From the IMG/VR virus record IMGVR_UViG_3300027612_000005, positions 1,043 through 65,042 of that record: a DNA stretch of 64,000 nt. One strand, written 5' to 3'. Every line of letters starts with the position of its first letter. Position 1 is the first letter of the stretch. This DNA comes from a virus (taxonomy: Duplodnaviria; Caudoviricetes). Below are positions 1 to 64,000 of this stretch, one piece after another. Under the pieces are notes generated by a model. The model had not been told where the DNA came from. It was given only the letters and a program-made list of their open reading frames with translations, and did no database searches. The translations under genes were made by a program, and so were the position numbers.

Positions 1-569
1 TCGTATGTAAATGCATTCAAGCTAAGTACCTTATCTAATGCGTCTGTTATTGGATTTAAATTTTCTTTCAATGTAATACTCGATGACTCAACCAAGATAG
101 TTGATGTTAATGTTCCTGTTTGAGGAACATAAGACAATTTACCACTACTTACATTAGCTGTGTTAATAGCACCCGAAGTAGAACTTACAAACATTGGATA
201 AAAAGTTCCACCACTTGTTGTGTCATTAGTTATAACTAATGACAAGTCAGTCCAGCTTAAATTTCCAGATCCATCTGTTATTAATGCATAACCGTTTGTA
301 ACTCCGGACCCTGGTAGTGTATACGTTGTATCTCCACTTAACGTAGACGGTGCAGTTAAAATTATACTACTAGTTCCGTCGTCTTCGGCTAGTTTTAAAG
401 AATGTCCGTTGTCAATTTTTACATGACTTTCCATGACAATCTCGCCATTGCCATTCGGCTCCATTATGATATCATCATCAGTTTTAACAGAAATTAGGCT
501 ATTTTCTCTAGATGATAATTGTCCTAAAACTGTTGAACCTGTTTTACCTACTGTAATTCGTCTTGGCAT
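1..569 (-). CDS. Tail fibre protein with C-terminal intramolecular chaperone (peptidase S74-like) domain; partial, runs off window start
   Basis: Not in ORF track. ATG at 569 with AGGGG upstream; open to position 1: MPRRITVGKTGSTVLG...TILVESSSITLKENFKPITDALDKVLSLNAFTY. The S-S-x-x-L-K-E-N..I..AL..V..L motif is typical of the S74 autocleavage start. Confidence 0.75.
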   Translation of the reverse strand, partial: MPRRITVGKTGSTVLGQLSSRENSLISVKTDDDIIMEPNGNGEIVMESHVKIDNGHSLKLAEDDGTSSIILTAPSTLSGDTTYTLPGSGVTNGYALITDGSGNLSWTDLSLVITNDTTSGGTFYPMFVSSTSGAINTANVSSGKLSYVPQTGTLTSTILVESSSITLKENLNPITDALDKVLSLNAFTY

Positions 570-579
570 TGTTTACCCC

Positions 580-918
580 TTACGCTGTTGCTGTTTCTAT
601 ACCGTAAACCATTACAGTAAAATCACCGCTACTTGTGTTTACTACAATAAATTTTCCAGCATCTACAACGATTCCTGTGCGTTCTAATACACCTTTAGCC
701 AAAACAGAAGTTTCGAATTCAATCCATTCCGATGCCGTTGGTGTAGTAGTGCTTGCTATAGCAACACTTACTGTTGCTTCTGTAACTCCTCTGTTTACAG
801 CATTAACTGATATAACTGCAAAAGTATCCACAGGCACTTCGTAAACAGTTGTATCTGTTGCGGCAGTCGGTGTTACTGGATTAGTTCCACTTGTGCCTTG
901 TAATATTCCATTTGCCAT
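580..918 (-). CDS. Small (112 aa) virion-associated beta-rich protein; paralog of 14916-15245 and 27153-27494
   Basis: ORF with GGAG RBS; shared T..VY.VP....A.I....N pattern with the two other ~110-aa ORFs. Confidence 0.6.
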   Translation of the reverse strand: MANGILQGTSGTNPVTPTAATDTTVYEVPVDTFAVISVNAVNRGVTEATVSVAIASTTTPTASEWIEFETSVLAKGVLERTGIVVDAGKFIVVNTSSGDFTVMVYGIETATA

Positions 919-936
919 TTTTTATTTCTCCAATGT

Positions 937-3900
937 TTATGTTCTTAAGAAGTAGTTGTACGCTAATGGTAAGCCTAGTACTGTTCCGCTAAACACTATG
1001 TTTGCTTTTATATTTATCGGATCACCGCTTACTGATGTAATTAAGTTGCTTCCAATAAAGATATCACCTGCTGTTACTGAGTTAACAACAAGCGATGCAC
1101 CACCGCCACCAATTTGTGCTTCGATGTATGCTTTTACTGCTCGCTGTGTCGGAACAATAGTATCCGAATTAGCTGTCATGAACGGGTCTGTACTAAATTC
1201 AGTAATACTTGCAGAGTTTCCTCCTAATGTAACTTCACCTAGTGTAAGTTCTTGTAGACCTGCAATGTTAAATGCATCTGCATTCAATGTAGCAACACCT
1301 GTTGCTTGTTCAACACTAAACAAGTCGCCAACTCTAAAGTTGCCGTCTTGGTCAGTTGCAGTGTAGAACACACGCCCGCCGTTTTCTTCGTTTGTTTCAT
1401 GATCCTGTTGCGGAGCATTTACTGGTATTCCAGGATAGTTAGTATCTACAAAGTTTCCTGTACCAATGTCTAAGAAATCGTGTCCTGTTAGACGTACTTG
1501 CGAGAATCTAATACGCATTTCTACACTATCGCCGTCAGCAGGGGCATCTTCAATTTCCATGTTAGGCGAAAGTTGCAAGAACGCAGTGTATGATCCTTCA
1601 TTTAGGCCTCTAAAGCTAACTACGTTAACAAGTTTAAAATATTGTCCTGGAAGGGATCCAAATACAACGTTTGATCCAGGTACTGGTCTTTCTGTTAATC
1701 TTCTAACAGCTACAAATTGTCCGTCTTGGAAGAAGTCTGCAACACCATTACTTGCATTTGCATTAACATCCGCACTTGCTGCTGTATATCCACTGCCTCG
1801 AGAAACAAAAGTTGGATTTGCAAGAGCACCTTTGCCAATTCTAACAGAAAGGATAACATCATTAATGTTATTAGGATCTGTTACTGTAATTGTAGGTTCT
1901 GTACTATAACCTGAACCTGGTTCACTAAGCCTAACTTCAAATAATTGCTCATTTGAAATACTTGCTCTTCCTTTAGCCCTTGCACCAATGTTAGCATACT
2001 TTGCACCTGTACCAGCGTTAAATGGTAGTATAACAAATTGACCTGTTCTTTGCGGATTGCCAAATGCTACTGCATTAAATCCGCCAGCAATTGCTCCACC
2101 GCTTAATGTATAAGCAGTCCATACCTGTCCATCTTCTGAATATTCAATTTCGTCAGTATCAGTTGAAGTAATAACAAACATGCCGTGTCCGTATGCAATT
2201 CTGCGCTCTGTTGCAGTTAAGTTAAGTGTTAGAGCAGTACCTTCTGATCTTTCTGGATCATACCACGTCTTACCATCTAGGCTATACATAGTACCGTTAG
2301 CTCCGCCAAGTGCAATAAATCTCCCGTTGCCAAATGTAATATCTGATCCTGCATTACCTGGAAGAGTTACATCGTTCCATACAATCCCGTTATTTGACCA
2401 TGCTGCGCTTGTTGTGCCGCTTGCTATTGCAACAAATACTCCTGCGCCGTATGTAATAGAATCAAACCCGATAGCTGATAATCCATCAGTAGTAAGTGTC
2501 CAGTTTTGGCCGCCATCGTCTGAGTAAGCAACATCTCTGTCTGCAGAACTAATTGCAACGAATCTATTTGCAAGAGTATCAATAATAGAACCAAATGTAA
2601 TTCTTGTTTCTGCTCCAGTATTCATTCCTCCCGGAAGTGAACTAGTTGACCATGTATCAGCATCTGCCGAATAAGCAACATTATTACTTCCGTCTGCAAC
2701 AACAACTATTACACTTTCTTTATATGTTGACGATCCGTCGTATTGCAGCCCGGATGCTATTCTTGACCATACTCCTGATCCTGCGCTAGGTAATGTCTCT
2801 GCTGTAAATGTTGTTCCGTCTACACTTACTGCACTAGCAGTAGTACTAGATACTGCTAAGAATTTACCCTTTTGTCCAACACCAGTAAAATCAAAGTCTA
2901 CTATAGCACCAGTAGCACTATTAATAGTAGTAATTGTAATAGTAATATCGTTTGTTGTTGCAACTCCGTCCAAGCTAGTTCCTGAAATAATAACAGTATC
3001 AAGTCTATTATATCCAGAACCGCCGCCGTTTAAAGTTACGTAATACTTACTTCCGTTCCTAATAACATCAAATGTTGCACCGTTGCCATCCGAGTCAGTA
3101 GTTGTAGCTAATCCAACATACTCAGCTGATGTTTCAATATATTTTACATCAGTCCAAGTACTAGATGACGGTAGTGTTAAATTACCAGAAGTTTTTGTTG
3201 GGCCGCTAAACTCAATTCTAGGTTCAACTTGATACACTGATGTTGAATTCGGTGTTACCCAAGGTGTTCCTGGAACAACATGGTCCCATCCTGCTAGTCC
3301 GTCTGATTCTCTAATAACTGTTGCTTCTTTTGATCCTGAATTATAAGTATTGATAATACCATACTGTCCAATTCCTGCTCCGCCAACAATATAAATTTTC
3401 ATTCCTGGGTATGCTGATGAAATATTACCATCTGTTGCAGCAAGGAATATTCCAGTATTGCTACCAGTTTGTGCAGTATTACCTACTACTACATATCCGC
3501 TGCCGCCAGCTGCGCCTGAAGAGTCGTTTACTTCTTCAATTCTTACACGGTAAACGCCGTCATCTCTAAATTCGTCGCCAACGACAACTTCGCTATCGCC
3601 TGCGCCAAATACATCATATGCTACTTCGGTATAGTCATTGCCTGCATGGCCAAATTCGTAGTTTAATATTTGATTGTTATCTGTATTAACCTGCGATACA
3701 GTTGCACTGTATTGAGTTCTGTTGTCTACAAGACCAGTAACTTGTACTTCGTCTGCATCAACGCCTTCAGCTACCGAACCCCAAGTTCCGTATGAGTTGT
3801 TTCCGTTTGTTGCACGAATACGTCCGCCGTTTTCTGCTAAGTAGCCTACATGCGAGTAATATGTAAACACTGACACAAGTTCTGCTCTACCATTGTTAGT

Positions 3901-6900
3901 GATCCAGGCTCCAATACCATCACTAATAACCTGTGTAAAGTCATTCGACACCATTGAGTCATTGCCGCCGTTATGCAGAGCTCCGTCAATTTTTTGACCA
4001 ACTGCTGCATAACCAAATGTTGTATTATTTTGCAAATACGGTGAACGTGATGTAATCCATACACGTTGGTCGTTTGGTCCCCAACCTGGGTCAAGCGATG
4101 CATAAGCACCCGCTGTTACTCTCGACGTACCGTATGCATTTGTAGGTGTTAAGTCGCCACGCAACCCATCGAGTGTTTGTAAACGTAAACCTGTACCATT
4201 ACGCATGTAGTAGAAATCTTCTTCTTGCGATCCGATTACACTATTAATATAATATCTTGCAGCAAGTTTTGTTTTATATATACCTGGACGATAAAAAGTT
4301 ATTCCATCTGTATATTCTCTCTTCCACTTATACGCCCATGTTAAATCCCATTTCATTGCATCAACATATGCAACTACATCTCGAGTACATAATTCTGTAT
4401 TATAATCGTAAACAGGAGCTACGTCAAACACTTCGTTGTGTTGTTGTATTACGGTTGTAGAACCATATTTAAATAATGAAATTGTAAAATGTGTATCGTC
4501 AACAATACTCTTAACAAAGTAAGTAATACTATCATCGAGACCAGCATTAGTTATTGCATCGGTAGAATCATCTGGATTAGTAAATCTAATTTCCATATTT
4601 TCTTCCATCCAAGCAGTACTTGAAATTTCAAATTGGTTATTAGATGCGTTTGTTTCAGTAACAGTGTCTTTAAAGTAGTTGTCAACGTGTGCTTGAACTT
4701 CAGCTACCATAAAGTCTTTATTCATTTCTAGCTGTCTAATTGCATTGTAAACTTCTATATCTTCAACTTGCGCATTGCTTCCTTCTGACGATCCGCCTAA
4801 GACAATATCATCAACGTATTCCCAAGTTGTATCAACTTGATTGTTAAATGCAGCTATTGTGGCGCCGCCTGCACCAGATGCTGTTATAATGTCTTTAATT
4901 TTTAATCTTGCAAATTCAAATGCTGCAATCGAAGCTTCTTTTTGGTCTAATAAAACATTTGCACTTGGAGCTCTTAAATACGATAATGCTGCAAAAAGAC
5001 TTTGGAAGTTTGTGCTTAGTGCTAAATCATATTCTGCTGCGTCAAAAATTAATCCAATATCTCGTGAGCATTTTACATGATTAAACACAAATTCGTTATA
5101 TGTATCTGTAATATATTGTATTGTGTCTAATATGTTTTGTGCTAATCCATTATCAATTGCTGTTTTTTCAGATTGTAGCGTTGCACTTACTGCCAATGCT
5201 GATAAGTTTGGACGCACAACTGCCGGAAGTCCTGTAGTGTTTCCTGCATCTAATACATCAATAATAATTTGCATTTTTGCAATTAACGCATTGCCTTCTG
5301 TTGCAGTGCCGGGATCGCCTAATGTAGTTTGTATTTCTAAATTTGTCGACGATACAGTTACTAGTTGTTCTCTAGCAATTAAATCTAGTATAGTTTGCAA
5401 TCTACCATATGCAGCTGATGTTTGTGCAGTTTGTCCTGCTGGGTAAGCTGCGCCGTCGGTTCCAAAATATGATTCTGCAATTCTTGTTGTTGCCATTGTT
5501 CCGCCATAAAGTATATCATACTTCATTGCTTCTACAATATATCCAACATCTCTTTCGCACTTAGTCGAATCGTATGTAAAATCTGTCCATATACCGCCAG
5601 ATTGATCAGCAATCCATGCAGTGATTTCTGCTATAATAAAATCTTTATTTGCTTCAATATTATTAAATGCAGCATCTGCATCAGTTGTTGGAAGTGTTGC
5701 AGGAGCTGGATATGTAAATGTATCTGCAGAACCATTTCCGTTATTAATAATATCTACTACTTCAACATATGCATTACTTACTCTTGTGATTGCAGTAGAA
5801 TCTGATAAATCGTCAATAATTAGATCTCTTATATACCTCAATGCTCCAACAGTTTGTGTTTTAGAATCTGCAATTCCGTATGCACCTGTAGGTCTGTTAT
5901 GTGCAATGCCATTAAATATAGCATTATAATTAGTACCCAAAGCAACATCATATGCAATATCAGTAGCAACATTACTAAGATCTGTACGCTCTTTTGCACT
6001 GTTATATGTAAATGTTCCAAAGTTTGCATTAATAAAATCAATAGTTTGTTCTTGGATTGTTGATAGGTCTCCGTTAACAGCACTTTCAATTGTAGTAATA
6101 TCAGCATCAGTGTACGAAGGTTTAGTAATTGTTGGAGCGTTTGCAATGCCGTCTCTAATTACTGTAATTAGATCATCCATTACATTGCCAATAATAGTCG
6201 ATGCACCTACATTGCCGCCGGTTCCTTGAATTTGTTCTGTTTCTGATTGATAAAGAGGAGAAACTGCAATATTTCGTCCGGTTGTTTGCATTAGTTCTTT
6301 AAGATACTGATATGCTGCTAGTGTTGCTGTTTTTTCACTACTATCAATTTGTAGTGTTCCGGTATTGCCATTAAAATATGCTTTACCTGCTTCAACACTT
6401 GCCCAGTTTCCTCCATATGTTAAATCATATGCAACAGAATCCATAATTAGCGATACATCTCTTTTGCATTTTGTTTTACTATACAAAATGTTTGGATACT
6501 GATCAGCAATGTATGCAAGAATTTCTTCTTGAATAAATTCTTTGTTAAGTAAAAATAAATCTCTTGAACGTCCGTTAGCAGGAGTAGACATGTCCCATGC
6601 GTTTTCGTATATAGTTTCAATTTTTGTTTCAAGTTTATCATCTATAGCACGTCTAATAGTTCTTGCTAGTTTTTCAACTTGTGGAGCAACAACAGCAGTT
6701 TCAGCAAATGGCCATTCTTGGCTTTGTATTTCTGTATTTCCTGTAGTTTTAGAAACCGCATTACCAGTAACAACATCGCCGATAATAGCTTCCATTCTTT
6801 CTAGTGCTTTAAAACTATACTTTACATCGCCTTTTGGTGTTAAGTTGTTTGCTTGATTATATTTTGTTCTCGGCTGCACATTTGTAGCACGTAATTCGTC

Positions 6901-8952
6901 GCCCATAATACAGCAAAGTGCCGGAACAATAATTGGAAGAACTTCATAGTACCTACCAGTTGATACTTTAATTAGTGTTGTTCGTTCTTCTCTTGCCGGA
7001 ATGTTATCAGCAACACCTGCCGTAATTGCATCGGTTATAATTCCAGTAAGTGATGTAATATTTGCAAGAGTCGATTCTGCTTCGATTGTACCATCAAACC
7101 ATTGATCAACAACTGCTGTTGAATTATCTCCGTTAGTGCTTTGATAATTAACTGTTGGTGCAGCTTGATTTAGTACAGCTTCGATTACTTCTAAACCATA
7201 TGTAATTGACGCAACTGTTTCTGTTTTCTGTCCTAGATACGGTGATCCTATAGTATCATTTATATATGCAAGTGCAGCTTCTCTTGAGCGCACATTGCCG
7301 CCATGCGTAATGTCCCAGACAAGTGCATCAACAATAAGACCCATATCTCTTTCGCATTTTGCGCTATTGTAATCAAAATCTGTAGTAAATGGAGTAAGTC
7401 CATTAGTTATTTGATAATCAGTCCATTCAACAATTTCTCGTTGAATAAATCTACGATTCATTTCTAGTAATCTTGCTGTTGATGGATTTTTAGCGCCTTG
7501 CTCTACTTGTGCTGCTGCATATCTAATACTTTTCCAAGGACGGTCAATTGATTGACCGTAAACTGGTGCAGGTTCATCAACGCCGTGTTCTGCAACATAA
7601 TAAACATCTTCGGTTGAGCCAACAAATGCCCATTCAGGTATTTCTGACTGATTTACTGTTAACACTTGACCGTTTAGTCCAATAGGCAATCTTGTTGGAG
7701 CACTGCCGCTATAATAAACCATATCGCCTGATGTAGTTAAAACGCTTTGCTCTGTACCTACTGCAATAATATGCCAGTATGTGCCGGTAATATCTTGATC
7801 TGGCCTAGAATTATCTGCACCACTTACTTGTGGTATTTGGGTAGAGCCATCGTCGCCTTCAGAAAGGTGTCCTAAGATGCAAACATATGAGTTATCGCCA
7901 TAACGAACAACATCTCCTAGTAGATATTCCGAATCATCGACCCATTCGCCTTTCCAATTAAGACCAGTTGTTAAGCGTTTCCAATATAATATATTAGGTG
8001 GCTGCTGATCTGTATGATCTTCAATACATACATAACTATATCCACCATGTGTTACCAATTCGCCAATTTTATATTCATAGCCTGTGCTATCTTCTCCCCA
8101 TTCGCCTAAGAATTTAAAGCCTTCGGAAAATAGATCCCAATCTGTATTATCGAATGTTGTAGGAATTACGTTAGTATTATCAGTTTTTGAAATATATTGA
8201 TTACCACCGTACTGTACAATATCTCCTGGTTGGTATTGGCCTTGATAGTTCCACTCATTTTCGTACTGGAATCCTTCTACAAATTTTTCAAATTTATCGG
8301 AGTTTGTTGCAAAAGAGTCAGCAGCTGATGTATGTTCCGTAGTACAAATCCACAAACTTGCACCATATCTTACAACATCGTTAATTTTATATCTTGTTTC
8401 AGTTGTCCATGTTGCTTTATATTCAAGACCTTGATTAAAGTAATCCCAGTTAGATTGGTCTGCTTCTAACCCAAGAGCTTCTGTTGCAGCAGAGGTATGT
8501 AATGTATTACATACATATGTAGTACCGCCATATTTTACAACATCATTAATTCTATATCTAGTGTCTGTTGACCAATTACCTTTCCAGTCAAGACCTTCGG
8601 CAAAAATATCCCATTTAGCTAAATCTGCTTCAAGACCGTCTTCGATAGTTGCGGCAGAAGTATGTATTGTATTTGCAATATATAATCTTGCACCATATGA
8701 AACAATATCGTCATATATGTATTCAGTACCTGTTTGCCAATCTCCCTTCCAGGTTTGACCATCACTTACTAAATTCCATTTTGGTGGTGTAATGTCAAAA
8801 TCACTAAAGAAGTCTGACTGACTTTCGTGTCCTACAACACAAATATAAATCTTACCTCCAAGTGATATAACATCATCTTGATAATATGTTGTAGAAGATG
8901 TCCAAGCACCTTTCCAAACAAATCTAATTCTACCTAGTTTAAACTCTGCCAT
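937..8952 (-). CDS. Giant virion fibre/appendage protein (2671 aa): N-terminal WKGxW carbohydrate-binding-like repeats, helical KCxRD repeats, beta-helix-like region, BNR/Asp-box propeller
   Basis: Repeats W(K/N)G.W.....Y...DVV.YGG..Y.C; Asp-box-like motifs YSDDGGQNW, YSLDGKTW, YSEDGQVW; C-terminal SQVRLTGHDFLDIGTGNF block shared with 9001-14496. Confidence 0.7.
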   Translation of the reverse strand: MAEFKLGRIRFVWKGAWTSSTTYYQDDVISLGGKIYICVVGHESQSDFFSDFDITPPKWNLVSDGQTWKGDWQTGTEYIYDDIVSYGARLYIANTIHTSAATIEDGLEADLAKWDIFAEGLDWKGNWSTDTRYRINDVVKYGGTTYVCNTLHTSAATEALGLEADQSNWDYFNQGLEYKATWTTETRYKINDVVRYGASLWICTTEHTSAADSFATNSDKFEKFVEGFQYENEWNYQGQYQPGDIVQYGGNQYISKTDNTNVIPTTFDNTDWDLFSEGFKFLGEWGEDSTGYEYKIGELVTHGGYSYVCIEDHTDQQPPNILYWKRLTTGLNWKGEWVDDSEYLLGDVVRYGDNSYVCILGHLSEGDDGSTQIPQVSGADNSRPDQDITGTYWHIIAVGTEQSVLTTSGDMVYYSGSAPTRLPIGLNGQVLTVNQSEIPEWAFVGSTEDVYYVAEHGVDEPAPVYGQSIDRPWKSIRYAAAQVEQGAKNPSTARLLEMNRRFIQREIVEWTDYQITNGLTPFTTDFDYNSAKCERDMGLIVDALVWDITHGGNVRSREAALAYINDTIGSPYLGQKTETVASITYGLEVIEAVLNQAAPTVNYQSTNGDNSTAVVDQWFDGTIEAESTLANITSLTGIITDAITAGVADNIPAREERTTLIKVSTGRYYEVLPIIVPALCCIMGDELRATNVQPRTKYNQANNLTPKGDVKYSFKALERMEAIIGDVVTGNAVSKTTGNTEIQSQEWPFAETAVVAPQVEKLARTIRRAIDDKLETKIETIYENAWDMSTPANGRSRDLFLLNKEFIQEEILAYIADQYPNILYSKTKCKRDVSLIMDSVAYDLTYGGNWASVEAGKAYFNGNTGTLQIDSSEKTATLAAYQYLKELMQTTGRNIAVSPLYQSETEQIQGTGGNVGASTIIGNVMDDLITVIRDGIANAPTITKPSYTDADITTIESAVNGDLSTIQEQTIDFINANFGTFTYNSAKERTDLSNVATDIAYDVALGTNYNAIFNGIAHNRPTGAYGIADSKTQTVGALRYIRDLIIDDLSDSTAITRVSNAYVEVVDIINNGNGSADTFTYPAPATLPTTDADAAFNNIEANKDFIIAEITAWIADQSGGIWTDFTYDSTKCERDVGYIVEAMKYDILYGGTMATTRIAESYFGTDGAAYPAGQTAQTSAAYGRLQTILDLIAREQLVTVSSTNLEIQTTLGDPGTATEGNALIAKMQIIIDVLDAGNTTGLPAVVRPNLSALAVSATLQSEKTAIDNGLAQNILDTIQYITDTYNEFVFNHVKCSRDIGLIFDAAEYDLALSTNFQSLFAALSYLRAPSANVLLDQKEASIAAFEFARLKIKDIITASGAGGATIAAFNNQVDTTWEYVDDIVLGGSSEGSNAQVEDIEVYNAIRQLEMNKDFMVAEVQAHVDNYFKDTVTETNASNNQFEISSTAWMEENMEIRFTNPDDSTDAITNAGLDDSITYFVKSIVDDTHFTISLFKYGSTTVIQQHNEVFDVAPVYDYNTELCTRDVVAYVDAMKWDLTWAYKWKREYTDGITFYRPGIYKTKLAARYYINSVIGSQEEDFYYMRNGTGLRLQTLDGLRGDLTPTNAYGTSRVTAGAYASLDPGWGPNDQRVWITSRSPYLQNNTTFGYAAVGQKIDGALHNGGNDSMVSNDFTQVISDGIGAWITNNGRAELVSVFTYYSHVGYLAENGGRIRATNGNNSYGTWGSVAEGVDADEVQVTGLVDNRTQYSATVSQVNTDNNQILNYEFGHAGNDYTEVAYDVFGAGDSEVVVGDEFRDDGVYRVRIEEVNDSSGAAGGSGYVVVGNTAQTGSNTGIFLAATDGNISSAYPGMKIYIVGGAGIGQYGIINTYNSGSKEATVIRESDGLAGWDHVVPGTPWVTPNSTSVYQVEPRIEFSGPTKTSGNLTLPSSSTWTDVKYIETSAEYVGLATTTDSDGNGATFDVIRNGSKYYVTLNGGGSGYNRLDTVIISGTSLDGVATTNDITITITTINSATGAIVDFDFTGVGQKGKFLAVSSTTASAVSVDGTTFTAETLPSAGSGVWSRIASGLQYDGSSTYKESVIVVVADGSNNVAYSADADTWSTSSLPGGMNTGAETRITFGSIIDTLANRFVAISSADRDVAYSDDGGQNWTLTTDGLSAIGFDSITYGAGVFVAIASGTTSAAWSNNGIVWNDVTLPGNAGSDITFGNGRFIALGGANGTMYSLDGKTWYDPERSEGTALTLNLTATERRIAYGHGMFVITSTDTDEIEYSEDGQVWTAYTLSGGAIAGGFNAVAFGNPQRTGQFVILPFNAGTGAKYANIGARAKGRASISNEQLFEVRLSEPGSGYSTEPTITVTDPNNINDVILSVRIGKGALANPTFVSRGSGYTAASADVNANASNGVADFFQDGQFVAVRRLTERPVPGSNVVFGSLPGQYFKLVNVVSFRGLNEGSYTAFLQLSPNMEIEDAPADGDSVEMRIRFSQVRLTGHDFLDIGTGNFVDTNYPGIPVNAPQQDHETNEENGGRVFYTATDQDGNFRVGDLFSVEQATGVATLNADAFNIAGLQELTLGEVTLGGNSASITEFSTDPFMTANSDTIVPTQRAVKAYIEAQIGGGGASLVVNSVTAGDIFIGSNLITSVSGDPINIKANIVFSGTVLGLPLAYNYFLRT

Positions 8953-8973
8953 TTATTTAACTCCGCGTTGTAG

Positions 8974-8980
8974 TATTTAT
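8974..8980 (-). promoter_or_regulatory. Putative late promoter ATAAATA
   Basis: T4 gp55-type TATAAATA core in the short intergenic gap, ~20 nt upstream of the 2671-aa gene. Confidence 0.55.
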
Positions 8981-9000
8981 CATACTTCTTTTTTTATACT

Positions 9001-12000
9001 TTATTGCATGGTTTCGTCAAAGCCTTTAAAGTAAAGCATTTGACTAATTATTGTTCCTGATATTCCAGTTAATTGTTCAACTTCGTCTTCGTCAGTGTAT
9101 ACGCCATCAAAAACTGCTGGTCTGTCAAAGAATATATACTCGTCTGACGCACTTCGAATAACATTGTCTGAGGTACCAAAACTAACTCGTCCCGCAATAA
9201 CATTGTTTGCTTCTAAGTTTTCGCCACCTACTGATAGTCGTTGTTCTAAGAACGTTGTAACAGCCCGTTGAGTCGGAATAACATTATTACTATCTTCTGA
9301 CATAGTTGGATCTGTACTAAATTCTCTAACAACCGTACCTGTACCACCTAATCTAACGCCGCCTAGTGCTAGTTCGCTCAAACCATCTAAGTCAAAGAAC
9401 TCGGCACTAATAGTAACAATACCCGTTGCCTGTTCGACACTAAACAGTTCGCCGCCTCTAAAGTTGCCGTCTTGGTCTGTACTTACATAAAAGACTCGTC
9501 CGCCTTCTAACTCAAGTACTTCGTTTTCAGGTGCAGCAGTAAAGAATGCGCCGCCTGCATATATTTCAGGATAATTGGTCTCTTCAAAATTTCCTGTACC
9601 TATGTCAAGGAAGTCATGTCCCGAAACACGACACTGCGAATATCTACTTCTTAACGTTGCTCCTGTTAAGTGCTGTAAATTATATTCGTTCTTTAATTTT
9701 GGAGTTACTTTAAACTGAACAAGTCTAGTACCGTTTCCGGTTCCGTCGTCTCCGAGGTCAATAATTTCAATACCAGTAAATAGATCTAAATCATCTGGAT
9801 CTACAGTATCTTCATCAAGAATGCCATCAATTCTAATTTGCACACCGGGTCCTGGTACAATACTAACTCCTGTTAATGTTAATGTATTTTCTTCAGGAAT
9901 AATGTCAGCAAAACCGTCTCCTGAAATAGTAATTTCTGAACTCGAACTTCTATAGCCGCTTCCTCTGTTTATAAAATCAGGTTGAGGTAAAGCGTTATTT
10001 CCGAGTCTCGGGTCTATTTCAACTTCTACAACAAAGGAGTTGTCTGTAACAGTAAAGACTGGCGGAGCAGCGTCTGTATAATTACTACCCGGATCCCATA
10101 TTAAGACATTTTGAAAACTTCCTTGAAATACATCAGCTCTTACTAGTGCTTGTGCACCTGTTCTAATATGTTGACAGCTTCCACTAACTGTTGAATTTGA
10201 ACTCACTGCTACAAAAGTACCAAAATTATTAAGATCAGCATATGCTACCGAAGTCCAATTTTGACTCGATGGCAATTCTTTTGATTCCCATGTAAGACCA
10301 AATTGTGATTGGAAAACAAAATTACTAGCTACGCCGTCAAAATCTCCTACAGCCATAAACAACCCGTTTCCAACTTTTACATCTTTTACACTTACTTCTG
10401 TTGTTCCTATACCTGTATTATATTCAATTGTTCCGCCAACAAGCCATGTTTCGCCGTGATCTAATGAAAATATAGTTTTTCCTGTGGCATCGACTGCAAT
10501 AAATCTATTATTATGATAAACTAAGCTCACCCAATCATAATTTCCTGCAGGTATAACATTACTATACATAGACCAATTAATGCCATCGGTTGAGTATGCA
10601 ACATCTTTCGTATTAGATCCTGCTATTGCAAGAAAAGTACCTGCTCCATATTCAACTGCTTGCCACTGATCTCCTGTAGAATCATCTCCTGTAGGGAGAG
10701 TCATAGCACTCCACGAGAGTCCGTTAACGCTATATGCTCCATTATTACTATTTTCAGCAATTAATACAAATGTATTATTACCAAATGCAGCATCTACCCA
10801 ATTTTCTGTAGATGGCAATGCTCGCGTGATCCAAGAATCGCCGTCATATGAAAAACTTAATCTACTTTCATTACTGGCTATTGCAATAAATCTATCCAAT
10901 CCAGGGACAACTTTCGTAAATGAACCTTGAAAGGACAATTCACGTTCTTGCCAGTTGATACCATTTTCGCTAAAATATACAAATTGATCATTATCAATTA
11001 AAATAAAACGTCCGCCAACCGGAGTACCTGTTTCAGTAAAAGTTAAAATACTGTTTGAGCTATCGTCTGAAACTGATTCAACTGTTATTGTAATATCGTT
11101 AGCAGGACTTGCTCCTCCTAACTGTGTTCCTGATATTGTTATAGTATCTCCTATAGCATATCCTAAGCCGCCACTAGATAGTGTAGTATTATATACTGCA
11201 CCGACTCGTTCAACTCTAAATTCTGCTGCCGCTGGATCACCATCGAAAGTTTCTCCAGTTCCTAACTGCGCTGTTAATCCAAGATACGTTTTTGTATGCC
11301 CTCCGAAAGCAATATCTATAAATTCTCTCGATGCCGGCAAACCCCTATTAGTAGTAGTAAAGTTAGGTTTTGTAGCAACAATTCTAGGTTCTATTCTGTA
11401 TTGTGCTGTAGAATCTAACGACTGTTCAATTGGCGTACCTGGCACAACATGGTCCCAGCCTGGCTGGTCGTCGCTATCTTTTAGTACGTCTACAACTCGA
11501 GTTACTGGATCAAAATCAGCAATATAGCCATACTGCCCTCCTCCGTCTCCTGAAATTATTAATATTCTACAGCCAACAATTTCCGATATATCTTTTGTAA
11601 CATCAGTTGCCGATAATGTAATCGAAGATGTTGAATCCACAGTTACTTGTGCATAACCCTGTCTTATTAAGAACCCACTGCCGCCTTCGCTACCTGATCC
11701 CTGTGTGTTAATTAACCTTGCCTCAGACAGTGCTCCTGTTCTAAAGGATTTATATTCAACATCTGCAAAATCCCCAGCACCGACAATTTCTGCATCTGCG
11801 GTTGTATATTCTTGTCCTGTATTTGTATATTCAAATACATAAACATGATCGTTCGCGCCGCCTGCAAATGCTTGCTTTACTTGTGCTTCGTTATTTCTAT
11901 TCCAAACTAAGCAATCATCAGGAGTTTCGTCTAAATCGTTTCCTTGTGCAATACTTCCAAAACTTCCGTATGAGTTATTTCCATTAGTAGCTCGTATTAC

Positions 12001-14496
12001 ACCGCCATTTTCTGCAAAATATCCAATTTGACAATAGTATGTAAAGACTGATACAAGTTCTGCTCTTGCATTGTTTGTAATCCAGGCACCGATGCCGTCC
12101 GATAATACTTGTGTAAAGTCGTTTGATGTCATTGATTTATTTCCGCCATTGTGTAGAGAGCCATCAACTTTTTTACCAATACATCCTGTGCCAATATTTG
12201 TAACTCCTTGGATATAAGGAGAACGATTTTTAATCCATGTACGTTCGTCATCTGGTCCCCAACCTGGATCAAGGCTTACACAAGCTCCTCCAGTTGGTCT
12301 TTGATATAATTCAAAAACTTCTGGCGGACGTAGTACTCCCACTAGTCCTTCAGTGGTACAATTTCGCAAGCCTGTTGTGTCTCGCATATAAAAGAGGTCA
12401 TCAAGTTGGCTTCCGAGAGCAGCATTTGTCCATCTTCTTGCTGCTAGCAATGTTCTATGATTTCCAGAATATTTTAAATCTTGTATGATGCCGCGTAGCA
12501 TTGCATAAACATCTTCTCTAATTTGTCTTTCATCAAATACAATACTAGGATATGTATCTTGTAAGAATAAAAATACATCTCTAGCAATAAGTTTTCTGTT
12601 GTTAAGTAATTGTACTCCTGCATTTATAAGAGATAACTCAGATGTTAATTCGTTTGTTCCTACGTTAGTAGGATCTGTATCTCCGCTTTCAACTCTGTAT
12701 CTAATATAACTTTCGTAATCGGTCATTAATTCTGTAATTCTAATAGCTGCAAACCCATTAGATAAAGCATCATCATTAAAGTTTTGCTCAATGTTATTTC
12801 CAGAATACACTGACACTGGTTGATTTAAAAGGATTCCTTCTAAAAGACTTGTTATGTGTATATTATAAGCACTTACATATTGTAAACCGTCTTGATATGC
12901 CGGAATAGGCTGATTGGCGGAAATAACTGTAGCTCTTAATTCATCACCTACAACTGCACATCCTGCAGGAATGCTTAATGGTGCCTTTTCGTGATATTTT
13001 CCAGTAGAAACTGCAATTTTAGTAGGAGACAACGGATCGAAATTATCTTCTATATATTCACAGGCAAATCTTACACTTCTAAATGGTTTGTCGAAAGATA
13101 TTCCGTAGCCGTCGTCGTCTTCTCCTAGAGGAGAAACATATATTACATCAGAATCATTTAAAAATCTTCTCCAAAAAACTTCTAAATCAGAAGATACTGA
13201 CAATGCTTGTCCTTCTTCTCCAATTGGTACTCTTGTATCTGATAATGTACTTCCGTCTCCGTAGTTTTCTCTAGAAAGCCCGTAGGTTAAAAGATCACCC
13301 TTATCGTGCAGACCACCTGGTCTGCCTGCTTGTATTAATAAATCCCAATATTCAAATCCGCTGCCGTTGTCGCCTGGAGAATTATCGTAAACTGCTTCGT
13401 GTTCAAAATTACATTTATATGCTGTTCCTAGATGATATACAACATGACCAACAGAATAATAATTTCCCACATTCCAATTTTCAACAAAGTTTTGACCTTT
13501 ATTAACTAATTCCCATAAATCTGGATCTAAATAATCTGCACTACTTCCATCTGTCGCTGTTGTATTAATATCGCTTTTTGCAATATATAAATCACCACCT
13601 CTTAAAACAACATCACCTGTTTTATAAACTGTAGTAATTTCCCAATCGTCTACAAATCTATATGCACTTGCAAGTATAATCCAATTTTGCGTACTATCAT
13701 TACTTGTACCGCTCGGTTCAGTATCGTAGTTATTGTTTATAGCATAGTACAAAAATCCGCCGTGTCTTACGATATCGCCTTGGTTATAAAAAGTAATATT
13801 ATTCCATTCGCCGTTATTTTGCGATCCTGGAAATTCTAAGTCAAAAACTCTATCGTCTAAGTTAGTTGGATTTGATGTATGTGTTTCGGTACAACGAAAA
13901 ATTGTAGCACCATACTTTACTAAATCATTCTTTCTATATTCTGTACTTGGCTGCCATTCTCCGACATACTCAACACCTTCGTGAAATACTGTCCAATCAT
14001 TAACATTATCTTCAAGTATTGCTCCACTTAAATGTGCAAATTCACATTTGTATGCAATACCGTTATATTTTACAACAGATCCAGGACCATACGAAGTATT
14101 TTGTTGCCAATCTCCTACAAATCCTTGATGTAGTGTTTTTTCAGTCCAGTGAGCAATGTCAGCAAAAAATGTACTAGCGAGGTGATCTTGTACACATTCC
14201 CACAAATTACCATCGAACAAAATGATATCACCTAAGTTATATTCTGTGCCTTCTGTCCACGATCCTACAAAAGACTTACCGCTAGTCATTACAACCCATC
14301 TAGGAGCAGGTTGCGGAGGATTTGATCCTACTACAATGGCGTCTAAATCTTCTCTAAACACTCCGGCAGTATGACCTATCACACAGACATAGCTCTTACC
14401 ATTAACTCTAACTATGTCATCTCTTTTGTATATAATTCCTGAAGTCCAATCACCTCTCCAGTTATATTTAAATCTATCTAACTTAAATTCAGCCAT
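9001..14496 (-). CDS. Giant virion fibre/appendage protein (1831 aa), paralog of 937-8952
   Basis: Same MAEFKL.R start, WxGxW repeats, SPY.Q..T.....G.K.DG.LHNGGN.SM.SNDFTQV block, Asp-box motifs and GHDFLDIGTGNF C-terminus. Confidence 0.7.
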   Translation of the reverse strand: MAEFKLDRFKYNWRGDWTSGIIYKRDDIVRVNGKSYVCVIGHTAGVFREDLDAIVVGSNPPQPAPRWVVMTSGKSFVGSWTEGTEYNLGDIILFDGNLWECVQDHLASTFFADIAHWTEKTLHQGFVGDWQQNTSYGPGSVVKYNGIAYKCEFAHLSGAILEDNVNDWTVFHEGVEYVGEWQPSTEYRKNDLVKYGATIFRCTETHTSNPTNLDDRVFDLEFPGSQNNGEWNNITFYNQGDIVRHGGFLYYAINNNYDTEPSGTSNDSTQNWIILASAYRFVDDWEITTVYKTGDVVLRGGDLYIAKSDINTTATDGSSADYLDPDLWELVNKGQNFVENWNVGNYYSVGHVVYHLGTAYKCNFEHEAVYDNSPGDNGSGFEYWDLLIQAGRPGGLHDKGDLLTYGLSRENYGDGSTLSDTRVPIGEEGQALSVSSDLEVFWRRFLNDSDVIYVSPLGEDDDGYGISFDKPFRSVRFACEYIEDNFDPLSPTKIAVSTGKYHEKAPLSIPAGCAVVGDELRATVISANQPIPAYQDGLQYVSAYNIHITSLLEGILLNQPVSVYSGNNIEQNFNDDALSNGFAAIRITELMTDYESYIRYRVESGDTDPTNVGTNELTSELSLINAGVQLLNNRKLIARDVFLFLQDTYPSIVFDERQIREDVYAMLRGIIQDLKYSGNHRTLLAARRWTNAALGSQLDDLFYMRDTTGLRNCTTEGLVGVLRPPEVFELYQRPTGGACVSLDPGWGPDDERTWIKNRSPYIQGVTNIGTGCIGKKVDGSLHNGGNKSMTSNDFTQVLSDGIGAWITNNARAELVSVFTYYCQIGYFAENGGVIRATNGNNSYGSFGSIAQGNDLDETPDDCLVWNRNNEAQVKQAFAGGANDHVYVFEYTNTGQEYTTADAEIVGAGDFADVEYKSFRTGALSEARLINTQGSGSEGGSGFLIRQGYAQVTVDSTSSITLSATDVTKDISEIVGCRILIISGDGGGQYGYIADFDPVTRVVDVLKDSDDQPGWDHVVPGTPIEQSLDSTAQYRIEPRIVATKPNFTTTNRGLPASREFIDIAFGGHTKTYLGLTAQLGTGETFDGDPAAAEFRVERVGAVYNTTLSSGGLGYAIGDTITISGTQLGGASPANDITITVESVSDDSSNSILTFTETGTPVGGRFILIDNDQFVYFSENGINWQERELSFQGSFTKVVPGLDRFIAIASNESRLSFSYDGDSWITRALPSTENWVDAAFGNNTFVLIAENSNNGAYSVNGLSWSAMTLPTGDDSTGDQWQAVEYGAGTFLAIAGSNTKDVAYSTDGINWSMYSNVIPAGNYDWVSLVYHNNRFIAVDATGKTIFSLDHGETWLVGGTIEYNTGIGTTEVSVKDVKVGNGLFMAVGDFDGVASNFVFQSQFGLTWESKELPSSQNWTSVAYADLNNFGTFVAVSSNSTVSGSCQHIRTGAQALVRADVFQGSFQNVLIWDPGSNYTDAAPPVFTVTDNSFVVEVEIDPRLGNNALPQPDFINRGSGYRSSSSEITISGDGFADIIPEENTLTLTGVSIVPGPGVQIRIDGILDEDTVDPDDLDLFTGIEIIDLGDDGTGNGTRLVQFKVTPKLKNEYNLQHLTGATLRSRYSQCRVSGHDFLDIGTGNFEETNYPEIYAGGAFFTAAPENEVLELEGGRVFYVSTDQDGNFRGGELFSVEQATGIVTISAEFFDLDGLSELALGGVRLGGTGTVVREFSTDPTMSEDSNNVIPTQRAVTTFLEQRLSVGGENLEANNVIAGRVSFGTSDNVIRSASDEYIFFDRPAVFDGVYTDEDEVEQLTGISGTIISQMLYFKGFDETMQ

Positions 14497-14505
14497 TTTT
14501 AATCC

Positions 14506-14916
14506 TTATTTAATTACCTGGTCTTCTGGTACTTCCCCATATGCAGGAGTTGAAATATTATCTGGGTATTCGTATGCTTCCGAAATACGTTGTATAAATT
14601 GTCCATCTTCCGGATCAATATAGTAAAGTAAACTTCTACCATCCCATTTAATTTGCGGATAGCGTAAGTTTTGATATACAACATCGTGTTCTGCATCAAT
14701 GCCTTCTAAAAAGTCAATACCTTCTTCAAAGTCCGGATAGTTATTCTCAGCAATACCTACATCGTTAATTGTTGCAGTATTACCCGCACCAAATGCTAAC
14801 TGATCAGACACCATTAGATAAAGTTCGCCGTCTTCATTTCTGCGTAATCCGTAAAAATATCTTTTAATAAATCCTGCTTGTACGTCTTGAGGACTAGTGC
14901 CAATATAATAACTCAT
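14506..14916 (-). CDS. Hypothetical protein (136 aa) in fibre cluster
   Basis: ORF track; TAATG-type coupling to neighbouring gene. Confidence 0.6.
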   Translation of the reverse strand: MSYYIGTSPQDVQAGFIKRYFYGLRRNEDGELYLMVSDQLAFGAGNTATINDVGIAENNYPDFEEGIDFLEGIDAEHDVVYQNLRYPQIKWDGRSLLYYIDPEDGQFIQRISEAYEYPDNISTPAYGEVPEDQVIK

Positions 14917-15245
14917 TATGTAATCTCCACATAGCTTACTACAACATCTACCGAATCATCTAAACTAGATGATACTAACAGTCTGTTGCTCGGTGCTAAA
15001 ACTAATTTTTCTCCAGTTGATACAGCTCTTAAACTCGAACCTGCTGGTAAAATTGTATCTTTTAAATAATAACCAGTAACGCTAGTATCGTCTTCGATAA
15101 GAACATTAACGTACAAAAACTTATCAGTCAAGTTAGTAAAACTTAATCCTAATATTGTTGCTCTTGTACTAGGTGCAGTTTCGTAAATCTCTACTGGAAC
15201 TGTTCCACAATTTTTTATTACTGTATTTTTTAATATAGTTGCCAT
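14916..15245 (-). CDS. Small (109 aa) virion-associated protein, paralog of 580-918
   Basis: ORF track; PVEIYETAPSTRATILGLSFTN motif resembles the other two small ORFs. Confidence 0.6.
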   Translation of the reverse strand: MATILKNTVIKNCGTVPVEIYETAPSTRATILGLSFTNLTDKFLYVNVLIEDDTSVTGYYLKDTILPAGSSLRAVSTGEKLVLAPSNRLLVSSSLDDSVDVVVSYVEIT

Positions 15246-15251
15246 GTTTTC

Positions 15252-18200
15252 TTATCCAAATATTAATACCTTTTCAATAGCGATGTTTTCTGCGTCTGCA
15301 AAACTAATACCGCCTGACGATCCTGCAACAGATACCCAACTAGTTCCGTCGTACAACTCAACCCTCGAATCTTCAGTGTTATATCTCACCATACCCTGTA
15401 CACCTGTGGGTCTTGTTGCATTATTGCCTACAGGTAAAACCACGCCGTATGGGTCTGTAAATTCTACATATCCTGTTCCTGTAGTTGAAAACGTAGTATT
15501 ACTATTAGGAACCGTATTAGTTATTCGGTTATCCTTAAATGCAAAGTTCTCAAATACTACACTACCAGTGCCGTTAGCATAAAACGTAAGATCCGTATTT
15601 GTTGTAACTGTACTTATCACATTCCCGTCTATCTCGATGTCATCTACGGTTAATCTTTTAGTATTAAGTCGAGAAGTATCTAAATCTGCAACTAGTTCTC
15701 CTTGAGAATAAAATCTAATTATATTATCGTTAGCACCTTCTGTTAATTCAGCAGTAATTTTAGTATCGCCGTCAAGGTCTGAAAGTCCACTTAGGCTTAG
15801 CCAGTTAGTTCCATTATAACCTTCAAATCTTGCAGATTCATTATTAAATCTTATTTGACCTGCTTGTGCAGTAGGTCTTTGTGCATCATTACCTACCGGC
15901 AATGCTATTGCACCTGTTGAATCAATTACTACACGCTCACTTCCAGGAGTTATTGTAAAATCACCTGTACTTGTAATAGTTGAATTGTTAATCGTAAATG
16001 TGTCAATAATGATAGAACCTGTGCCGGCTGCACGTAATTCTAAATCACTATTGCTATTTGTAGTAGTAATATAGTTATCGTCAACAAGAATATCACCTGT
16101 ACTAAATCTATTAGCTTCTATAGTACCTGTAGAAACAATATTTCCTACTGTAAATGTTCCGTTAACATCTAAATTATTTTCAATAACAACATCATTATTA
16201 GGAATATTAATTATTCCAGAACCATTTGCTCTTAATTCTAAATCACTATTTGAAAGTGTAGTGGTTATTACATTTCCTGCAATTTGAATATCTTCAAACT
16301 GTGCAGTAGAACTTACAGTTATTGTACCAGATATAGAAGCATTTTTGCTTATATCTATATTGCCTGTTATTTCAGTATTTCCTGTCTGTGTTATATCACC
16401 ATTAACTGTAGTATTGCTTAGAGTAGCTGTACCGTTAACTGTTAAGTCTTGTTCTATAAGAACATCGTTAGTTGGAATTAATATTTCACCAGTACCATTA
16501 GCACGTAGTTCTAGATCTGAATCACTAGTAGTTGTAGTAATAAAGTTGTCGTCAATTAAGATATCACCAGTGCTAAATCTATTAGCAGTAATAGTACCTG
16601 CACTATTGATATCACCAACAGTTATTGTGCCGTCGACTGCTAAATCATTTACAATATGCACATCATTATTTGGTATTAGAATTTCACCAGTGCCATTTGC
16701 ACGTAATTCTAAATCTGCGTTTGATGTAGTAGTAGTAATAAAATTATCGTCAACTAGTATTTCTTCAAACTGTGCAGAGCGTGTAACAGTTAAGTCTCCG
16801 CCAACAGATACATCGCTTGTAATTGTATAATCACCACTTTGAGTTATATCTCCTGTGATGTTTATAGTGCCGCTTAATGATGTATCACCTAATGTTGCAT
16901 CACCGTTAACAAATAAATTATTTGTAATTCTTACATCATTATTTGGTATTAAGATCTCACCAGTACCGTTAGCACGTAGTTCTAGATCACTATTTGAATT
17001 TGTTGTAGCAATAAAGTTGTCTTCAATTAAAATATTACCGTTGGTAATTTCTCCAGCAATTTCAAAATTGCCTGTTTGAACTAAATTGCCTGTATGTGTT
17101 ATTGTGCCAGTAATAGTTGTATCTTGTAGATCTGTATTACCGCTTACTGTTAATGCTTGGCCAAATATTACATCATTTGTAGGAATATTAATAGTACCAC
17201 TGCCATTAGCACGTAGCTCTAAATCACTATTTGAAAGAGTTGTTTCAATAGTGTTAGAATCTATTTGAATATTGCCGTTTGTAAACGAACCAGTAATTGA
17301 ATAGTTGCCAGTTTGTGTAGTGTCGCCTATATGTGTAAGCGTTCCTGTAATCGCTGTATCTTGTAAATCAGTGTCGCCGCTTACAGTTAAATTGTTGTTA
17401 ATTTGTACATCATTATTTGGTATTAAAATTTCACCAGTGCCATTAGCACGTAGTTCTAGATCTGAATTACTATCAGTTGTAGTAATAAAGTTATCTTCGA
17501 TTAAAATATTACCATTAGTAATTTCACCAGCAATTTCAAAATTTCCAGTTTGTGTAGTGTTTCCTACATGTATTATTGTACCGGTAATTGTTGTATCTGC
17601 AAGTGTAGTGAGACCTTCAACTGTTAAATTTTGTGTAATATTAACATCATTGTTAGGTATTAGGATTTCACCAGTTCCGTTAGCACGTAATTCTAAATTG
17701 CTATTGCTTTGTGTAGTTGTAATGTAATTGTCATCAACTAAAATATCGCCAGTACTAAAACTAATAGCAGTAATTGATCCAGTTGTTGTTAAAGTATTTG
17801 CTGTTATTTCACCTACAACTGTAAGATCGTTTGTAATTTCTACATCATTGTTAGGTACTAGAATATTACCTGTTCCGTTTGCACGTAGTTCTAAATTTGC
17901 ATTTGAAGTTGTTGTAGTAATGTAGTTGTCATCAACTAAAATTTCTTCAAACTGTGCTGCACCGCTAACTGTTAATGTTTGATCAACTACTAGTGAACCT
18001 GCTAAATCTAGTTCCCCTGATAGGTTTACATTTCCTGTTACTGTTAACAATCCTGAAACATTTGTTGTAGACAAATTAGTAGTACCATCTACATTCAAAT
18101 CGTTGTCAATTTGTACGTTGTTAGACGGCACTAATACATCACCAGTACCGTTGGCACGTAATTCTAGATCACTGTTTGATGCAGTAGTAGTAATGTAGTT

Positions 18201-20696
18201 GTCTCTAATTTCAATATCGTCTGCATTTATTTGATTAATGTATAGATTTTTCCAGCGAAGAGATGTAGTACCGAGACTATATGTACTAGTAGTACTTGGA
18301 ATAATATCTGAATCAATTCCTGCAACAATTTGTATTGTGTCAGTTGCTTCATCACCAATAGTAATATTACCGCCAATAGTAACGTTTCCAGTAACATCTA
18401 AATTACCAGCAACATTTACATCACCGTTTAAATTAAGTTCTTGATTGCTAGGTGATAAATTAATATCTCCGCTTAAACTAGATACAGTGTTTCCGCTAAT
18501 TCTTAAATTTCCTGTATCTATTTTAGTAGCATCAATAAATGTTGTATTCGATCCATCTGTTATTGTTAACCCGCCAGCGGTATTAATTGTAAAGTTGGCT
18601 GCATTAAAACTAATATTACCAGTTTGTTGATCAACAAAGAATAAATCTCCAACTCTAAAATCGCCATCTTGGTCGACAGTATTGTATCTAATTTTAGCAT
18701 CGTTAGTTTCAATTACTTCATTGTCTTGAATAATCGCTTCGGCTTCGTTAGTAAATTCTTTACCAACACCAATATATGCCATATTGTGTCCAATTGCATA
18801 CATTAAAACGCCCGAGCCGTCGCCAACTAATCCATAATTTCCGTAAACACTTGCAGAAGCAATTAATCTAACTTCTGCACCAAAGTCCATTAAGTCGTAA
18901 TTTTCAATACTTGTAGCAGTTGCACCACTTCCTACTGTTGCTACAATCGATTGTGGGGTAAAATCAAATCCTAATAAATCTGTGTTTTTGCCATCGACTA
19001 TAAGAGTATTGCCGCTAACATCGTCTACACTAACATTAATTACAGTTGATGAATCTGTTGATGTAAATTCTACTGTATCACCTGCGGCAAATGTTCCACT
19101 TACTCCGCCGAGTTTAATTCGTGTTTTACCATTTCCGTATATTCCGTCATTAGAGTCAAAAGCATACATCGAACGATTGGCAAAATATGTAAAACTGTTT
19201 AACCACTCGATTCTAGCACCGTTAGTTGCAGTAAGTCCGTCAACACCGGGCGTTATAAATGTAACGCTGTGGAATAACATTGCTGCTTCTTTTGAGTTAG
19301 CAGTTGCATAAGCACCGTCAACGTATGCTCCTTTACCTGCATCTCCTGTATCGAAGCCTCTCGGATCATTTACACTTGTAGTACTACCTTGAGTAATTAC
19401 ACTTACATTTTTAATATACGGCGAACGACTATTTACTTCAAAATCTGTCGCAAAACGGAAAGCATATCCGTTATCTGGAAACACTCTAGTATCGCCGTTG
19501 CAACTAAAAGTTAATCCGCTTAAAAATACATTATTGCCGATAGTTGCGGTACCACCGGAATGTGTTAATACTAGTACTCCAGTAGTATGTGTATAAGTTG
19601 CTCCTGTTATAGAGTAATCAATGCCGCCGATATTAATTGTGCCGCCGCTTACATAAGTATGAGCTTTGTCAGTTATTCCGACATTAACAGTTGTGCTTCC
19701 TGCACTTGCACTATTAACTTCAAAAAAGTTTCCGCCACTAAAGAAATCTGCAACAGTAAGATCTTCTATTGTAGTTTCGCCATTTAATAAAAATGTATCG
19801 TTATAACGTGTTTCAGTTGTTGGAACAATTTTAACTGATCTTATTCCTGTACCTTTAATACTTACTCCTTGAGGTACAGTTAATGGAAATTCTTCTGTAA
19901 ATACACCTGGAGAAATATGAACAGTGTCTCCAGAAGTTGCTTGGCTAAGAGCATGTTTTATACTTGCAAACGGATCTTGGTAATGTGTGCCAGTTTTAGT
20001 ATCATCGCCGTTTTCTGCAACATAAAAAATATTTCCATGTCTTAATGTAAGATCAATTCCTTCAACAATCAAGTCTTGAGAATCAACATTGCTTGCATAC
20101 AAGTTAGTAGCCCAAACGTCTTTCCAAGATTTACCTAATTCGCCTAAATTATATGTATCCGTATCATTTGGAATAATATCTGATGCTATTTCTGCATTAA
20201 TAGTAATGCTATCTGTATCTGCATCACCGATTATAACATTGCCGTCTGCTGTAATGTTTCCAGTAGCATGAATATTGCCGTCAACATTTAAATTTGAGTG
20301 TATTTGAACACTACCACTTCCGTTTGGACGGAGTTCTAAGTTTGCGTTTGAGTCGTTAGTTGAAATGGTATTACCTTCAACATCGATGCTATCTACACGT
20401 AATCTATTTAGAGAAACAACAGTGTCAAGTGTTGCTAAATTTAGGTATTGTTTAGTTGTACTAATAGTATTGCCGCTAATATTAATATCGGCAATGTCTG
20501 CTTCATTAGTAACTATTAAATCTGTAGTACGAGTTGTACCGTTAATATCTATTTCGTATTCAGGATTAGATTTCTTAACGCCGATGCGCTGATTATTAAC
20601 ATCTAGATATAATAAGTCTGTCTCAAAGGCTAGGTCGATCCCATTACGGATCAAGTTAGACTTTAAGAGCGGACCTGATATGCGACCAACAGCCAT
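15252..20696 (-). CDS. Long tail-fibre-like protein (1814 aa) with ~12 internal DNxITTTxSNSDLELRANGTG repeats
   Basis: Repetitive beta-rich shaft; C-terminal LPVGN.A.RP....G..R(F/Y)N....(F/V)E.Y.G..W fibre motifs; GAGGAG RBS. Confidence 0.7.
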   Translation of the reverse strand: MAVGRISGPLLKSNLIRNGIDLAFETDLLYLDVNNQRIGVKKSNPEYEIDINGTTRTTDLIVTNEADIADINISGNTISTTKQYLNLATLDTVVSLNRLRVDSIDVEGNTISTNDSNANLELRPNGSGSVQIHSNLNVDGNIHATGNITADGNVIIGDADTDSITINAEIASDIIPNDTDTYNLGELGKSWKDVWATNLYASNVDSQDLIVEGIDLTLRHGNIFYVAENGDDTKTGTHYQDPFASIKHALSQATSGDTVHISPGVFTEEFPLTVPQGVSIKGTGIRSVKIVPTTETRYNDTFLLNGETTIEDLTVADFFSGGNFFEVNSASAGSTTVNVGITDKAHTYVSGGTINIGGIDYSITGATYTHTTGVLVLTHSGGTATIGNNVFLSGLTFSCNGDTRVFPDNGYAFRFATDFEVNSRSPYIKNVSVITQGSTTSVNDPRGFDTGDAGKGAYVDGAYATANSKEAAMLFHSVTFITPGVDGLTATNGARIEWLNSFTYFANRSMYAFDSNDGIYGNGKTRIKLGGVSGTFAAGDTVEFTSTDSSTVINVSVDDVSGNTLIVDGKNTDLLGFDFTPQSIVATVGSGATATSIENYDLMDFGAEVRLIASASVYGNYGLVGDGSGVLMYAIGHNMAYIGVGKEFTNEAEAIIQDNEVIETNDAKIRYNTVDQDGDFRVGDLFFVDQQTGNISFNAANFTINTAGGLTITDGSNTTFIDATKIDTGNLRISGNTVSSLSGDINLSPSNQELNLNGDVNVAGNLDVTGNVTIGGNITIGDEATDTIQIVAGIDSDIIPSTTSTYSLGTTSLRWKNLYINQINADDIEIRDNYITTTASNSDLELRANGTGDVLVPSNNVQIDNDLNVDGTTNLSTTNVSGLLTVTGNVNLSGELDLAGSLVVDQTLTVSGAAQFEEILVDDNYITTTTSNANLELRANGTGNILVPNNDVEITNDLTVVGEITANTLTTTGSITAISFSTGDILVDDNYITTTQSNSNLELRANGTGEILIPNNDVNITQNLTVEGLTTLADTTITGTIIHVGNTTQTGNFEIAGEITNGNILIEDNFITTTDSNSDLELRANGTGEILIPNNDVQINNNLTVSGDTDLQDTAITGTLTHIGDTTQTGNYSITGSFTNGNIQIDSNTIETTLSNSDLELRANGSGTINIPTNDVIFGQALTVSGNTDLQDTTITGTITHTGNLVQTGNFEIAGEITNGNILIEDNFIATTNSNSDLELRANGTGEILIPNNDVRITNNLFVNGDATLGDTSLSGTINITGDITQSGDYTITSDVSVGGDLTVTRSAQFEEILVDDNFITTTTSNADLELRANGTGEILIPNNDVHIVNDLAVDGTITVGDINSAGTITANRFSTGDILIDDNFITTTTSDSDLELRANGTGEILIPTNDVLIEQDLTVNGTATLSNTTVNGDITQTGNTEITGNIDISKNASISGTITVSSTAQFEDIQIAGNVITTTLSNSDLELRANGSGIINIPNNDVVIENNLDVNGTFTVGNIVSTGTIEANRFSTGDILVDDNYITTTNSNSDLELRAAGTGSIIIDTFTINNSTITSTGDFTITPGSERVVIDSTGAIALPVGNDAQRPTAQAGQIRFNNESARFEGYNGTNWLSLSGLSDLDGDTKITAELTEGANDNIIRFYSQGELVADLDTSRLNTKRLTVDDIEIDGNVISTVTTNTDLTFYANGTGSVVFENFAFKDNRITNTVPNSNTTFSTTGTGYVEFTDPYGVVLPVGNNATRPTGVQGMVRYNTEDSRVELYDGTSWVSVAGSSGGISFADAENIAIEKVLIFG
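16020..18200 (-). repeat. Intragenic tandem coding repeats (about 10 copies, variable spacing of ~60-100 codons) with near-identical DNA cores such as GA(T/A)CTAGAACTACGTGCTAA(C/T)GG
   Basis: Plus-strand gcacgtag/aattcta(g/a)atc recurs near 16030, 16230, 16500, 16700, 16975, 17210, 17450, 17685, 17880, 18155. Confidence 0.85.
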
Positions 20697-20828
20697 CTCT
20701 TCTCCTCAATACGGGGATCCTGTCCCTCTAGCCTAAATTTTCAGCTTTCGCTCTTTGCTGGCTAACCACAGTTCGTCCTGCAAAGTGTGTCTGAGACACT
20801 GGTCTTACTTTGCATTAATAGTATTTAT
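20697..20828 (-). promoter_or_regulatory. Late promoter (ATAAATA, 20822-20828) followed by a ~120-nt structured 5' leader
   Basis: 8-bp stem 20779-20786/20807-20814 enclosing a 5-bp hairpin; second long irregular hairpin 20715-20778; RBS at 20702-20707. Confidence 0.6.
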
Positions 20829-20851
20829 CGATTATAGAAATAATAGCTGTA

Positions 20852-23800
20852 TTAGCCGTAAATCAGCGTCTGAATAAACGCTTCTTCTTCCATTTGGTCT
20901 TCTGAAATGCTTGCAAACTCACCTGCAGAAGTTCTCCATTCTGTTCCGATCCAGGTTTCAAGTTCTCCACTATCTGTGTTTACTCTTGTTTGACCTAATA
21001 CTGGATTTGTAGGTCTCGATGCTGTATTACCTGTTGGAAATTTAACTGCCGAATCTCCTTCAAATACAATCCAGCCATTGCCGGTTCCGGCAATCTCTAT
21101 TGTAGAGTCTGTTAATGTATTTGAAATAGTTTCTTCTTTTAAAATTAAACCTTCTACATTTAATTCGCCCGTGCCGTCTGTTCTTAATTCTAAATCTGAA
21201 TTGGAGTTGTTTGTAGAAATTGAAGTGTTATCTAAAAGAATGTCGTCAATTTCAAGTCCGTTAACATATAAACTAGTAGAATCTAAAGATGCTACTTCGG
21301 TTTCGTCTACAATAAATGAAATAGTATTGTTTACAGGATGTGCAGAAATAGTAGTTTTTCTGTCTTCAGAATAAACTCCACCTAGCGTTATCGTCGAAGT
21401 ATTATATCCTTCAAAGACATTTTCACCTAAATTAAATCTTAAATCTCCTTGACCATTTATTCGTTGTCCTGTAGTACCTGAAGGTAATTTTAATGCTCCA
21501 GTAGAGTTGAATATAAAGTCTTCTCCTGGAACAAATGTAATATCAGGAGTAGTGCTGTCTAGCAATGCTCTAGTACTAATACTGTCATTTGAAAATTCTA
21601 AATTCTGTGTATAAACACTACTAGTACCATTAGCTCTTAGTTCTAAGTTAGAGTTAGAATTTGTTGTTGTAATAACATTTTCAAATAACTGTATATCTGT
21701 ACTAAGTTCAATAGTATCTAATTCAATAGTATTTCGAACAATTATTGTTTCGATATCATTTAAAGATTCTGCTGTAAGATTTTTTTCAATAACAACATTG
21801 TTGTTAGATACTAACACATTTCCAGTGCCTGCAGAACGCAACTCTAAATCTGCATCACTTGTAGTTGTTGTAATTACGTTGCCATCGAACAGTATTTCTT
21901 CTAGCTGTACTTGACTACTTACATCTAAATCGCCGTCAACTACAAAATTAACAACACTTAAATTGTTGCTTACGCTGTAATTACCAGTTTGTGTTATTGA
22001 ACCTGTTATAGACACATTGTCATTAATAATAGTTTCGCCGTTTACTGTTAAATCTTGCGATATATTAACATCGTTAGATTCAATAACAATATCACCAATA
22101 CCGTTTGCTCTAAGATCTAAATCTGCATTAGATATTTTTGTACTGATAAAATTATCGTCTATTTCAATTATACTCGGCGGTATAACAATTTCGTTTAGGA
22201 CAATATCTGCATTAATGTTTATGTCGCCAGTTGTAATACTTGCAGCAAATAAATTTCCGTCTACAATAACATTTTCGTCAAATACTACATTTCCAGTTCC
22301 ACTAGCACGTAATTCTAAATCGCTATTAGTAGCAGTAGTTGTAATAAAATTATCTTCGATGCGTATATCTTCAAACTGTGCTTGAGAATCTACAGATAAA
22401 TTACCTTCAACTGCAAAGTTTTCAGTAACAGTTAGGCTACCGTCTTGTACGTTTCCTTGAAGTGTTAAATTACCATTAATTGTTAACGTACCTTGGTATG
22501 TTAGTGTTCCTTCAACAAAAAGATTGTTGTTAATAGTAAGTGTGTCGCTTGTGTCAATTACTACTTCACCTGTGCCATTAGCACGTAATTCTAAATCCGA
22601 GTTAGAATTTGTAGTGGTAATAAAGTTATCTTCAATTAAAACATTGCCGTTTGTAAATTCGCCAGCAACATCTAAATTACCCGTTTGTGTAGTATTACCT
22701 ACGTGTGTTAACGTACCGGTAATTGCAGTACCTTGTAGAGTCGTTAATCCGCTTACAGTTAAATCTTGTGTTATCTTAACATCGTTAGCATCAACATTAA
22801 TATCACCTGTTGCGCCTAGTATTAAATTACTTGAAGTAGTTGAAATAAAGTTATCTTCAACATAAACATTGTCAACTGTTAGTTCACCGTTTAACGTGTG
22901 AGTATACGGCAGTTGTTCAATTGCATATATCTTTTGTGTAGAGCCACTACCGTAATAGTTGCTTATAAGACTACTACCTTGCCCTATATATTCTCCTACC
23001 TTATATCTAAATGAATTGCCGTTTCTATTTCCATCGACAATATCCCCTGTTGTCATTTCTGCAGCAGGTTGATATCTTGCTACTTCTACATTATCAAATA
23101 CAAATATATTATATCTGCCGCTGAAGCCAGCTCTTCCTGTAACGAAAAAGAATCTAGGACTGAAAATATCAGCTCCTTGGAACTGTTCACCAAAAGGTCC
23201 TGCTCCTGGATTTTCAATTCTATTACCAGTATGTGCTAACGTACCAGTAATTGTAGTGTCTTGTAAATTTGTATCTGTGTTTACAGTTAAGTTGTTGTTT
23301 ATTTGTAAATTATTATTAGGTATTAAAACTTCGCCGGTGCCACTAGCACGTATTTCTAGATCCGAGTTAGAATTAGTTGCAGTAATAAAGTTATCTTCGA
23401 ATAATATATTGCTATTAGAAATTTCGCCAGCAATTTCAAAATTGCCTGTTTGCGTTCTATTACCTATATGAGTTAATGTACCAGTAATGCTTGTATTCTG
23501 TAAAGAAGTACCATCAAATCTTGGTCTAATTGTAACAGTAATATCAAACGATGAGAACCCATTTGCTAAAGTTGGAATATCAATTACTGCTTCTTCTCTG
23601 TCAATACTATTCCAAGACGTTAGAGTAAACGGATAATCAATACCTGAGGATGTTATAATACCGGCATCGCCAGGTTCAAGTGTTTGTATTGCTATCCAGG
23701 TAGCTGAACTAGGTTCTCCTGTAAGTAGTAGTGCATCTCCAAATAAATCTTTTTGTATAGCAGCTTCGCCGCCGCCGAACGTACTTGTAACTACGCCATC

Positions 23801-26449
23801 GTTTGCTGCGCCGCCTGTACCGTTAACTGTTAAGTCTTGCCCGAATGTAACATTGTTATTTGGTATAACTATATTACCTGTACCACTAGAACGTAGTTCT
23901 AAGTCAGCATTTAGCGTATTGCTAGAAAAATAATTTCCTTGGATATCAACACTCGATACATCAGCAGTACCAAATTCAACAGTAGTTGTTATTGTTGTAT
24001 TATTATTTGATGTTATATCGTCTGCTGACAAATTATTGTTTATTTGTACATCGTTATTAGGTATTAAAATATTACCTGTGCCATTAGCACGTAGCTCTAA
24101 ATTTGCATTTGTGCTAGTTGTAGTAATAAAATTATCGTCAAATAATATTTCTTCAAATTGTGCAGATTGAGATATATCAATATCTTGATTAATAATTGCT
24201 GTTGTAGAATTTATTGTTATAGGATTAGGTATGCTTACATTGTTTGGATTAAGATTTCCGTCGATGTTTACTGTAGTAAAAGTAGAAATACCATTTACTG
24301 TTAAATTATTACTAAATGTTGCAGTATTTGGAACTAGTAGATTTCCTGTTCCGTTGGCACGTAATTCTAAATTGCTGTTAGAGTCTTTAGTTGTTATTAC
24401 ATTATCAAAAACATTTACATTGTCTACATCAATTTCTGATAACCAAATATTACTCCACTGCTTTGTAGCAGATCCTAAGTTAAAGTTTGAATCAGAATGA
24501 GGATTAAAATTTTGATCTAAATTAACATTAAATTCTATTAAGTCAGTAGGCTGATTACCTAATAAGTTTAACGACCCGTCAAAACTTAAATTGCCTGTAA
24601 TATCTAAGTTTTGTGTAATTGAAGTGTCGGCTGTAATATTAATATCAGCTGCTGAAGTAAAGTTTAAATTGTCTGTTGTTGATCCTACAGTGTTTGCAAA
24701 AAATCTAACATTTCCAGTTTGTACTTTACTAACATCTATAATAGTTTTATCGCTGCCATCTACAATTTCTATATTTGTAATAGCATCTGCAGATATATCA
24801 TCTGCATTTAGCGTTGTTGATCCTGTTTCAAAATCAACAAAGAAATTATCACCTACTCTAAATGCACCTGTATGATCGGTTGTTACAAATTGTATTCTGC
24901 CAGAATTTAGTTCAACAACTTCGTTGTCTTGATTTACCAAACTAACATCGTTTTCTTTGTCTTTTCCAGTTCCGATGTATGCTAAATTATGTTGTATCAA
25001 ATACATCAATGTATCAGAACCATCTGCAACAGCACCATAGTTTCCGTATACACTTGCAGAACCTATTGATCGTATTTCTGCACCGTAAATTACTGTACTT
25101 CCGTCTGGACTTGTTCTACCTGTTACTCCATTTATAGCATACAAACCTCTGTTAGCAAAATATGTAAACGAGTTTAGCCATTCAACTCTAACACCGTTTG
25201 TCATTGTAAGAGCATCTACGCCGGGCGTGATAAAAGTAACTGAGTGGAACAGCATACTAGCATCGACACTTGCACTATCTAATTCTGCTCCGTCTACTAA
25301 CGCACCTTTACCTGCATCACCTTCGTCAAATCCTCTTGGATCACTTACACTTGTAGTACTACCTTGAGTAATTACTGTACAATTTTGTACATATGGGGAC
25401 CTTGTTGATATTACGCCTCCGGGTGCAAATCTAAACGCATAACCTTTATCGTTTATGCTGTCATAGAAGAAATCCTTAATTGTTAAATTTGATATAGTGG
25501 CTTCGCCATTAAGATGAAATACATCTTCGCTTTGATATGCTGTTGAGGGTTTTATAATTACATTTCTTACATCTTCGCCTACAATTGAAACATCCGGTGG
25601 AACTACTAGAGGCAAATCTTCTTGATATTCTCCCGGGGCAACATATATAGAAACTGGACCAGCTGTACTTGAGTCTGCACGAGACAATGCTTCTTTAATA
25701 GACGATAACGGAGCAAGTATATGATCACCGACATTGCTATCATTGCCGTTTACTGCAACATAAAATTGATTTCCGTGTTTTAGATTATAACTAACACCAC
25801 CTGCTAAAACAGTGTCAGTTATAATTAATTCACCGTTTAATCTTTCAATATATGCATTATTCCATTTTTTTGTTGATGATCCTAAATCAAATAATCCGTC
25901 GGCATCGGGATTTATATCGCTAGTAATGTCGCTTTCGAATGTAATAGTGTCTACAGTGCTATCGTCGCCGAAAGTTATGCTTCCATCAAATGTAATATTT
26001 CCAGTAGCATCTATATTTCCAAATACTTCTAAATCACTTTGAACATCTAATATACCAGAGCCGTTAGGGACTATATCTATATCAGAATTGCTTACAGTAG
26101 TAGATATAATGTTATCGTTAACTTTTATAGTTCCGTTGTCTAATGTTGATAAAACAACTGCTTCTTGTGCATCGAGAAATATATCTCCTATAAATGCACT
26201 AAAGGTACTGTCAGTTATATTGAACCCAGGAGTAGTTGCTGGTCCGGAAATTAAAGTTGTTGTTCGAGTTGTTCCGAGAACATCAAGTTCTCTAGTAGGA
26301 GTTCCATTATTGACGCCTATTTTTCCAGTGTTAACATCTATATATAATAACTGCGTTGTGCTTAGGTCATTACGAAATGCAAGATCTATCCCGTTTCTTT
26401 CAAGATTTGCGTAAAGTAATGGCCCGGATATTCTACCAACTTGTGCCAA
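20852..26449 (-). CDS. Long tail-fibre-like protein (1865 aa), paralog of 15252-20696; TTG start
   Basis: Same GRISGPLL..NL.RNGIDLAF N-terminus and SNSDLELRANGTG repeats; AGGAG RBS before TTG. Confidence 0.7.
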   Translation of the reverse strand: MAQVGRISGPLLYANLERNGIDLAFRNDLSTTQLLYIDVNTGKIGVNNGTPTRELDVLGTTRTTTLISGPATTPGFNITDSTFSAFIGDIFLDAQEAVVLSTLDNGTIKVNDNIISTTVSNSDIDIVPNGSGILDVQSDLEVFGNIDATGNITFDGSITFGDDSTVDTITFESDITSDINPDADGLFDLGSSTKKWNNAYIERLNGELIITDTVLAGGVSYNLKHGNQFYVAVNGNDSNVGDHILAPLSSIKEALSRADSSTAGPVSIYVAPGEYQEDLPLVVPPDVSIVGEDVRNVIIKPSTAYQSEDVFHLNGEATISNLTIKDFFYDSINDKGYAFRFAPGGVISTRSPYVQNCTVITQGSTTSVSDPRGFDEGDAGKGALVDGAELDSASVDASMLFHSVTFITPGVDALTMTNGVRVEWLNSFTYFANRGLYAINGVTGRTSPDGSTVIYGAEIRSIGSASVYGNYGAVADGSDTLMYLIQHNLAYIGTGKDKENDVSLVNQDNEVVELNSGRIQFVTTDHTGAFRVGDNFFVDFETGSTTLNADDISADAITNIEIVDGSDKTIIDVSKVQTGNVRFFANTVGSTTDNLNFTSAADINITADTSITQNLDITGNLSFDGSLNLLGNQPTDLIEFNVNLDQNFNPHSDSNFNLGSATKQWSNIWLSEIDVDNVNVFDNVITTKDSNSNLELRANGTGNLLVPNTATFSNNLTVNGISTFTTVNIDGNLNPNNVSIPNPITINSTTAIINQDIDISQSAQFEEILFDDNFITTTSTNANLELRANGTGNILIPNNDVQINNNLSADDITSNNNTTITTTVEFGTADVSSVDIQGNYFSSNTLNADLELRSSGTGNIVIPNNNVTFGQDLTVNGTGGAANDGVVTSTFGGGEAAIQKDLFGDALLLTGEPSSATWIAIQTLEPGDAGIITSSGIDYPFTLTSWNSIDREEAVIDIPTLANGFSSFDITVTIRPRFDGTSLQNTSITGTLTHIGNRTQTGNFEIAGEISNSNILFEDNFITATNSNSDLEIRASGTGEVLIPNNNLQINNNLTVNTDTNLQDTTITGTLAHTGNRIENPGAGPFGEQFQGADIFSPRFFFVTGRAGFSGRYNIFVFDNVEVARYQPAAEMTTGDIVDGNRNGNSFRYKVGEYIGQGSSLISNYYGSGSTQKIYAIEQLPYTHTLNGELTVDNVYVEDNFISTTSSNLILGATGDINVDANDVKITQDLTVSGLTTLQGTAITGTLTHVGNTTQTGNLDVAGEFTNGNVLIEDNFITTTNSNSDLELRANGTGEVVIDTSDTLTINNNLFVEGTLTYQGTLTINGNLTLQGNVQDGSLTVTENFAVEGNLSVDSQAQFEDIRIEDNFITTTATNSDLELRASGTGNVVFDENVIVDGNLFAASITTGDININADIVLNEIVIPPSIIEIDDNFISTKISNADLDLRANGIGDIVIESNDVNISQDLTVNGETIINDNVSITGSITQTGNYSVSNNLSVVNFVVDGDLDVSSQVQLEEILFDGNVITTTTSDADLELRSAGTGNVLVSNNNVVIEKNLTAESLNDIETIIVRNTIELDTIELSTDIQLFENVITTTNSNSNLELRANGTSSVYTQNLEFSNDSISTRALLDSTTPDITFVPGEDFIFNSTGALKLPSGTTGQRINGQGDLRFNLGENVFEGYNTSTITLGGVYSEDRKTTISAHPVNNTISFIVDETEVASLDSTSLYVNGLEIDDILLDNTSISTNNSNSDLELRTDGTGELNVEGLILKEETISNTLTDSTIEIAGTGNGWIVFEGDSAVKFPTGNTASRPTNPVLGQTRVNTDSGELETWIGTEWRTSAGEFASISEDQMEEEAFIQTLIYG

Positions 26450-26468
26450 GGTCGTCTCCTATTTTATG

Positions 26469-26476
26469 TATTTATA
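26469..26476 (-). promoter_or_regulatory. Late promoter TATAAATA (perfect T4 consensus)
   Basis: Exact TATAAATA 20 nt upstream of the 1865-aa gene; gp55 is encoded in the window. Confidence 0.7.
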
Positions 26477-26480
26477 GGAA

Positions 26481-27152
26481 TTACTTGTCAAAATTATGTA
26501 GTACTGTAATAGGTTTTGCTAGGTCAGGTGCTGACGTAAATTGTAGATAATATCCAGTTTCTCTAACAGTACCGTCTCCTCCGGAGTCAATACCAGTAGC
26601 AGTAAATACAGTATCAGGATTATTATCTGCTGCTCCAAGAGTTGTAAAATCACTGGTACCTTGTGTAATAATATAATATTCAGTTCCTGGTACTAAAGAA
26701 CCATCATTAATTTCTGCCCCCGAATTTGAAGCAGCGGGATTTTGAGACATTGAATAATTTGTAGTTGATATTTGAAATACGTTTTCAACAAACACAAGAA
26801 TACTTTGTGCCGAAACTGGACTAGGGTATTCAGGATCGTTGCTGTCGAGAGGCCCAAAAATTACTGAACTAGCATCTCCATTACCTAAGTTTTGTTGTGT
26901 AATACCTACACTTACAGGCGCAATTCCTCTAACGCCTGACCAAGCGCCTGCTTCATATATTTCAAATCTATCGTCTTCAGTATTATATCGAAAATGTCCG
27001 TTAACTGGTGAACTAGGACGCTGTGCTGTTGTGCCCTTAGGGACAAGTACGGTATTAGTACTATCGATAATAACTTGATCATTAATATCATATTTTACGC
27101 CTTTACCGTAAATATTACGTAAATTTGTATTTTGTGCTTTTAACAGTCTCAT
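26481..27152 (-). CDS. Fibre-associated structural protein (223 aa)
   Basis: Contains VPKGTTAQRPSSPVNGHFRYNTEDDRFEIYEAGAW, the same motif as the fibre C-termini. Confidence 0.6.
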   Translation of the reverse strand: MRLLKAQNTNLRNIYGKGVKYDINDQVIIDSTNTVLVPKGTTAQRPSSPVNGHFRYNTEDDRFEIYEAGAWSGVRGIAPVSVGITQQNLGNGDASSVIFGPLDSNDPEYPSPVSAQSILVFVENVFQISTTNYSMSQNPAASNSGAEINDGSLVPGTEYYIITQGTSDFTTLGAADNNPDTVFTATGIDSGGDGTVRETGYYLQFTSAPDLAKPITVLHNFDK

Positions 27153-27494
27153 TTATACTTCCAGATAACTTACTGTTGCTGCTAAATTAGTTAATGCACT
27201 ACCAATATCAGGTTCAGCAACAAATGATACAATATCGCCTTCTTCTAAAACAATTTTTTCAGTGTCAAATGTAAATGTTTCACCTGCCGGTAAGGATAAT
27301 TCATTTACTACCAGTGTTACTTTATTGTCTTTAACTCCACCTAAGCTACTAGGTATAAGGTGCAAGTCAAAACTTGCACTATTCGCAGAATCTGTATTAC
27401 AAACTAGTATGTTGGTAATAGCATAGCTTTTACCTGCCGGTACTGTTAGAATATCTAGTTGTGTTGTTGTTAGTTGTGCATTTACTATAGCCAT
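27153..27494 (-). CDS. Small (113 aa) virion-associated protein, paralog of 580-918
   Basis: LDILTVPAGKSYAITNILVCN motif. Confidence 0.6.
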   Translation of the reverse strand: MAIVNAQLTTTQLDILTVPAGKSYAITNILVCNTDSANSASFDLHLIPSSLGGVKDNKVTLVVNELSLPAGETFTFDTEKIVLEEGDIVSFVAEPDIGSALTNLAATVSYLEV

Positions 27495-27506
27495 ACTTTT
27501 TTACCT

Positions 27507-28823
27507 TTAAAATATCATACTAAACAGTAGTGCTCTGTTTTTAGCAATTAATTCATCTCTCTGTTCGTTACTATTTACAAAATATATTCCTGAATCACCA
27601 GTAGTCCCGGCACTAAATCCACTTGAATCAGCAGCAGATAATGTGTAAATTTTTACACCTTCGTTTGGTGCAAGTGGTAAAGAGTTTGGATCACTATCCC
27701 ACGGTGTAGGTGTAAGTTCTAGTACATCCTTAACTTTAATAGATCCTGCTCCCGGAGCAGCTAGAACTAAATCTGCATTACTTACTGTTGAACTAATTTC
27801 AGTATCTTGAATTTTTATTCCGTCAAGTTCAATTCTATTACTATAGAAATTTGCTGTGTTGCTTCCTTCAACATCTATAGCTATTCTACTCTCAATAAAG
27901 CCTGTTTTTTCAACAGTTCCTGATCCAGAAACATAATTTGACTTTGTTCCTCCAGAAGTGTCTACTGCTACTTTAAAACTATTAGCTGAAGAAATTTCTG
28001 TTATTGTAATATTATTTCCGTTAAGATTTTCAATCGGATCTCCTGCACTTGATACTCCAGAAATATCTACAGTATCACTTACTACAAAGCCGTGTTGTCC
28101 TGTAGTTACAATTGTTGTAGTAGACCCGCCTGGATCAATATCAGCAATACTAGAAAGAGAATGCACTTCATCAATAACTTCTATACTCGAATTACCTTCT
28201 GCAATAGCAGAAAACGTTGGATTTGCAAGTGTATAATCAACATAATCTTTAACTGCTTTTGCATTTGGAATATTATCATCGTCTATAACTACAGATCCAT
28301 TAGCATCTGGTACAACAACGCCTCCTGAATAATTCCATACGTTTTCTTCATAGTTGTTAGTTCCAGTAACACTAATTGTACCTGCTCCAGTACTAACGTA
28401 CAAAGTTCCTCCGGCAACAATACCTGGAGTAGCAATCGGAAGTTTATCTCCGTTTTCTCTTTCAGCGTAAAATGTTCCAGTTCCGTTAGTTCCGCCTAAT
28501 GTCCAAGAAACTTGTTCGTCGTAAATCCATCTAACATCAGGTAGCGATCCTCTTTCAATTTCTATACCTGATTTATAACCTAACGATGCCGGAATACCTG
28601 AGTAATTTGCATCACCTAGATCTATACTTGGAACATTTAATCTTAAAATATTGTCTTTAATTTCAACATCTGTAGATCTTACAGTTGAGGTTGTACCTTT
28701 AATTTCTAAGTTCCCAGTAATAATAGTAGTACCTGTTAGGTCGCCAGTATCTAAGGTGATTGTTCCACCGCTTTGTACTGCTACTTTATAATTACTGTTA
28801 TATACTTTTACGACTTTTGACAT
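27507..28823 (-). CDS. Putative structural/fibre protein (438 aa)
   Basis: ORF track; beta-rich G/T/S composition, SGIEIERG and PNAKAVKDYVD motifs seen in phage fibre proteins. Confidence 0.55.
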   Translation of the reverse strand: MSKVVKVYNSNYKVAVQSGGTITLDTGDLTGTTIITGNLEIKGTTSTVRSTDVEIKDNILRLNVPSIDLGDANYSGIPASLGYKSGIEIERGSLPDVRWIYDEQVSWTLGGTNGTGTFYAERENGDKLPIATPGIVAGGTLYVSTGAGTISVTGTNNYEENVWNYSGGVVVPDANGSVVIDDDNIPNAKAVKDYVDYTLANPTFSAIAEGNSSIEVIDEVHSLSSIADIDPGGSTTTIVTTGQHGFVVSDTVDISGVSSAGDPIENLNGNNITITEISSANSFKVAVDTSGGTKSNYVSGSGTVEKTGFIESRIAIDVEGSNTANFYSNRIELDGIKIQDTEISSTVSNADLVLAAPGAGSIKVKDVLELTPTPWDSDPNSLPLAPNEGVKIYTLSAADSSGFSAGTTGDSGIYFVNSNEQRDELIAKNRALLFSMIF

Positions 28824-28839
28824 TAGTTAAACCTTAAGT

Positions 28840-28861
28840 TATAGGAGCCGAAGCTCCTATA
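28840..28861 (-). promoter_or_regulatory. Intercistronic hairpin with C(UUCG)G tetraloop
   Basis: TATAGGAGC-TTCG-GCTCCTATA perfect 9-bp stem on the minus strand; no U-tract, so more likely an RNA stability/processing hairpin than a terminator. Confidence 0.65.
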
Positions 28862-28863
28862 TA

Positions 28864-29277
28864 TTATATAGCTGTTAGTACCAGTATGTTAGAAGTTGAA
28901 TCGTCTTGTATTTCCCAAGTATAACGATTGTTATCAAAATCAATCATTGTACGGTTTTGTACTTTACGAATATTTACAGCACTTTCGCCATCTATAAAGC
29001 CCTGTAGAATCATTTCATTATCGCCGATATTATCAAAAGTTTTGTCTACTAGTGTACATACACCCCTGTTTACAGATCCGGCGCCTCCACCGTTGTCGTC
29101 ATTGTCCGGTGCGTCAGCTACATTAAATTTTGTTTCTGAACGTTGTGATAAAATGATACCTAATGTTTTCGCTGTGTTTGATCCAACCTTTACCATTACT
29201 GATAGATTTTCTTCGCCTGTGCGATCACTGCCATCTTTTGTTGTACCAAAGTATCTTTTGTTTAGTGGTCTTCCCAT
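28864..29277 (-). CDS. Hypothetical protein (137 aa), probably virion/head-associated
   Basis: ORF track; AAGGAG RBS; own upstream ATAAATA at 29374-29380. Confidence 0.6.
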   Translation of the reverse strand: MGRPLNKRYFGTTKDGSDRTGEENLSVMVKVGSNTAKTLGIILSQRSETKFNVADAPDNDDNGGGAGSVNRGVCTLVDKTFDNIGDNEMILQGFIDGESAVNIRKVQNRTMIDFDNNRYTWEIQDDSTSNILVLTAI

Positions 29278-29385
29278 GATTATTTCTCCTTTGTTTTAAT
29301 CATCGCCGTTCTAGGGTCTACGCGGTGGATTTCCGCATAAGTCTTGTTTTATCAAGCACCTATTTGACATATGTATTTATCAAAT

Positions 29386-29414
29386 AAGAAAAAAGCCCGC
29401 ACTGTGCGGGCTTT
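29386..29414 (-). terminator. Rho-independent terminator downstream of pqqA
   Basis: AAAGCCCGCA-cag-TGCGGGCTTT stem followed by a U-run on the minus strand. Confidence 0.8.
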
Positions 29415-29472
29415 GTTTATTCGCAATCTAATGTTTCTATTAGTTTGCTCATATCTACTTCTAATTCAGAAT

Positions 29473-29544
29473 CTACTTGTTCATTACATACATTGTTACT
29501 TCGAATCCGAATCTCATCTCTGTTGCTGTCGGTGTTGTCCACAT
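29473..29544 (-). CDS. pqqA: Coenzyme PQQ precursor peptide PqqA (23 aa, MWTTPTATEMRFGFEVTMYVMNK)
   Basis: Not in ORF track. Manual translation; AAGGAG RBS at 29551-29556; conserved E-x-x-x-Y (EVTMY) whose Glu and Tyr form PQQ; matches the MW..P......FGFEVT.Y family pattern. Confidence 0.92.
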   Translation of the reverse strand: MWTTPTATEMRFGFEVTMYVMNK

Positions 29545-29643
29545 ACTGTACTCCTTAAATTAAGTTAATAAAATTGTACTGCAATACTATTTAAACATAT
29601 TTAGAAGCAAAAGTCATACGTAAAATCATTAAAGTTTAGTCAT

Positions 29644-29670
29644 AAAAAAGGGCGACCTAAGCCGCCCTTT
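29644..29670 (-). terminator. Rho-independent terminator after the major capsid gene
   Basis: AAAGGGCGGC-ttag-GTCGCCCTTTTTT on the minus strand, 25 nt after the MCP stop. Confidence 0.85.
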
Positions 29671-29694
29671 AATTGCTTTACAACTAGTGTAATA

Positions 29695-30867
29695 TTACTT
29701 GAAGCTAACGCTTGTATCAGTAATGTTAACACGAGCTAGGTAATCAGCTGCATTACCAAGTGATGAAGCTGTGTTGTTTAGCTCAACATAACCATAACGA
29801 GTCATGAAGCTAACAACTGGCTCGAAGCTAGACGGATCTAGTACGACACCACTTGACATCAATGGAATGTATGGGCAGTAGAACGCTGCCGCATCTGATT
29901 CTGAAGTACCTTTGTATCCAACGATAACTGGAGCATTGTTAGCACTATAAGTGTTAACATATACTTTCATTGCGTTGTTTAATGTACCAACCATCTTAGT
30001 GTTAGTTGGTGCTTCAAATGTACCTTCAGTAGTACGTGCAAATGCTGAAGTTGTTGCTGACTGTAGAATTGTAAGCGCGAATGGCGATACAACTGCCCAG
30101 TTTCCTGCGCCACGACGTGTGCGCTGAGCAATCAAGTTTGAAGCACGGTTGATTTGAACTGCAAGTGCTGCATGCTCATCACCAACGAACGTAGCTGTAC
30201 CTGATACTGCTGACTGGTCGTATGTTTCTACAGCAGATCCTGCTAATGATGTAAGAGATGATAAGATCTCTTGATCAATTTCAGCAGTAATTTCCTGCGC
30301 TAGTGCAGCCATTACTTCTGCTTCTACGTCGATACCATGCTGCGACTGTGCGTCTTGTGCAGCTTCGAAAGTCCAACGTGCGCTGAGCTTACGAGTTTTA
30401 GCTTCGACTGTTTGCTTCAAGATCTGGATGCTTAGTTTATTACCAGCTTGTCCTTCTAGTGAAGCTGTTGGTGCAGGAGCGTTTGTTCCATCACCTGAAT
30501 ATGCTTCAGCAATCTTGAATGGGCTTAGAGCCTCTTCGCCTGCTACTGCGCCTGATGCGCCTGAGCCTGCTGTGTCGCTATAGCGAACACGTAGTGTGTG
30601 GATTTGACCCACGGGTCCTGTCATTGGCTGTACACCGACTAATTCGTTAGCAATAACTGTTGGCATAACGCGACGAATGACTGGTAAAATAACTCTATTT
30701 AGAGTTGCAACATTACCGGCAGAGGTAGCACCTGCTCCAGCAGTCTCTGAAAGATACCTACGAGTATTTTCTAGAGTTGCTTCCATAACACTCTTTTTAG
30801 TTCCTTGTAGGCCTTCAAGAAGTGCAGTCTTGGTGTCCTGCCAGCGACTTTCTAGTAGTTCTGACAT
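29695..30867 (-). CDS. gp23: Major capsid protein, T4 gp23-like
   Basis: VQPMTGPVGQIHTLRVRY, VEAKTRKLSARWTFEAAQD..HGID.EAE..LA.EI..EID.E, FYCPYIPL, F.P...FMTRYG motifs. Confidence 0.95.
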   Translation of the reverse strand: MSELLESRWQDTKTALLEGLQGTKKSVMEATLENTRRYLSETAGAGATSAGNVATLNRVILPVIRRVMPTVIANELVGVQPMTGPVGQIHTLRVRYSDTAGSGASGAVAGEEALSPFKIAEAYSGDGTNAPAPTASLEGQAGNKLSIQILKQTVEAKTRKLSARWTFEAAQDAQSQHGIDVEAEVMAALAQEITAEIDQEILSSLTSLAGSAVETYDQSAVSGTATFVGDEHAALAVQINRASNLIAQRTRRGAGNWAVVSPFALTILQSATTSAFARTTEGTFEAPTNTKMVGTLNNAMKVYVNTYSANNAPVIVGYKGTSESDAAAFYCPYIPLMSSGVVLDPSSFEPVVSFMTRYGYVELNNTASSLGNAADYLARVNITDTSVSFK

Positions 30868-30884
30868 TTTGGTTTCTCCTATAT

Positions 30885-31976
30885 TTAACTTAAACCTGCA
30901 AGACGACGAAGTTCTACAACATTCTCGTCTTTTGCTTTAATTGCGACTGTCTCATCGCGGTTGCCTGTGATTTCTTTTGCCTCTGATAGAACTGCCTTCT
31001 GCTTCGCTGGAGATTTACCGTCAATAACTGCCGGTAGATACTTATCAAACGCCGAACTTAATTTGGCTGTTTGAACTGATTCCAGTAAATCTGTCATAAT
31101 TTCTTTTTGCGCTCTCGAAAGAGGTGCAATAAGATCATTAATTTTGTCCTTACGTGCAGCTTCTGCAATAATACGCTTCTTCTCAGTTTCCTGTGATTCT
31201 GCTAGTTTAATTGCTTTTTCAGCTGCGACTTTAGCTTCTGCTAACTGGTTGTCTTTTAGCTTGACAACATTCATTAGTTTGGCTGTTTCAGACTTTTCAT
31301 TTAGGTAGCTGTTAGAATATTCGTTAGCGAATGCTTCAAACAGTCTACGCCCAAAGTCGTTTTGACGTGCTGCTTCAATGTCTTCTTTAAGTTGCGAAAT
31401 TTCTTTAGTAAGTCCTTTCGAAACTGTTTCAGAAACCATTTCAGCTGAACGCTTAACAAAACTTTTCTGAACTTCGGCAAATTTATTTTTTGCCTCTTTG
31501 ACAAGTTTAACCTTAGTTTCAGCAAGGTCCTTCTTGTCTTCGTAAAATTCTGCAATTTCTTTAGCTAGTGCTTCTACCACAAATTCTTCCAGCTTGCCAA
31601 ATTTCTTTGCCATAGCTTTCTGATCTTCGTGCAATTCTGAAACTTCTTTACCTAACTGCTGTGTTACAAACTTTTGTAGTAGATTTGCGTTTTCACGCAT
31701 TGCTACTGCATATTTTGCTTTTGCTTCAGCTAGTTGTTTGCGATCTTCTGCAAACTCTTCGATTTCAGATGCTAGACGCTCGGACAACATAGTGTCAATT
31801 GCTTCGACCATTGTTTGCTTGTCGTGTTCGTACTTTTGTGCGAACTCTTCACGCAATTCAGCAGTTACTTGCTGCTTATTTTCTTTGATCTTGGCATCCC
31901 AAGCTTCTTCGATAGAGGCACGAACGTCTTCTGAAACTACATCATTTTCGAAAAGTGTTTTTAGTGCATCCAACAT
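30885..31976 (-). CDS. Prohead scaffold/core protein (gp22-like)
   Basis: Coiled-coil, E/K-rich 363 aa between protease and MCP, as in T4 gene order. Confidence 0.75.
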   Translation of the reverse strand: MLDALKTLFENDVVSEDVRASIEEAWDAKIKENKQQVTAELREEFAQKYEHDKQTMVEAIDTMLSERLASEIEEFAEDRKQLAEAKAKYAVAMRENANLLQKFVTQQLGKEVSELHEDQKAMAKKFGKLEEFVVEALAKEIAEFYEDKKDLAETKVKLVKEAKNKFAEVQKSFVKRSAEMVSETVSKGLTKEISQLKEDIEAARQNDFGRRLFEAFANEYSNSYLNEKSETAKLMNVVKLKDNQLAEAKVAAEKAIKLAESQETEKKRIIAEAARKDKINDLIAPLSRAQKEIMTDLLESVQTAKLSSAFDKYLPAVIDGKSPAKQKAVLSEAKEITGNRDETVAIKAKDENVVELRRLAGLS

Positions 31977-31989
31977 AATTGTCTCCTCA

Positions 31990-32613
31990 TTATTGGAGTT
32001 TGTTGATTATATTAATCAACGATTCCTTTAAGTATTTCTGTGCCTTAGGGTCTTCTTTGGTAGCCTGTGCCAATTCGTATGCCTTATACCCTCCACGGGC
32101 ATTCATCAAGTGCTCGTATATAGGCGTTGGATACGCCCCTGGAGCACTAGGTTGAGCAACGACATCGACTGTAATAATTTCAAAATCACTAACAGTATTT
32201 TGTCCGTCCTCTGATACATTACCTGAACCCCTACTAGAAACACCTAGTTTAACTCCGCTTTCAAGCATTGTTTTAACTAGCTGTCCCATAGGGGTCGGTA
32301 GTATTTTTAATTTACCATAACCGTTTGAATCATCCATCCAGCATTCGCTGATCATATGACTTACACGGTCTAAGTTAATATTAAGGCCTTCTGGATGATC
32401 AACTTCTCCGAGAACACTGTATCCTCCTTGTATTTGATCATTGAGAGTTTTGACAGCCCTACCAATTTCGTTTATAGGATACACACGCTGATTAGCGTTG
32501 CGTACTCCGCCTTGTATCATGATACCTTTCATGTACAAGTCTTTCCCTTCATTAGCAGACTCAACAACCAGTTTAGCTTGGTCGAATGTCAAATGCTCTC
32601 GTAAGTTTCTCAT
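31990..32613 (-). CDS. gp21: Prohead core protease, T4 gp21-like
   Basis: RNANQRVYP, LGEVDHP, NLDRVSH, GKLKILPTPMG, LGVSSRGSG, DVVAQPSAPGAYP motifs. Confidence 0.95.
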   Translation of the reverse strand: MRNLREHLTFDQAKLVVESANEGKDLYMKGIMIQGGVRNANQRVYPINEIGRAVKTLNDQIQGGYSVLGEVDHPEGLNINLDRVSHMISECWMDDSNGYGKLKILPTPMGQLVKTMLESGVKLGVSSRGSGNVSEDGQNTVSDFEIITVDVVAQPSAPGAYPTPIYEHLMNARGGYKAYELAQATKEDPKAQKYLKESLINIINKLQ

Positions 32614-32623
32614 TCAAACTTCC

Positions 32624-33562
32624 TTATTTTGCACGGCTCTTTACACCGTTAATTGGACTATCTGCGCCTGCTTTTTCAGCTGGTTTGCCTTTTTTCTCAG
32701 CGCCGTGTCCTGGCTGGTTCTTCATCGATTTTGATGCTTTGCCGCCTGGTACATTAACGTTTCCTGCATTTTCTTCTTTTGTTGAAGGATTTGCTAGTCC
32801 ACCTTGTGTACCGCCATTGCCACCTTCACCGCCTGCTGCGATGTTAGAAGTGGTTCCGCCCATGTCGTTTTTGCCAGCTACAGTAGACTTAGTGTTTGCA
32901 CCATTATCGCCCATATTAGCAGTTACTTTTTCGACATATTCTTTCATTGTTTCGCCAGCTGACTTAGGGTCTTTGCTAGGCTTTTTTGTGTTTTTGTCTT
33001 CTTCGTCTTTATCTTCGTCAGCTTCGAATGCATACGACTCTTCTTCAGCTTCGTCGTCATCTCCGTCGTCCATGTCCATGTCCATATCCATGTCGTCGTC
33101 TTCGCCTTCGTCGCCTGACATCATTTTTTCAAATTCTGCTTTTAATTCGTCTAGTGCATCTTCTAGGTCTTCTACACGATCTTCAACATCGCCTTCTTCA
33201 CCTTCGTCGTCGCCATCTTCGTCGTCCATGCCCATCATGTCATCTTCCATGTCATCACCAGCATCGCCGCCCATCATTGCGTCCATTGGATCTGCTTCGA
33301 CTTCAAATTCATCTAAGTTAAAACCTTCGTCTAGGTCGTCTTCATCATCTTCGTCAGCAGATTCGTCAACTTCTTCTTCGTCGTCTTCGTCGTCCATTGC
33401 TTCTTCAATGTCGTCGTCTTCTTCTGCTTCTTCTTCGATAATGTTTTCGTAAATTTCACGTGATTTTTCTACCACGATTTCGTGGAAAAGCTCTTCAGCG
33501 CCGTCCTTATCTTCGTTGATAAGACGCTCAAGCATTTCTTCAAATTTATTTTGATCTGCCAT
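32624..33562 (-). CDS. Highly acidic prohead core-like protein (312 aa)
   Basis: D/E-rich low-complexity central region; position between portal and protease resembles T4 gp67/gp68. Confidence 0.6.
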   Translation of the reverse strand: MADQNKFEEMLERLINEDKDGAEELFHEIVVEKSREIYENIIEEEAEEDDDIEEAMDDEDDEEEVDESADEDDEDDLDEGFNLDEFEVEADPMDAMMGGDAGDDMEDDMMGMDDEDGDDEGEEGDVEDRVEDLEDALDELKAEFEKMMSGDEGEDDDMDMDMDMDDGDDDEAEEESYAFEADEDKDEEDKNTKKPSKDPKSAGETMKEYVEKVTANMGDNGANTKSTVAGKNDMGGTTSNIAAGGEGGNGGTQGGLANPSTKEENAGNVNVPGGKASKSMKNQPGHGAEKKGKPAEKAGADSPINGVKSRAK

Positions 33563-33639
33563 TTTTTATCTCCTATAAATGTAAAATATACCTACGGTAA
33601 GGCTGTCAATAGTATTTAACAAAACAGTAATAATGTACA

Positions 33640-33662
33640 TAGAAATAGGCTCAAAACGAGCC
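33640..33662 (-). terminator. Possible terminator hairpin after the 250-aa gene, followed by a late promoter TAAATA (33613-33618)
   Basis: GGCTC-gtttt-GAGCC then TATTTCT on the minus strand. Confidence 0.45.
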
Positions 33663-33676
33663 ATTTTGAATAAATG

Positions 33677-34429
33677 TCATGAAAGACTGAACATTTTTTG
33701 GAAATCTTCAACAAAAATGTGTTTCAAATTGTTAAATTTATTTAGTTCTTCAGGAATATAATTATCTGATGCTATTACTCTATAGTATGTTGTATTTGGA
33801 TTTTCTTTAACAACACTTATAGTTTGTCTTAACCAGTTTCCAAAAAATGTAGCACCTTCGTGTGATTTTTTATAGTTTTTAGTATTAGCATATAAGTTGT
33901 TTAATAGTTTTCCGTCTTCTAATCCTTTATAATCAAATCCTAAAATAAAAATCTTATTATAACTGTGTTGACTAGCAAGCCATAATGCTGTAGGTCCTGA
34001 ACTCCATCCTTTACTCGGATGAAAAATATTTAAATTTTTTATATTTTGATAGCTTTTGTTTGGGTTTGTCCATACTTCGTTATTGTGCTGATATCCTGAT
34101 TTATTAATCTCGAGTATCATTTTAACATCAACTGCAACAAGATAGTCTGCATTAAAAGACCTGTATAGTGCATTACAGCCATATATTTTTCCGTACGGTT
34201 TTATATCTTCTGGATTAATGGCAGACCTACTAGTTCCGTTGCCCAGTACAAAACATAAATCTTTATTAACATCTCTTGAAGGTATTGGATGTCTAGTTGA
34301 TGCTATTGGAGTTTGTTTAGCTATAGAAGATTCTTCTTGAAGACGCTTTATTTGTTTTTCGCGTCTTCTTTCTTCTCTAATCTTATACCATTGTTCTTTT
34401 GAAAAATTTGATTTATCTATCTTCGCCAT
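33677..34429 (-). CDS. Putative sialyltransferase/Maf (DUF115)-like nucleotide-sugar transferase fold protein
   Basis: Motifs VLGNGTSR, IYGCNALY, SSGPTALWLA, IFILGFDY parallel the GNGPS...CN...SG...GID pattern of CstII (GT42)/Maf-type proteins. Confidence 0.5.
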   Translation of the reverse strand: MAKIDKSNFSKEQWYKIREERRREKQIKRLQEESSIAKQTPIASTRHPIPSRDVNKDLCFVLGNGTSRSAINPEDIKPYGKIYGCNALYRSFNADYLVAVDVKMILEINKSGYQHNNEVWTNPNKSYQNIKNLNIFHPSKGWSSGPTALWLASQHSYNKIFILGFDYKGLEDGKLLNNLYANTKNYKKSHEGATFFGNWLRQTISVVKENPNTTYYRVIASDNYIPEELNKFNNLKHIFVEDFQKMFSLS

Positions 34430-34680
34430 TACATCGCACCCGCAGCAGCATCTTGAGCTGCTATACCATACATTTGTCTAACAAAGTCTAATTCCTTTGT
34501 CTTTTCTTCTGTATGTAGCTCGGCTGCTTTGCGGGCACGATTAATTTGACGTAATGTTAATCTAGTTTTACGTGTGTCATCAAGATCCACAATAGAATCG
34601 TCATAGGTAGGATCGTACCTATCATCTTCTGCTGGTAGCAGGGTTTCTTTATCGTAATAAAATAACTCACGTAGTATCAT
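34429..34680 (-). CDS. Small head-module protein (83 aa)
   Basis: ORF track; MILRELF start; TAAATA 5 nt upstream. Confidence 0.6.
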   Translation of the reverse strand: MILRELFYYDKETLLPAEDDRYDPTYDDSIVDLDDTRKTRLTLRQINRARKAAELHTEEKTKELDFVRQMYGIAAQDAAAGAM

Positions 34681-34694
34681 AATATTATTTATCT

Positions 34695-36443
34695 TTATAT
34701 TTGAATGTCTGCCGCGCCTGCTTCTGCGCCACCAGTATCGCCTCCAGCGGTTGCTGTTTCTGGTGGAGTGTCTTCTCCGCCTTCTATTCCGCCTTCGGCT
34801 CCGAGATCATCTTCTGCTCCACCTAAATCGGCACCCATTCCTGCAGAGCTAATTCCTGCGCCGCGCATTTCAGCTGCGGCATCTGACGGAGCCGCTTGAA
34901 GTGTTTCGTCATTTTCTTCACGCCATAATCTTTCGTTTTCTGCAACTTCTTCAGCACTAAGACCTAAGAAGCGGGTCAGCGCAAATCTATTCGATACATA
35001 TGGTATTGCGCTCATTTGTGTAAATGTAGGCACACGACTGTTATCCAGTTCTGCCTGTCTATAACTTGCAAAGTTTTGTGGAGGCATAAACTTAAGATCA
35101 AACATATTAGTATCAATGTTAACACCCTTTTCAAGTAAGAAACGTTTAAACTCTTGATTAAATTCTTCTACAATTAGGCCTTGCAAACGTTCGCAGTAAG
35201 TATTGAAACGTAATTCTTGAATGTATGCTGTTCCAACACGGCCATCATTATACGATGTTGCTCCGTCATCTGCTCCAGTTGGTAAGTACGAACTTGGGAT
35301 ACGTAATCCGCGTACCAGCTTATTAGTAAAGTATCTAAGGTCATCAATCTCTCCTAGGTTAGTACCGCCTGGAAGTGTTTCAACTTTAGATCCACGCCCT
35401 TCTGCTGTTTGCGGGAAGAAGTAGTCTTCGTTGATTGACAGAGGATTGTATGCTGAGTCTATGACATTTTGTCCGCCCCCTGTTGCCGATGGGATACGTC
35501 TTTGATGTATTTCCGTTTTAACACGTTCCACAAATTGCATAGCAAGGTGTGATGGCATGTTGCCCACATCAACGTAGAATACTCTGCGCTCCGGCGCACG
35601 TTGGACACGATAGATGATAATCGCATCCTCAAGCAATTCTTTTTGCTTGTATACTTTAAAGATACTTTCTAGTAGTGAATTGCCAAAAGGAAAGTTATTA
35701 TCAAGGCCTTCACTTAAACTTAAATGTACAACATGTCGAGCATCGATTGCAATCTCACCATCTTCTAAATTAAATCTACTGCCGCTCATTGCTTGATTCG
35801 GTTGTCCTACCATGCCTCGAACGCCGCCTTGAATATATCCATCACCGCCACCGGTAATATTTCCGTTAGTTTGATACGGTGTTGTTGCAACCATTTCTCT
35901 AAAGTTTAAATTAAAATCTCGGACAATATATTGTTCAGGGGTTTTACCTTCACTTTCATTAACAATAATACGCTTTACTTTTGCAGGATCCATATGAAAC
36001 ATTTTTTTAGTTTCTGGATCTCTAATAAAAAATGCATCACCGTATTTGAATACATTACGAAAAATACGGAACATGCGTGTTTCAAATTCTTGCATCTTGG
36101 TCCATTGTTTTAAATACTGGCCCAATATCGATACTTCTGTATTTGTTGCACTTTTATTGAAATTAAATGTAAAGTTAGTTTGATTAGTATCGTTTCGTTG
36201 TGTACAAAATTCAGCAAGAATATCTAGTGCAGCATTAACTTCACTGTCTAAATCCATAGTATTATAATGACCATATCGTTCTACACGATTAGGCGAACCA
36301 ATATACACATCAGGTAAGTAAGAACTGTAATTTGACCGAGCTGGACCAGGTGTAGAACCATTTCTAGGGCCACCTAATGCAGAATAGCTTCCGCTTGCAT
36401 TATCTCCAGTCGGTACTGGTGTAAAATATTTTTTCCAACTCAT
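34695..36443 (-). CDS. gp20: Portal protein, T4 gp20-like
   Basis: LEDAIIIYRVQRAPERRVFYVDVGNMP, EDYFFPQTAEGRGSKVETLPGG..LGEIDDLRYF..KL.RGLRIP.S motifs. Confidence 0.96.
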   Translation of the reverse strand: MSWKKYFTPVPTGDNASGSYSALGGPRNGSTPGPARSNYSSYLPDVYIGSPNRVERYGHYNTMDLDSEVNAALDILAEFCTQRNDTNQTNFTFNFNKSATNTEVSILGQYLKQWTKMQEFETRMFRIFRNVFKYGDAFFIRDPETKKMFHMDPAKVKRIIVNESEGKTPEQYIVRDFNLNFREMVATTPYQTNGNITGGGDGYIQGGVRGMVGQPNQAMSGSRFNLEDGEIAIDARHVVHLSLSEGLDNNFPFGNSLLESIFKVYKQKELLEDAIIIYRVQRAPERRVFYVDVGNMPSHLAMQFVERVKTEIHQRRIPSATGGGQNVIDSAYNPLSINEDYFFPQTAEGRGSKVETLPGGTNLGEIDDLRYFTNKLVRGLRIPSSYLPTGADDGATSYNDGRVGTAYIQELRFNTYCERLQGLIVEEFNQEFKRFLLEKGVNIDTNMFDLKFMPPQNFASYRQAELDNSRVPTFTQMSAIPYVSNRFALTRFLGLSAEEVAENERLWREENDETLQAAPSDAAAEMRGAGISSAGMGADLGGAEDDLGAEGGIEGGEDTPPETATAGGDTGGAEAGAADIQI

Positions 36444-36446
36444 TTA

Positions 36447-38834
36447 TTATAATCCCCTAAAAACATTTGTTCCTAAACCTCTAGTTGTACTAAGTTGTCT
36501 TTTAGAAACATCAACTTGTTTTGACGACAATGTTGTTAAGTCCCTTAGACTAGTATTTAACTGTTCGAACATATCTGACAGACCGTCTTGGCTAGCCATT
36601 GCAGACTGTCCTGCTTGCGAAGTATTTGTGCCAGTTGTCATTTGTTCTATCATTGCAGGAAGCATTTCGCCCATTTGTTGTGCAACATTATTAGGTTGAA
36701 GTTGCCCCATCAGCGAACTTAACGAACTAGCAACATCTTGTGAAACAGTTGGAATCATTTGTGATCCCATTTGTATTGCAGTAGAAATTAATTCTTGTAA
36801 TTGGGCTTCTGGTATTACTGCTTCTCTTCCGTGTAATATTGCAAGTTCACCTTCTTTAGCAAAGTCTTGTACTAGTTGTCCTGTTTTACCATAAGTGCCT
36901 TCTTCAAACCAATTCATCGGATTTAAATAATCTAATGCGCCGCGTTCTCTTTCTTCTAATATTTCTTGAGATCTTTGATCACCGCTGGCAGCATTACTTT
37001 CTAATGTTTGTTGCTCAAGGCCTCCAACTCCACCAAACTGTTCTATTGCTGTTGCACTTAAACCTGTAATATATGCATTAATTTCATTATTTTCTTGTTG
37101 TGCAGCTAATCGATCTATGCTCGGTACTAGTTCGTCTGATATAGTAGCTTCGTTCTCTTCGACAGCAGTTTGCATTTCTCGTAGACGTTCAATTTCTTGT
37201 TCTGTTAAATCATAAATTTCAGGATTAGCTAACATATCTTCAATTCTATCAGCAATTTGAGAATTTCCATTTATTAAACGTCCTAACGATTCGACAGTTT
37301 CTTGTATTTGTTGCGGATTGTTTAATTTTGCAGCAACTTCGTCTGTTAACACCCTAAGTCCATTGCCGACTACGCCATTTTCAGCAAATGCTTTTGCAAT
37401 TTCTGTGTTAACTGCGGCACTACTATTTGCAAAGAATAATTCAGTTTCTCTAGCCATTTGCAACATAGGATCTGCCATTCCAGGTGCGCCAGAAGTTTGT
37501 GCATCTTGTGTTGCAGTCATTCTTTGTAGCATGTTATTAAATGATTCAGTAAATCCTACGGTTCTTCCTAATTCTGTCCCCATTCTGTCAGCATTTAATT
37601 TTATTGCATCAATTAATGGCCCAGTTTCTTCAAGTACTGTTGCTTGTCCTCTTGCAACCTCACTAACCTGAGACATAGTTGCAATTGTTAAACCTTGTAC
37701 ACTATCTGCTTGAGCTGCTGTTGCGGCAACTGCCTGTCTTGCAAATTCTGCTGCGGCTACTTGGTCGCCCCTTGCTGTTGCTTCTCTAGCTTGCTGCGCT
37801 AGTGCATATGCTTCGGCGTTTGTTGCAGCAAAGTTTTTAGTTGCTTCAGTTAACGGAACTCCTAATTGAACTGTATCATCAAATAAATCTCTAAGTACTT
37901 TAGGACCAGAAGCAAGTTCGGCTTGTGCTGCGGTATATGCCTCAGAAGCACCTTCAACACCTTGTTTTTCTAATAAACGTATTCTTGCTTGTGTTGCGCC
38001 TTCTCGTTGGCGCTCCATCATTTCATCTCTAGCAGCTTTAGCGTCTCGACCAGTTAGTTTAGCAACAATATCCATTTGTTTAGCAAGATTTATTGCACTT
38101 TGAATACTTGCTTGTCGCTGAGCTTCTGTTTGTAAATCACGTCTACGTGTTAACGATATGTTATCAACTAACAACTCGTTCATTTCTTCAACACTATATC
38201 CCATGTTATACAACTGATCAACATATTCACCGTTGTTTAGTGTAAACATATCCTTTGATAGTTTCGAAAAATTTCGTATGCCGCCTTCTACACCCATCCC
38301 AAATGCTGCTAATTGTTCAGAATTTTCTTGTACCATTCTTGCAAATTGGTCTAATGGCATTCTAGTATTAGCTGCTAGCTGTCTAAATTCTGCTAATTGA
38401 CCATTTAAACCTGAACCAGTTCTTGATAAGTTTTGAAATACGTCTACAGATTCTTCGGTGTATTCTGCCATCGAAACACCGATCTGTCCCAATCGTTCAG
38501 CTATTCCTCCAACAAGTGGTAATTGCCCTAAACTGTCAGTTGCAACTGTAACAGCATCAGATAATCTCGCACCTCCTCTTATAAAAAGGTCTGCACTGCC
38601 CATAATAGCAGTACCAACAGATCCAGTAGTTGCAGCAATTCCGGCTCTTACATCGTTTAAAAATCCGTCGGCATTTTCGTTAGCGTTTCTAGCTCCTGCG
38701 GCAGTGCCGTCTCTTACAGCATTGCCAATTTCTCGACTGATACCGGGAAAGTTTCTAACAAATGCATTTAGCGTTTGTTCTTTTGCAATTTTATCAAGTG
38801 CTTCGATTAGTGCTCGTGTATCGACATCAGCCAT
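36447..38834 (-). CDS. Probable tape measure protein (795 aa)
   Basis: Long alpha-helical A/Q/E-rich protein; neighbours the gp26-like chaperone; FEEGT.G...QDF..G.LAILHGREAVIP C-terminal motif common in TMPs. Confidence 0.6.
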   Translation of the reverse strand: MADVDTRALIEALDKIAKEQTLNAFVRNFPGISREIGNAVRDGTAAGARNANENADGFLNDVRAGIAATTGSVGTAIMGSADLFIRGGARLSDAVTVATDSLGQLPLVGGIAERLGQIGVSMAEYTEESVDVFQNLSRTGSGLNGQLAEFRQLAANTRMPLDQFARMVQENSEQLAAFGMGVEGGIRNFSKLSKDMFTLNNGEYVDQLYNMGYSVEEMNELLVDNISLTRRRDLQTEAQRQASIQSAINLAKQMDIVAKLTGRDAKAARDEMMERQREGATQARIRLLEKQGVEGASEAYTAAQAELASGPKVLRDLFDDTVQLGVPLTEATKNFAATNAEAYALAQQAREATARGDQVAAAEFARQAVAATAAQADSVQGLTIATMSQVSEVARGQATVLEETGPLIDAIKLNADRMGTELGRTVGFTESFNNMLQRMTATQDAQTSGAPGMADPMLQMARETELFFANSSAAVNTEIAKAFAENGVVGNGLRVLTDEVAAKLNNPQQIQETVESLGRLINGNSQIADRIEDMLANPEIYDLTEQEIERLREMQTAVEENEATISDELVPSIDRLAAQQENNEINAYITGLSATAIEQFGGVGGLEQQTLESNAASGDQRSQEILEERERGALDYLNPMNWFEEGTYGKTGQLVQDFAKEGELAILHGREAVIPEAQLQELISTAIQMGSQMIPTVSQDVASSLSSLMGQLQPNNVAQQMGEMLPAMIEQMTTGTNTSQAGQSAMASQDGLSDMFEQLNTSLRDLTTLSSKQVDVSKRQLSTTRGLGTNVFRGL

Positions 38835-38874
38835 TTAGTTCATCCAAAAACAGTATTTTCATAATAGTAACAGT

Positions 38875-38905
38875 TATAAATATTACTACATATTTAACTA
38901 TTTAT
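38875..38905. promoter_or_regulatory. Overlapping divergent late promoters
   Basis: Plus-strand TATAAATA at 38875-38882 (toward gp26); minus-strand ATAAATA at 38899-38905 and TAAATA at 38891-38896 (toward TMP). Confidence 0.6.
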
Positions 38906-38916
38906 CAGGAATAAAA

Positions 38917-39759
38917 ATGGCCAGTTTTCTAGAACGATACAAAAGACAACCCAAACTATACATTGATTTGCCAACAGGCGGACAATGGTACCCACCTGGA
39001 GCACTACTTGATGATCAGTCTCATCATATGCCAGTTTTAGGCATGACAGCAATGGACGAGATTGTCTTGAAAACACCAGATGCGTTGTTTAATGGAGAAG
39101 CAACTGCGCAAGTTATTGCAAGTTGTGTTCCTCATATTTTAGATCCTTGGCAAATACCTACATTTGATTTAGACTATTTGCTTATTGCTATGCGAGTAGC
39201 AACGTACGGTGAAAACTTAAATGTAGCAACAAAATGTCCAAACTGTGGCGAAAAAACTGAAAGTTCAGTTAGCTTACAAAAATTATTAGATACGTTTAAT
39301 AATAAACCTACAACAAACAGTTTTGAACATGAAGATTTAACAGTGCATCTAAAGCCGATTACTTACAAACAATTTAGTGATTTTAATCTTAGAGAATACG
39401 CTTTACAACGACAATTAGTTAATATTACTAAACAAGTTGAAACAACTCCTGAAGATCAAGATAAACAAGTAAGAACATTGTTAGACGATCTTGCTAAATT
39501 AAATTTAGAACTTGCAGTTGCACACATTTTTAGCTTAGAAGCAGGAGAAGAAAAAGAATCTAATCCAGCAGAAATTTATCAATTCATAGCACAAACCGAT
39601 GCTGTATTTTTTCAGAAACTTAAAGACGCTGTTAAGAAATTAAAAGACGATTGGGATATTCCTGCAATGGAAGTCCAGTGCGCTGCTACAGAGTGTGAAA
39701 AAACATATAAAACAGGGCTAAATTTGGATTATTCGAGTTTTTTCGCAGTCAGACGTTAG
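38917..39759 (+). CDS. gp26: T4 gp26-like baseplate hub/tail assembly chaperone
   Basis: PKLYIDLP.GG..YP, V.GMTA.DEI.LKTPDAL.NG, DLDYLLIAMR.ATYGE, CPNCG...C..EC, ending DYSSFF. Confidence 0.85.
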   Translation: MASFLERYKRQPKLYIDLPTGGQWYPPGALLDDQSHHMPVLGMTAMDEIVLKTPDALFNGEATAQVIASCVPHILDPWQIPTFDLDYLLIAMRVATYGENLNVATKCPNCGEKTESSVSLQKLLDTFNNKPTTNSFEHEDLTVHLKPITYKQFSDFNLREYALQRQLVNITKQVETTPEDQDKQVRTLLDDLAKLNLELAVAHIFSLEAGEEKESNPAEIYQFIAQTDAVFFQKLKDAVKKLKDDWDIPAMEVQCAATECEKTYKTGLNLDYSSFFAVRR

Positions 39760-47033: not shown

Positions 47034-49766
47034 ATGGCTTTGAATATTCAAAATTTACAAGCAAGAGCAAGACAAGTTGGCCAAAGCGTTAATGACTTTA
47101 GCGACGATTTAGAAAACGCTTTAAACGAAACTATAACACAATCTTCAAACATTATTACTAACGGTATTAATAGTGCAGTAGAAGGTGCAGTAAGTGATAT
47201 TAAAGGTGCTGTAGAAGGTCTTTTTTCTCCTCTTACAAATTTATTCGGCGGAAGAGGCAGCAGCAGCTCGAACAGCAGTAGTAGTACTTCATTAGCTGAA
47301 GTTGCGCAATCGATGGGTATACAGTACACCGGCGGCCCACTAGAAAATCCTTTAAGCAAGTATAACACTTATAATTGCATTTTTACACTAGGAGCATTAT
47401 CAACTAACGAAGTTAATCATCCTGATGATACCTATAGAAAAAATGGACCTAGTATTGTTATTTTAAAAAGCGGCGGAACTGGAAGTAATAAAGTACAAAC
47501 AGCTTATGAACTTGAAAAAGGAATAAAGGCAGAATACTTTATCGATAATGTTGAAGTAGAAACAATTATTGCTCCTAATCCAAAAACAAAACAAACTAAT
47601 GCTACTCGATTAACGTTTGAAGTTAATGAGCCTTATTCAATGGGATTATTTTTACAATCGTTGATGGCAGCAGCCCTTGAAGCAGGATATAAAAGTTATC
47701 TTGAAGCACCGTATCTTTTATACTTAGAATTTATAGGGTGGGACGACGACGGTTTTCCAATAAACATTCCTGCTACTAGAAGAATGTTCCCTTTAAAATT
47801 TACAAATATTACATTTAATGTTACAGAGCAAGGAAGTGTATATTCTATTGAAGCAATACCGTGGCATGAACAGGCATTTGCTAATGAAGTACAATCAGCA
47901 AAAACCGATGTAGACATTAAAGGTGGAACTATTGTTGAAATGTTGCAAACTGGAGCAGAAAGTTTAGCAACTGTTTTAAACAATAGAGAATTAGAACTTA
48001 AAAATGCAGGACAAAAATCAACAGCTGACCAATACATTATATTATTTCCTAATTCTAGAAGCTCTGCAACTGAAAGGCTTGCTGGTTCGACAGAAAATGC
48101 AGATGGTGCAACTACACAAACATCCGGATCTTCAGATGGTGGCGGCTCGAGAGAAATATCATCTAATAGACGACAACAGTTATATGAACAAATATCCGGT
48201 ATACAAAACGGTCAAGTCCCAGCAGACTTTGATGCAGAAATGAGCAAAGTGCTAGGTATTGTTGTACGAAGAAGTAAATTAGGCGAAAGTATTAGAGACT
48301 TTGCAGAAAAGTCTGAAAATGTCAATAGTATTGGCAGAAGTCAGATTGCTAGAAGTTATCTCGAATCTGGAGAGCAAGCATTTGGTAGGCCTGCATTTTC
48401 GCAAGATACAAACAACCCTGGAACATTTTCTAGAGGTAATATTACAATTAGTGATAATAATAGAAGAGTTAAATTTAAATCAGGAGCAAGAGTTCAAGAT
48501 ATGATTGAAGAAATTATTCTTCTTTCTGAGCATGGTAGACAGTTTGCAACACAAACGCCTAATGAAACTGGAATGAAAACTTGGTTTAAAATAGAAGCAG
48601 ATGTATATAATGTTCCAGATAATGCTAATGTAGATGCAACTGGATATGTTCCAAAAATCTATGTATATAGAGTCATACCTTATGAAGTAAATGTGTCTAG
48701 AATTAGCTCACCTACACAAGTTACACCTGGTATTTCTGCACTTAAACGACAAGCAATGAAAGAATATAATTATATCTACACAGGTAAAAACGACGATATT
48801 CTAAATTTTGATATACAACTCGATACTGCTTTCTTTAGTGCCATACAAAGTGATTTTGGACAACTAACAGCAAATTCTAAAACAGCAGGAAGTGATTCGT
48901 TATCAGCGGCATTAGCAGAACCAGTGTTTACACAAAACGAAGGAAACTCTGAAAATATATCATCCTCCGGTACTTCACAATCTAGACAATCAAATGGACC
49001 AAATTCTGGACAATTGGGCGGCGGTGGATTTAATTCGCCTCAAACACAAATTGCTAGAGCGTTTAACGATGCTATTGTTAATAGCGATGTTGACTTAGTT
49101 ACTGCTACAATGGAAATTTGGGGAGATCCTTATTACATTGCAGACAGCGGCATGGGAAATTATAATGCATCCGAGGTAGCCGGCTCGTCTAATATTACAG
49201 CAGACGGCACAGTGGACTATCAGTATGGCGAAGTAGATGTGCTAGTAAATTTTAGAACTCCGTTAGATATCAATAATACTACAGGAATGATGGAATTTCC
49301 AGGATTAGGAACTCAGCCTGTAGGCGCATTTAGTGGATTATATCAAGTATTATTTGTAAGAAATAAATTTTCGTCAAATACATTTACACAAGAACTTGAT
49401 ATGATTAGAAGAAGAAATCAAGAAACAGATACTACATCAGACGCACCGAGTCAAGGTACAGAAAACGTAGTCGAAGGCGGCGGCGCCGCAGCTATTTCAC
49501 AAACGCCTACTACTCCTGCTGGAACATTTGCAGGAGAAGATCCTCTAAACGATGCATTAACTGATAGCCAAGGCGGCACCGGCGGCCAAGCAAGTCAAGG
49601 TTCAAGTGCTCCGCCTCAAGATGATTTAAATAATGCACTAAACGAAGGACCAACACAGCCGCCAGTTTATGACGATGCAATTTTGCGACAGCAAAGAATT
49701 AACGAGTCAAATAGAATAGCGGCAGTTAAAAATGCAAGAGCTAACGGAGCTAACGTAGGATTCTAA
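47034..49766 (+). CDS. Baseplate hub protein (gp27/VgrG N-terminal-like), 910 aa
   Basis: Position between gp53 and gp5; I.EPYSMGLF, M.IWGDPYY, FSGLY.V..V...FS...FTQ.L...R motifs. Confidence 0.6.
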   Translation: MALNIQNLQARARQVGQSVNDFSDDLENALNETITQSSNIITNGINSAVEGAVSDIKGAVEGLFSPLTNLFGGRGSSSSNSSSSTSLAEVAQSMGIQYTGGPLENPLSKYNTYNCIFTLGALSTNEVNHPDDTYRKNGPSIVILKSGGTGSNKVQTAYELEKGIKAEYFIDNVEVETIIAPNPKTKQTNATRLTFEVNEPYSMGLFLQSLMAAALEAGYKSYLEAPYLLYLEFIGWDDDGFPINIPATRRMFPLKFTNITFNVTEQGSVYSIEAIPWHEQAFANEVQSAKTDVDIKGGTIVEMLQTGAESLATVLNNRELELKNAGQKSTADQYIILFPNSRSSATERLAGSTENADGATTQTSGSSDGGGSREISSNRRQQLYEQISGIQNGQVPADFDAEMSKVLGIVVRRSKLGESIRDFAEKSENVNSIGRSQIARSYLESGEQAFGRPAFSQDTNNPGTFSRGNITISDNNRRVKFKSGARVQDMIEEIILLSEHGRQFATQTPNETGMKTWFKIEADVYNVPDNANVDATGYVPKIYVYRVIPYEVNVSRISSPTQVTPGISALKRQAMKEYNYIYTGKNDDILNFDIQLDTAFFSAIQSDFGQLTANSKTAGSDSLSAALAEPVFTQNEGNSENISSSGTSQSRQSNGPNSGQLGGGGFNSPQTQIARAFNDAIVNSDVDLVTATMEIWGDPYYIADSGMGNYNASEVAGSSNITADGTVDYQYGEVDVLVNFRTPLDINNTTGMMEFPGLGTQPVGAFSGLYQVLFVRNKFSSNTFTQELDMIRRRNQETDTTSDAPSQGTENVVEGGGAAAISQTPTTPAGTFAGEDPLNDALTDSQGGTGGQASQGSSAPPQDDLNNALNEGPTQPPVYDDAILRQQRINESNRIAAVKNARANGANVGF

Positions 49767-49767
49767 T

Positions 49768-51603
49768 ATGTCAACAGATAGAAACAACTCTAACCAGTCC
49801 GAAAGAAGTATAGCCGAGTCAGTCTCTAACGAGTTTAAACCGGGTCCGTATGTTGCGATTGTAAGAAATCACTTAGATAGCAAATATATGGGTTCTTTAG
49901 AAGTTGAATTATTAACATCATCGGGTTCGGGTAATTCAACTAATACTCCTGGACAATTATATAGTGTAAGTTATCTATCTCCTTTTTACGGTACAACGCC
50001 GTACGAAGGAACTACTGAAAACGAAGGACATCAGTTTAGTCAGCGTTCATATGGTATGTGGATGGTACCACCAGATATAGGTACTAAAGTTCTTGTTATT
50101 TTTGCAGAAGGCGGCCGTGGATTTTGGATAGGTTGTGTAATGGAAGACTATATGAATTTTATGCTTCCAGGAAATGGCACAACAACATATAATAGTGAAG
50201 ACGATACTAAAAAATTACCAGTTACAGAATATAATAAAAGAACTGAAACTGCTGAAGGTAGAAATGCAACAAAATTTATTAAACCAGTTGATCAAGATGC
50301 ACTTGAAGTTTTAAAAACTCAAGGACTTGATAGCGACAATACTAGAGGATTAACAACAAGCTCTGCTAGAAGAGAACTTCCGTCTACAGTGTTTGGTATT
50401 AGTAGTCCAGGTCCTCAAGATCGAAGAGAAGGTTCACCTCGTGTTAGATACGGCGAACAGTTTGCTAGTGGCATTGTTGCACATAATAGACTTGGCGGAA
50501 GTAGTTTAGTTTTTGATGACGGCGATCCTAGTATATTAAGAACAAAACCTGCAGGCGGCCCAGATGGCGCAGCACCGGTATATGTAAATGCTGAAGGAGG
50601 CGAAGAAGGAGGCGATCCAACTCTTCCTCATAACGAATTAGTAAGATTAAAAACTAGAACAGGTCATCAAATTTTAATGCACAACACTGAGGATTTAATC
50701 TACATTGCAAATGCAAAAGGAACAACTTGGATTGAATTAACTAGCAACGGCAAAGTAGACATTTATGCAGCAAGTGATGTAAGCATCCATTCTGAAGCAA
50801 ATATGAATTTTAAAGCTGACGGCAATATGTATTTTGAAGCTGGTGCAGATATTCACATGAAAGCTGGCGCCAACATTTATCAATCAAGTGGCGCCAACAT
50901 AGAATTACTAGCTGGTGCAGATGGTAAAATTACAACATCTGCAAATTTAGATTTAGTGTCGGGCGGAGATACACGATCGACTGCTGCAAACACTCATTGG
51001 ACGGCAGGATCTCATACTACAAAGGGAACTATTGAACAAAATGGCCCAGAGCCAACAGCGCCAACAGAAGCAATAGAAGCAATAGAAGCACAACGTGTTC
51101 CAGAACATGAACCGTGGGACGGCCATGAAAATTTACATATTGATGATGGAGAAGAAGAAAATCATCCCGATACATTTAGACAAAGCACAACTAGGTCATC
51201 CGAAGAATCATCAGCAGTGCAGCCACCAGAAGCTGAAACTCCAACTCCTGGTGATGAAACAGCCACTGACGAAGCAACTACTACAGGTGTATTAAGAACA
51301 CCGTTGCAAGAATCTTTAACATCAGCAGCGTCGTCGTTAACATCTGCAATGCAAGAAGGTATTAGGGCTATCAGTGAAGGAATAACAATACCGAATGTTT
51401 CGCAGTTAACGAGCTCAGTTGATTTTGGAGCTATACGTTTTCCAGCCGCACAAGAATTAGTTAGAGAAATTGATAATGTTGTTAGTTCAAGTGAACTTAG
51501 ACAAAATATTGAAAATGCAGTAGGGCAAATAGAACCAGCACTTCAAAATGCATCAAGTAGACTTCTAAACTTCCGTACAAGATTAGCTAGGGTAAATACA
51601 TAA
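49768..51603 (+). CDS. gp5: Baseplate central spike, gp5/VgrG-like OB-fold plus beta-helix, without lysozyme domain
   Basis: SYGMWMVPPDIGTKVLV.FAEG....GFW.GC, RT.TGHQILMH.TEDLIYIANAKGT.WIELTSNGKVDIYA. Confidence 0.75.
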   Translation: MSTDRNNSNQSERSIAESVSNEFKPGPYVAIVRNHLDSKYMGSLEVELLTSSGSGNSTNTPGQLYSVSYLSPFYGTTPYEGTTENEGHQFSQRSYGMWMVPPDIGTKVLVIFAEGGRGFWIGCVMEDYMNFMLPGNGTTTYNSEDDTKKLPVTEYNKRTETAEGRNATKFIKPVDQDALEVLKTQGLDSDNTRGLTTSSARRELPSTVFGISSPGPQDRREGSPRVRYGEQFASGIVAHNRLGGSSLVFDDGDPSILRTKPAGGPDGAAPVYVNAEGGEEGGDPTLPHNELVRLKTRTGHQILMHNTEDLIYIANAKGTTWIELTSNGKVDIYAASDVSIHSEANMNFKADGNMYFEAGADIHMKAGANIYQSSGANIELLAGADGKITTSANLDLVSGGDTRSTAANTHWTAGSHTTKGTIEQNGPEPTAPTEAIEAIEAQRVPEHEPWDGHENLHIDDGEEENHPDTFRQSTTRSSEESSAVQPPEAETPTPGDETATDEATTTGVLRTPLQESLTSAASSLTSAMQEGIRAISEGITIPNVSQLTSSVDFGAIRFPAAQELVREIDNVVSSSELRQNIENAVGQIEPALQNASSRLLNFRTRLARVNT

Positions 51604-52049
51604 TGAGTACATTAGAAAAAAACATTTATAAACAAGTCAACGTTTCGGCAGGTAATAAAACCGAATCTGTACCTGAAAGTAGGGCTTATAGAGGAATATC
51701 AACAGTAAACCCAGACGCTACAAACTGGGTACTATATGATATTGCAATTATTAAACAAGATATTATAAATCATTTCCACATACGTCAAGGAGAAAAGTTA
51801 AGTAATCCTGAATTTGGAACAATTATTTGGGACATTCTTTTTGAACCGTTGACACCCAGACTACAAGATGCGATTATCAAAAACGTATCGGCTATCATTA
51901 ACTATGATCCAAGGGTTAATGTAGATAATATTACAGTAGATAGTTATGAAAGCGGTATACAAGTTGAATGTACTTTGACATATTTGCCGTATAATATTTC
52001 AGAATCAATGCGTATGAAATTTGATGAAGAAGCTGGATTTTTGTCGTAA
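51603..52049 (+). CDS. gp25: Baseplate wedge subunit gp25
   Basis: IKQDIINHFHIRQGEKL.NPEFGTIIWD.LFEP, IINYDPRV. Confidence 0.9.
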   Translation: MSTLEKNIYKQVNVSAGNKTESVPESRAYRGISTVNPDATNWVLYDIAIIKQDIINHFHIRQGEKLSNPEFGTIIWDILFEPLTPRLQDAIIKNVSAIINYDPRVNVDNITVDSYESGIQVECTLTYLPYNISESMRMKFDEEAGFLS

Positions 52050-52057
52050 GAATTAAC

Positions 52058-52084
52058 TACGCACTTTTCTATATCAAATAAATA
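52058..52084 (+). promoter_or_regulatory. Late promoter TAAATA with upstream TACGCAC
   Basis: ATAAATA at 52078-52084 before gp6; TACGCAC-N14-TAAATA also occurs at 45872-45898. Confidence 0.5.
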
Positions 52085-52107
52085 CACTATAACGAGGAAA
52101 GCAAAAA

Positions 52108-55100
52108 ATGTCATCAACAGATAGACAAAATAGATTATTACTAGCAGAAGATTGGAAACGTGTATATCAGTCTTTTCGAAATGCTGATTTTAAGTCTTAT
52201 GATTTTGATAATCTAAGACGTACAATGATTTCTTACTTACGTGAGAATTATCCAGAAGACTTTAACGATTACTTAGAGAGTTCAGAATACCTGGCACTGA
52301 TTGATCTTATTTCGTTCCTTGGGCAAAATATTGCTTTCCGTATTGATCTTAATGCAAGAGAAAACTACTTAGAATTAGCAGAGCGCCGTGAAAGTGTACT
52401 ACGTTTAGCAAGATTGCTTTCCTACAATCCTAAACGTAATCAAGCAGCAAACGGCTTGTTAAAAATTAGTGCCGTTTCGACAACACAAGAAATTATAGAT
52501 TCTAATAATATTAATTTAAAAAATCAAACTATTGTCTGGAATGATCCAAGTAATCCTGATTGGTACGAGCAGTATATTAGGGTAATGAATGCTGCGTTGC
52601 CTGTTAACGGAACATTCGGAAGACCTAATAAAAGAGAAATTATAGGCGGCATTCCTACCGAACAATATAGATACAATAGTACAAATAATGATATTCCTGC
52701 TTATAGCTTTACTAAAACTATAGACGGAAAAACTTCGTTATTTGAAATTGTTTCTACAAATATTACAGAAAGCCAAATAGAAGAAGAAGCACCGTTTCCT
52801 GGAAACAATTTTGCGTTTTTGTACAGAGAGGATGGCCGCGGCGTAGCGAGTTCTAATACAGGATTTTTTTGCCACTTTAGACAAGGTTCGCTAGACCAAG
52901 GAACATTCAATATCAGTAATCCGTCTACTAATCAAGTAGTTGCTATCGATGCTACAAATGTTAACCAAAGTGATGTTTGGTTATATAAACTTGATAGCTT
53001 AGGAAATGAGCAAGAGCTATGGTCTAAAGTAGATGCAGTTGAAGGCAATAATGTTATCTATAATAGTTTGAATAGAGGTATTAGAAATATTTATAGCGTG
53101 TTAACACGTATTGAAGATAGAATCAGTCTAATTTTTAGTGATGGCGTGTTTGGTAATCTTCCTCAAGGTAATTTCCGTGCGTATTATAGATCTAGTAAAA
53201 ATCAAAGATTAGTAATTACTCCAGACGACATGAAAGGAATTAGTATACGTATTCCTTATGTGTCAAAAAGTGGAAAAGCAGAAACTATTACATTGACATT
53301 TGAGTTAAAATACACAGTTGACAATGCAACTGTAAGTGAAAGTAGTGCAAACATTAAAGCGAATGCACCTGCAACTTACTACACTCAGAACAGAATGATT
53401 ACCGCAGAAGACTATCAAATAGGTCCTCTAACAGTAAGTCAAGAAGTTGTTAAGGCAAAATCAGTTAATAGAACTTCAAGCGGCATTTCACGATACTTTG
53501 ATCTTATTGACGCAACAGGAAAATATTCTACAACAAATTTATTTGGTGTTGACGGAGCAGTTTATAAAGACTATCTAAATTTAAAAACTAGTTTTACGTT
53601 TGAAAATTTAACAGACATTGAAGGTTCTATTGTTAATAATATCGAGCCTATTTTGTCAAGCATTAAAATTAGAAATTATTATTATGATAAGTTCCCACAG
53701 TTATTAGTAGAAGACTTAGGTTCATCGTGGATACAATCTAGTACAGGTACTAATATTTCAACTGGATATTTTGAAAATCCAAACGGAGTTAGTGTTAAGG
53801 TAGGATCATTTACTGGCTCGAACATGAAGTTTGTTAAACTTAATTCTTTACTACGATTCGAAGCTCCTGCAGGATTTCATTTTTTAAATGGCAAATTAGA
53901 AGCAGGGTCTCCTGATTTTAGAGGTGGAACGCTGTACAAGTGGGTAAAAGTAATTAACGTATCTGGGAATGGAGTAGAACTATTATCAGACAATTCCGGA
54001 CCAATTACATTTAATGATGTTATCCCTCAAGGTGCATTGTTAGTAGAAATACGTACAGCATTGCCGACAGCACTTACAGCCGATGTAAAAGCACAAGTTG
54101 TAGATCAAATATTTTCTTACAAAACATTTGGTTTAAGATATGATCAAAATCGAGGACAATGGCGTGTTATTTCAGAAAACAATTTAAATACTTCTAGTGC
54201 GTTTTCAACAGGTAAAACAGGCGATAGTACTAATCAGCAATTAGATTCAAGCTGGTTATTACTTTTTAATACTGACGGTGAAAAATACACAATAACATAT
54301 CGAGCAATGAGATATATTTTTGAAAGCGACAATGAAATTAGATTTTACTATGATTCTAGTGATAAGATTTATAATAATAAAACTGGTAAAATTGTTAAAG
54401 ATAAAATTAATGTTTTAAATATTAATACACAGCCTGACTCATCTAATGCGTTCAATAATAATTTTCTTTGGGAAATTGTAGAAGAATATAGAGACGTTGA
54501 AGGATATGTAGATTCTAAAAAAATACAAGTAAGTTTCTTTGACGAAGACGATGACGGTGTTGTTGATAATCCAGAAATTTTTAAAGAGCTTGTTGCAGAA
54601 ACTGTAAATCCATTAGACAAGTTAGTCTTCTTACAAAAAATTACTACAGTAGACGGCATTAATGATTTTGTTTATGTGTCAAAAGATTCTATAAATGTAC
54701 AAACATTTAATAGTAAGGCAAGTGTCGGAGCACTAAGTCAATACGATAATGGACAACTATTTTACTATTTGCAAGAAGATATTTTTGAAGTATTAGATTC
54801 GTCTACAGGCACACTGTCTATTAATACAGACTACAAAGCAAAGATTGGCAGAGATGCACTAAAATTCCAATATGTACATGCTGCTGATCAAGACAGCAGA
54901 ATTGATCCAAGTGCAAGTAATATAATCGATACTTACTTGTTAACAAGAGGATACGACACTCAATATAGACTATGGCTTGAAGGATCTAGAAGTACAAAGC
55001 CGCTACCTCCAAGTAGTGATGATTTATACATTAGCTATGCTTCGGAATTAGGAAAAGTTAAATCACTTAGCGACGAAATCATTTATCATCCAGTTAAGTA

Positions 55101-55557
55101 CAAAGTACTTTTTGGAGACAAGGCAGAATCAGATTTGCAAGCAAGATTTAAATTAGTTAAGAACACAGACTTAGTTATCAATGATAACGAACTAAAGTCA
55201 AATGTTGTTAGTGCAATTAATAGATTTTTTGCATTAGAAAATTGGGATTTTGGGGATACATTTTATTTCTCTGAACTTGCAAGTTTTGTAATGAATAATT
55301 TGTCGCCGGACCTAGTAACATTTGTTATAGTACCGGTTCAAGATGATCAAAGTTTTGGATCATTATACGAAATTAAATCAGAATCTGATGAAATTTTTAT
55401 TAGCGGAGCAACTGTTAGTGATATTGATATTATAGACGGTATTACTGCTAGTAGACTAAAAGCATCAGGAAATGTTGTTACTTCTGTAGAAAACAGCTCT
55501 ACAGGTATTACTAGTAGCACATATAATACATCAAATGGTGGAGGCCTAACTTACTAA
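52108..55557 (+). CDS. gp6: Baseplate wedge subunit gp6-like
   Basis: DF.SYDFD.LR, ENYLELAERRESVLRLAR.LSYNPKR, IKANAPA.YYTQNRMITAEDY. Confidence 0.85.
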   Translation: MSSTDRQNRLLLAEDWKRVYQSFRNADFKSYDFDNLRRTMISYLRENYPEDFNDYLESSEYLALIDLISFLGQNIAFRIDLNARENYLELAERRESVLRLARLLSYNPKRNQAANGLLKISAVSTTQEIIDSNNINLKNQTIVWNDPSNPDWYEQYIRVMNAALPVNGTFGRPNKREIIGGIPTEQYRYNSTNNDIPAYSFTKTIDGKTSLFEIVSTNITESQIEEEAPFPGNNFAFLYREDGRGVASSNTGFFCHFRQGSLDQGTFNISNPSTNQVVAIDATNVNQSDVWLYKLDSLGNEQELWSKVDAVEGNNVIYNSLNRGIRNIYSVLTRIEDRISLIFSDGVFGNLPQGNFRAYYRSSKNQRLVITPDDMKGISIRIPYVSKSGKAETITLTFELKYTVDNATVSESSANIKANAPATYYTQNRMITAEDYQIGPLTVSQEVVKAKSVNRTSSGISRYFDLIDATGKYSTTNLFGVDGAVYKDYLNLKTSFTFENLTDIEGSIVNNIEPILSSIKIRNYYYDKFPQLLVEDLGSSWIQSSTGTNISTGYFENPNGVSVKVGSFTGSNMKFVKLNSLLRFEAPAGFHFLNGKLEAGSPDFRGGTLYKWVKVINVSGNGVELLSDNSGPITFNDVIPQGALLVEIRTALPTALTADVKAQVVDQIFSYKTFGLRYDQNRGQWRVISENNLNTSSAFSTGKTGDSTNQQLDSSWLLLFNTDGEKYTITYRAMRYIFESDNEIRFYYDSSDKIYNNKTGKIVKDKINVLNINTQPDSSNAFNNNFLWEIVEEYRDVEGYVDSKKIQVSFFDEDDDGVVDNPEIFKELVAETVNPLDKLVFLQKITTVDGINDFVYVSKDSINVQTFNSKASVGALSQYDNGQLFYYLQEDIFEVLDSSTGTLSINTDYKAKIGRDALKFQYVHAADQDSRIDPSASNIIDTYLLTRGYDTQYRLWLEGSRSTKPLPPSSDDLYISYASELGKVKSLSDEIIYHPVKYKVLFGDKAESDLQARFKLVKNTDLVINDNELKSNVVSAINRFFALENWDFGDTFYFSELASFVMNNLSPDLVTFVIVPVQDDQSFGSLYEIKSESDEIFISGATVSDIDIIDGITASRLKASGNVVTSVENSSTGITSSTYNTSNGGGLTY

Positions 55558-58500
55558 TGGCATACGACGACGATCAGAATGAATTTCCATTACCAGGCGG
55601 CGATAAGAAACCGCGTCGAAGAAGTGCAGAGCACCTTCCTAGATATTTTAGAACTAATGTTAACAAAAAGTTCTTAGCTAGTACTATTGACCAATTAATA
55701 CAGCCTGGAACTGCCGAAAAACTTAACGGTTATTACGGCAGAAAACAAGCTAAAGGGTTTAAAGTAGGCGACTTTTATATTGGCGATGTAAGTAAAGACA
55801 GAGAAGAGTATCAATTAGAGCCAGCTGCGGTAATTAAAGACACACTTGATAATGTAAATTTTTACGGCGATTACACTGATTACATTAATCAAATAAAAAG
55901 TTTAGGCGGAGATGTTAGTGATCACAATCTGCTCAACAGACAAGAGTTTTATTCTTGGCAACCTCATATTGATTGGGATAAATTTGTTAATTTCCGCGAA
56001 TATTACTGGCTACCGAACGGTCCCCAAGAAATTCCTGTTGCAGGACAAAGTATTGATGTAGAAAGTGTATATACTGTTAAAGTAGTCGATAACGGAGACA
56101 ACTACGGTTATGTGTTTACACCAGACGGGCAAACACAAAATCCAGAATTAACTTTATATAGGGGTATAACTTATAAATTTGAAATTAATGCTCCTGGAAA
56201 TCCTTTATCATTTAGGACTTCTAAGCAAAGTGCAAGTAAGTGGGTTGGAAAAAGTACATATTATCTAGGCGAAACTGTATTATTTAATGGTACGGTTTAT
56301 ATTTCAAACCGAGAACATCTTTCAGGTACTACTTTTGATGAAACTTTTTGGGACTTAGATACAACGTTTAATCTTGTAAGTCAAGTTTCGCAACAAAGTA
56401 TCGAAGATGGAACTATTGAAGTTACTTTAGATTTCGAAACTCCTGATATTGTTTATTATATGTCTGACAACGACATATTTGCTAGCGGAATTATTCGAGT
56501 TAAAGATATCGAAGAAGCAAGTTTTATTAATGTTGAAGAAGAAATTTTAGGTAAAAAAACTTATACAACTAGTTCTAATGTAAACTTGTCAAACGGTACA
56601 AAGATCTTTTTCCAAGGAAATGTTACTCCTGAAAAGTATGCAAAAGGATCTTGGTATGTTGAAGGAGTTGGATCTGAGATTAAATTAATTTCGGAAGATG
56701 AATTAAACGTTCCCAGTTCCTTTACACAAGACTTGCAAGTTGAATTTGATAACGAAGGATTTGATAGACTACCGTATGACGAAGCAATTGGATACCCTAT
56801 TAACAAAGATTATATTACTATTAATAGAGCAAGTAAAGACGGCAATCTTTGGTCTAAGTACAACAGATGGTTTCACAAAAGTGTAATTGAAACAGCAGAA
56901 AAAATTAACGGTCAAGATCCTGAGTTAGATCAACTACAAAGAGCAACACGCCCTATTATAGAATTTTCACCTAATCTTAAATTATTTAATTTTGGCACTC
57001 GTGTAAAACAGAATATTGACCTTATTGACGATTTTACAAAAGATGTATTTTCAACAGTTGAAGGTTCTCAAGGTTATAATGTTGACGGCGTAGACTTAAC
57101 TAACGGCATGCGAGTATTGTTTACTGCTGACACCGATGTACAAGTTAACGGAAAAATTTACGAAGTTAAATTTATTACATTTAATAACACTAGACAAATA
57201 ACTCTCCAGGAAACTTCGGATACGACTCCGGTGGAAAATGAAACGATACTTTGTAAGCAAGGTAATGCATATAGAGGAAAGATGCTATGGTTCAACGGAA
57301 CTTCTTGGAAACTAGCACAAGATAAAACAACCATTAATCAGTCTCCGCTATTTGATATTTTTGATAAAGACGGAGTAAGTTTTTCAAATCAAGATGTTTA
57401 CGGTTCTAGTACTTTTACTGGTACAAAGTTATTTTCTTATAAACAAGGTACAGGGTCAAATGATACTATATTAGGATTTCCTATCTCGTATAGAAGTATT
57501 GAAAATATAGGAGATATTACATTTAATTTTGATTTATTGACAGACACGTTTACATATTTTGCTGCAAATACAAATGTAATAGAAATAAACGTAAATTCAG
57601 GATATTTAAGAAAGTATTCAGGAGTGTCTACTTTTGAAAACGTTAACGGCTGGACCAAAGCAGAATGGCTGAGTAATCAGTCTGTTATACGTCAATACGA
57701 AGTTGATAATACTAGAACATTTTACACTATTGATGTGTATGATCAAAGCGGTCTTATTGACGACTTATGGATCAGAGTCTTACTTAATAATGAATTACTA
57801 TTTGAAGGTGTTGATTATTCGATAAGTGTTGACGAACAAAACAATAGCATTATTAATTTTATAAGACCATTAAACATAGGTGATATAATTTTAATTAAAA
57901 CAAGATCGTCTGCTAAGAAAAATGATAACGGAATATACGAAATTCCGATGAACTTAGAAAGAAACCCATTAAACAAAAATGTTTCTGAATTAACTTTAGG
58001 CGAAGTAAATGATCATGTTAGTACTATAATTGAAGAAGTTGAAACATTTTCAGGATTATACCCAGGAATAAGCAATTTAAGAGATTTAGGAAATATTTCT
58101 TCTTACGGTAAAAGAATTGTAAGACATTCGTCTCCTACTAATATTGCATTGTATCATTTATTAAGTAAAGAGTCAAATATAATTTCGTCTTTAAAATATG
58201 CTAGAAGAGAATACGGTAAGTTTAAAAGATTATTTTTACAAACATCATATAATTTAGGGTTCGACGGACCGGTAAAAGATCATGTTGATTTAATCATGTC
58301 AACAATGAATAGAGATAAAACAAATTCAATGCCGTTCTACTTTTCAGATATGGTACCCACTGGTGCTGCTAAAAAGTCAACAGTTGAAGTAGAAGATGCA
58401 GATAATAATTTCTTTGCACTATCTGAAGCATTTGATTTAACTGCTCCGTCGGATAAATCAGTGCAAGTGTACTTAAACGGTGTACAGCTTATACATAACA

Positions 58501-61500
58501 AAGATTATACGTTTAACAATCAAGGATTTGTAATTATTACAGTATCTAAAAACATTGGCGATGTAATTGAGATATACGAATACGAAACAACCAACGGCAG
58601 CTTTGTTCCGGAGACACCGACTAAACTAGGATTATACCCTAAGTATGAACCTGTTAAATTTGTCGACGACACCTATTTAGAACCACAAGAAGTAATTCAG
58701 GGACACGATGGTAGTATTGTATTAGCATATGGTGATTACAGAGATGATTTAATTATTGAATTAGAAAAGCGTATCTATAATAATATTAAAGTAGAATACA
58801 ACCAGGATATATTTAATATTCATGATTATTTGCCGTCAGAACATAGAAATACTGGTTTGTCAAATACCCAAATTGACGAAGCAATGCTTTCTGACTTTGT
58901 ACAATGGCTACAACTTGTAGATACAGATTATACAACTAATGTTGATTTTCTTAGAGAAAATACCTTTACATTTAATCATCAAGGCATGACAGATCCTAGC
59001 GAGAATAATGTAAGCGGCTGGTGGCGTGGAGTTTATAAACATGCTTACGACACTGACCGTCCACATACTCATCCATGGGAAATGCTAGGCTTTACTATTA
59101 AGCCAACATGGTGGGATGAACAGTACGGATCAGCACCTTATACAAGTAATAACTTGTTAATGTGGGAAGATATTCGAGACGGTATTATTAGACAACCTGG
59201 TACATCCTTTGTTGTAAATGAAAAATATGCAAGACCTGGATTATTAAGCCATTTGCCTGTTGACGAAGACGGAAACTTATTAAGCCCTGTATTAGGAAGT
59301 TATATTAGGTCATATAATACTACAGAACTTAAATTCAATTTTATATACGGTGATCATTCTCCAGTTGAATCTGCTTGGAGACGAAGTTCAGAATATCCGT
59401 TTGCATTGCTAACTTCGTTGGTTCTTAATCAGCCATCACGTGTTTTTGCAACTGCATTTGATAGAGTAAGACAAACACGAAATGTTTTAGGTCATATAGT
59501 TTATAATAGTACAAACGATCATTTAATTTTAGATAATTTACTATTCCCTAATTCTTACGATGATGGTAGTAGAACTTACACATCGGGGTTAGTTAATTAT
59601 ATTAGTAATTATATGGCTTCGACAGTTACGTCTAACTACAACTTATATAAAGAAAATTTAAAAAATATCGGAAATCAAATCGGTTTTAAAGTTGGCGGTT
59701 ATACAAATAAAGATAAATTTAAATTAATTCTTGATTCAAGAACACCTTTAAACCAAGGCAATGTTTTTGTTCCAGAAGAGAACTATAAAATATTTTTAAA
59801 CAAAAGTTCTCCTTTAGAAAACATTTACTATAGTGGTGTTATAGTTGAAAAACAAAGCTACGGTTTTGTTATTAAAGGATACAATCAACAACAACCATAT
59901 TTTTATTATAATAAGCCAATAGTTTTAACAAATGATTCGTTAATTAATGTTGGCGGCATCTCGCAAAGTTTTGTAACGTGGACCGAAGACAGAACTTATT
60001 CTCAAGGATCTATTGTAGAATATGAAAATGCTTATTATAGAGCATTAGAACTACATACTAGTGGACAAACATTTGATTCGGTTAAGTTTGCAAAATTGCC
60101 TAAACTTCCTGAAATCGGCGGCCGCGAAGCACACTTCCGTAAGAAATTTAAAACTGAAATTAGTAAAATGTCTTATGGTACTGTTTTAGAAACAGTTCAG
60201 GAAGTTGTAGATTTCTTACTAGGATATTCTAATTATTTAGAAAGTGTTGGATTTGTATTTGACTTTTACGATAATAACAATGAATTTATTTCCGATTGGA
60301 AAACTAGCGCCAAAGAATTTATGTTTTGGACTATACAAAACTGGAGCGAAGGAGCAGTAATTACTCTTAGCCCTGGTGCTAATCAAATTAAGTTTATTTC
60401 TCAATACGCCGTTGTTGACGATATCTACGATACATTTTACGGATACAGTTTATTAAAAGCCGACGGTAAAAAGTTATTACCAGAAAACGTGTCATTAACA
60501 CGAGAAAATCCAAACGAATTTATCATTAAGCCAAAGGCAACTGAAGATGGTATTTTTGCAGTTAGACTCGCTCTAGTACAAAAAGAACATGCAGTTATTA
60601 TTGATAATAAAACAGTATTTGGTGATATTATTTACGACCAAGAGCCAGGATATAGACAAGATCGCATTAAAGTTCTGGGCTACAGGACTTCTGATTGGGA
60701 CGGTAGTTTAAATATTCCAGGATTTATATTTGATAATGCACAAGTTAATGAATGGCAGTCATGGCAAGATTATGCAATAGGCGATCTTGTTAAGTATAAA
60801 GAGTTTTTCTACACTGCAAGAAACAAAATTAGCGGCAAAGAAGTATTTGACGCCAACGAATGGGTACGTTTAGACGAAGAGCCCGAAATGGGCTTAATTC
60901 CAAACTTCGAATATAAAACAAACCAGTTTGCAGACTTTTATGATTTAGATACTGATAACTTTGATCTTGAGCAGCAAAGGTTTGCACAGCATTTGATCGG
61001 CTATCAGAATAGAGATTACCTTGCTAATATTATTAACGACGATGTTAGTCAGTATAAATTTTACCAAGGCATGATTCAAGACAAAGGTACAAAAAATGCA
61101 CTAATAAAATTGTTTGATGTATTAAGCAGCGCAAATAAAGATAGTTTAGAATTTTATGAAGAATGGGCTATTAAAGTTGGACAATATGGTGCTAACGAAG
61201 GATTTGAGGAAGTTGAATATATTCTAGACGAGTTTAATATGCGTTTAGAGCCACAAAGTTTTGAACTAGTAAACAACGTTACTGGCGAGGAAACAGATTT
61301 AATTTATCGAATCAAGCCCTACGAAGCATATTTAAGTCCTCGTGATTATAATCATGCACCGTTTCCGTCAAAGTATATAAGTGATACATTTACAAAAAAT
61401 AGTGGATTTGTTAATCCAGATGATGTAGACTTTATAGTTACTACATATGATTCTATTTTAAACATTGATTTTAAACAATGTGATTACGGAAGTACTATAT

Positions 61501-64000
61501 GGGTAGGAAACGAAAAATTAACTTGGAATGTTTATACACATCTAAGAACAGACCTTAATGTTGTAGAAGCAAGATCCTCTGGAGAAAACGTAGAACTTGT
61601 TCTTAATAATACTGACATTAATATAGACAAAGGAAGCATTGTCGGCGTATTTAATATTCCTAATTTAGAAGGCTTCTTTAAAGTTGAAAAGATATCTAAT
61701 AACATTATTGAATTAGCAAATGCTATATTAACTGAAGATGCAGAAAATATTAATGGTAAAATTAGTATCCTAGTTAGTACAAGAGTTGATACTTTCGCCG
61801 AAGGTAGTGAACTAATACAAGATTATAAAGAAGGCATTAACCGACTTTGGGTAGACAATGACGAAAACGGAGAATGGAAAGTTTTTCAGAGAGATCCTGC
61901 ATTTGCATTACAACAGACAATTACTAACCTTGATCCAGGAAATGATCATAGTTATGGCACTGCATTATCTGCTAACGGAAAGAACACAGTATTAGCAGTT
62001 GGCTCTCCAGATAACGGAGACGGAAAAGTATTCATTTACACACGAGCAGGCAATGCTAGTTCTTATCAATTAGTACAAGTTATTGAACCAGAAGAAAGTC
62101 TTGCAGATGACCTACAAAGATTTGGCGGAGCAGTTGCATTATCTGATGATGGAAGATACTTAGCAGTTGGCTCTCCTGATGCTTCTAATGTTAAATCTAC
62201 ATTTACAGGTAATTTTGTTGATAGTCAAGACTATGCAGCTAACTCAATTGTTGGATATCAAAACTCACTATGGAAAGCATTACTTGATATTGACGGCGCA
62301 GAAACAAATATTCAATTCGGAAGTTTTAGCTCTATACCTCAAATAATGGTCAATCTTGATCTTATTGATCAAGATGACGAACGTATTCCTGTATTACTTG
62401 CAGGAGATTATCCATTTACACAACTTAATACAGATCACTTCTTAATTAAAGCACCGAGAGATATGTATGAAGGATCTGGAATAGGAGACACTTTAAAATT
62501 AAAATGGAATACATTAACTTATGCACAACAGACTAATGCAACGTTAACTGCGAAAGAACCGTTCGATGGTGATATTTCTTACTTGTCGTCTGCATTAATA
62601 ACAGGCAGTCATACTATTGTTGAAAAAATTGATAGTATACTTTATGTACAAGAATCAAATACAGTTCCACTTGTAGGACAGACAGTAGAAACAATTGGCG
62701 GTTTCGGAGAAGTGGCGTACACATTTAACGATGGTGCAGCACTAACAATATACATTAAAAATCAAAACGGAAGTTTTGGCGTAATAGGATCTGCTCAAAC
62801 AACAATTGGCGAATATGTAGGTGAATATATTACTGTTGCTCCTGCAGAACAAGCAGTTGGCGCAGATGACGAATGGAGAGGATATTGGAGAATCAATACT
62901 TCAACTTCTTACTTTGTAGGAGATACTAATTCCGATGATGGTAGAGGATTAGTTTATTATGACGTTGTTCCAAATGGTGCAGCAGACCCTGATAGAAAAT
63001 ATTATAATATTTTAGATTTTGACACTTCAATTACATCAAGTTATGACACAAGAAATAGTCAGTTAAGTGTTATGACATACGACGGTCTTCCAGGACCTGG
63101 AGGAGAAATTGGAGAGTTTAAATCGTCGTTGGTTGTATTAAGAGCACCAAATGAATTAACGGATTCGTTGACACCGGCATCGATTGTACAAGGTGATCCA
63201 GATAATCCAAAAATTGATTTATTTTATAATCCGATGCCGGCGTTTTTGTCAGGCACATTTAAAGATCCGAGCAACATCGGAATAGATATTCGCGATATTA
63301 ATAAACAACACACTGTTTATGATATCTGGGATGGATATATTGATTTTAAAATTACTAAAAACTTAGGTGGAGTAGCAATTGAACCAAAAGTAGGAATAAT
63401 TGTTCAAGACGTAACAAATTTCGGTACTGCTGAAGTTGTATTTTATCAAAAGTTTGACACTGACAGTGGAAGAATATACGTAAAAGGTGTCAGTGGTGAT
63501 TGGGCCGCCGGTGATATCTTTCTTGAAAACAGAGAAATACAATTTTTAGCAGACGGATCAGGCGACTTATTGTACGATCCAGCTGCTGGATTCCGTGTAT
63601 TTGGACAAATACAGGCACGAAGTCTGCCATTACCGTCTGAAGGCATTGGCAGAATGATTGTGCTTGATACTGGTGTTTTGATAGATTCTCAGAAACCTGC
63701 TGATGCAATTGATACTACTAATGAAGAGTATTATAATATCTTCGATGGAGAGTACTGGTTCTGGCAAGAAGGTATTGTCGACGGCATACCAAGACCGGCC
63801 AATGCTCCTGCAGAAGGAAATAATGACTGGTTGCAAGTTTATAATGTTCCTGCATCGATAGGCGGAACGGCAAGCGAACTAGTAAACGAAGGTATGTACC
63901 ATATTTACGAAAGACGGGGTGTTGGACAGTTTGTTAAACTTAATTCTTTTGTTATTCCTGAACGAGATAATAATACATTCTTAGGATCAGACTTTAAATT
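55557..64000 (+). CDS. Giant baseplate wedge/appendage protein (gp7-like), more than 2800 aa, partial at window end
   Basis: Not in ORF track (no stop inside window). ATG overlaps gp6 TAA; MAYDDDQNEFPLPGG..RRSAEHLPRYFRT..NKKFL.ST.DQLIQPG; frame consistent at window end (ERDNNTFLGSDFK); FG-GAP-like propeller repeats near 62 kb. Every codon was not checked. Confidence 0.75.
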   Translation, partial: MAYDDDQNEFPLPGGDKKPRRRSAEHLPRYFRTNVNKKFLASTIDQLIQPGTAEKLNGYYGRKQAKGFKVGDFYIGDVSKDREEYQLEPAAVIKDTLDNVNFYGDYTDYINQIKSLGGDVSDHNLLNRQEFYSWQPHIDWDKFVNFREYYWLPNGPQEIPVAGQSIDVESVYTVKVVDNGDNYGYVFTPDGQTQNPELTLYRGITYKFEINAPGNPLSFRTSKQSASKWVGKSTYYLGETVLFNGTVYISNREHLSGTTFDETFWDLDTTFNLVSQVSQQSIEDGTIEVTLDFETPDIVYYMSDNDIFASGIIRVKDIEEASFINVEEEILGKKTYTTSSNVNLSNGTKIFFQGNVTPEKYAKGSWYVEGVGSEIKLISEDELNVPSSFTQDLQVEFDNEGFDRLPYDEAIGYPINKDYITINRASKDGNLWSKYNRWFHKSVIETAEKINGQDPELDQLQRATRPIIEFSPNLKLFNFGTRVKQNIDLIDDFTKDVFSTVEGSQGYNVDGVDLTNGMRVLFTADTDVQVNGKIYEVKFITFNNTRQITLQETSDTTPVENETILCKQGNAYRGKMLWFNGTSWKLAQDKTTINQSPLFDIFDKDGVSFSNQDVYGSSTFTGTKLFSYKQGTGSNDTILGFPISYRSIENIGDITFNFDLLTDTFTYFAANTNVIEINVNSGYLRKYSGVSTFENVNGWTKAEWLSNQSVIRQYEVDNTRTFYTIDVYDQSGLIDDLWIRVLLNNELLFEGVDYSISVDEQNNSIINFIRPLNIGDIILIKTRSSAKKNDNGIYEIPMNLERNPLNKNVSELTLGEVNDHVSTIIEEVETFSGLYPGISNLRDLGNISSYGKRIVRHSSPTNIALYHLLSKESNIISSLKYARREYGKFKRLFLQTSYNLGFDGPVKDHVDLIMSTMNRDKTNSMPFYFSDMVPTGAAKKSTVEVEDADNNFFALSEAFDLTAPSDKSVQVYLNGVQLIHNKDYTFNNQGFVIITVSKNIGDVIEIYEYETTNGSFVPETPTKLGLYPKYEPVKFVDDTYLEPQEVIQGHDGSIVLAYGDYRDDLIIELEKRIYNNIKVEYNQDIFNIHDYLPSEHRNTGLSNTQIDEAMLSDFVQWLQLVDTDYTTNVDFLRENTFTFNHQGMTDPSENNVSGWWRGVYKHAYDTDRPHTHPWEMLGFTIKPTWWDEQYGSAPYTSNNLLMWEDIRDGIIRQPGTSFVVNEKYARPGLLSHLPVDEDGNLLSPVLGSYIRSYNTTELKFNFIYGDHSPVESAWRRSSEYPFALLTSLVLNQPSRVFATAFDRVRQTRNVLGHIVYNSTNDHLILDNLLFPNSYDDGSRTYTSGLVNYISNYMASTVTSNYNLYKENLKNIGNQIGFKVGGYTNKDKFKLILDSRTPLNQGNVFVPEENYKIFLNKSSPLENIYYSGVIVEKQSYGFVIKGYNQQQPYFYYNKPIVLTNDSLINVGGISQSFVTWTEDRTYSQGSIVEYENAYYRALELHTSGQTFDSVKFAKLPKLPEIGGREAHFRKKFKTEISKMSYGTVLETVQEVVDFLLGYSNYLESVGFVFDFYDNNNEFISDWKTSAKEFMFWTIQNWSEGAVITLSPGANQIKFISQYAVVDDIYDTFYGYSLLKADGKKLLPENVSLTRENPNEFIIKPKATEDGIFAVRLALVQKEHAVIIDNKTVFGDIIYDQEPGYRQDRIKVLGYRTSDWDGSLNIPGFIFDNAQVNEWQSWQDYAIGDLVKYKEFFYTARNKISGKEVFDANEWVRLDEEPEMGLIPNFEYKTNQFADFYDLDTDNFDLEQQRFAQHLIGYQNRDYLANIINDDVSQYKFYQGMIQDKGTKNALIKLFDVLSSANKDSLEFYEEWAIKVGQYGANEGFEEVEYILDEFNMRLEPQSFELVNNVTGEETDLIYRIKPYEAYLSPRDYNHAPFPSKYISDTFTKNSGFVNPDDVDFIVTTYDSILNIDFKQCDYGSTIWVGNEKLTWNVYTHLRTDLNVVEARSSGENVELVLNNTDINIDKGSIVGVFNIPNLEGFFKVEKISNNIIELANAILTEDAENINGKISILVSTRVDTFAEGSELIQDYKEGINRLWVDNDENGEWKVFQRDPAFALQQTITNLDPGNDHSYGTALSANGKNTVLAVGSPDNGDGKVFIYTRAGNASSYQLVQVIEPEESLADDLQRFGGAVALSDDGRYLAVGSPDASNVKSTFTGNFVDSQDYAANSIVGYQNSLWKALLDIDGAETNIQFGSFSSIPQIMVNLDLIDQDDERIPVLLAGDYPFTQLNTDHFLIKAPRDMYEGSGIGDTLKLKWNTLTYAQQTNATLTAKEPFDGDISYLSSALITGSHTIVEKIDSILYVQESNTVPLVGQTVETIGGFGEVAYTFNDGAALTIYIKNQNGSFGVIGSAQTTIGEYVGEYITVAPAEQAVGADDEWRGYWRINTSTSYFVGDTNSDDGRGLVYYDVVPNGAADPDRKYYNILDFDTSITSSYDTRNSQLSVMTYDGLPGPGGEIGEFKSSLVVLRAPNELTDSLTPASIVQGDPDNPKIDLFYNPMPAFLSGTFKDPSNIGIDIRDINKQHTVYDIWDGYIDFKITKNLGGVAIEPKVGIIVQDVTNFGTAEVVFYQKFDTDSGRIYVKGVSGDWAAGDIFLENREIQFLADGSGDLLYDPAAGFRVFGQIQARSLPLPSEGIGRMIVLDTGVLIDSQKPADAIDTTNEEYYNIFDGEYWFWQEGIVDGIPRPANAPAEGNNDWLQVYNVPASIGGTASELVNEGMYHIYERRGVGQFVKLNSFVIPERDNNTFLGSDFK

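Follow-up and report, generated by a model that had tools for sequence, protein, structure and literature searches.

PqqA is the small peptide that methanol-using bacteria consume to make the cofactor PQQ. A reading frame that would encode such a peptide lies directly behind the major capsid gene in the window, the 64,000-nucleotide stretch of viral DNA analysed here, and it raises the questions of whether a phage can carry a functional pqqA, where this copy came from, whose signals control it, and what a phage would gain from it. The parts of the pqqA unit and the capsid, sigma-factor and nuclease genes described below are on the minus strand of the window.

A stand-alone pqqA unit behind the capsid gene

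The open reading frame, as read from the sequence and the ORF listing, has 23 codons, begins with ATG and occupies positions 29473-29544. Its product aligns over the full length of two family profiles, NCBIfam TIGR02107 (37.6 bits, E 1.4e-9; cut-off 20) and Pfam PF08042 (38.5 bits; cut-off 21.1); for so short a frame, such scores are far beyond chance. The Glu and Tyr of PqqA supply atoms that become PQQ, and both members of this Glu-x-x-x-Tyr cross-link pair are present in the phage peptide as Glu15 and Tyr19. They lie in the G-x-E-x-x-x-Y context conserved in this family, whose peptides have about 20-30 residues. A Shine-Dalgarno sequence, AAGGAG (29551..29556), lies 6 nt before the ATG, and the same AGGAG spacing recurs in 44 viral cassettes. 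The earlier note had proposed this frame, its ribosome-binding site and its PqqA identity from the letters alone, naming the TIGR02107 profile as a check; the positions are as it gave them, and both profiles confirm the identification. The phage-borne pqqA is a genuine gene, correctly read.

The upstream border of the pqqA cassette is the intrinsic terminator of the capsid transcript (29644..29670; -16.8 kcal/mol, z -3.9), and a second intrinsic terminator with a 10-bp stem stands behind the gene (29386..29414; -16.0 kcal/mol, z -4.7). A U run follows each of these hairpins, and neither was matched in fold energy by any shuffle. Between the first terminator and the gene are an operator-like box of the TAATGA-TTT-TACGTA type (29615..29632), which comparison with host upstream regions marks as the counterpart of the host pqqA operator, and two TAAATA boxes (29588..29593 and 29598..29603). 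The proximal TAAATA box, a candidate -10 or late-promoter element, is found in a TG-TTTAAATA context and is kept in four other contigs (L087, L104, L127 and L032). When 44 distinct viral pqqA upstream regions were aligned, a common layout emerged, consisting of a TAATGA-TTT-T... box, a weak -35, a spacer of about 17 nt, a -10, a leader, AGGAG and ATG; the jumbo contigs have TTTAAATA as their -10 box, whereas that of small phages resembles TATAAT or CATAAT. Every element of the stand-alone unit described in the earlier note, from the tandem TAAATA boxes to the two terminators, was found at the coordinates it had given. Judged from its sequence, the window pqqA is a small self-contained transcription unit made up of an operator-like box, a putative promoter, a ribosome site, a gene and a terminator.

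The surroundings of this unit are those of a large phage. The adjoining upstream gene (29695..30867) encodes a gp23-type major capsid protein (PF07068, 2e-99; phrog_138, 1e-98) that is 65-69% identical to those of phages of 285-470 kb, namely Phosso, Vibrio phage 2.275.O, PA5oct and Rak2-like enterobacterial phages. Prohead protease and T4-type portal genes come after the capsid gene, a conserved phage gene of 137 codons flanks pqqA on its other side, and baseplate genes and SbcCD-like nucleases are found elsewhere in the window. The IMG/VR record of 65 kb is rated about 18% complete, which implies a genome of about 350 kb. Five very large virion- or fibre-like ORFs of 1,814 to 2,814 or more residues, some of them paralogous, lie within 937-26449 and 55557-63998, and short N-terminal stretches of the large ORFs match tail-fibre regions of Melnitz and MEP301 (46-64% identity over 36-69 residues). 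A tRNA search found no tRNA gene. Near-identical DNA is present in marine metagenomes and metatranscriptomes of 2017. Family searches across the 65-kb record (about 18% of the genome) found no PqqD, radical-SAM, PqqC-type or PQQ-dehydrogenase domain; the earlier claim that the window holds no other pqq genes stands as far as pqqC-, pqqD- and pqqE-type domains are concerned.

Solely because of the very high likeness of pqqA to host genes, the possibility that host DNA was misassembled into the phage contig was considered, and no support for it was found. The neighbourhood of capsid gene and pqqA recurs in L087, L127 and L104/L110; L104 and L110 were obtained from separate samples, yet their pqqA regions do not differ. 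Most of the stretch is also represented in contigs of a DNA run, which reveal no junction at the borders of the cassette, and the terminators that flank it are of phage type. This reading is effectively refuted, and we give it almost no credence.

Distribution among phages and the probable host

To judge from its relatives, pqqA is not a fixed possession of this phage lineage. Of 80 IMG/VR contigs retrieved by capsid similarity (80-93% identity), about 55 have enough flanking sequence to judge, and a PqqA-like ORF within 3 kb of the capsid gene is present in only three of these (L281/L282, which are the same contigs as L104/L110, and L288). In L281/L282 pqqA occupies the same spot in inverted orientation. 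A distant gp23 phage (L094), with a capsid protein only 34% identical, also has pqqA directly behind its capsid gene. Capsid relatives differ in how far the capsid gene stands from the homologue of the 137-codon gene, with distances between about 0.4 kb and 1.7 kb (L267, L294 and L281, compared with 29278-29694 in the window), and the interval appears to collect different inserts. Because pqqA is rare among the capsid relatives and the length of the interval varies, the gene is best regarded as an accessory insert at a variable spot, not as a core gene of the lineage. The coding sequence in the window is nearer to other viral copies (93% and 88% identity) than to any host copy (at most 85.5%) over 69 nt that carry little signal, a pattern that fits spread between phages.

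When the peptide was compared by tblastn with 50,697 phage records, 12 records matched, eleven of them methylophages, and pqqA was found in every methylophage record returned, including P19250A, Venkman, MEP301, MEP401, MEP402 and four Melnitz isolates. The twelfth complete match was a podovirus from Manatee Spring, and there were two weak Acinetobacter matches. The gene has escaped annotation: among six phage records inspected, four (P19250A, Venkman, MEP301 and MEP402) have no annotation at all where it stands, and in Melnitz (L006, 2461-2556) and MW202481 (L007, 2067-2195) it is beneath a 'hypothetical protein' annotated on the opposite strand. Four isolate papers of the cultured methylophages make no mention of pqqA. 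The peptides of these phages resemble that of the window in size (23-24 residues) and sequence (73-96% identity), their genes are likewise stand-alone, and several have the same upstream box. However, the cultured methylophages belong to other lineages with genomes of 35-141 kb and carry pqqA in early, recombination or tRNA regions, whereas the window copy is behind the capsid gene. Among uncultured viruses, the core motif was found in at least 120 IMG/VR contigs and was intact in all 120 of the matches listed, a figure that is biased because the scan used the coding motif.

The novelty implied by the earlier note was overstated, since a viral PqqA was published in 2020 from Methylophilaceae phages of Lake Baikal (population VP_266; Coutinho et al. 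2020, Microbiome, PMC7678222). VP_266 resembles the window in that its phage contig, for which methylotrophs are the predicted hosts, carries the PqqA precursor gene by itself; the gene was read as an auxiliary gene for PQQ and methanol dehydrogenase (PMC7678222). VP_266 comes from fresh water and is accompanied by a viral methanol dehydrogenase, whereas the window belongs to a marine jumbo phage of the Rak2/PA5oct type with pqqA behind the capsid gene and no dehydrogenase in 65 kb. The passages searched contain no mention of a promoter or operator of the cassette (PMC7678222). The window copy has the origin and setting of an auxiliary gene, in that it is host-derived, with a peptide 96% identical to the host's, and is flanked by phage genes.

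Lambdoid morons and the mobile promoter/stem-loop cassettes of T4-type phages are promoter-gene-terminator units inserted at variable spots between conserved structural genes. The pqqA cassette has its own terminators and a predicted promoter-like architecture, stands between conserved phage genes, and is absent from about 52 of 55 capsid relatives, all of which are marks of a moron; it differs from the known cassettes in that its promoter region is recognisably from the host gene's own control region. It could thus be a mobile passenger, spread among co-infecting methylophages by recombination at the conserved promoter and terminator borders with little or no benefit to its carriers. The patchy occurrence (three of about 55 relatives), the inversion at the same spot in L104/L110, the nearer identity to viral than to host coding sequences, and an RNA-library contig that shares only the cassette (29473-29633) all speak for such mobility. 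A gene without benefit is harder to reconcile with its presence in all methylophage records returned (six named phages), with its intact state in the listed IMG/VR matches, biased as that count is, and with the upkeep of a working-looking ribosome site and terminators. A passenger of little or no value is therefore an unlikely description of the cassette, and a supply of PQQ precursor to the infected cell is the reading preferred here.

The type of PqqA points to the kind of cell in which the phage probably multiplies. A codon scan for the core motif in one genome per prokaryote species matched at least 120 contigs, and among the matches listed nearly all were Methylophilaceae, of the genera Methylotenera, Methylophilus, Methylobacillus, Methylovorus and Ca. 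Methylopumilus and of the OM43 group; among the same matches, the window PqqA is one residue away from the commonest Methylophilaceae PqqA. These results agree with the Methylophilaceae sequence type that the earlier note had named. Because the scan was built from the query, and so was biased towards intact copies of the Methylophilaceae type, an even class-wide sample of 301 genomes was added. PqqA was matched in 42 of the 301 genomes, but only the Methylopumilus genome on which the search was centred reached 96% identity, all others being at 75% or less; the matches of three unpublished genomes in the sample (G304, G149 and G047) were at only 57-59%, and none of the conclusions drawn here depends on them.

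Genes for pqqE and pqqC score above cut-off in a marine OM43-like metagenome-assembled genome (MAG) and three other Methylophilaceae genomes, so such hosts can process the peptide. Host genomes themselves contain orphan pqqA units, located more than 150 kb from pqqCDE, and linkage to pqqBCDE is therefore not strictly defining for a PqqA. In OM43, pqqA stands alone between an ammonium transporter gene and mltA, with one terminator before its box and another after the gene. One contig deposited as bacterial (L230; CAUYTX010000455.1, 'Gammaproteobacteria bacterium CCP3-SC1AL1') has a pqqA with an upstream region of viral type, comprising a terminator, a TTCATGG-TTTT box and a short leader. A phage contig or prophage may have been binned with a genome in this case.

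An OM43-type host is backed independently of pqqA by a SegE-type GIY-YIG nuclease gene (41510..41959; PF19835, 2e-35). The best matches of its product among the 50,697 phage records, at 68.9% identity, are to a 'hypothetical protein' found in all four isolates of the OM43 myophage Melnitz, and the next are at 52% or less, whereas the core genes of the window phage are only 33-41% identical to those of Melnitz. Homing-type nucleases of the GIY-YIG family move between phages that meet in one cell, and the likeness to Melnitz points to a recent exchange between phages of one host. The earlier suggestion of an OM43/Methylophilaceae host thus has two independent lines in its favour, the PqqA type with its operator box and the Melnitz-like nuclease. 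The jumbo phage most likely infects marine Methylophilaceae.

The control region of the phage cassette

The box upstream of the phage gene was compared with the control regions of host pqqA genes. A half-box, T[C/A]ATG[A/G]-www-T, is present upstream of pqqA in 83% of host and 76% of viral regions, compared with 1.8% and 3.2% of random windows. Of 119 regions upstream of host pqqA genes, 14 contain the 17-mer box of the window itself with at most four mismatches, compared with 0.37% of random host windows, and the best host matches among those listed are from a Methylotenera MAG and an OM43 single-cell genome; this Hamming test was used because the host weight matrix was trained on the strict palindrome class only, so that the window box scores near zero on it. 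In an unbiased count, the 8-mers that are commonest upstream of host pqqA genes turned out to be the reverse complements of those commonest upstream of the viral copies. A consensus derived from viral regions only had matched 29 of 116 viral and 2 of 119 host regions, from which the element was at one point taken to be virus-specific; the 8-mer counts and the half-box pattern overturned that interpretation.

In its perfect palindromic form the box occurs at eight sites in four Methylophilaceae genomes, and seven of the eight lie 110-120 nt before pqqA, be it operon-linked or orphan; no perfect box was found in a fifth, incomplete OM43 genome. In its general host form, T(C/A)ATGA-3 nt-TCAT(G/T)A, the box precedes the ATG by about 110-125 nt, and a second half-box, TTCATGA, often follows it (L339, L342, L336-L338, L340 and L341; L237, 6606-6740). 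The median distance from box to ATG is 86 nt in phages and 121 nt in hosts, and the orientation in phages is nearly always one and the same. Exact copies of the 14-mer of the box number essentially one in each phage genome and do not exceed background in five host genomes, which argues that it is neither a general phage promoter nor the site of a large host regulon. The 6-3-6 layout with TAATGA and TCATTA arms resembles that of a Fur box, but Fur was kept as a lead only, because seven of the eight perfect boxes precede pqqA and not iron genes. There is no consistent regulator gene beside the host pqqA copies examined, some of which face a LysR-type gene, and a literature search for a described pqqA operator gave nothing relevant.

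The nearest bacterial counterparts of the phage cassette are orphan pqqA units in Methylophilaceae, such as those of an OM43 single-cell genome and of Ca. Methylopumilus, which have a near-identical peptide, their own terminators and an operator-like box. They differ in that their box is about 121 nt from the ATG and is joined by a second half-box, whereas in the phages the distance is about 86 nt and the -10 is TATAAT- or TAAATA-like. The phage cassette has the appearance of an orphan unit acquired from a host together with its operator. Because the host operator-like box has been retained, expression of the phage copy may depend on a host regulator. As Zeng and Chisholm reportedly described in 2012, the cyanophage genes pstS and phoA carry host pho boxes and their expression is set by host signalling. 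The pqqA cassette would be alike in principle, being a host-derived metabolic gene of a phage that keeps the site of a host regulator, although the regulator of the pqqA box is only putative. We propose tentatively, at somewhat less than an even chance, that phage cassettes keep the dedicated pqqA operator of the host, that the PQQ regulator of the host switches the phage copy, and that the phage of about 350 kb in which this occurs infects OM43-type methylotrophs. Retention of the host pqqA control box by phage pqqA copies may be the novel aspect of this locus.

A retained box could also act on the host. The box might titrate the pqqA regulator, or the peptide might occupy PqqD/PqqE, with the result that host PQQ synthesis is re-tuned or blocked; the persistence of the host pqqA box in 76% of viral cassettes and the high copy number that a jumbo phage reaches in a cell would both suit such an effect. 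However, the box is absent from about a quarter of viral cassettes, and a blocked energy metabolism is hard to square with the needs of a 350-kb phage. Moreover, a peptide that keeps the cross-link residues and shares 96% identity with the host substrate should be processed like that substrate and not act as an inhibitor. Interference with host regulation is thus a very improbable purpose of the cassette, and provision of a usable precursor accords better with these features.

The second question about control is whether the phage also places pqqA under its own late programme, as the earlier note had suggested. TAAATA is found within 60 nt upstream of 10 of the 32 window genes, compared with an expectation of 0.77, and the window encodes a gp55-like late sigma factor (45011..45880; phrog_12791, 1.9e-81). 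The motif stands 4-35 nt before many start codons, for example those of the genes at 937-8952, 9001-14496, 20852-26449, 29695-30867, 39969-40958, 45919-46728 and 52108-55557. TAAATA is probably the late-promoter core of this phage, read by the gp55-like factor, and the enrichment together with the sigma factor makes a late-type promoter plausible for pqqA. However, TAAATA is also found inside the promoter region of pqqA in the OM43 host, which the window cassette resembles; a host operator-like box is present; and the cassettes of small phages are of the TATAAT type. The TAAATA boxes of the earlier note have held up, while late control of the phage pqqA is no more than possible on this sequence evidence.

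In RNA-library contigs from three marine metatranscriptomes, the capsid module exceeds the genes downstream of pqqA 10-50 times in word depth, whereas depths in the DNA run are flat. The RNA evidence consists of assembled contigs with one depth per contig, which cannot show the level or the ends of a transcript; the capsid-module depths suggest that the phage was transcribed in the sampled waters. Contigs from two RNA libraries cover the pqqA cassette but fit only at 29473-29633 and diverge on both sides, and because the match ends there, they are attributed to a variant genome with the same cassette. The contigs of metatranscriptome X4 give no cover over pqqA.

Role of the phage copy and its significance

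The role of the phage pqqA is probably to supply the stoichiometrically consumed precursor of PQQ during infection. According to this model, an orphan Methylophilaceae pqqA would have given rise to the unit, which in this marine jumbo phage now occupies the variable interval next to the capsid gene. The peptide would be made during infection from the promoter of the cassette, from the TAAATA late-type promoter of the phage, or from both. PqqD and PqqE of the host would bind the peptide and form the cross-link between Glu and Tyr, after which PqqB and PqqC of the host would finish PQQ. One peptide would be used for each PQQ at a time when host transcription has probably been shut down by the phage, and the phage copy would keep the XoxF or MxaF methanol dehydrogenase provided with its cofactor and hence secure energy for a genome of about 350 kb. 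Through the retained box, the host pqqA regulator may still control or boost the phage copy. Media for the culture of OM43 are supplemented with PQQ (PMC9004378), so the cofactor may also be taken up from outside.

A phage pqqA is of a kind already known since 2020; the present analysis adds that the phage copies have kept the operator of the host, that the cassette is accessory and mobile, and that a second link to the host exists. Methylophilaceae such as OM43 and LD28 account for a large part of methanol turnover in coastal seas and lakes, by means of methanol dehydrogenases that need PQQ, and OM43-type methylotrophs are among the smallest free-living cells. The occurrence of pqqA in all methylophage records returned, in at least 120 uncultured viral contigs and in a jumbo phage suggests that the supply of PQQ precursor limits phage production in these hosts. 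The pqqA type offers a cheap host marker for viral contigs, and the retained operator box is a testable handle both on control of the phage copy and on the host regulator of PQQ synthesis. If control through the box is borne out, the cassette would join the cyanophage genes with pho boxes as the second example in nature of host regulation extending to a metabolic gene carried by a phage.
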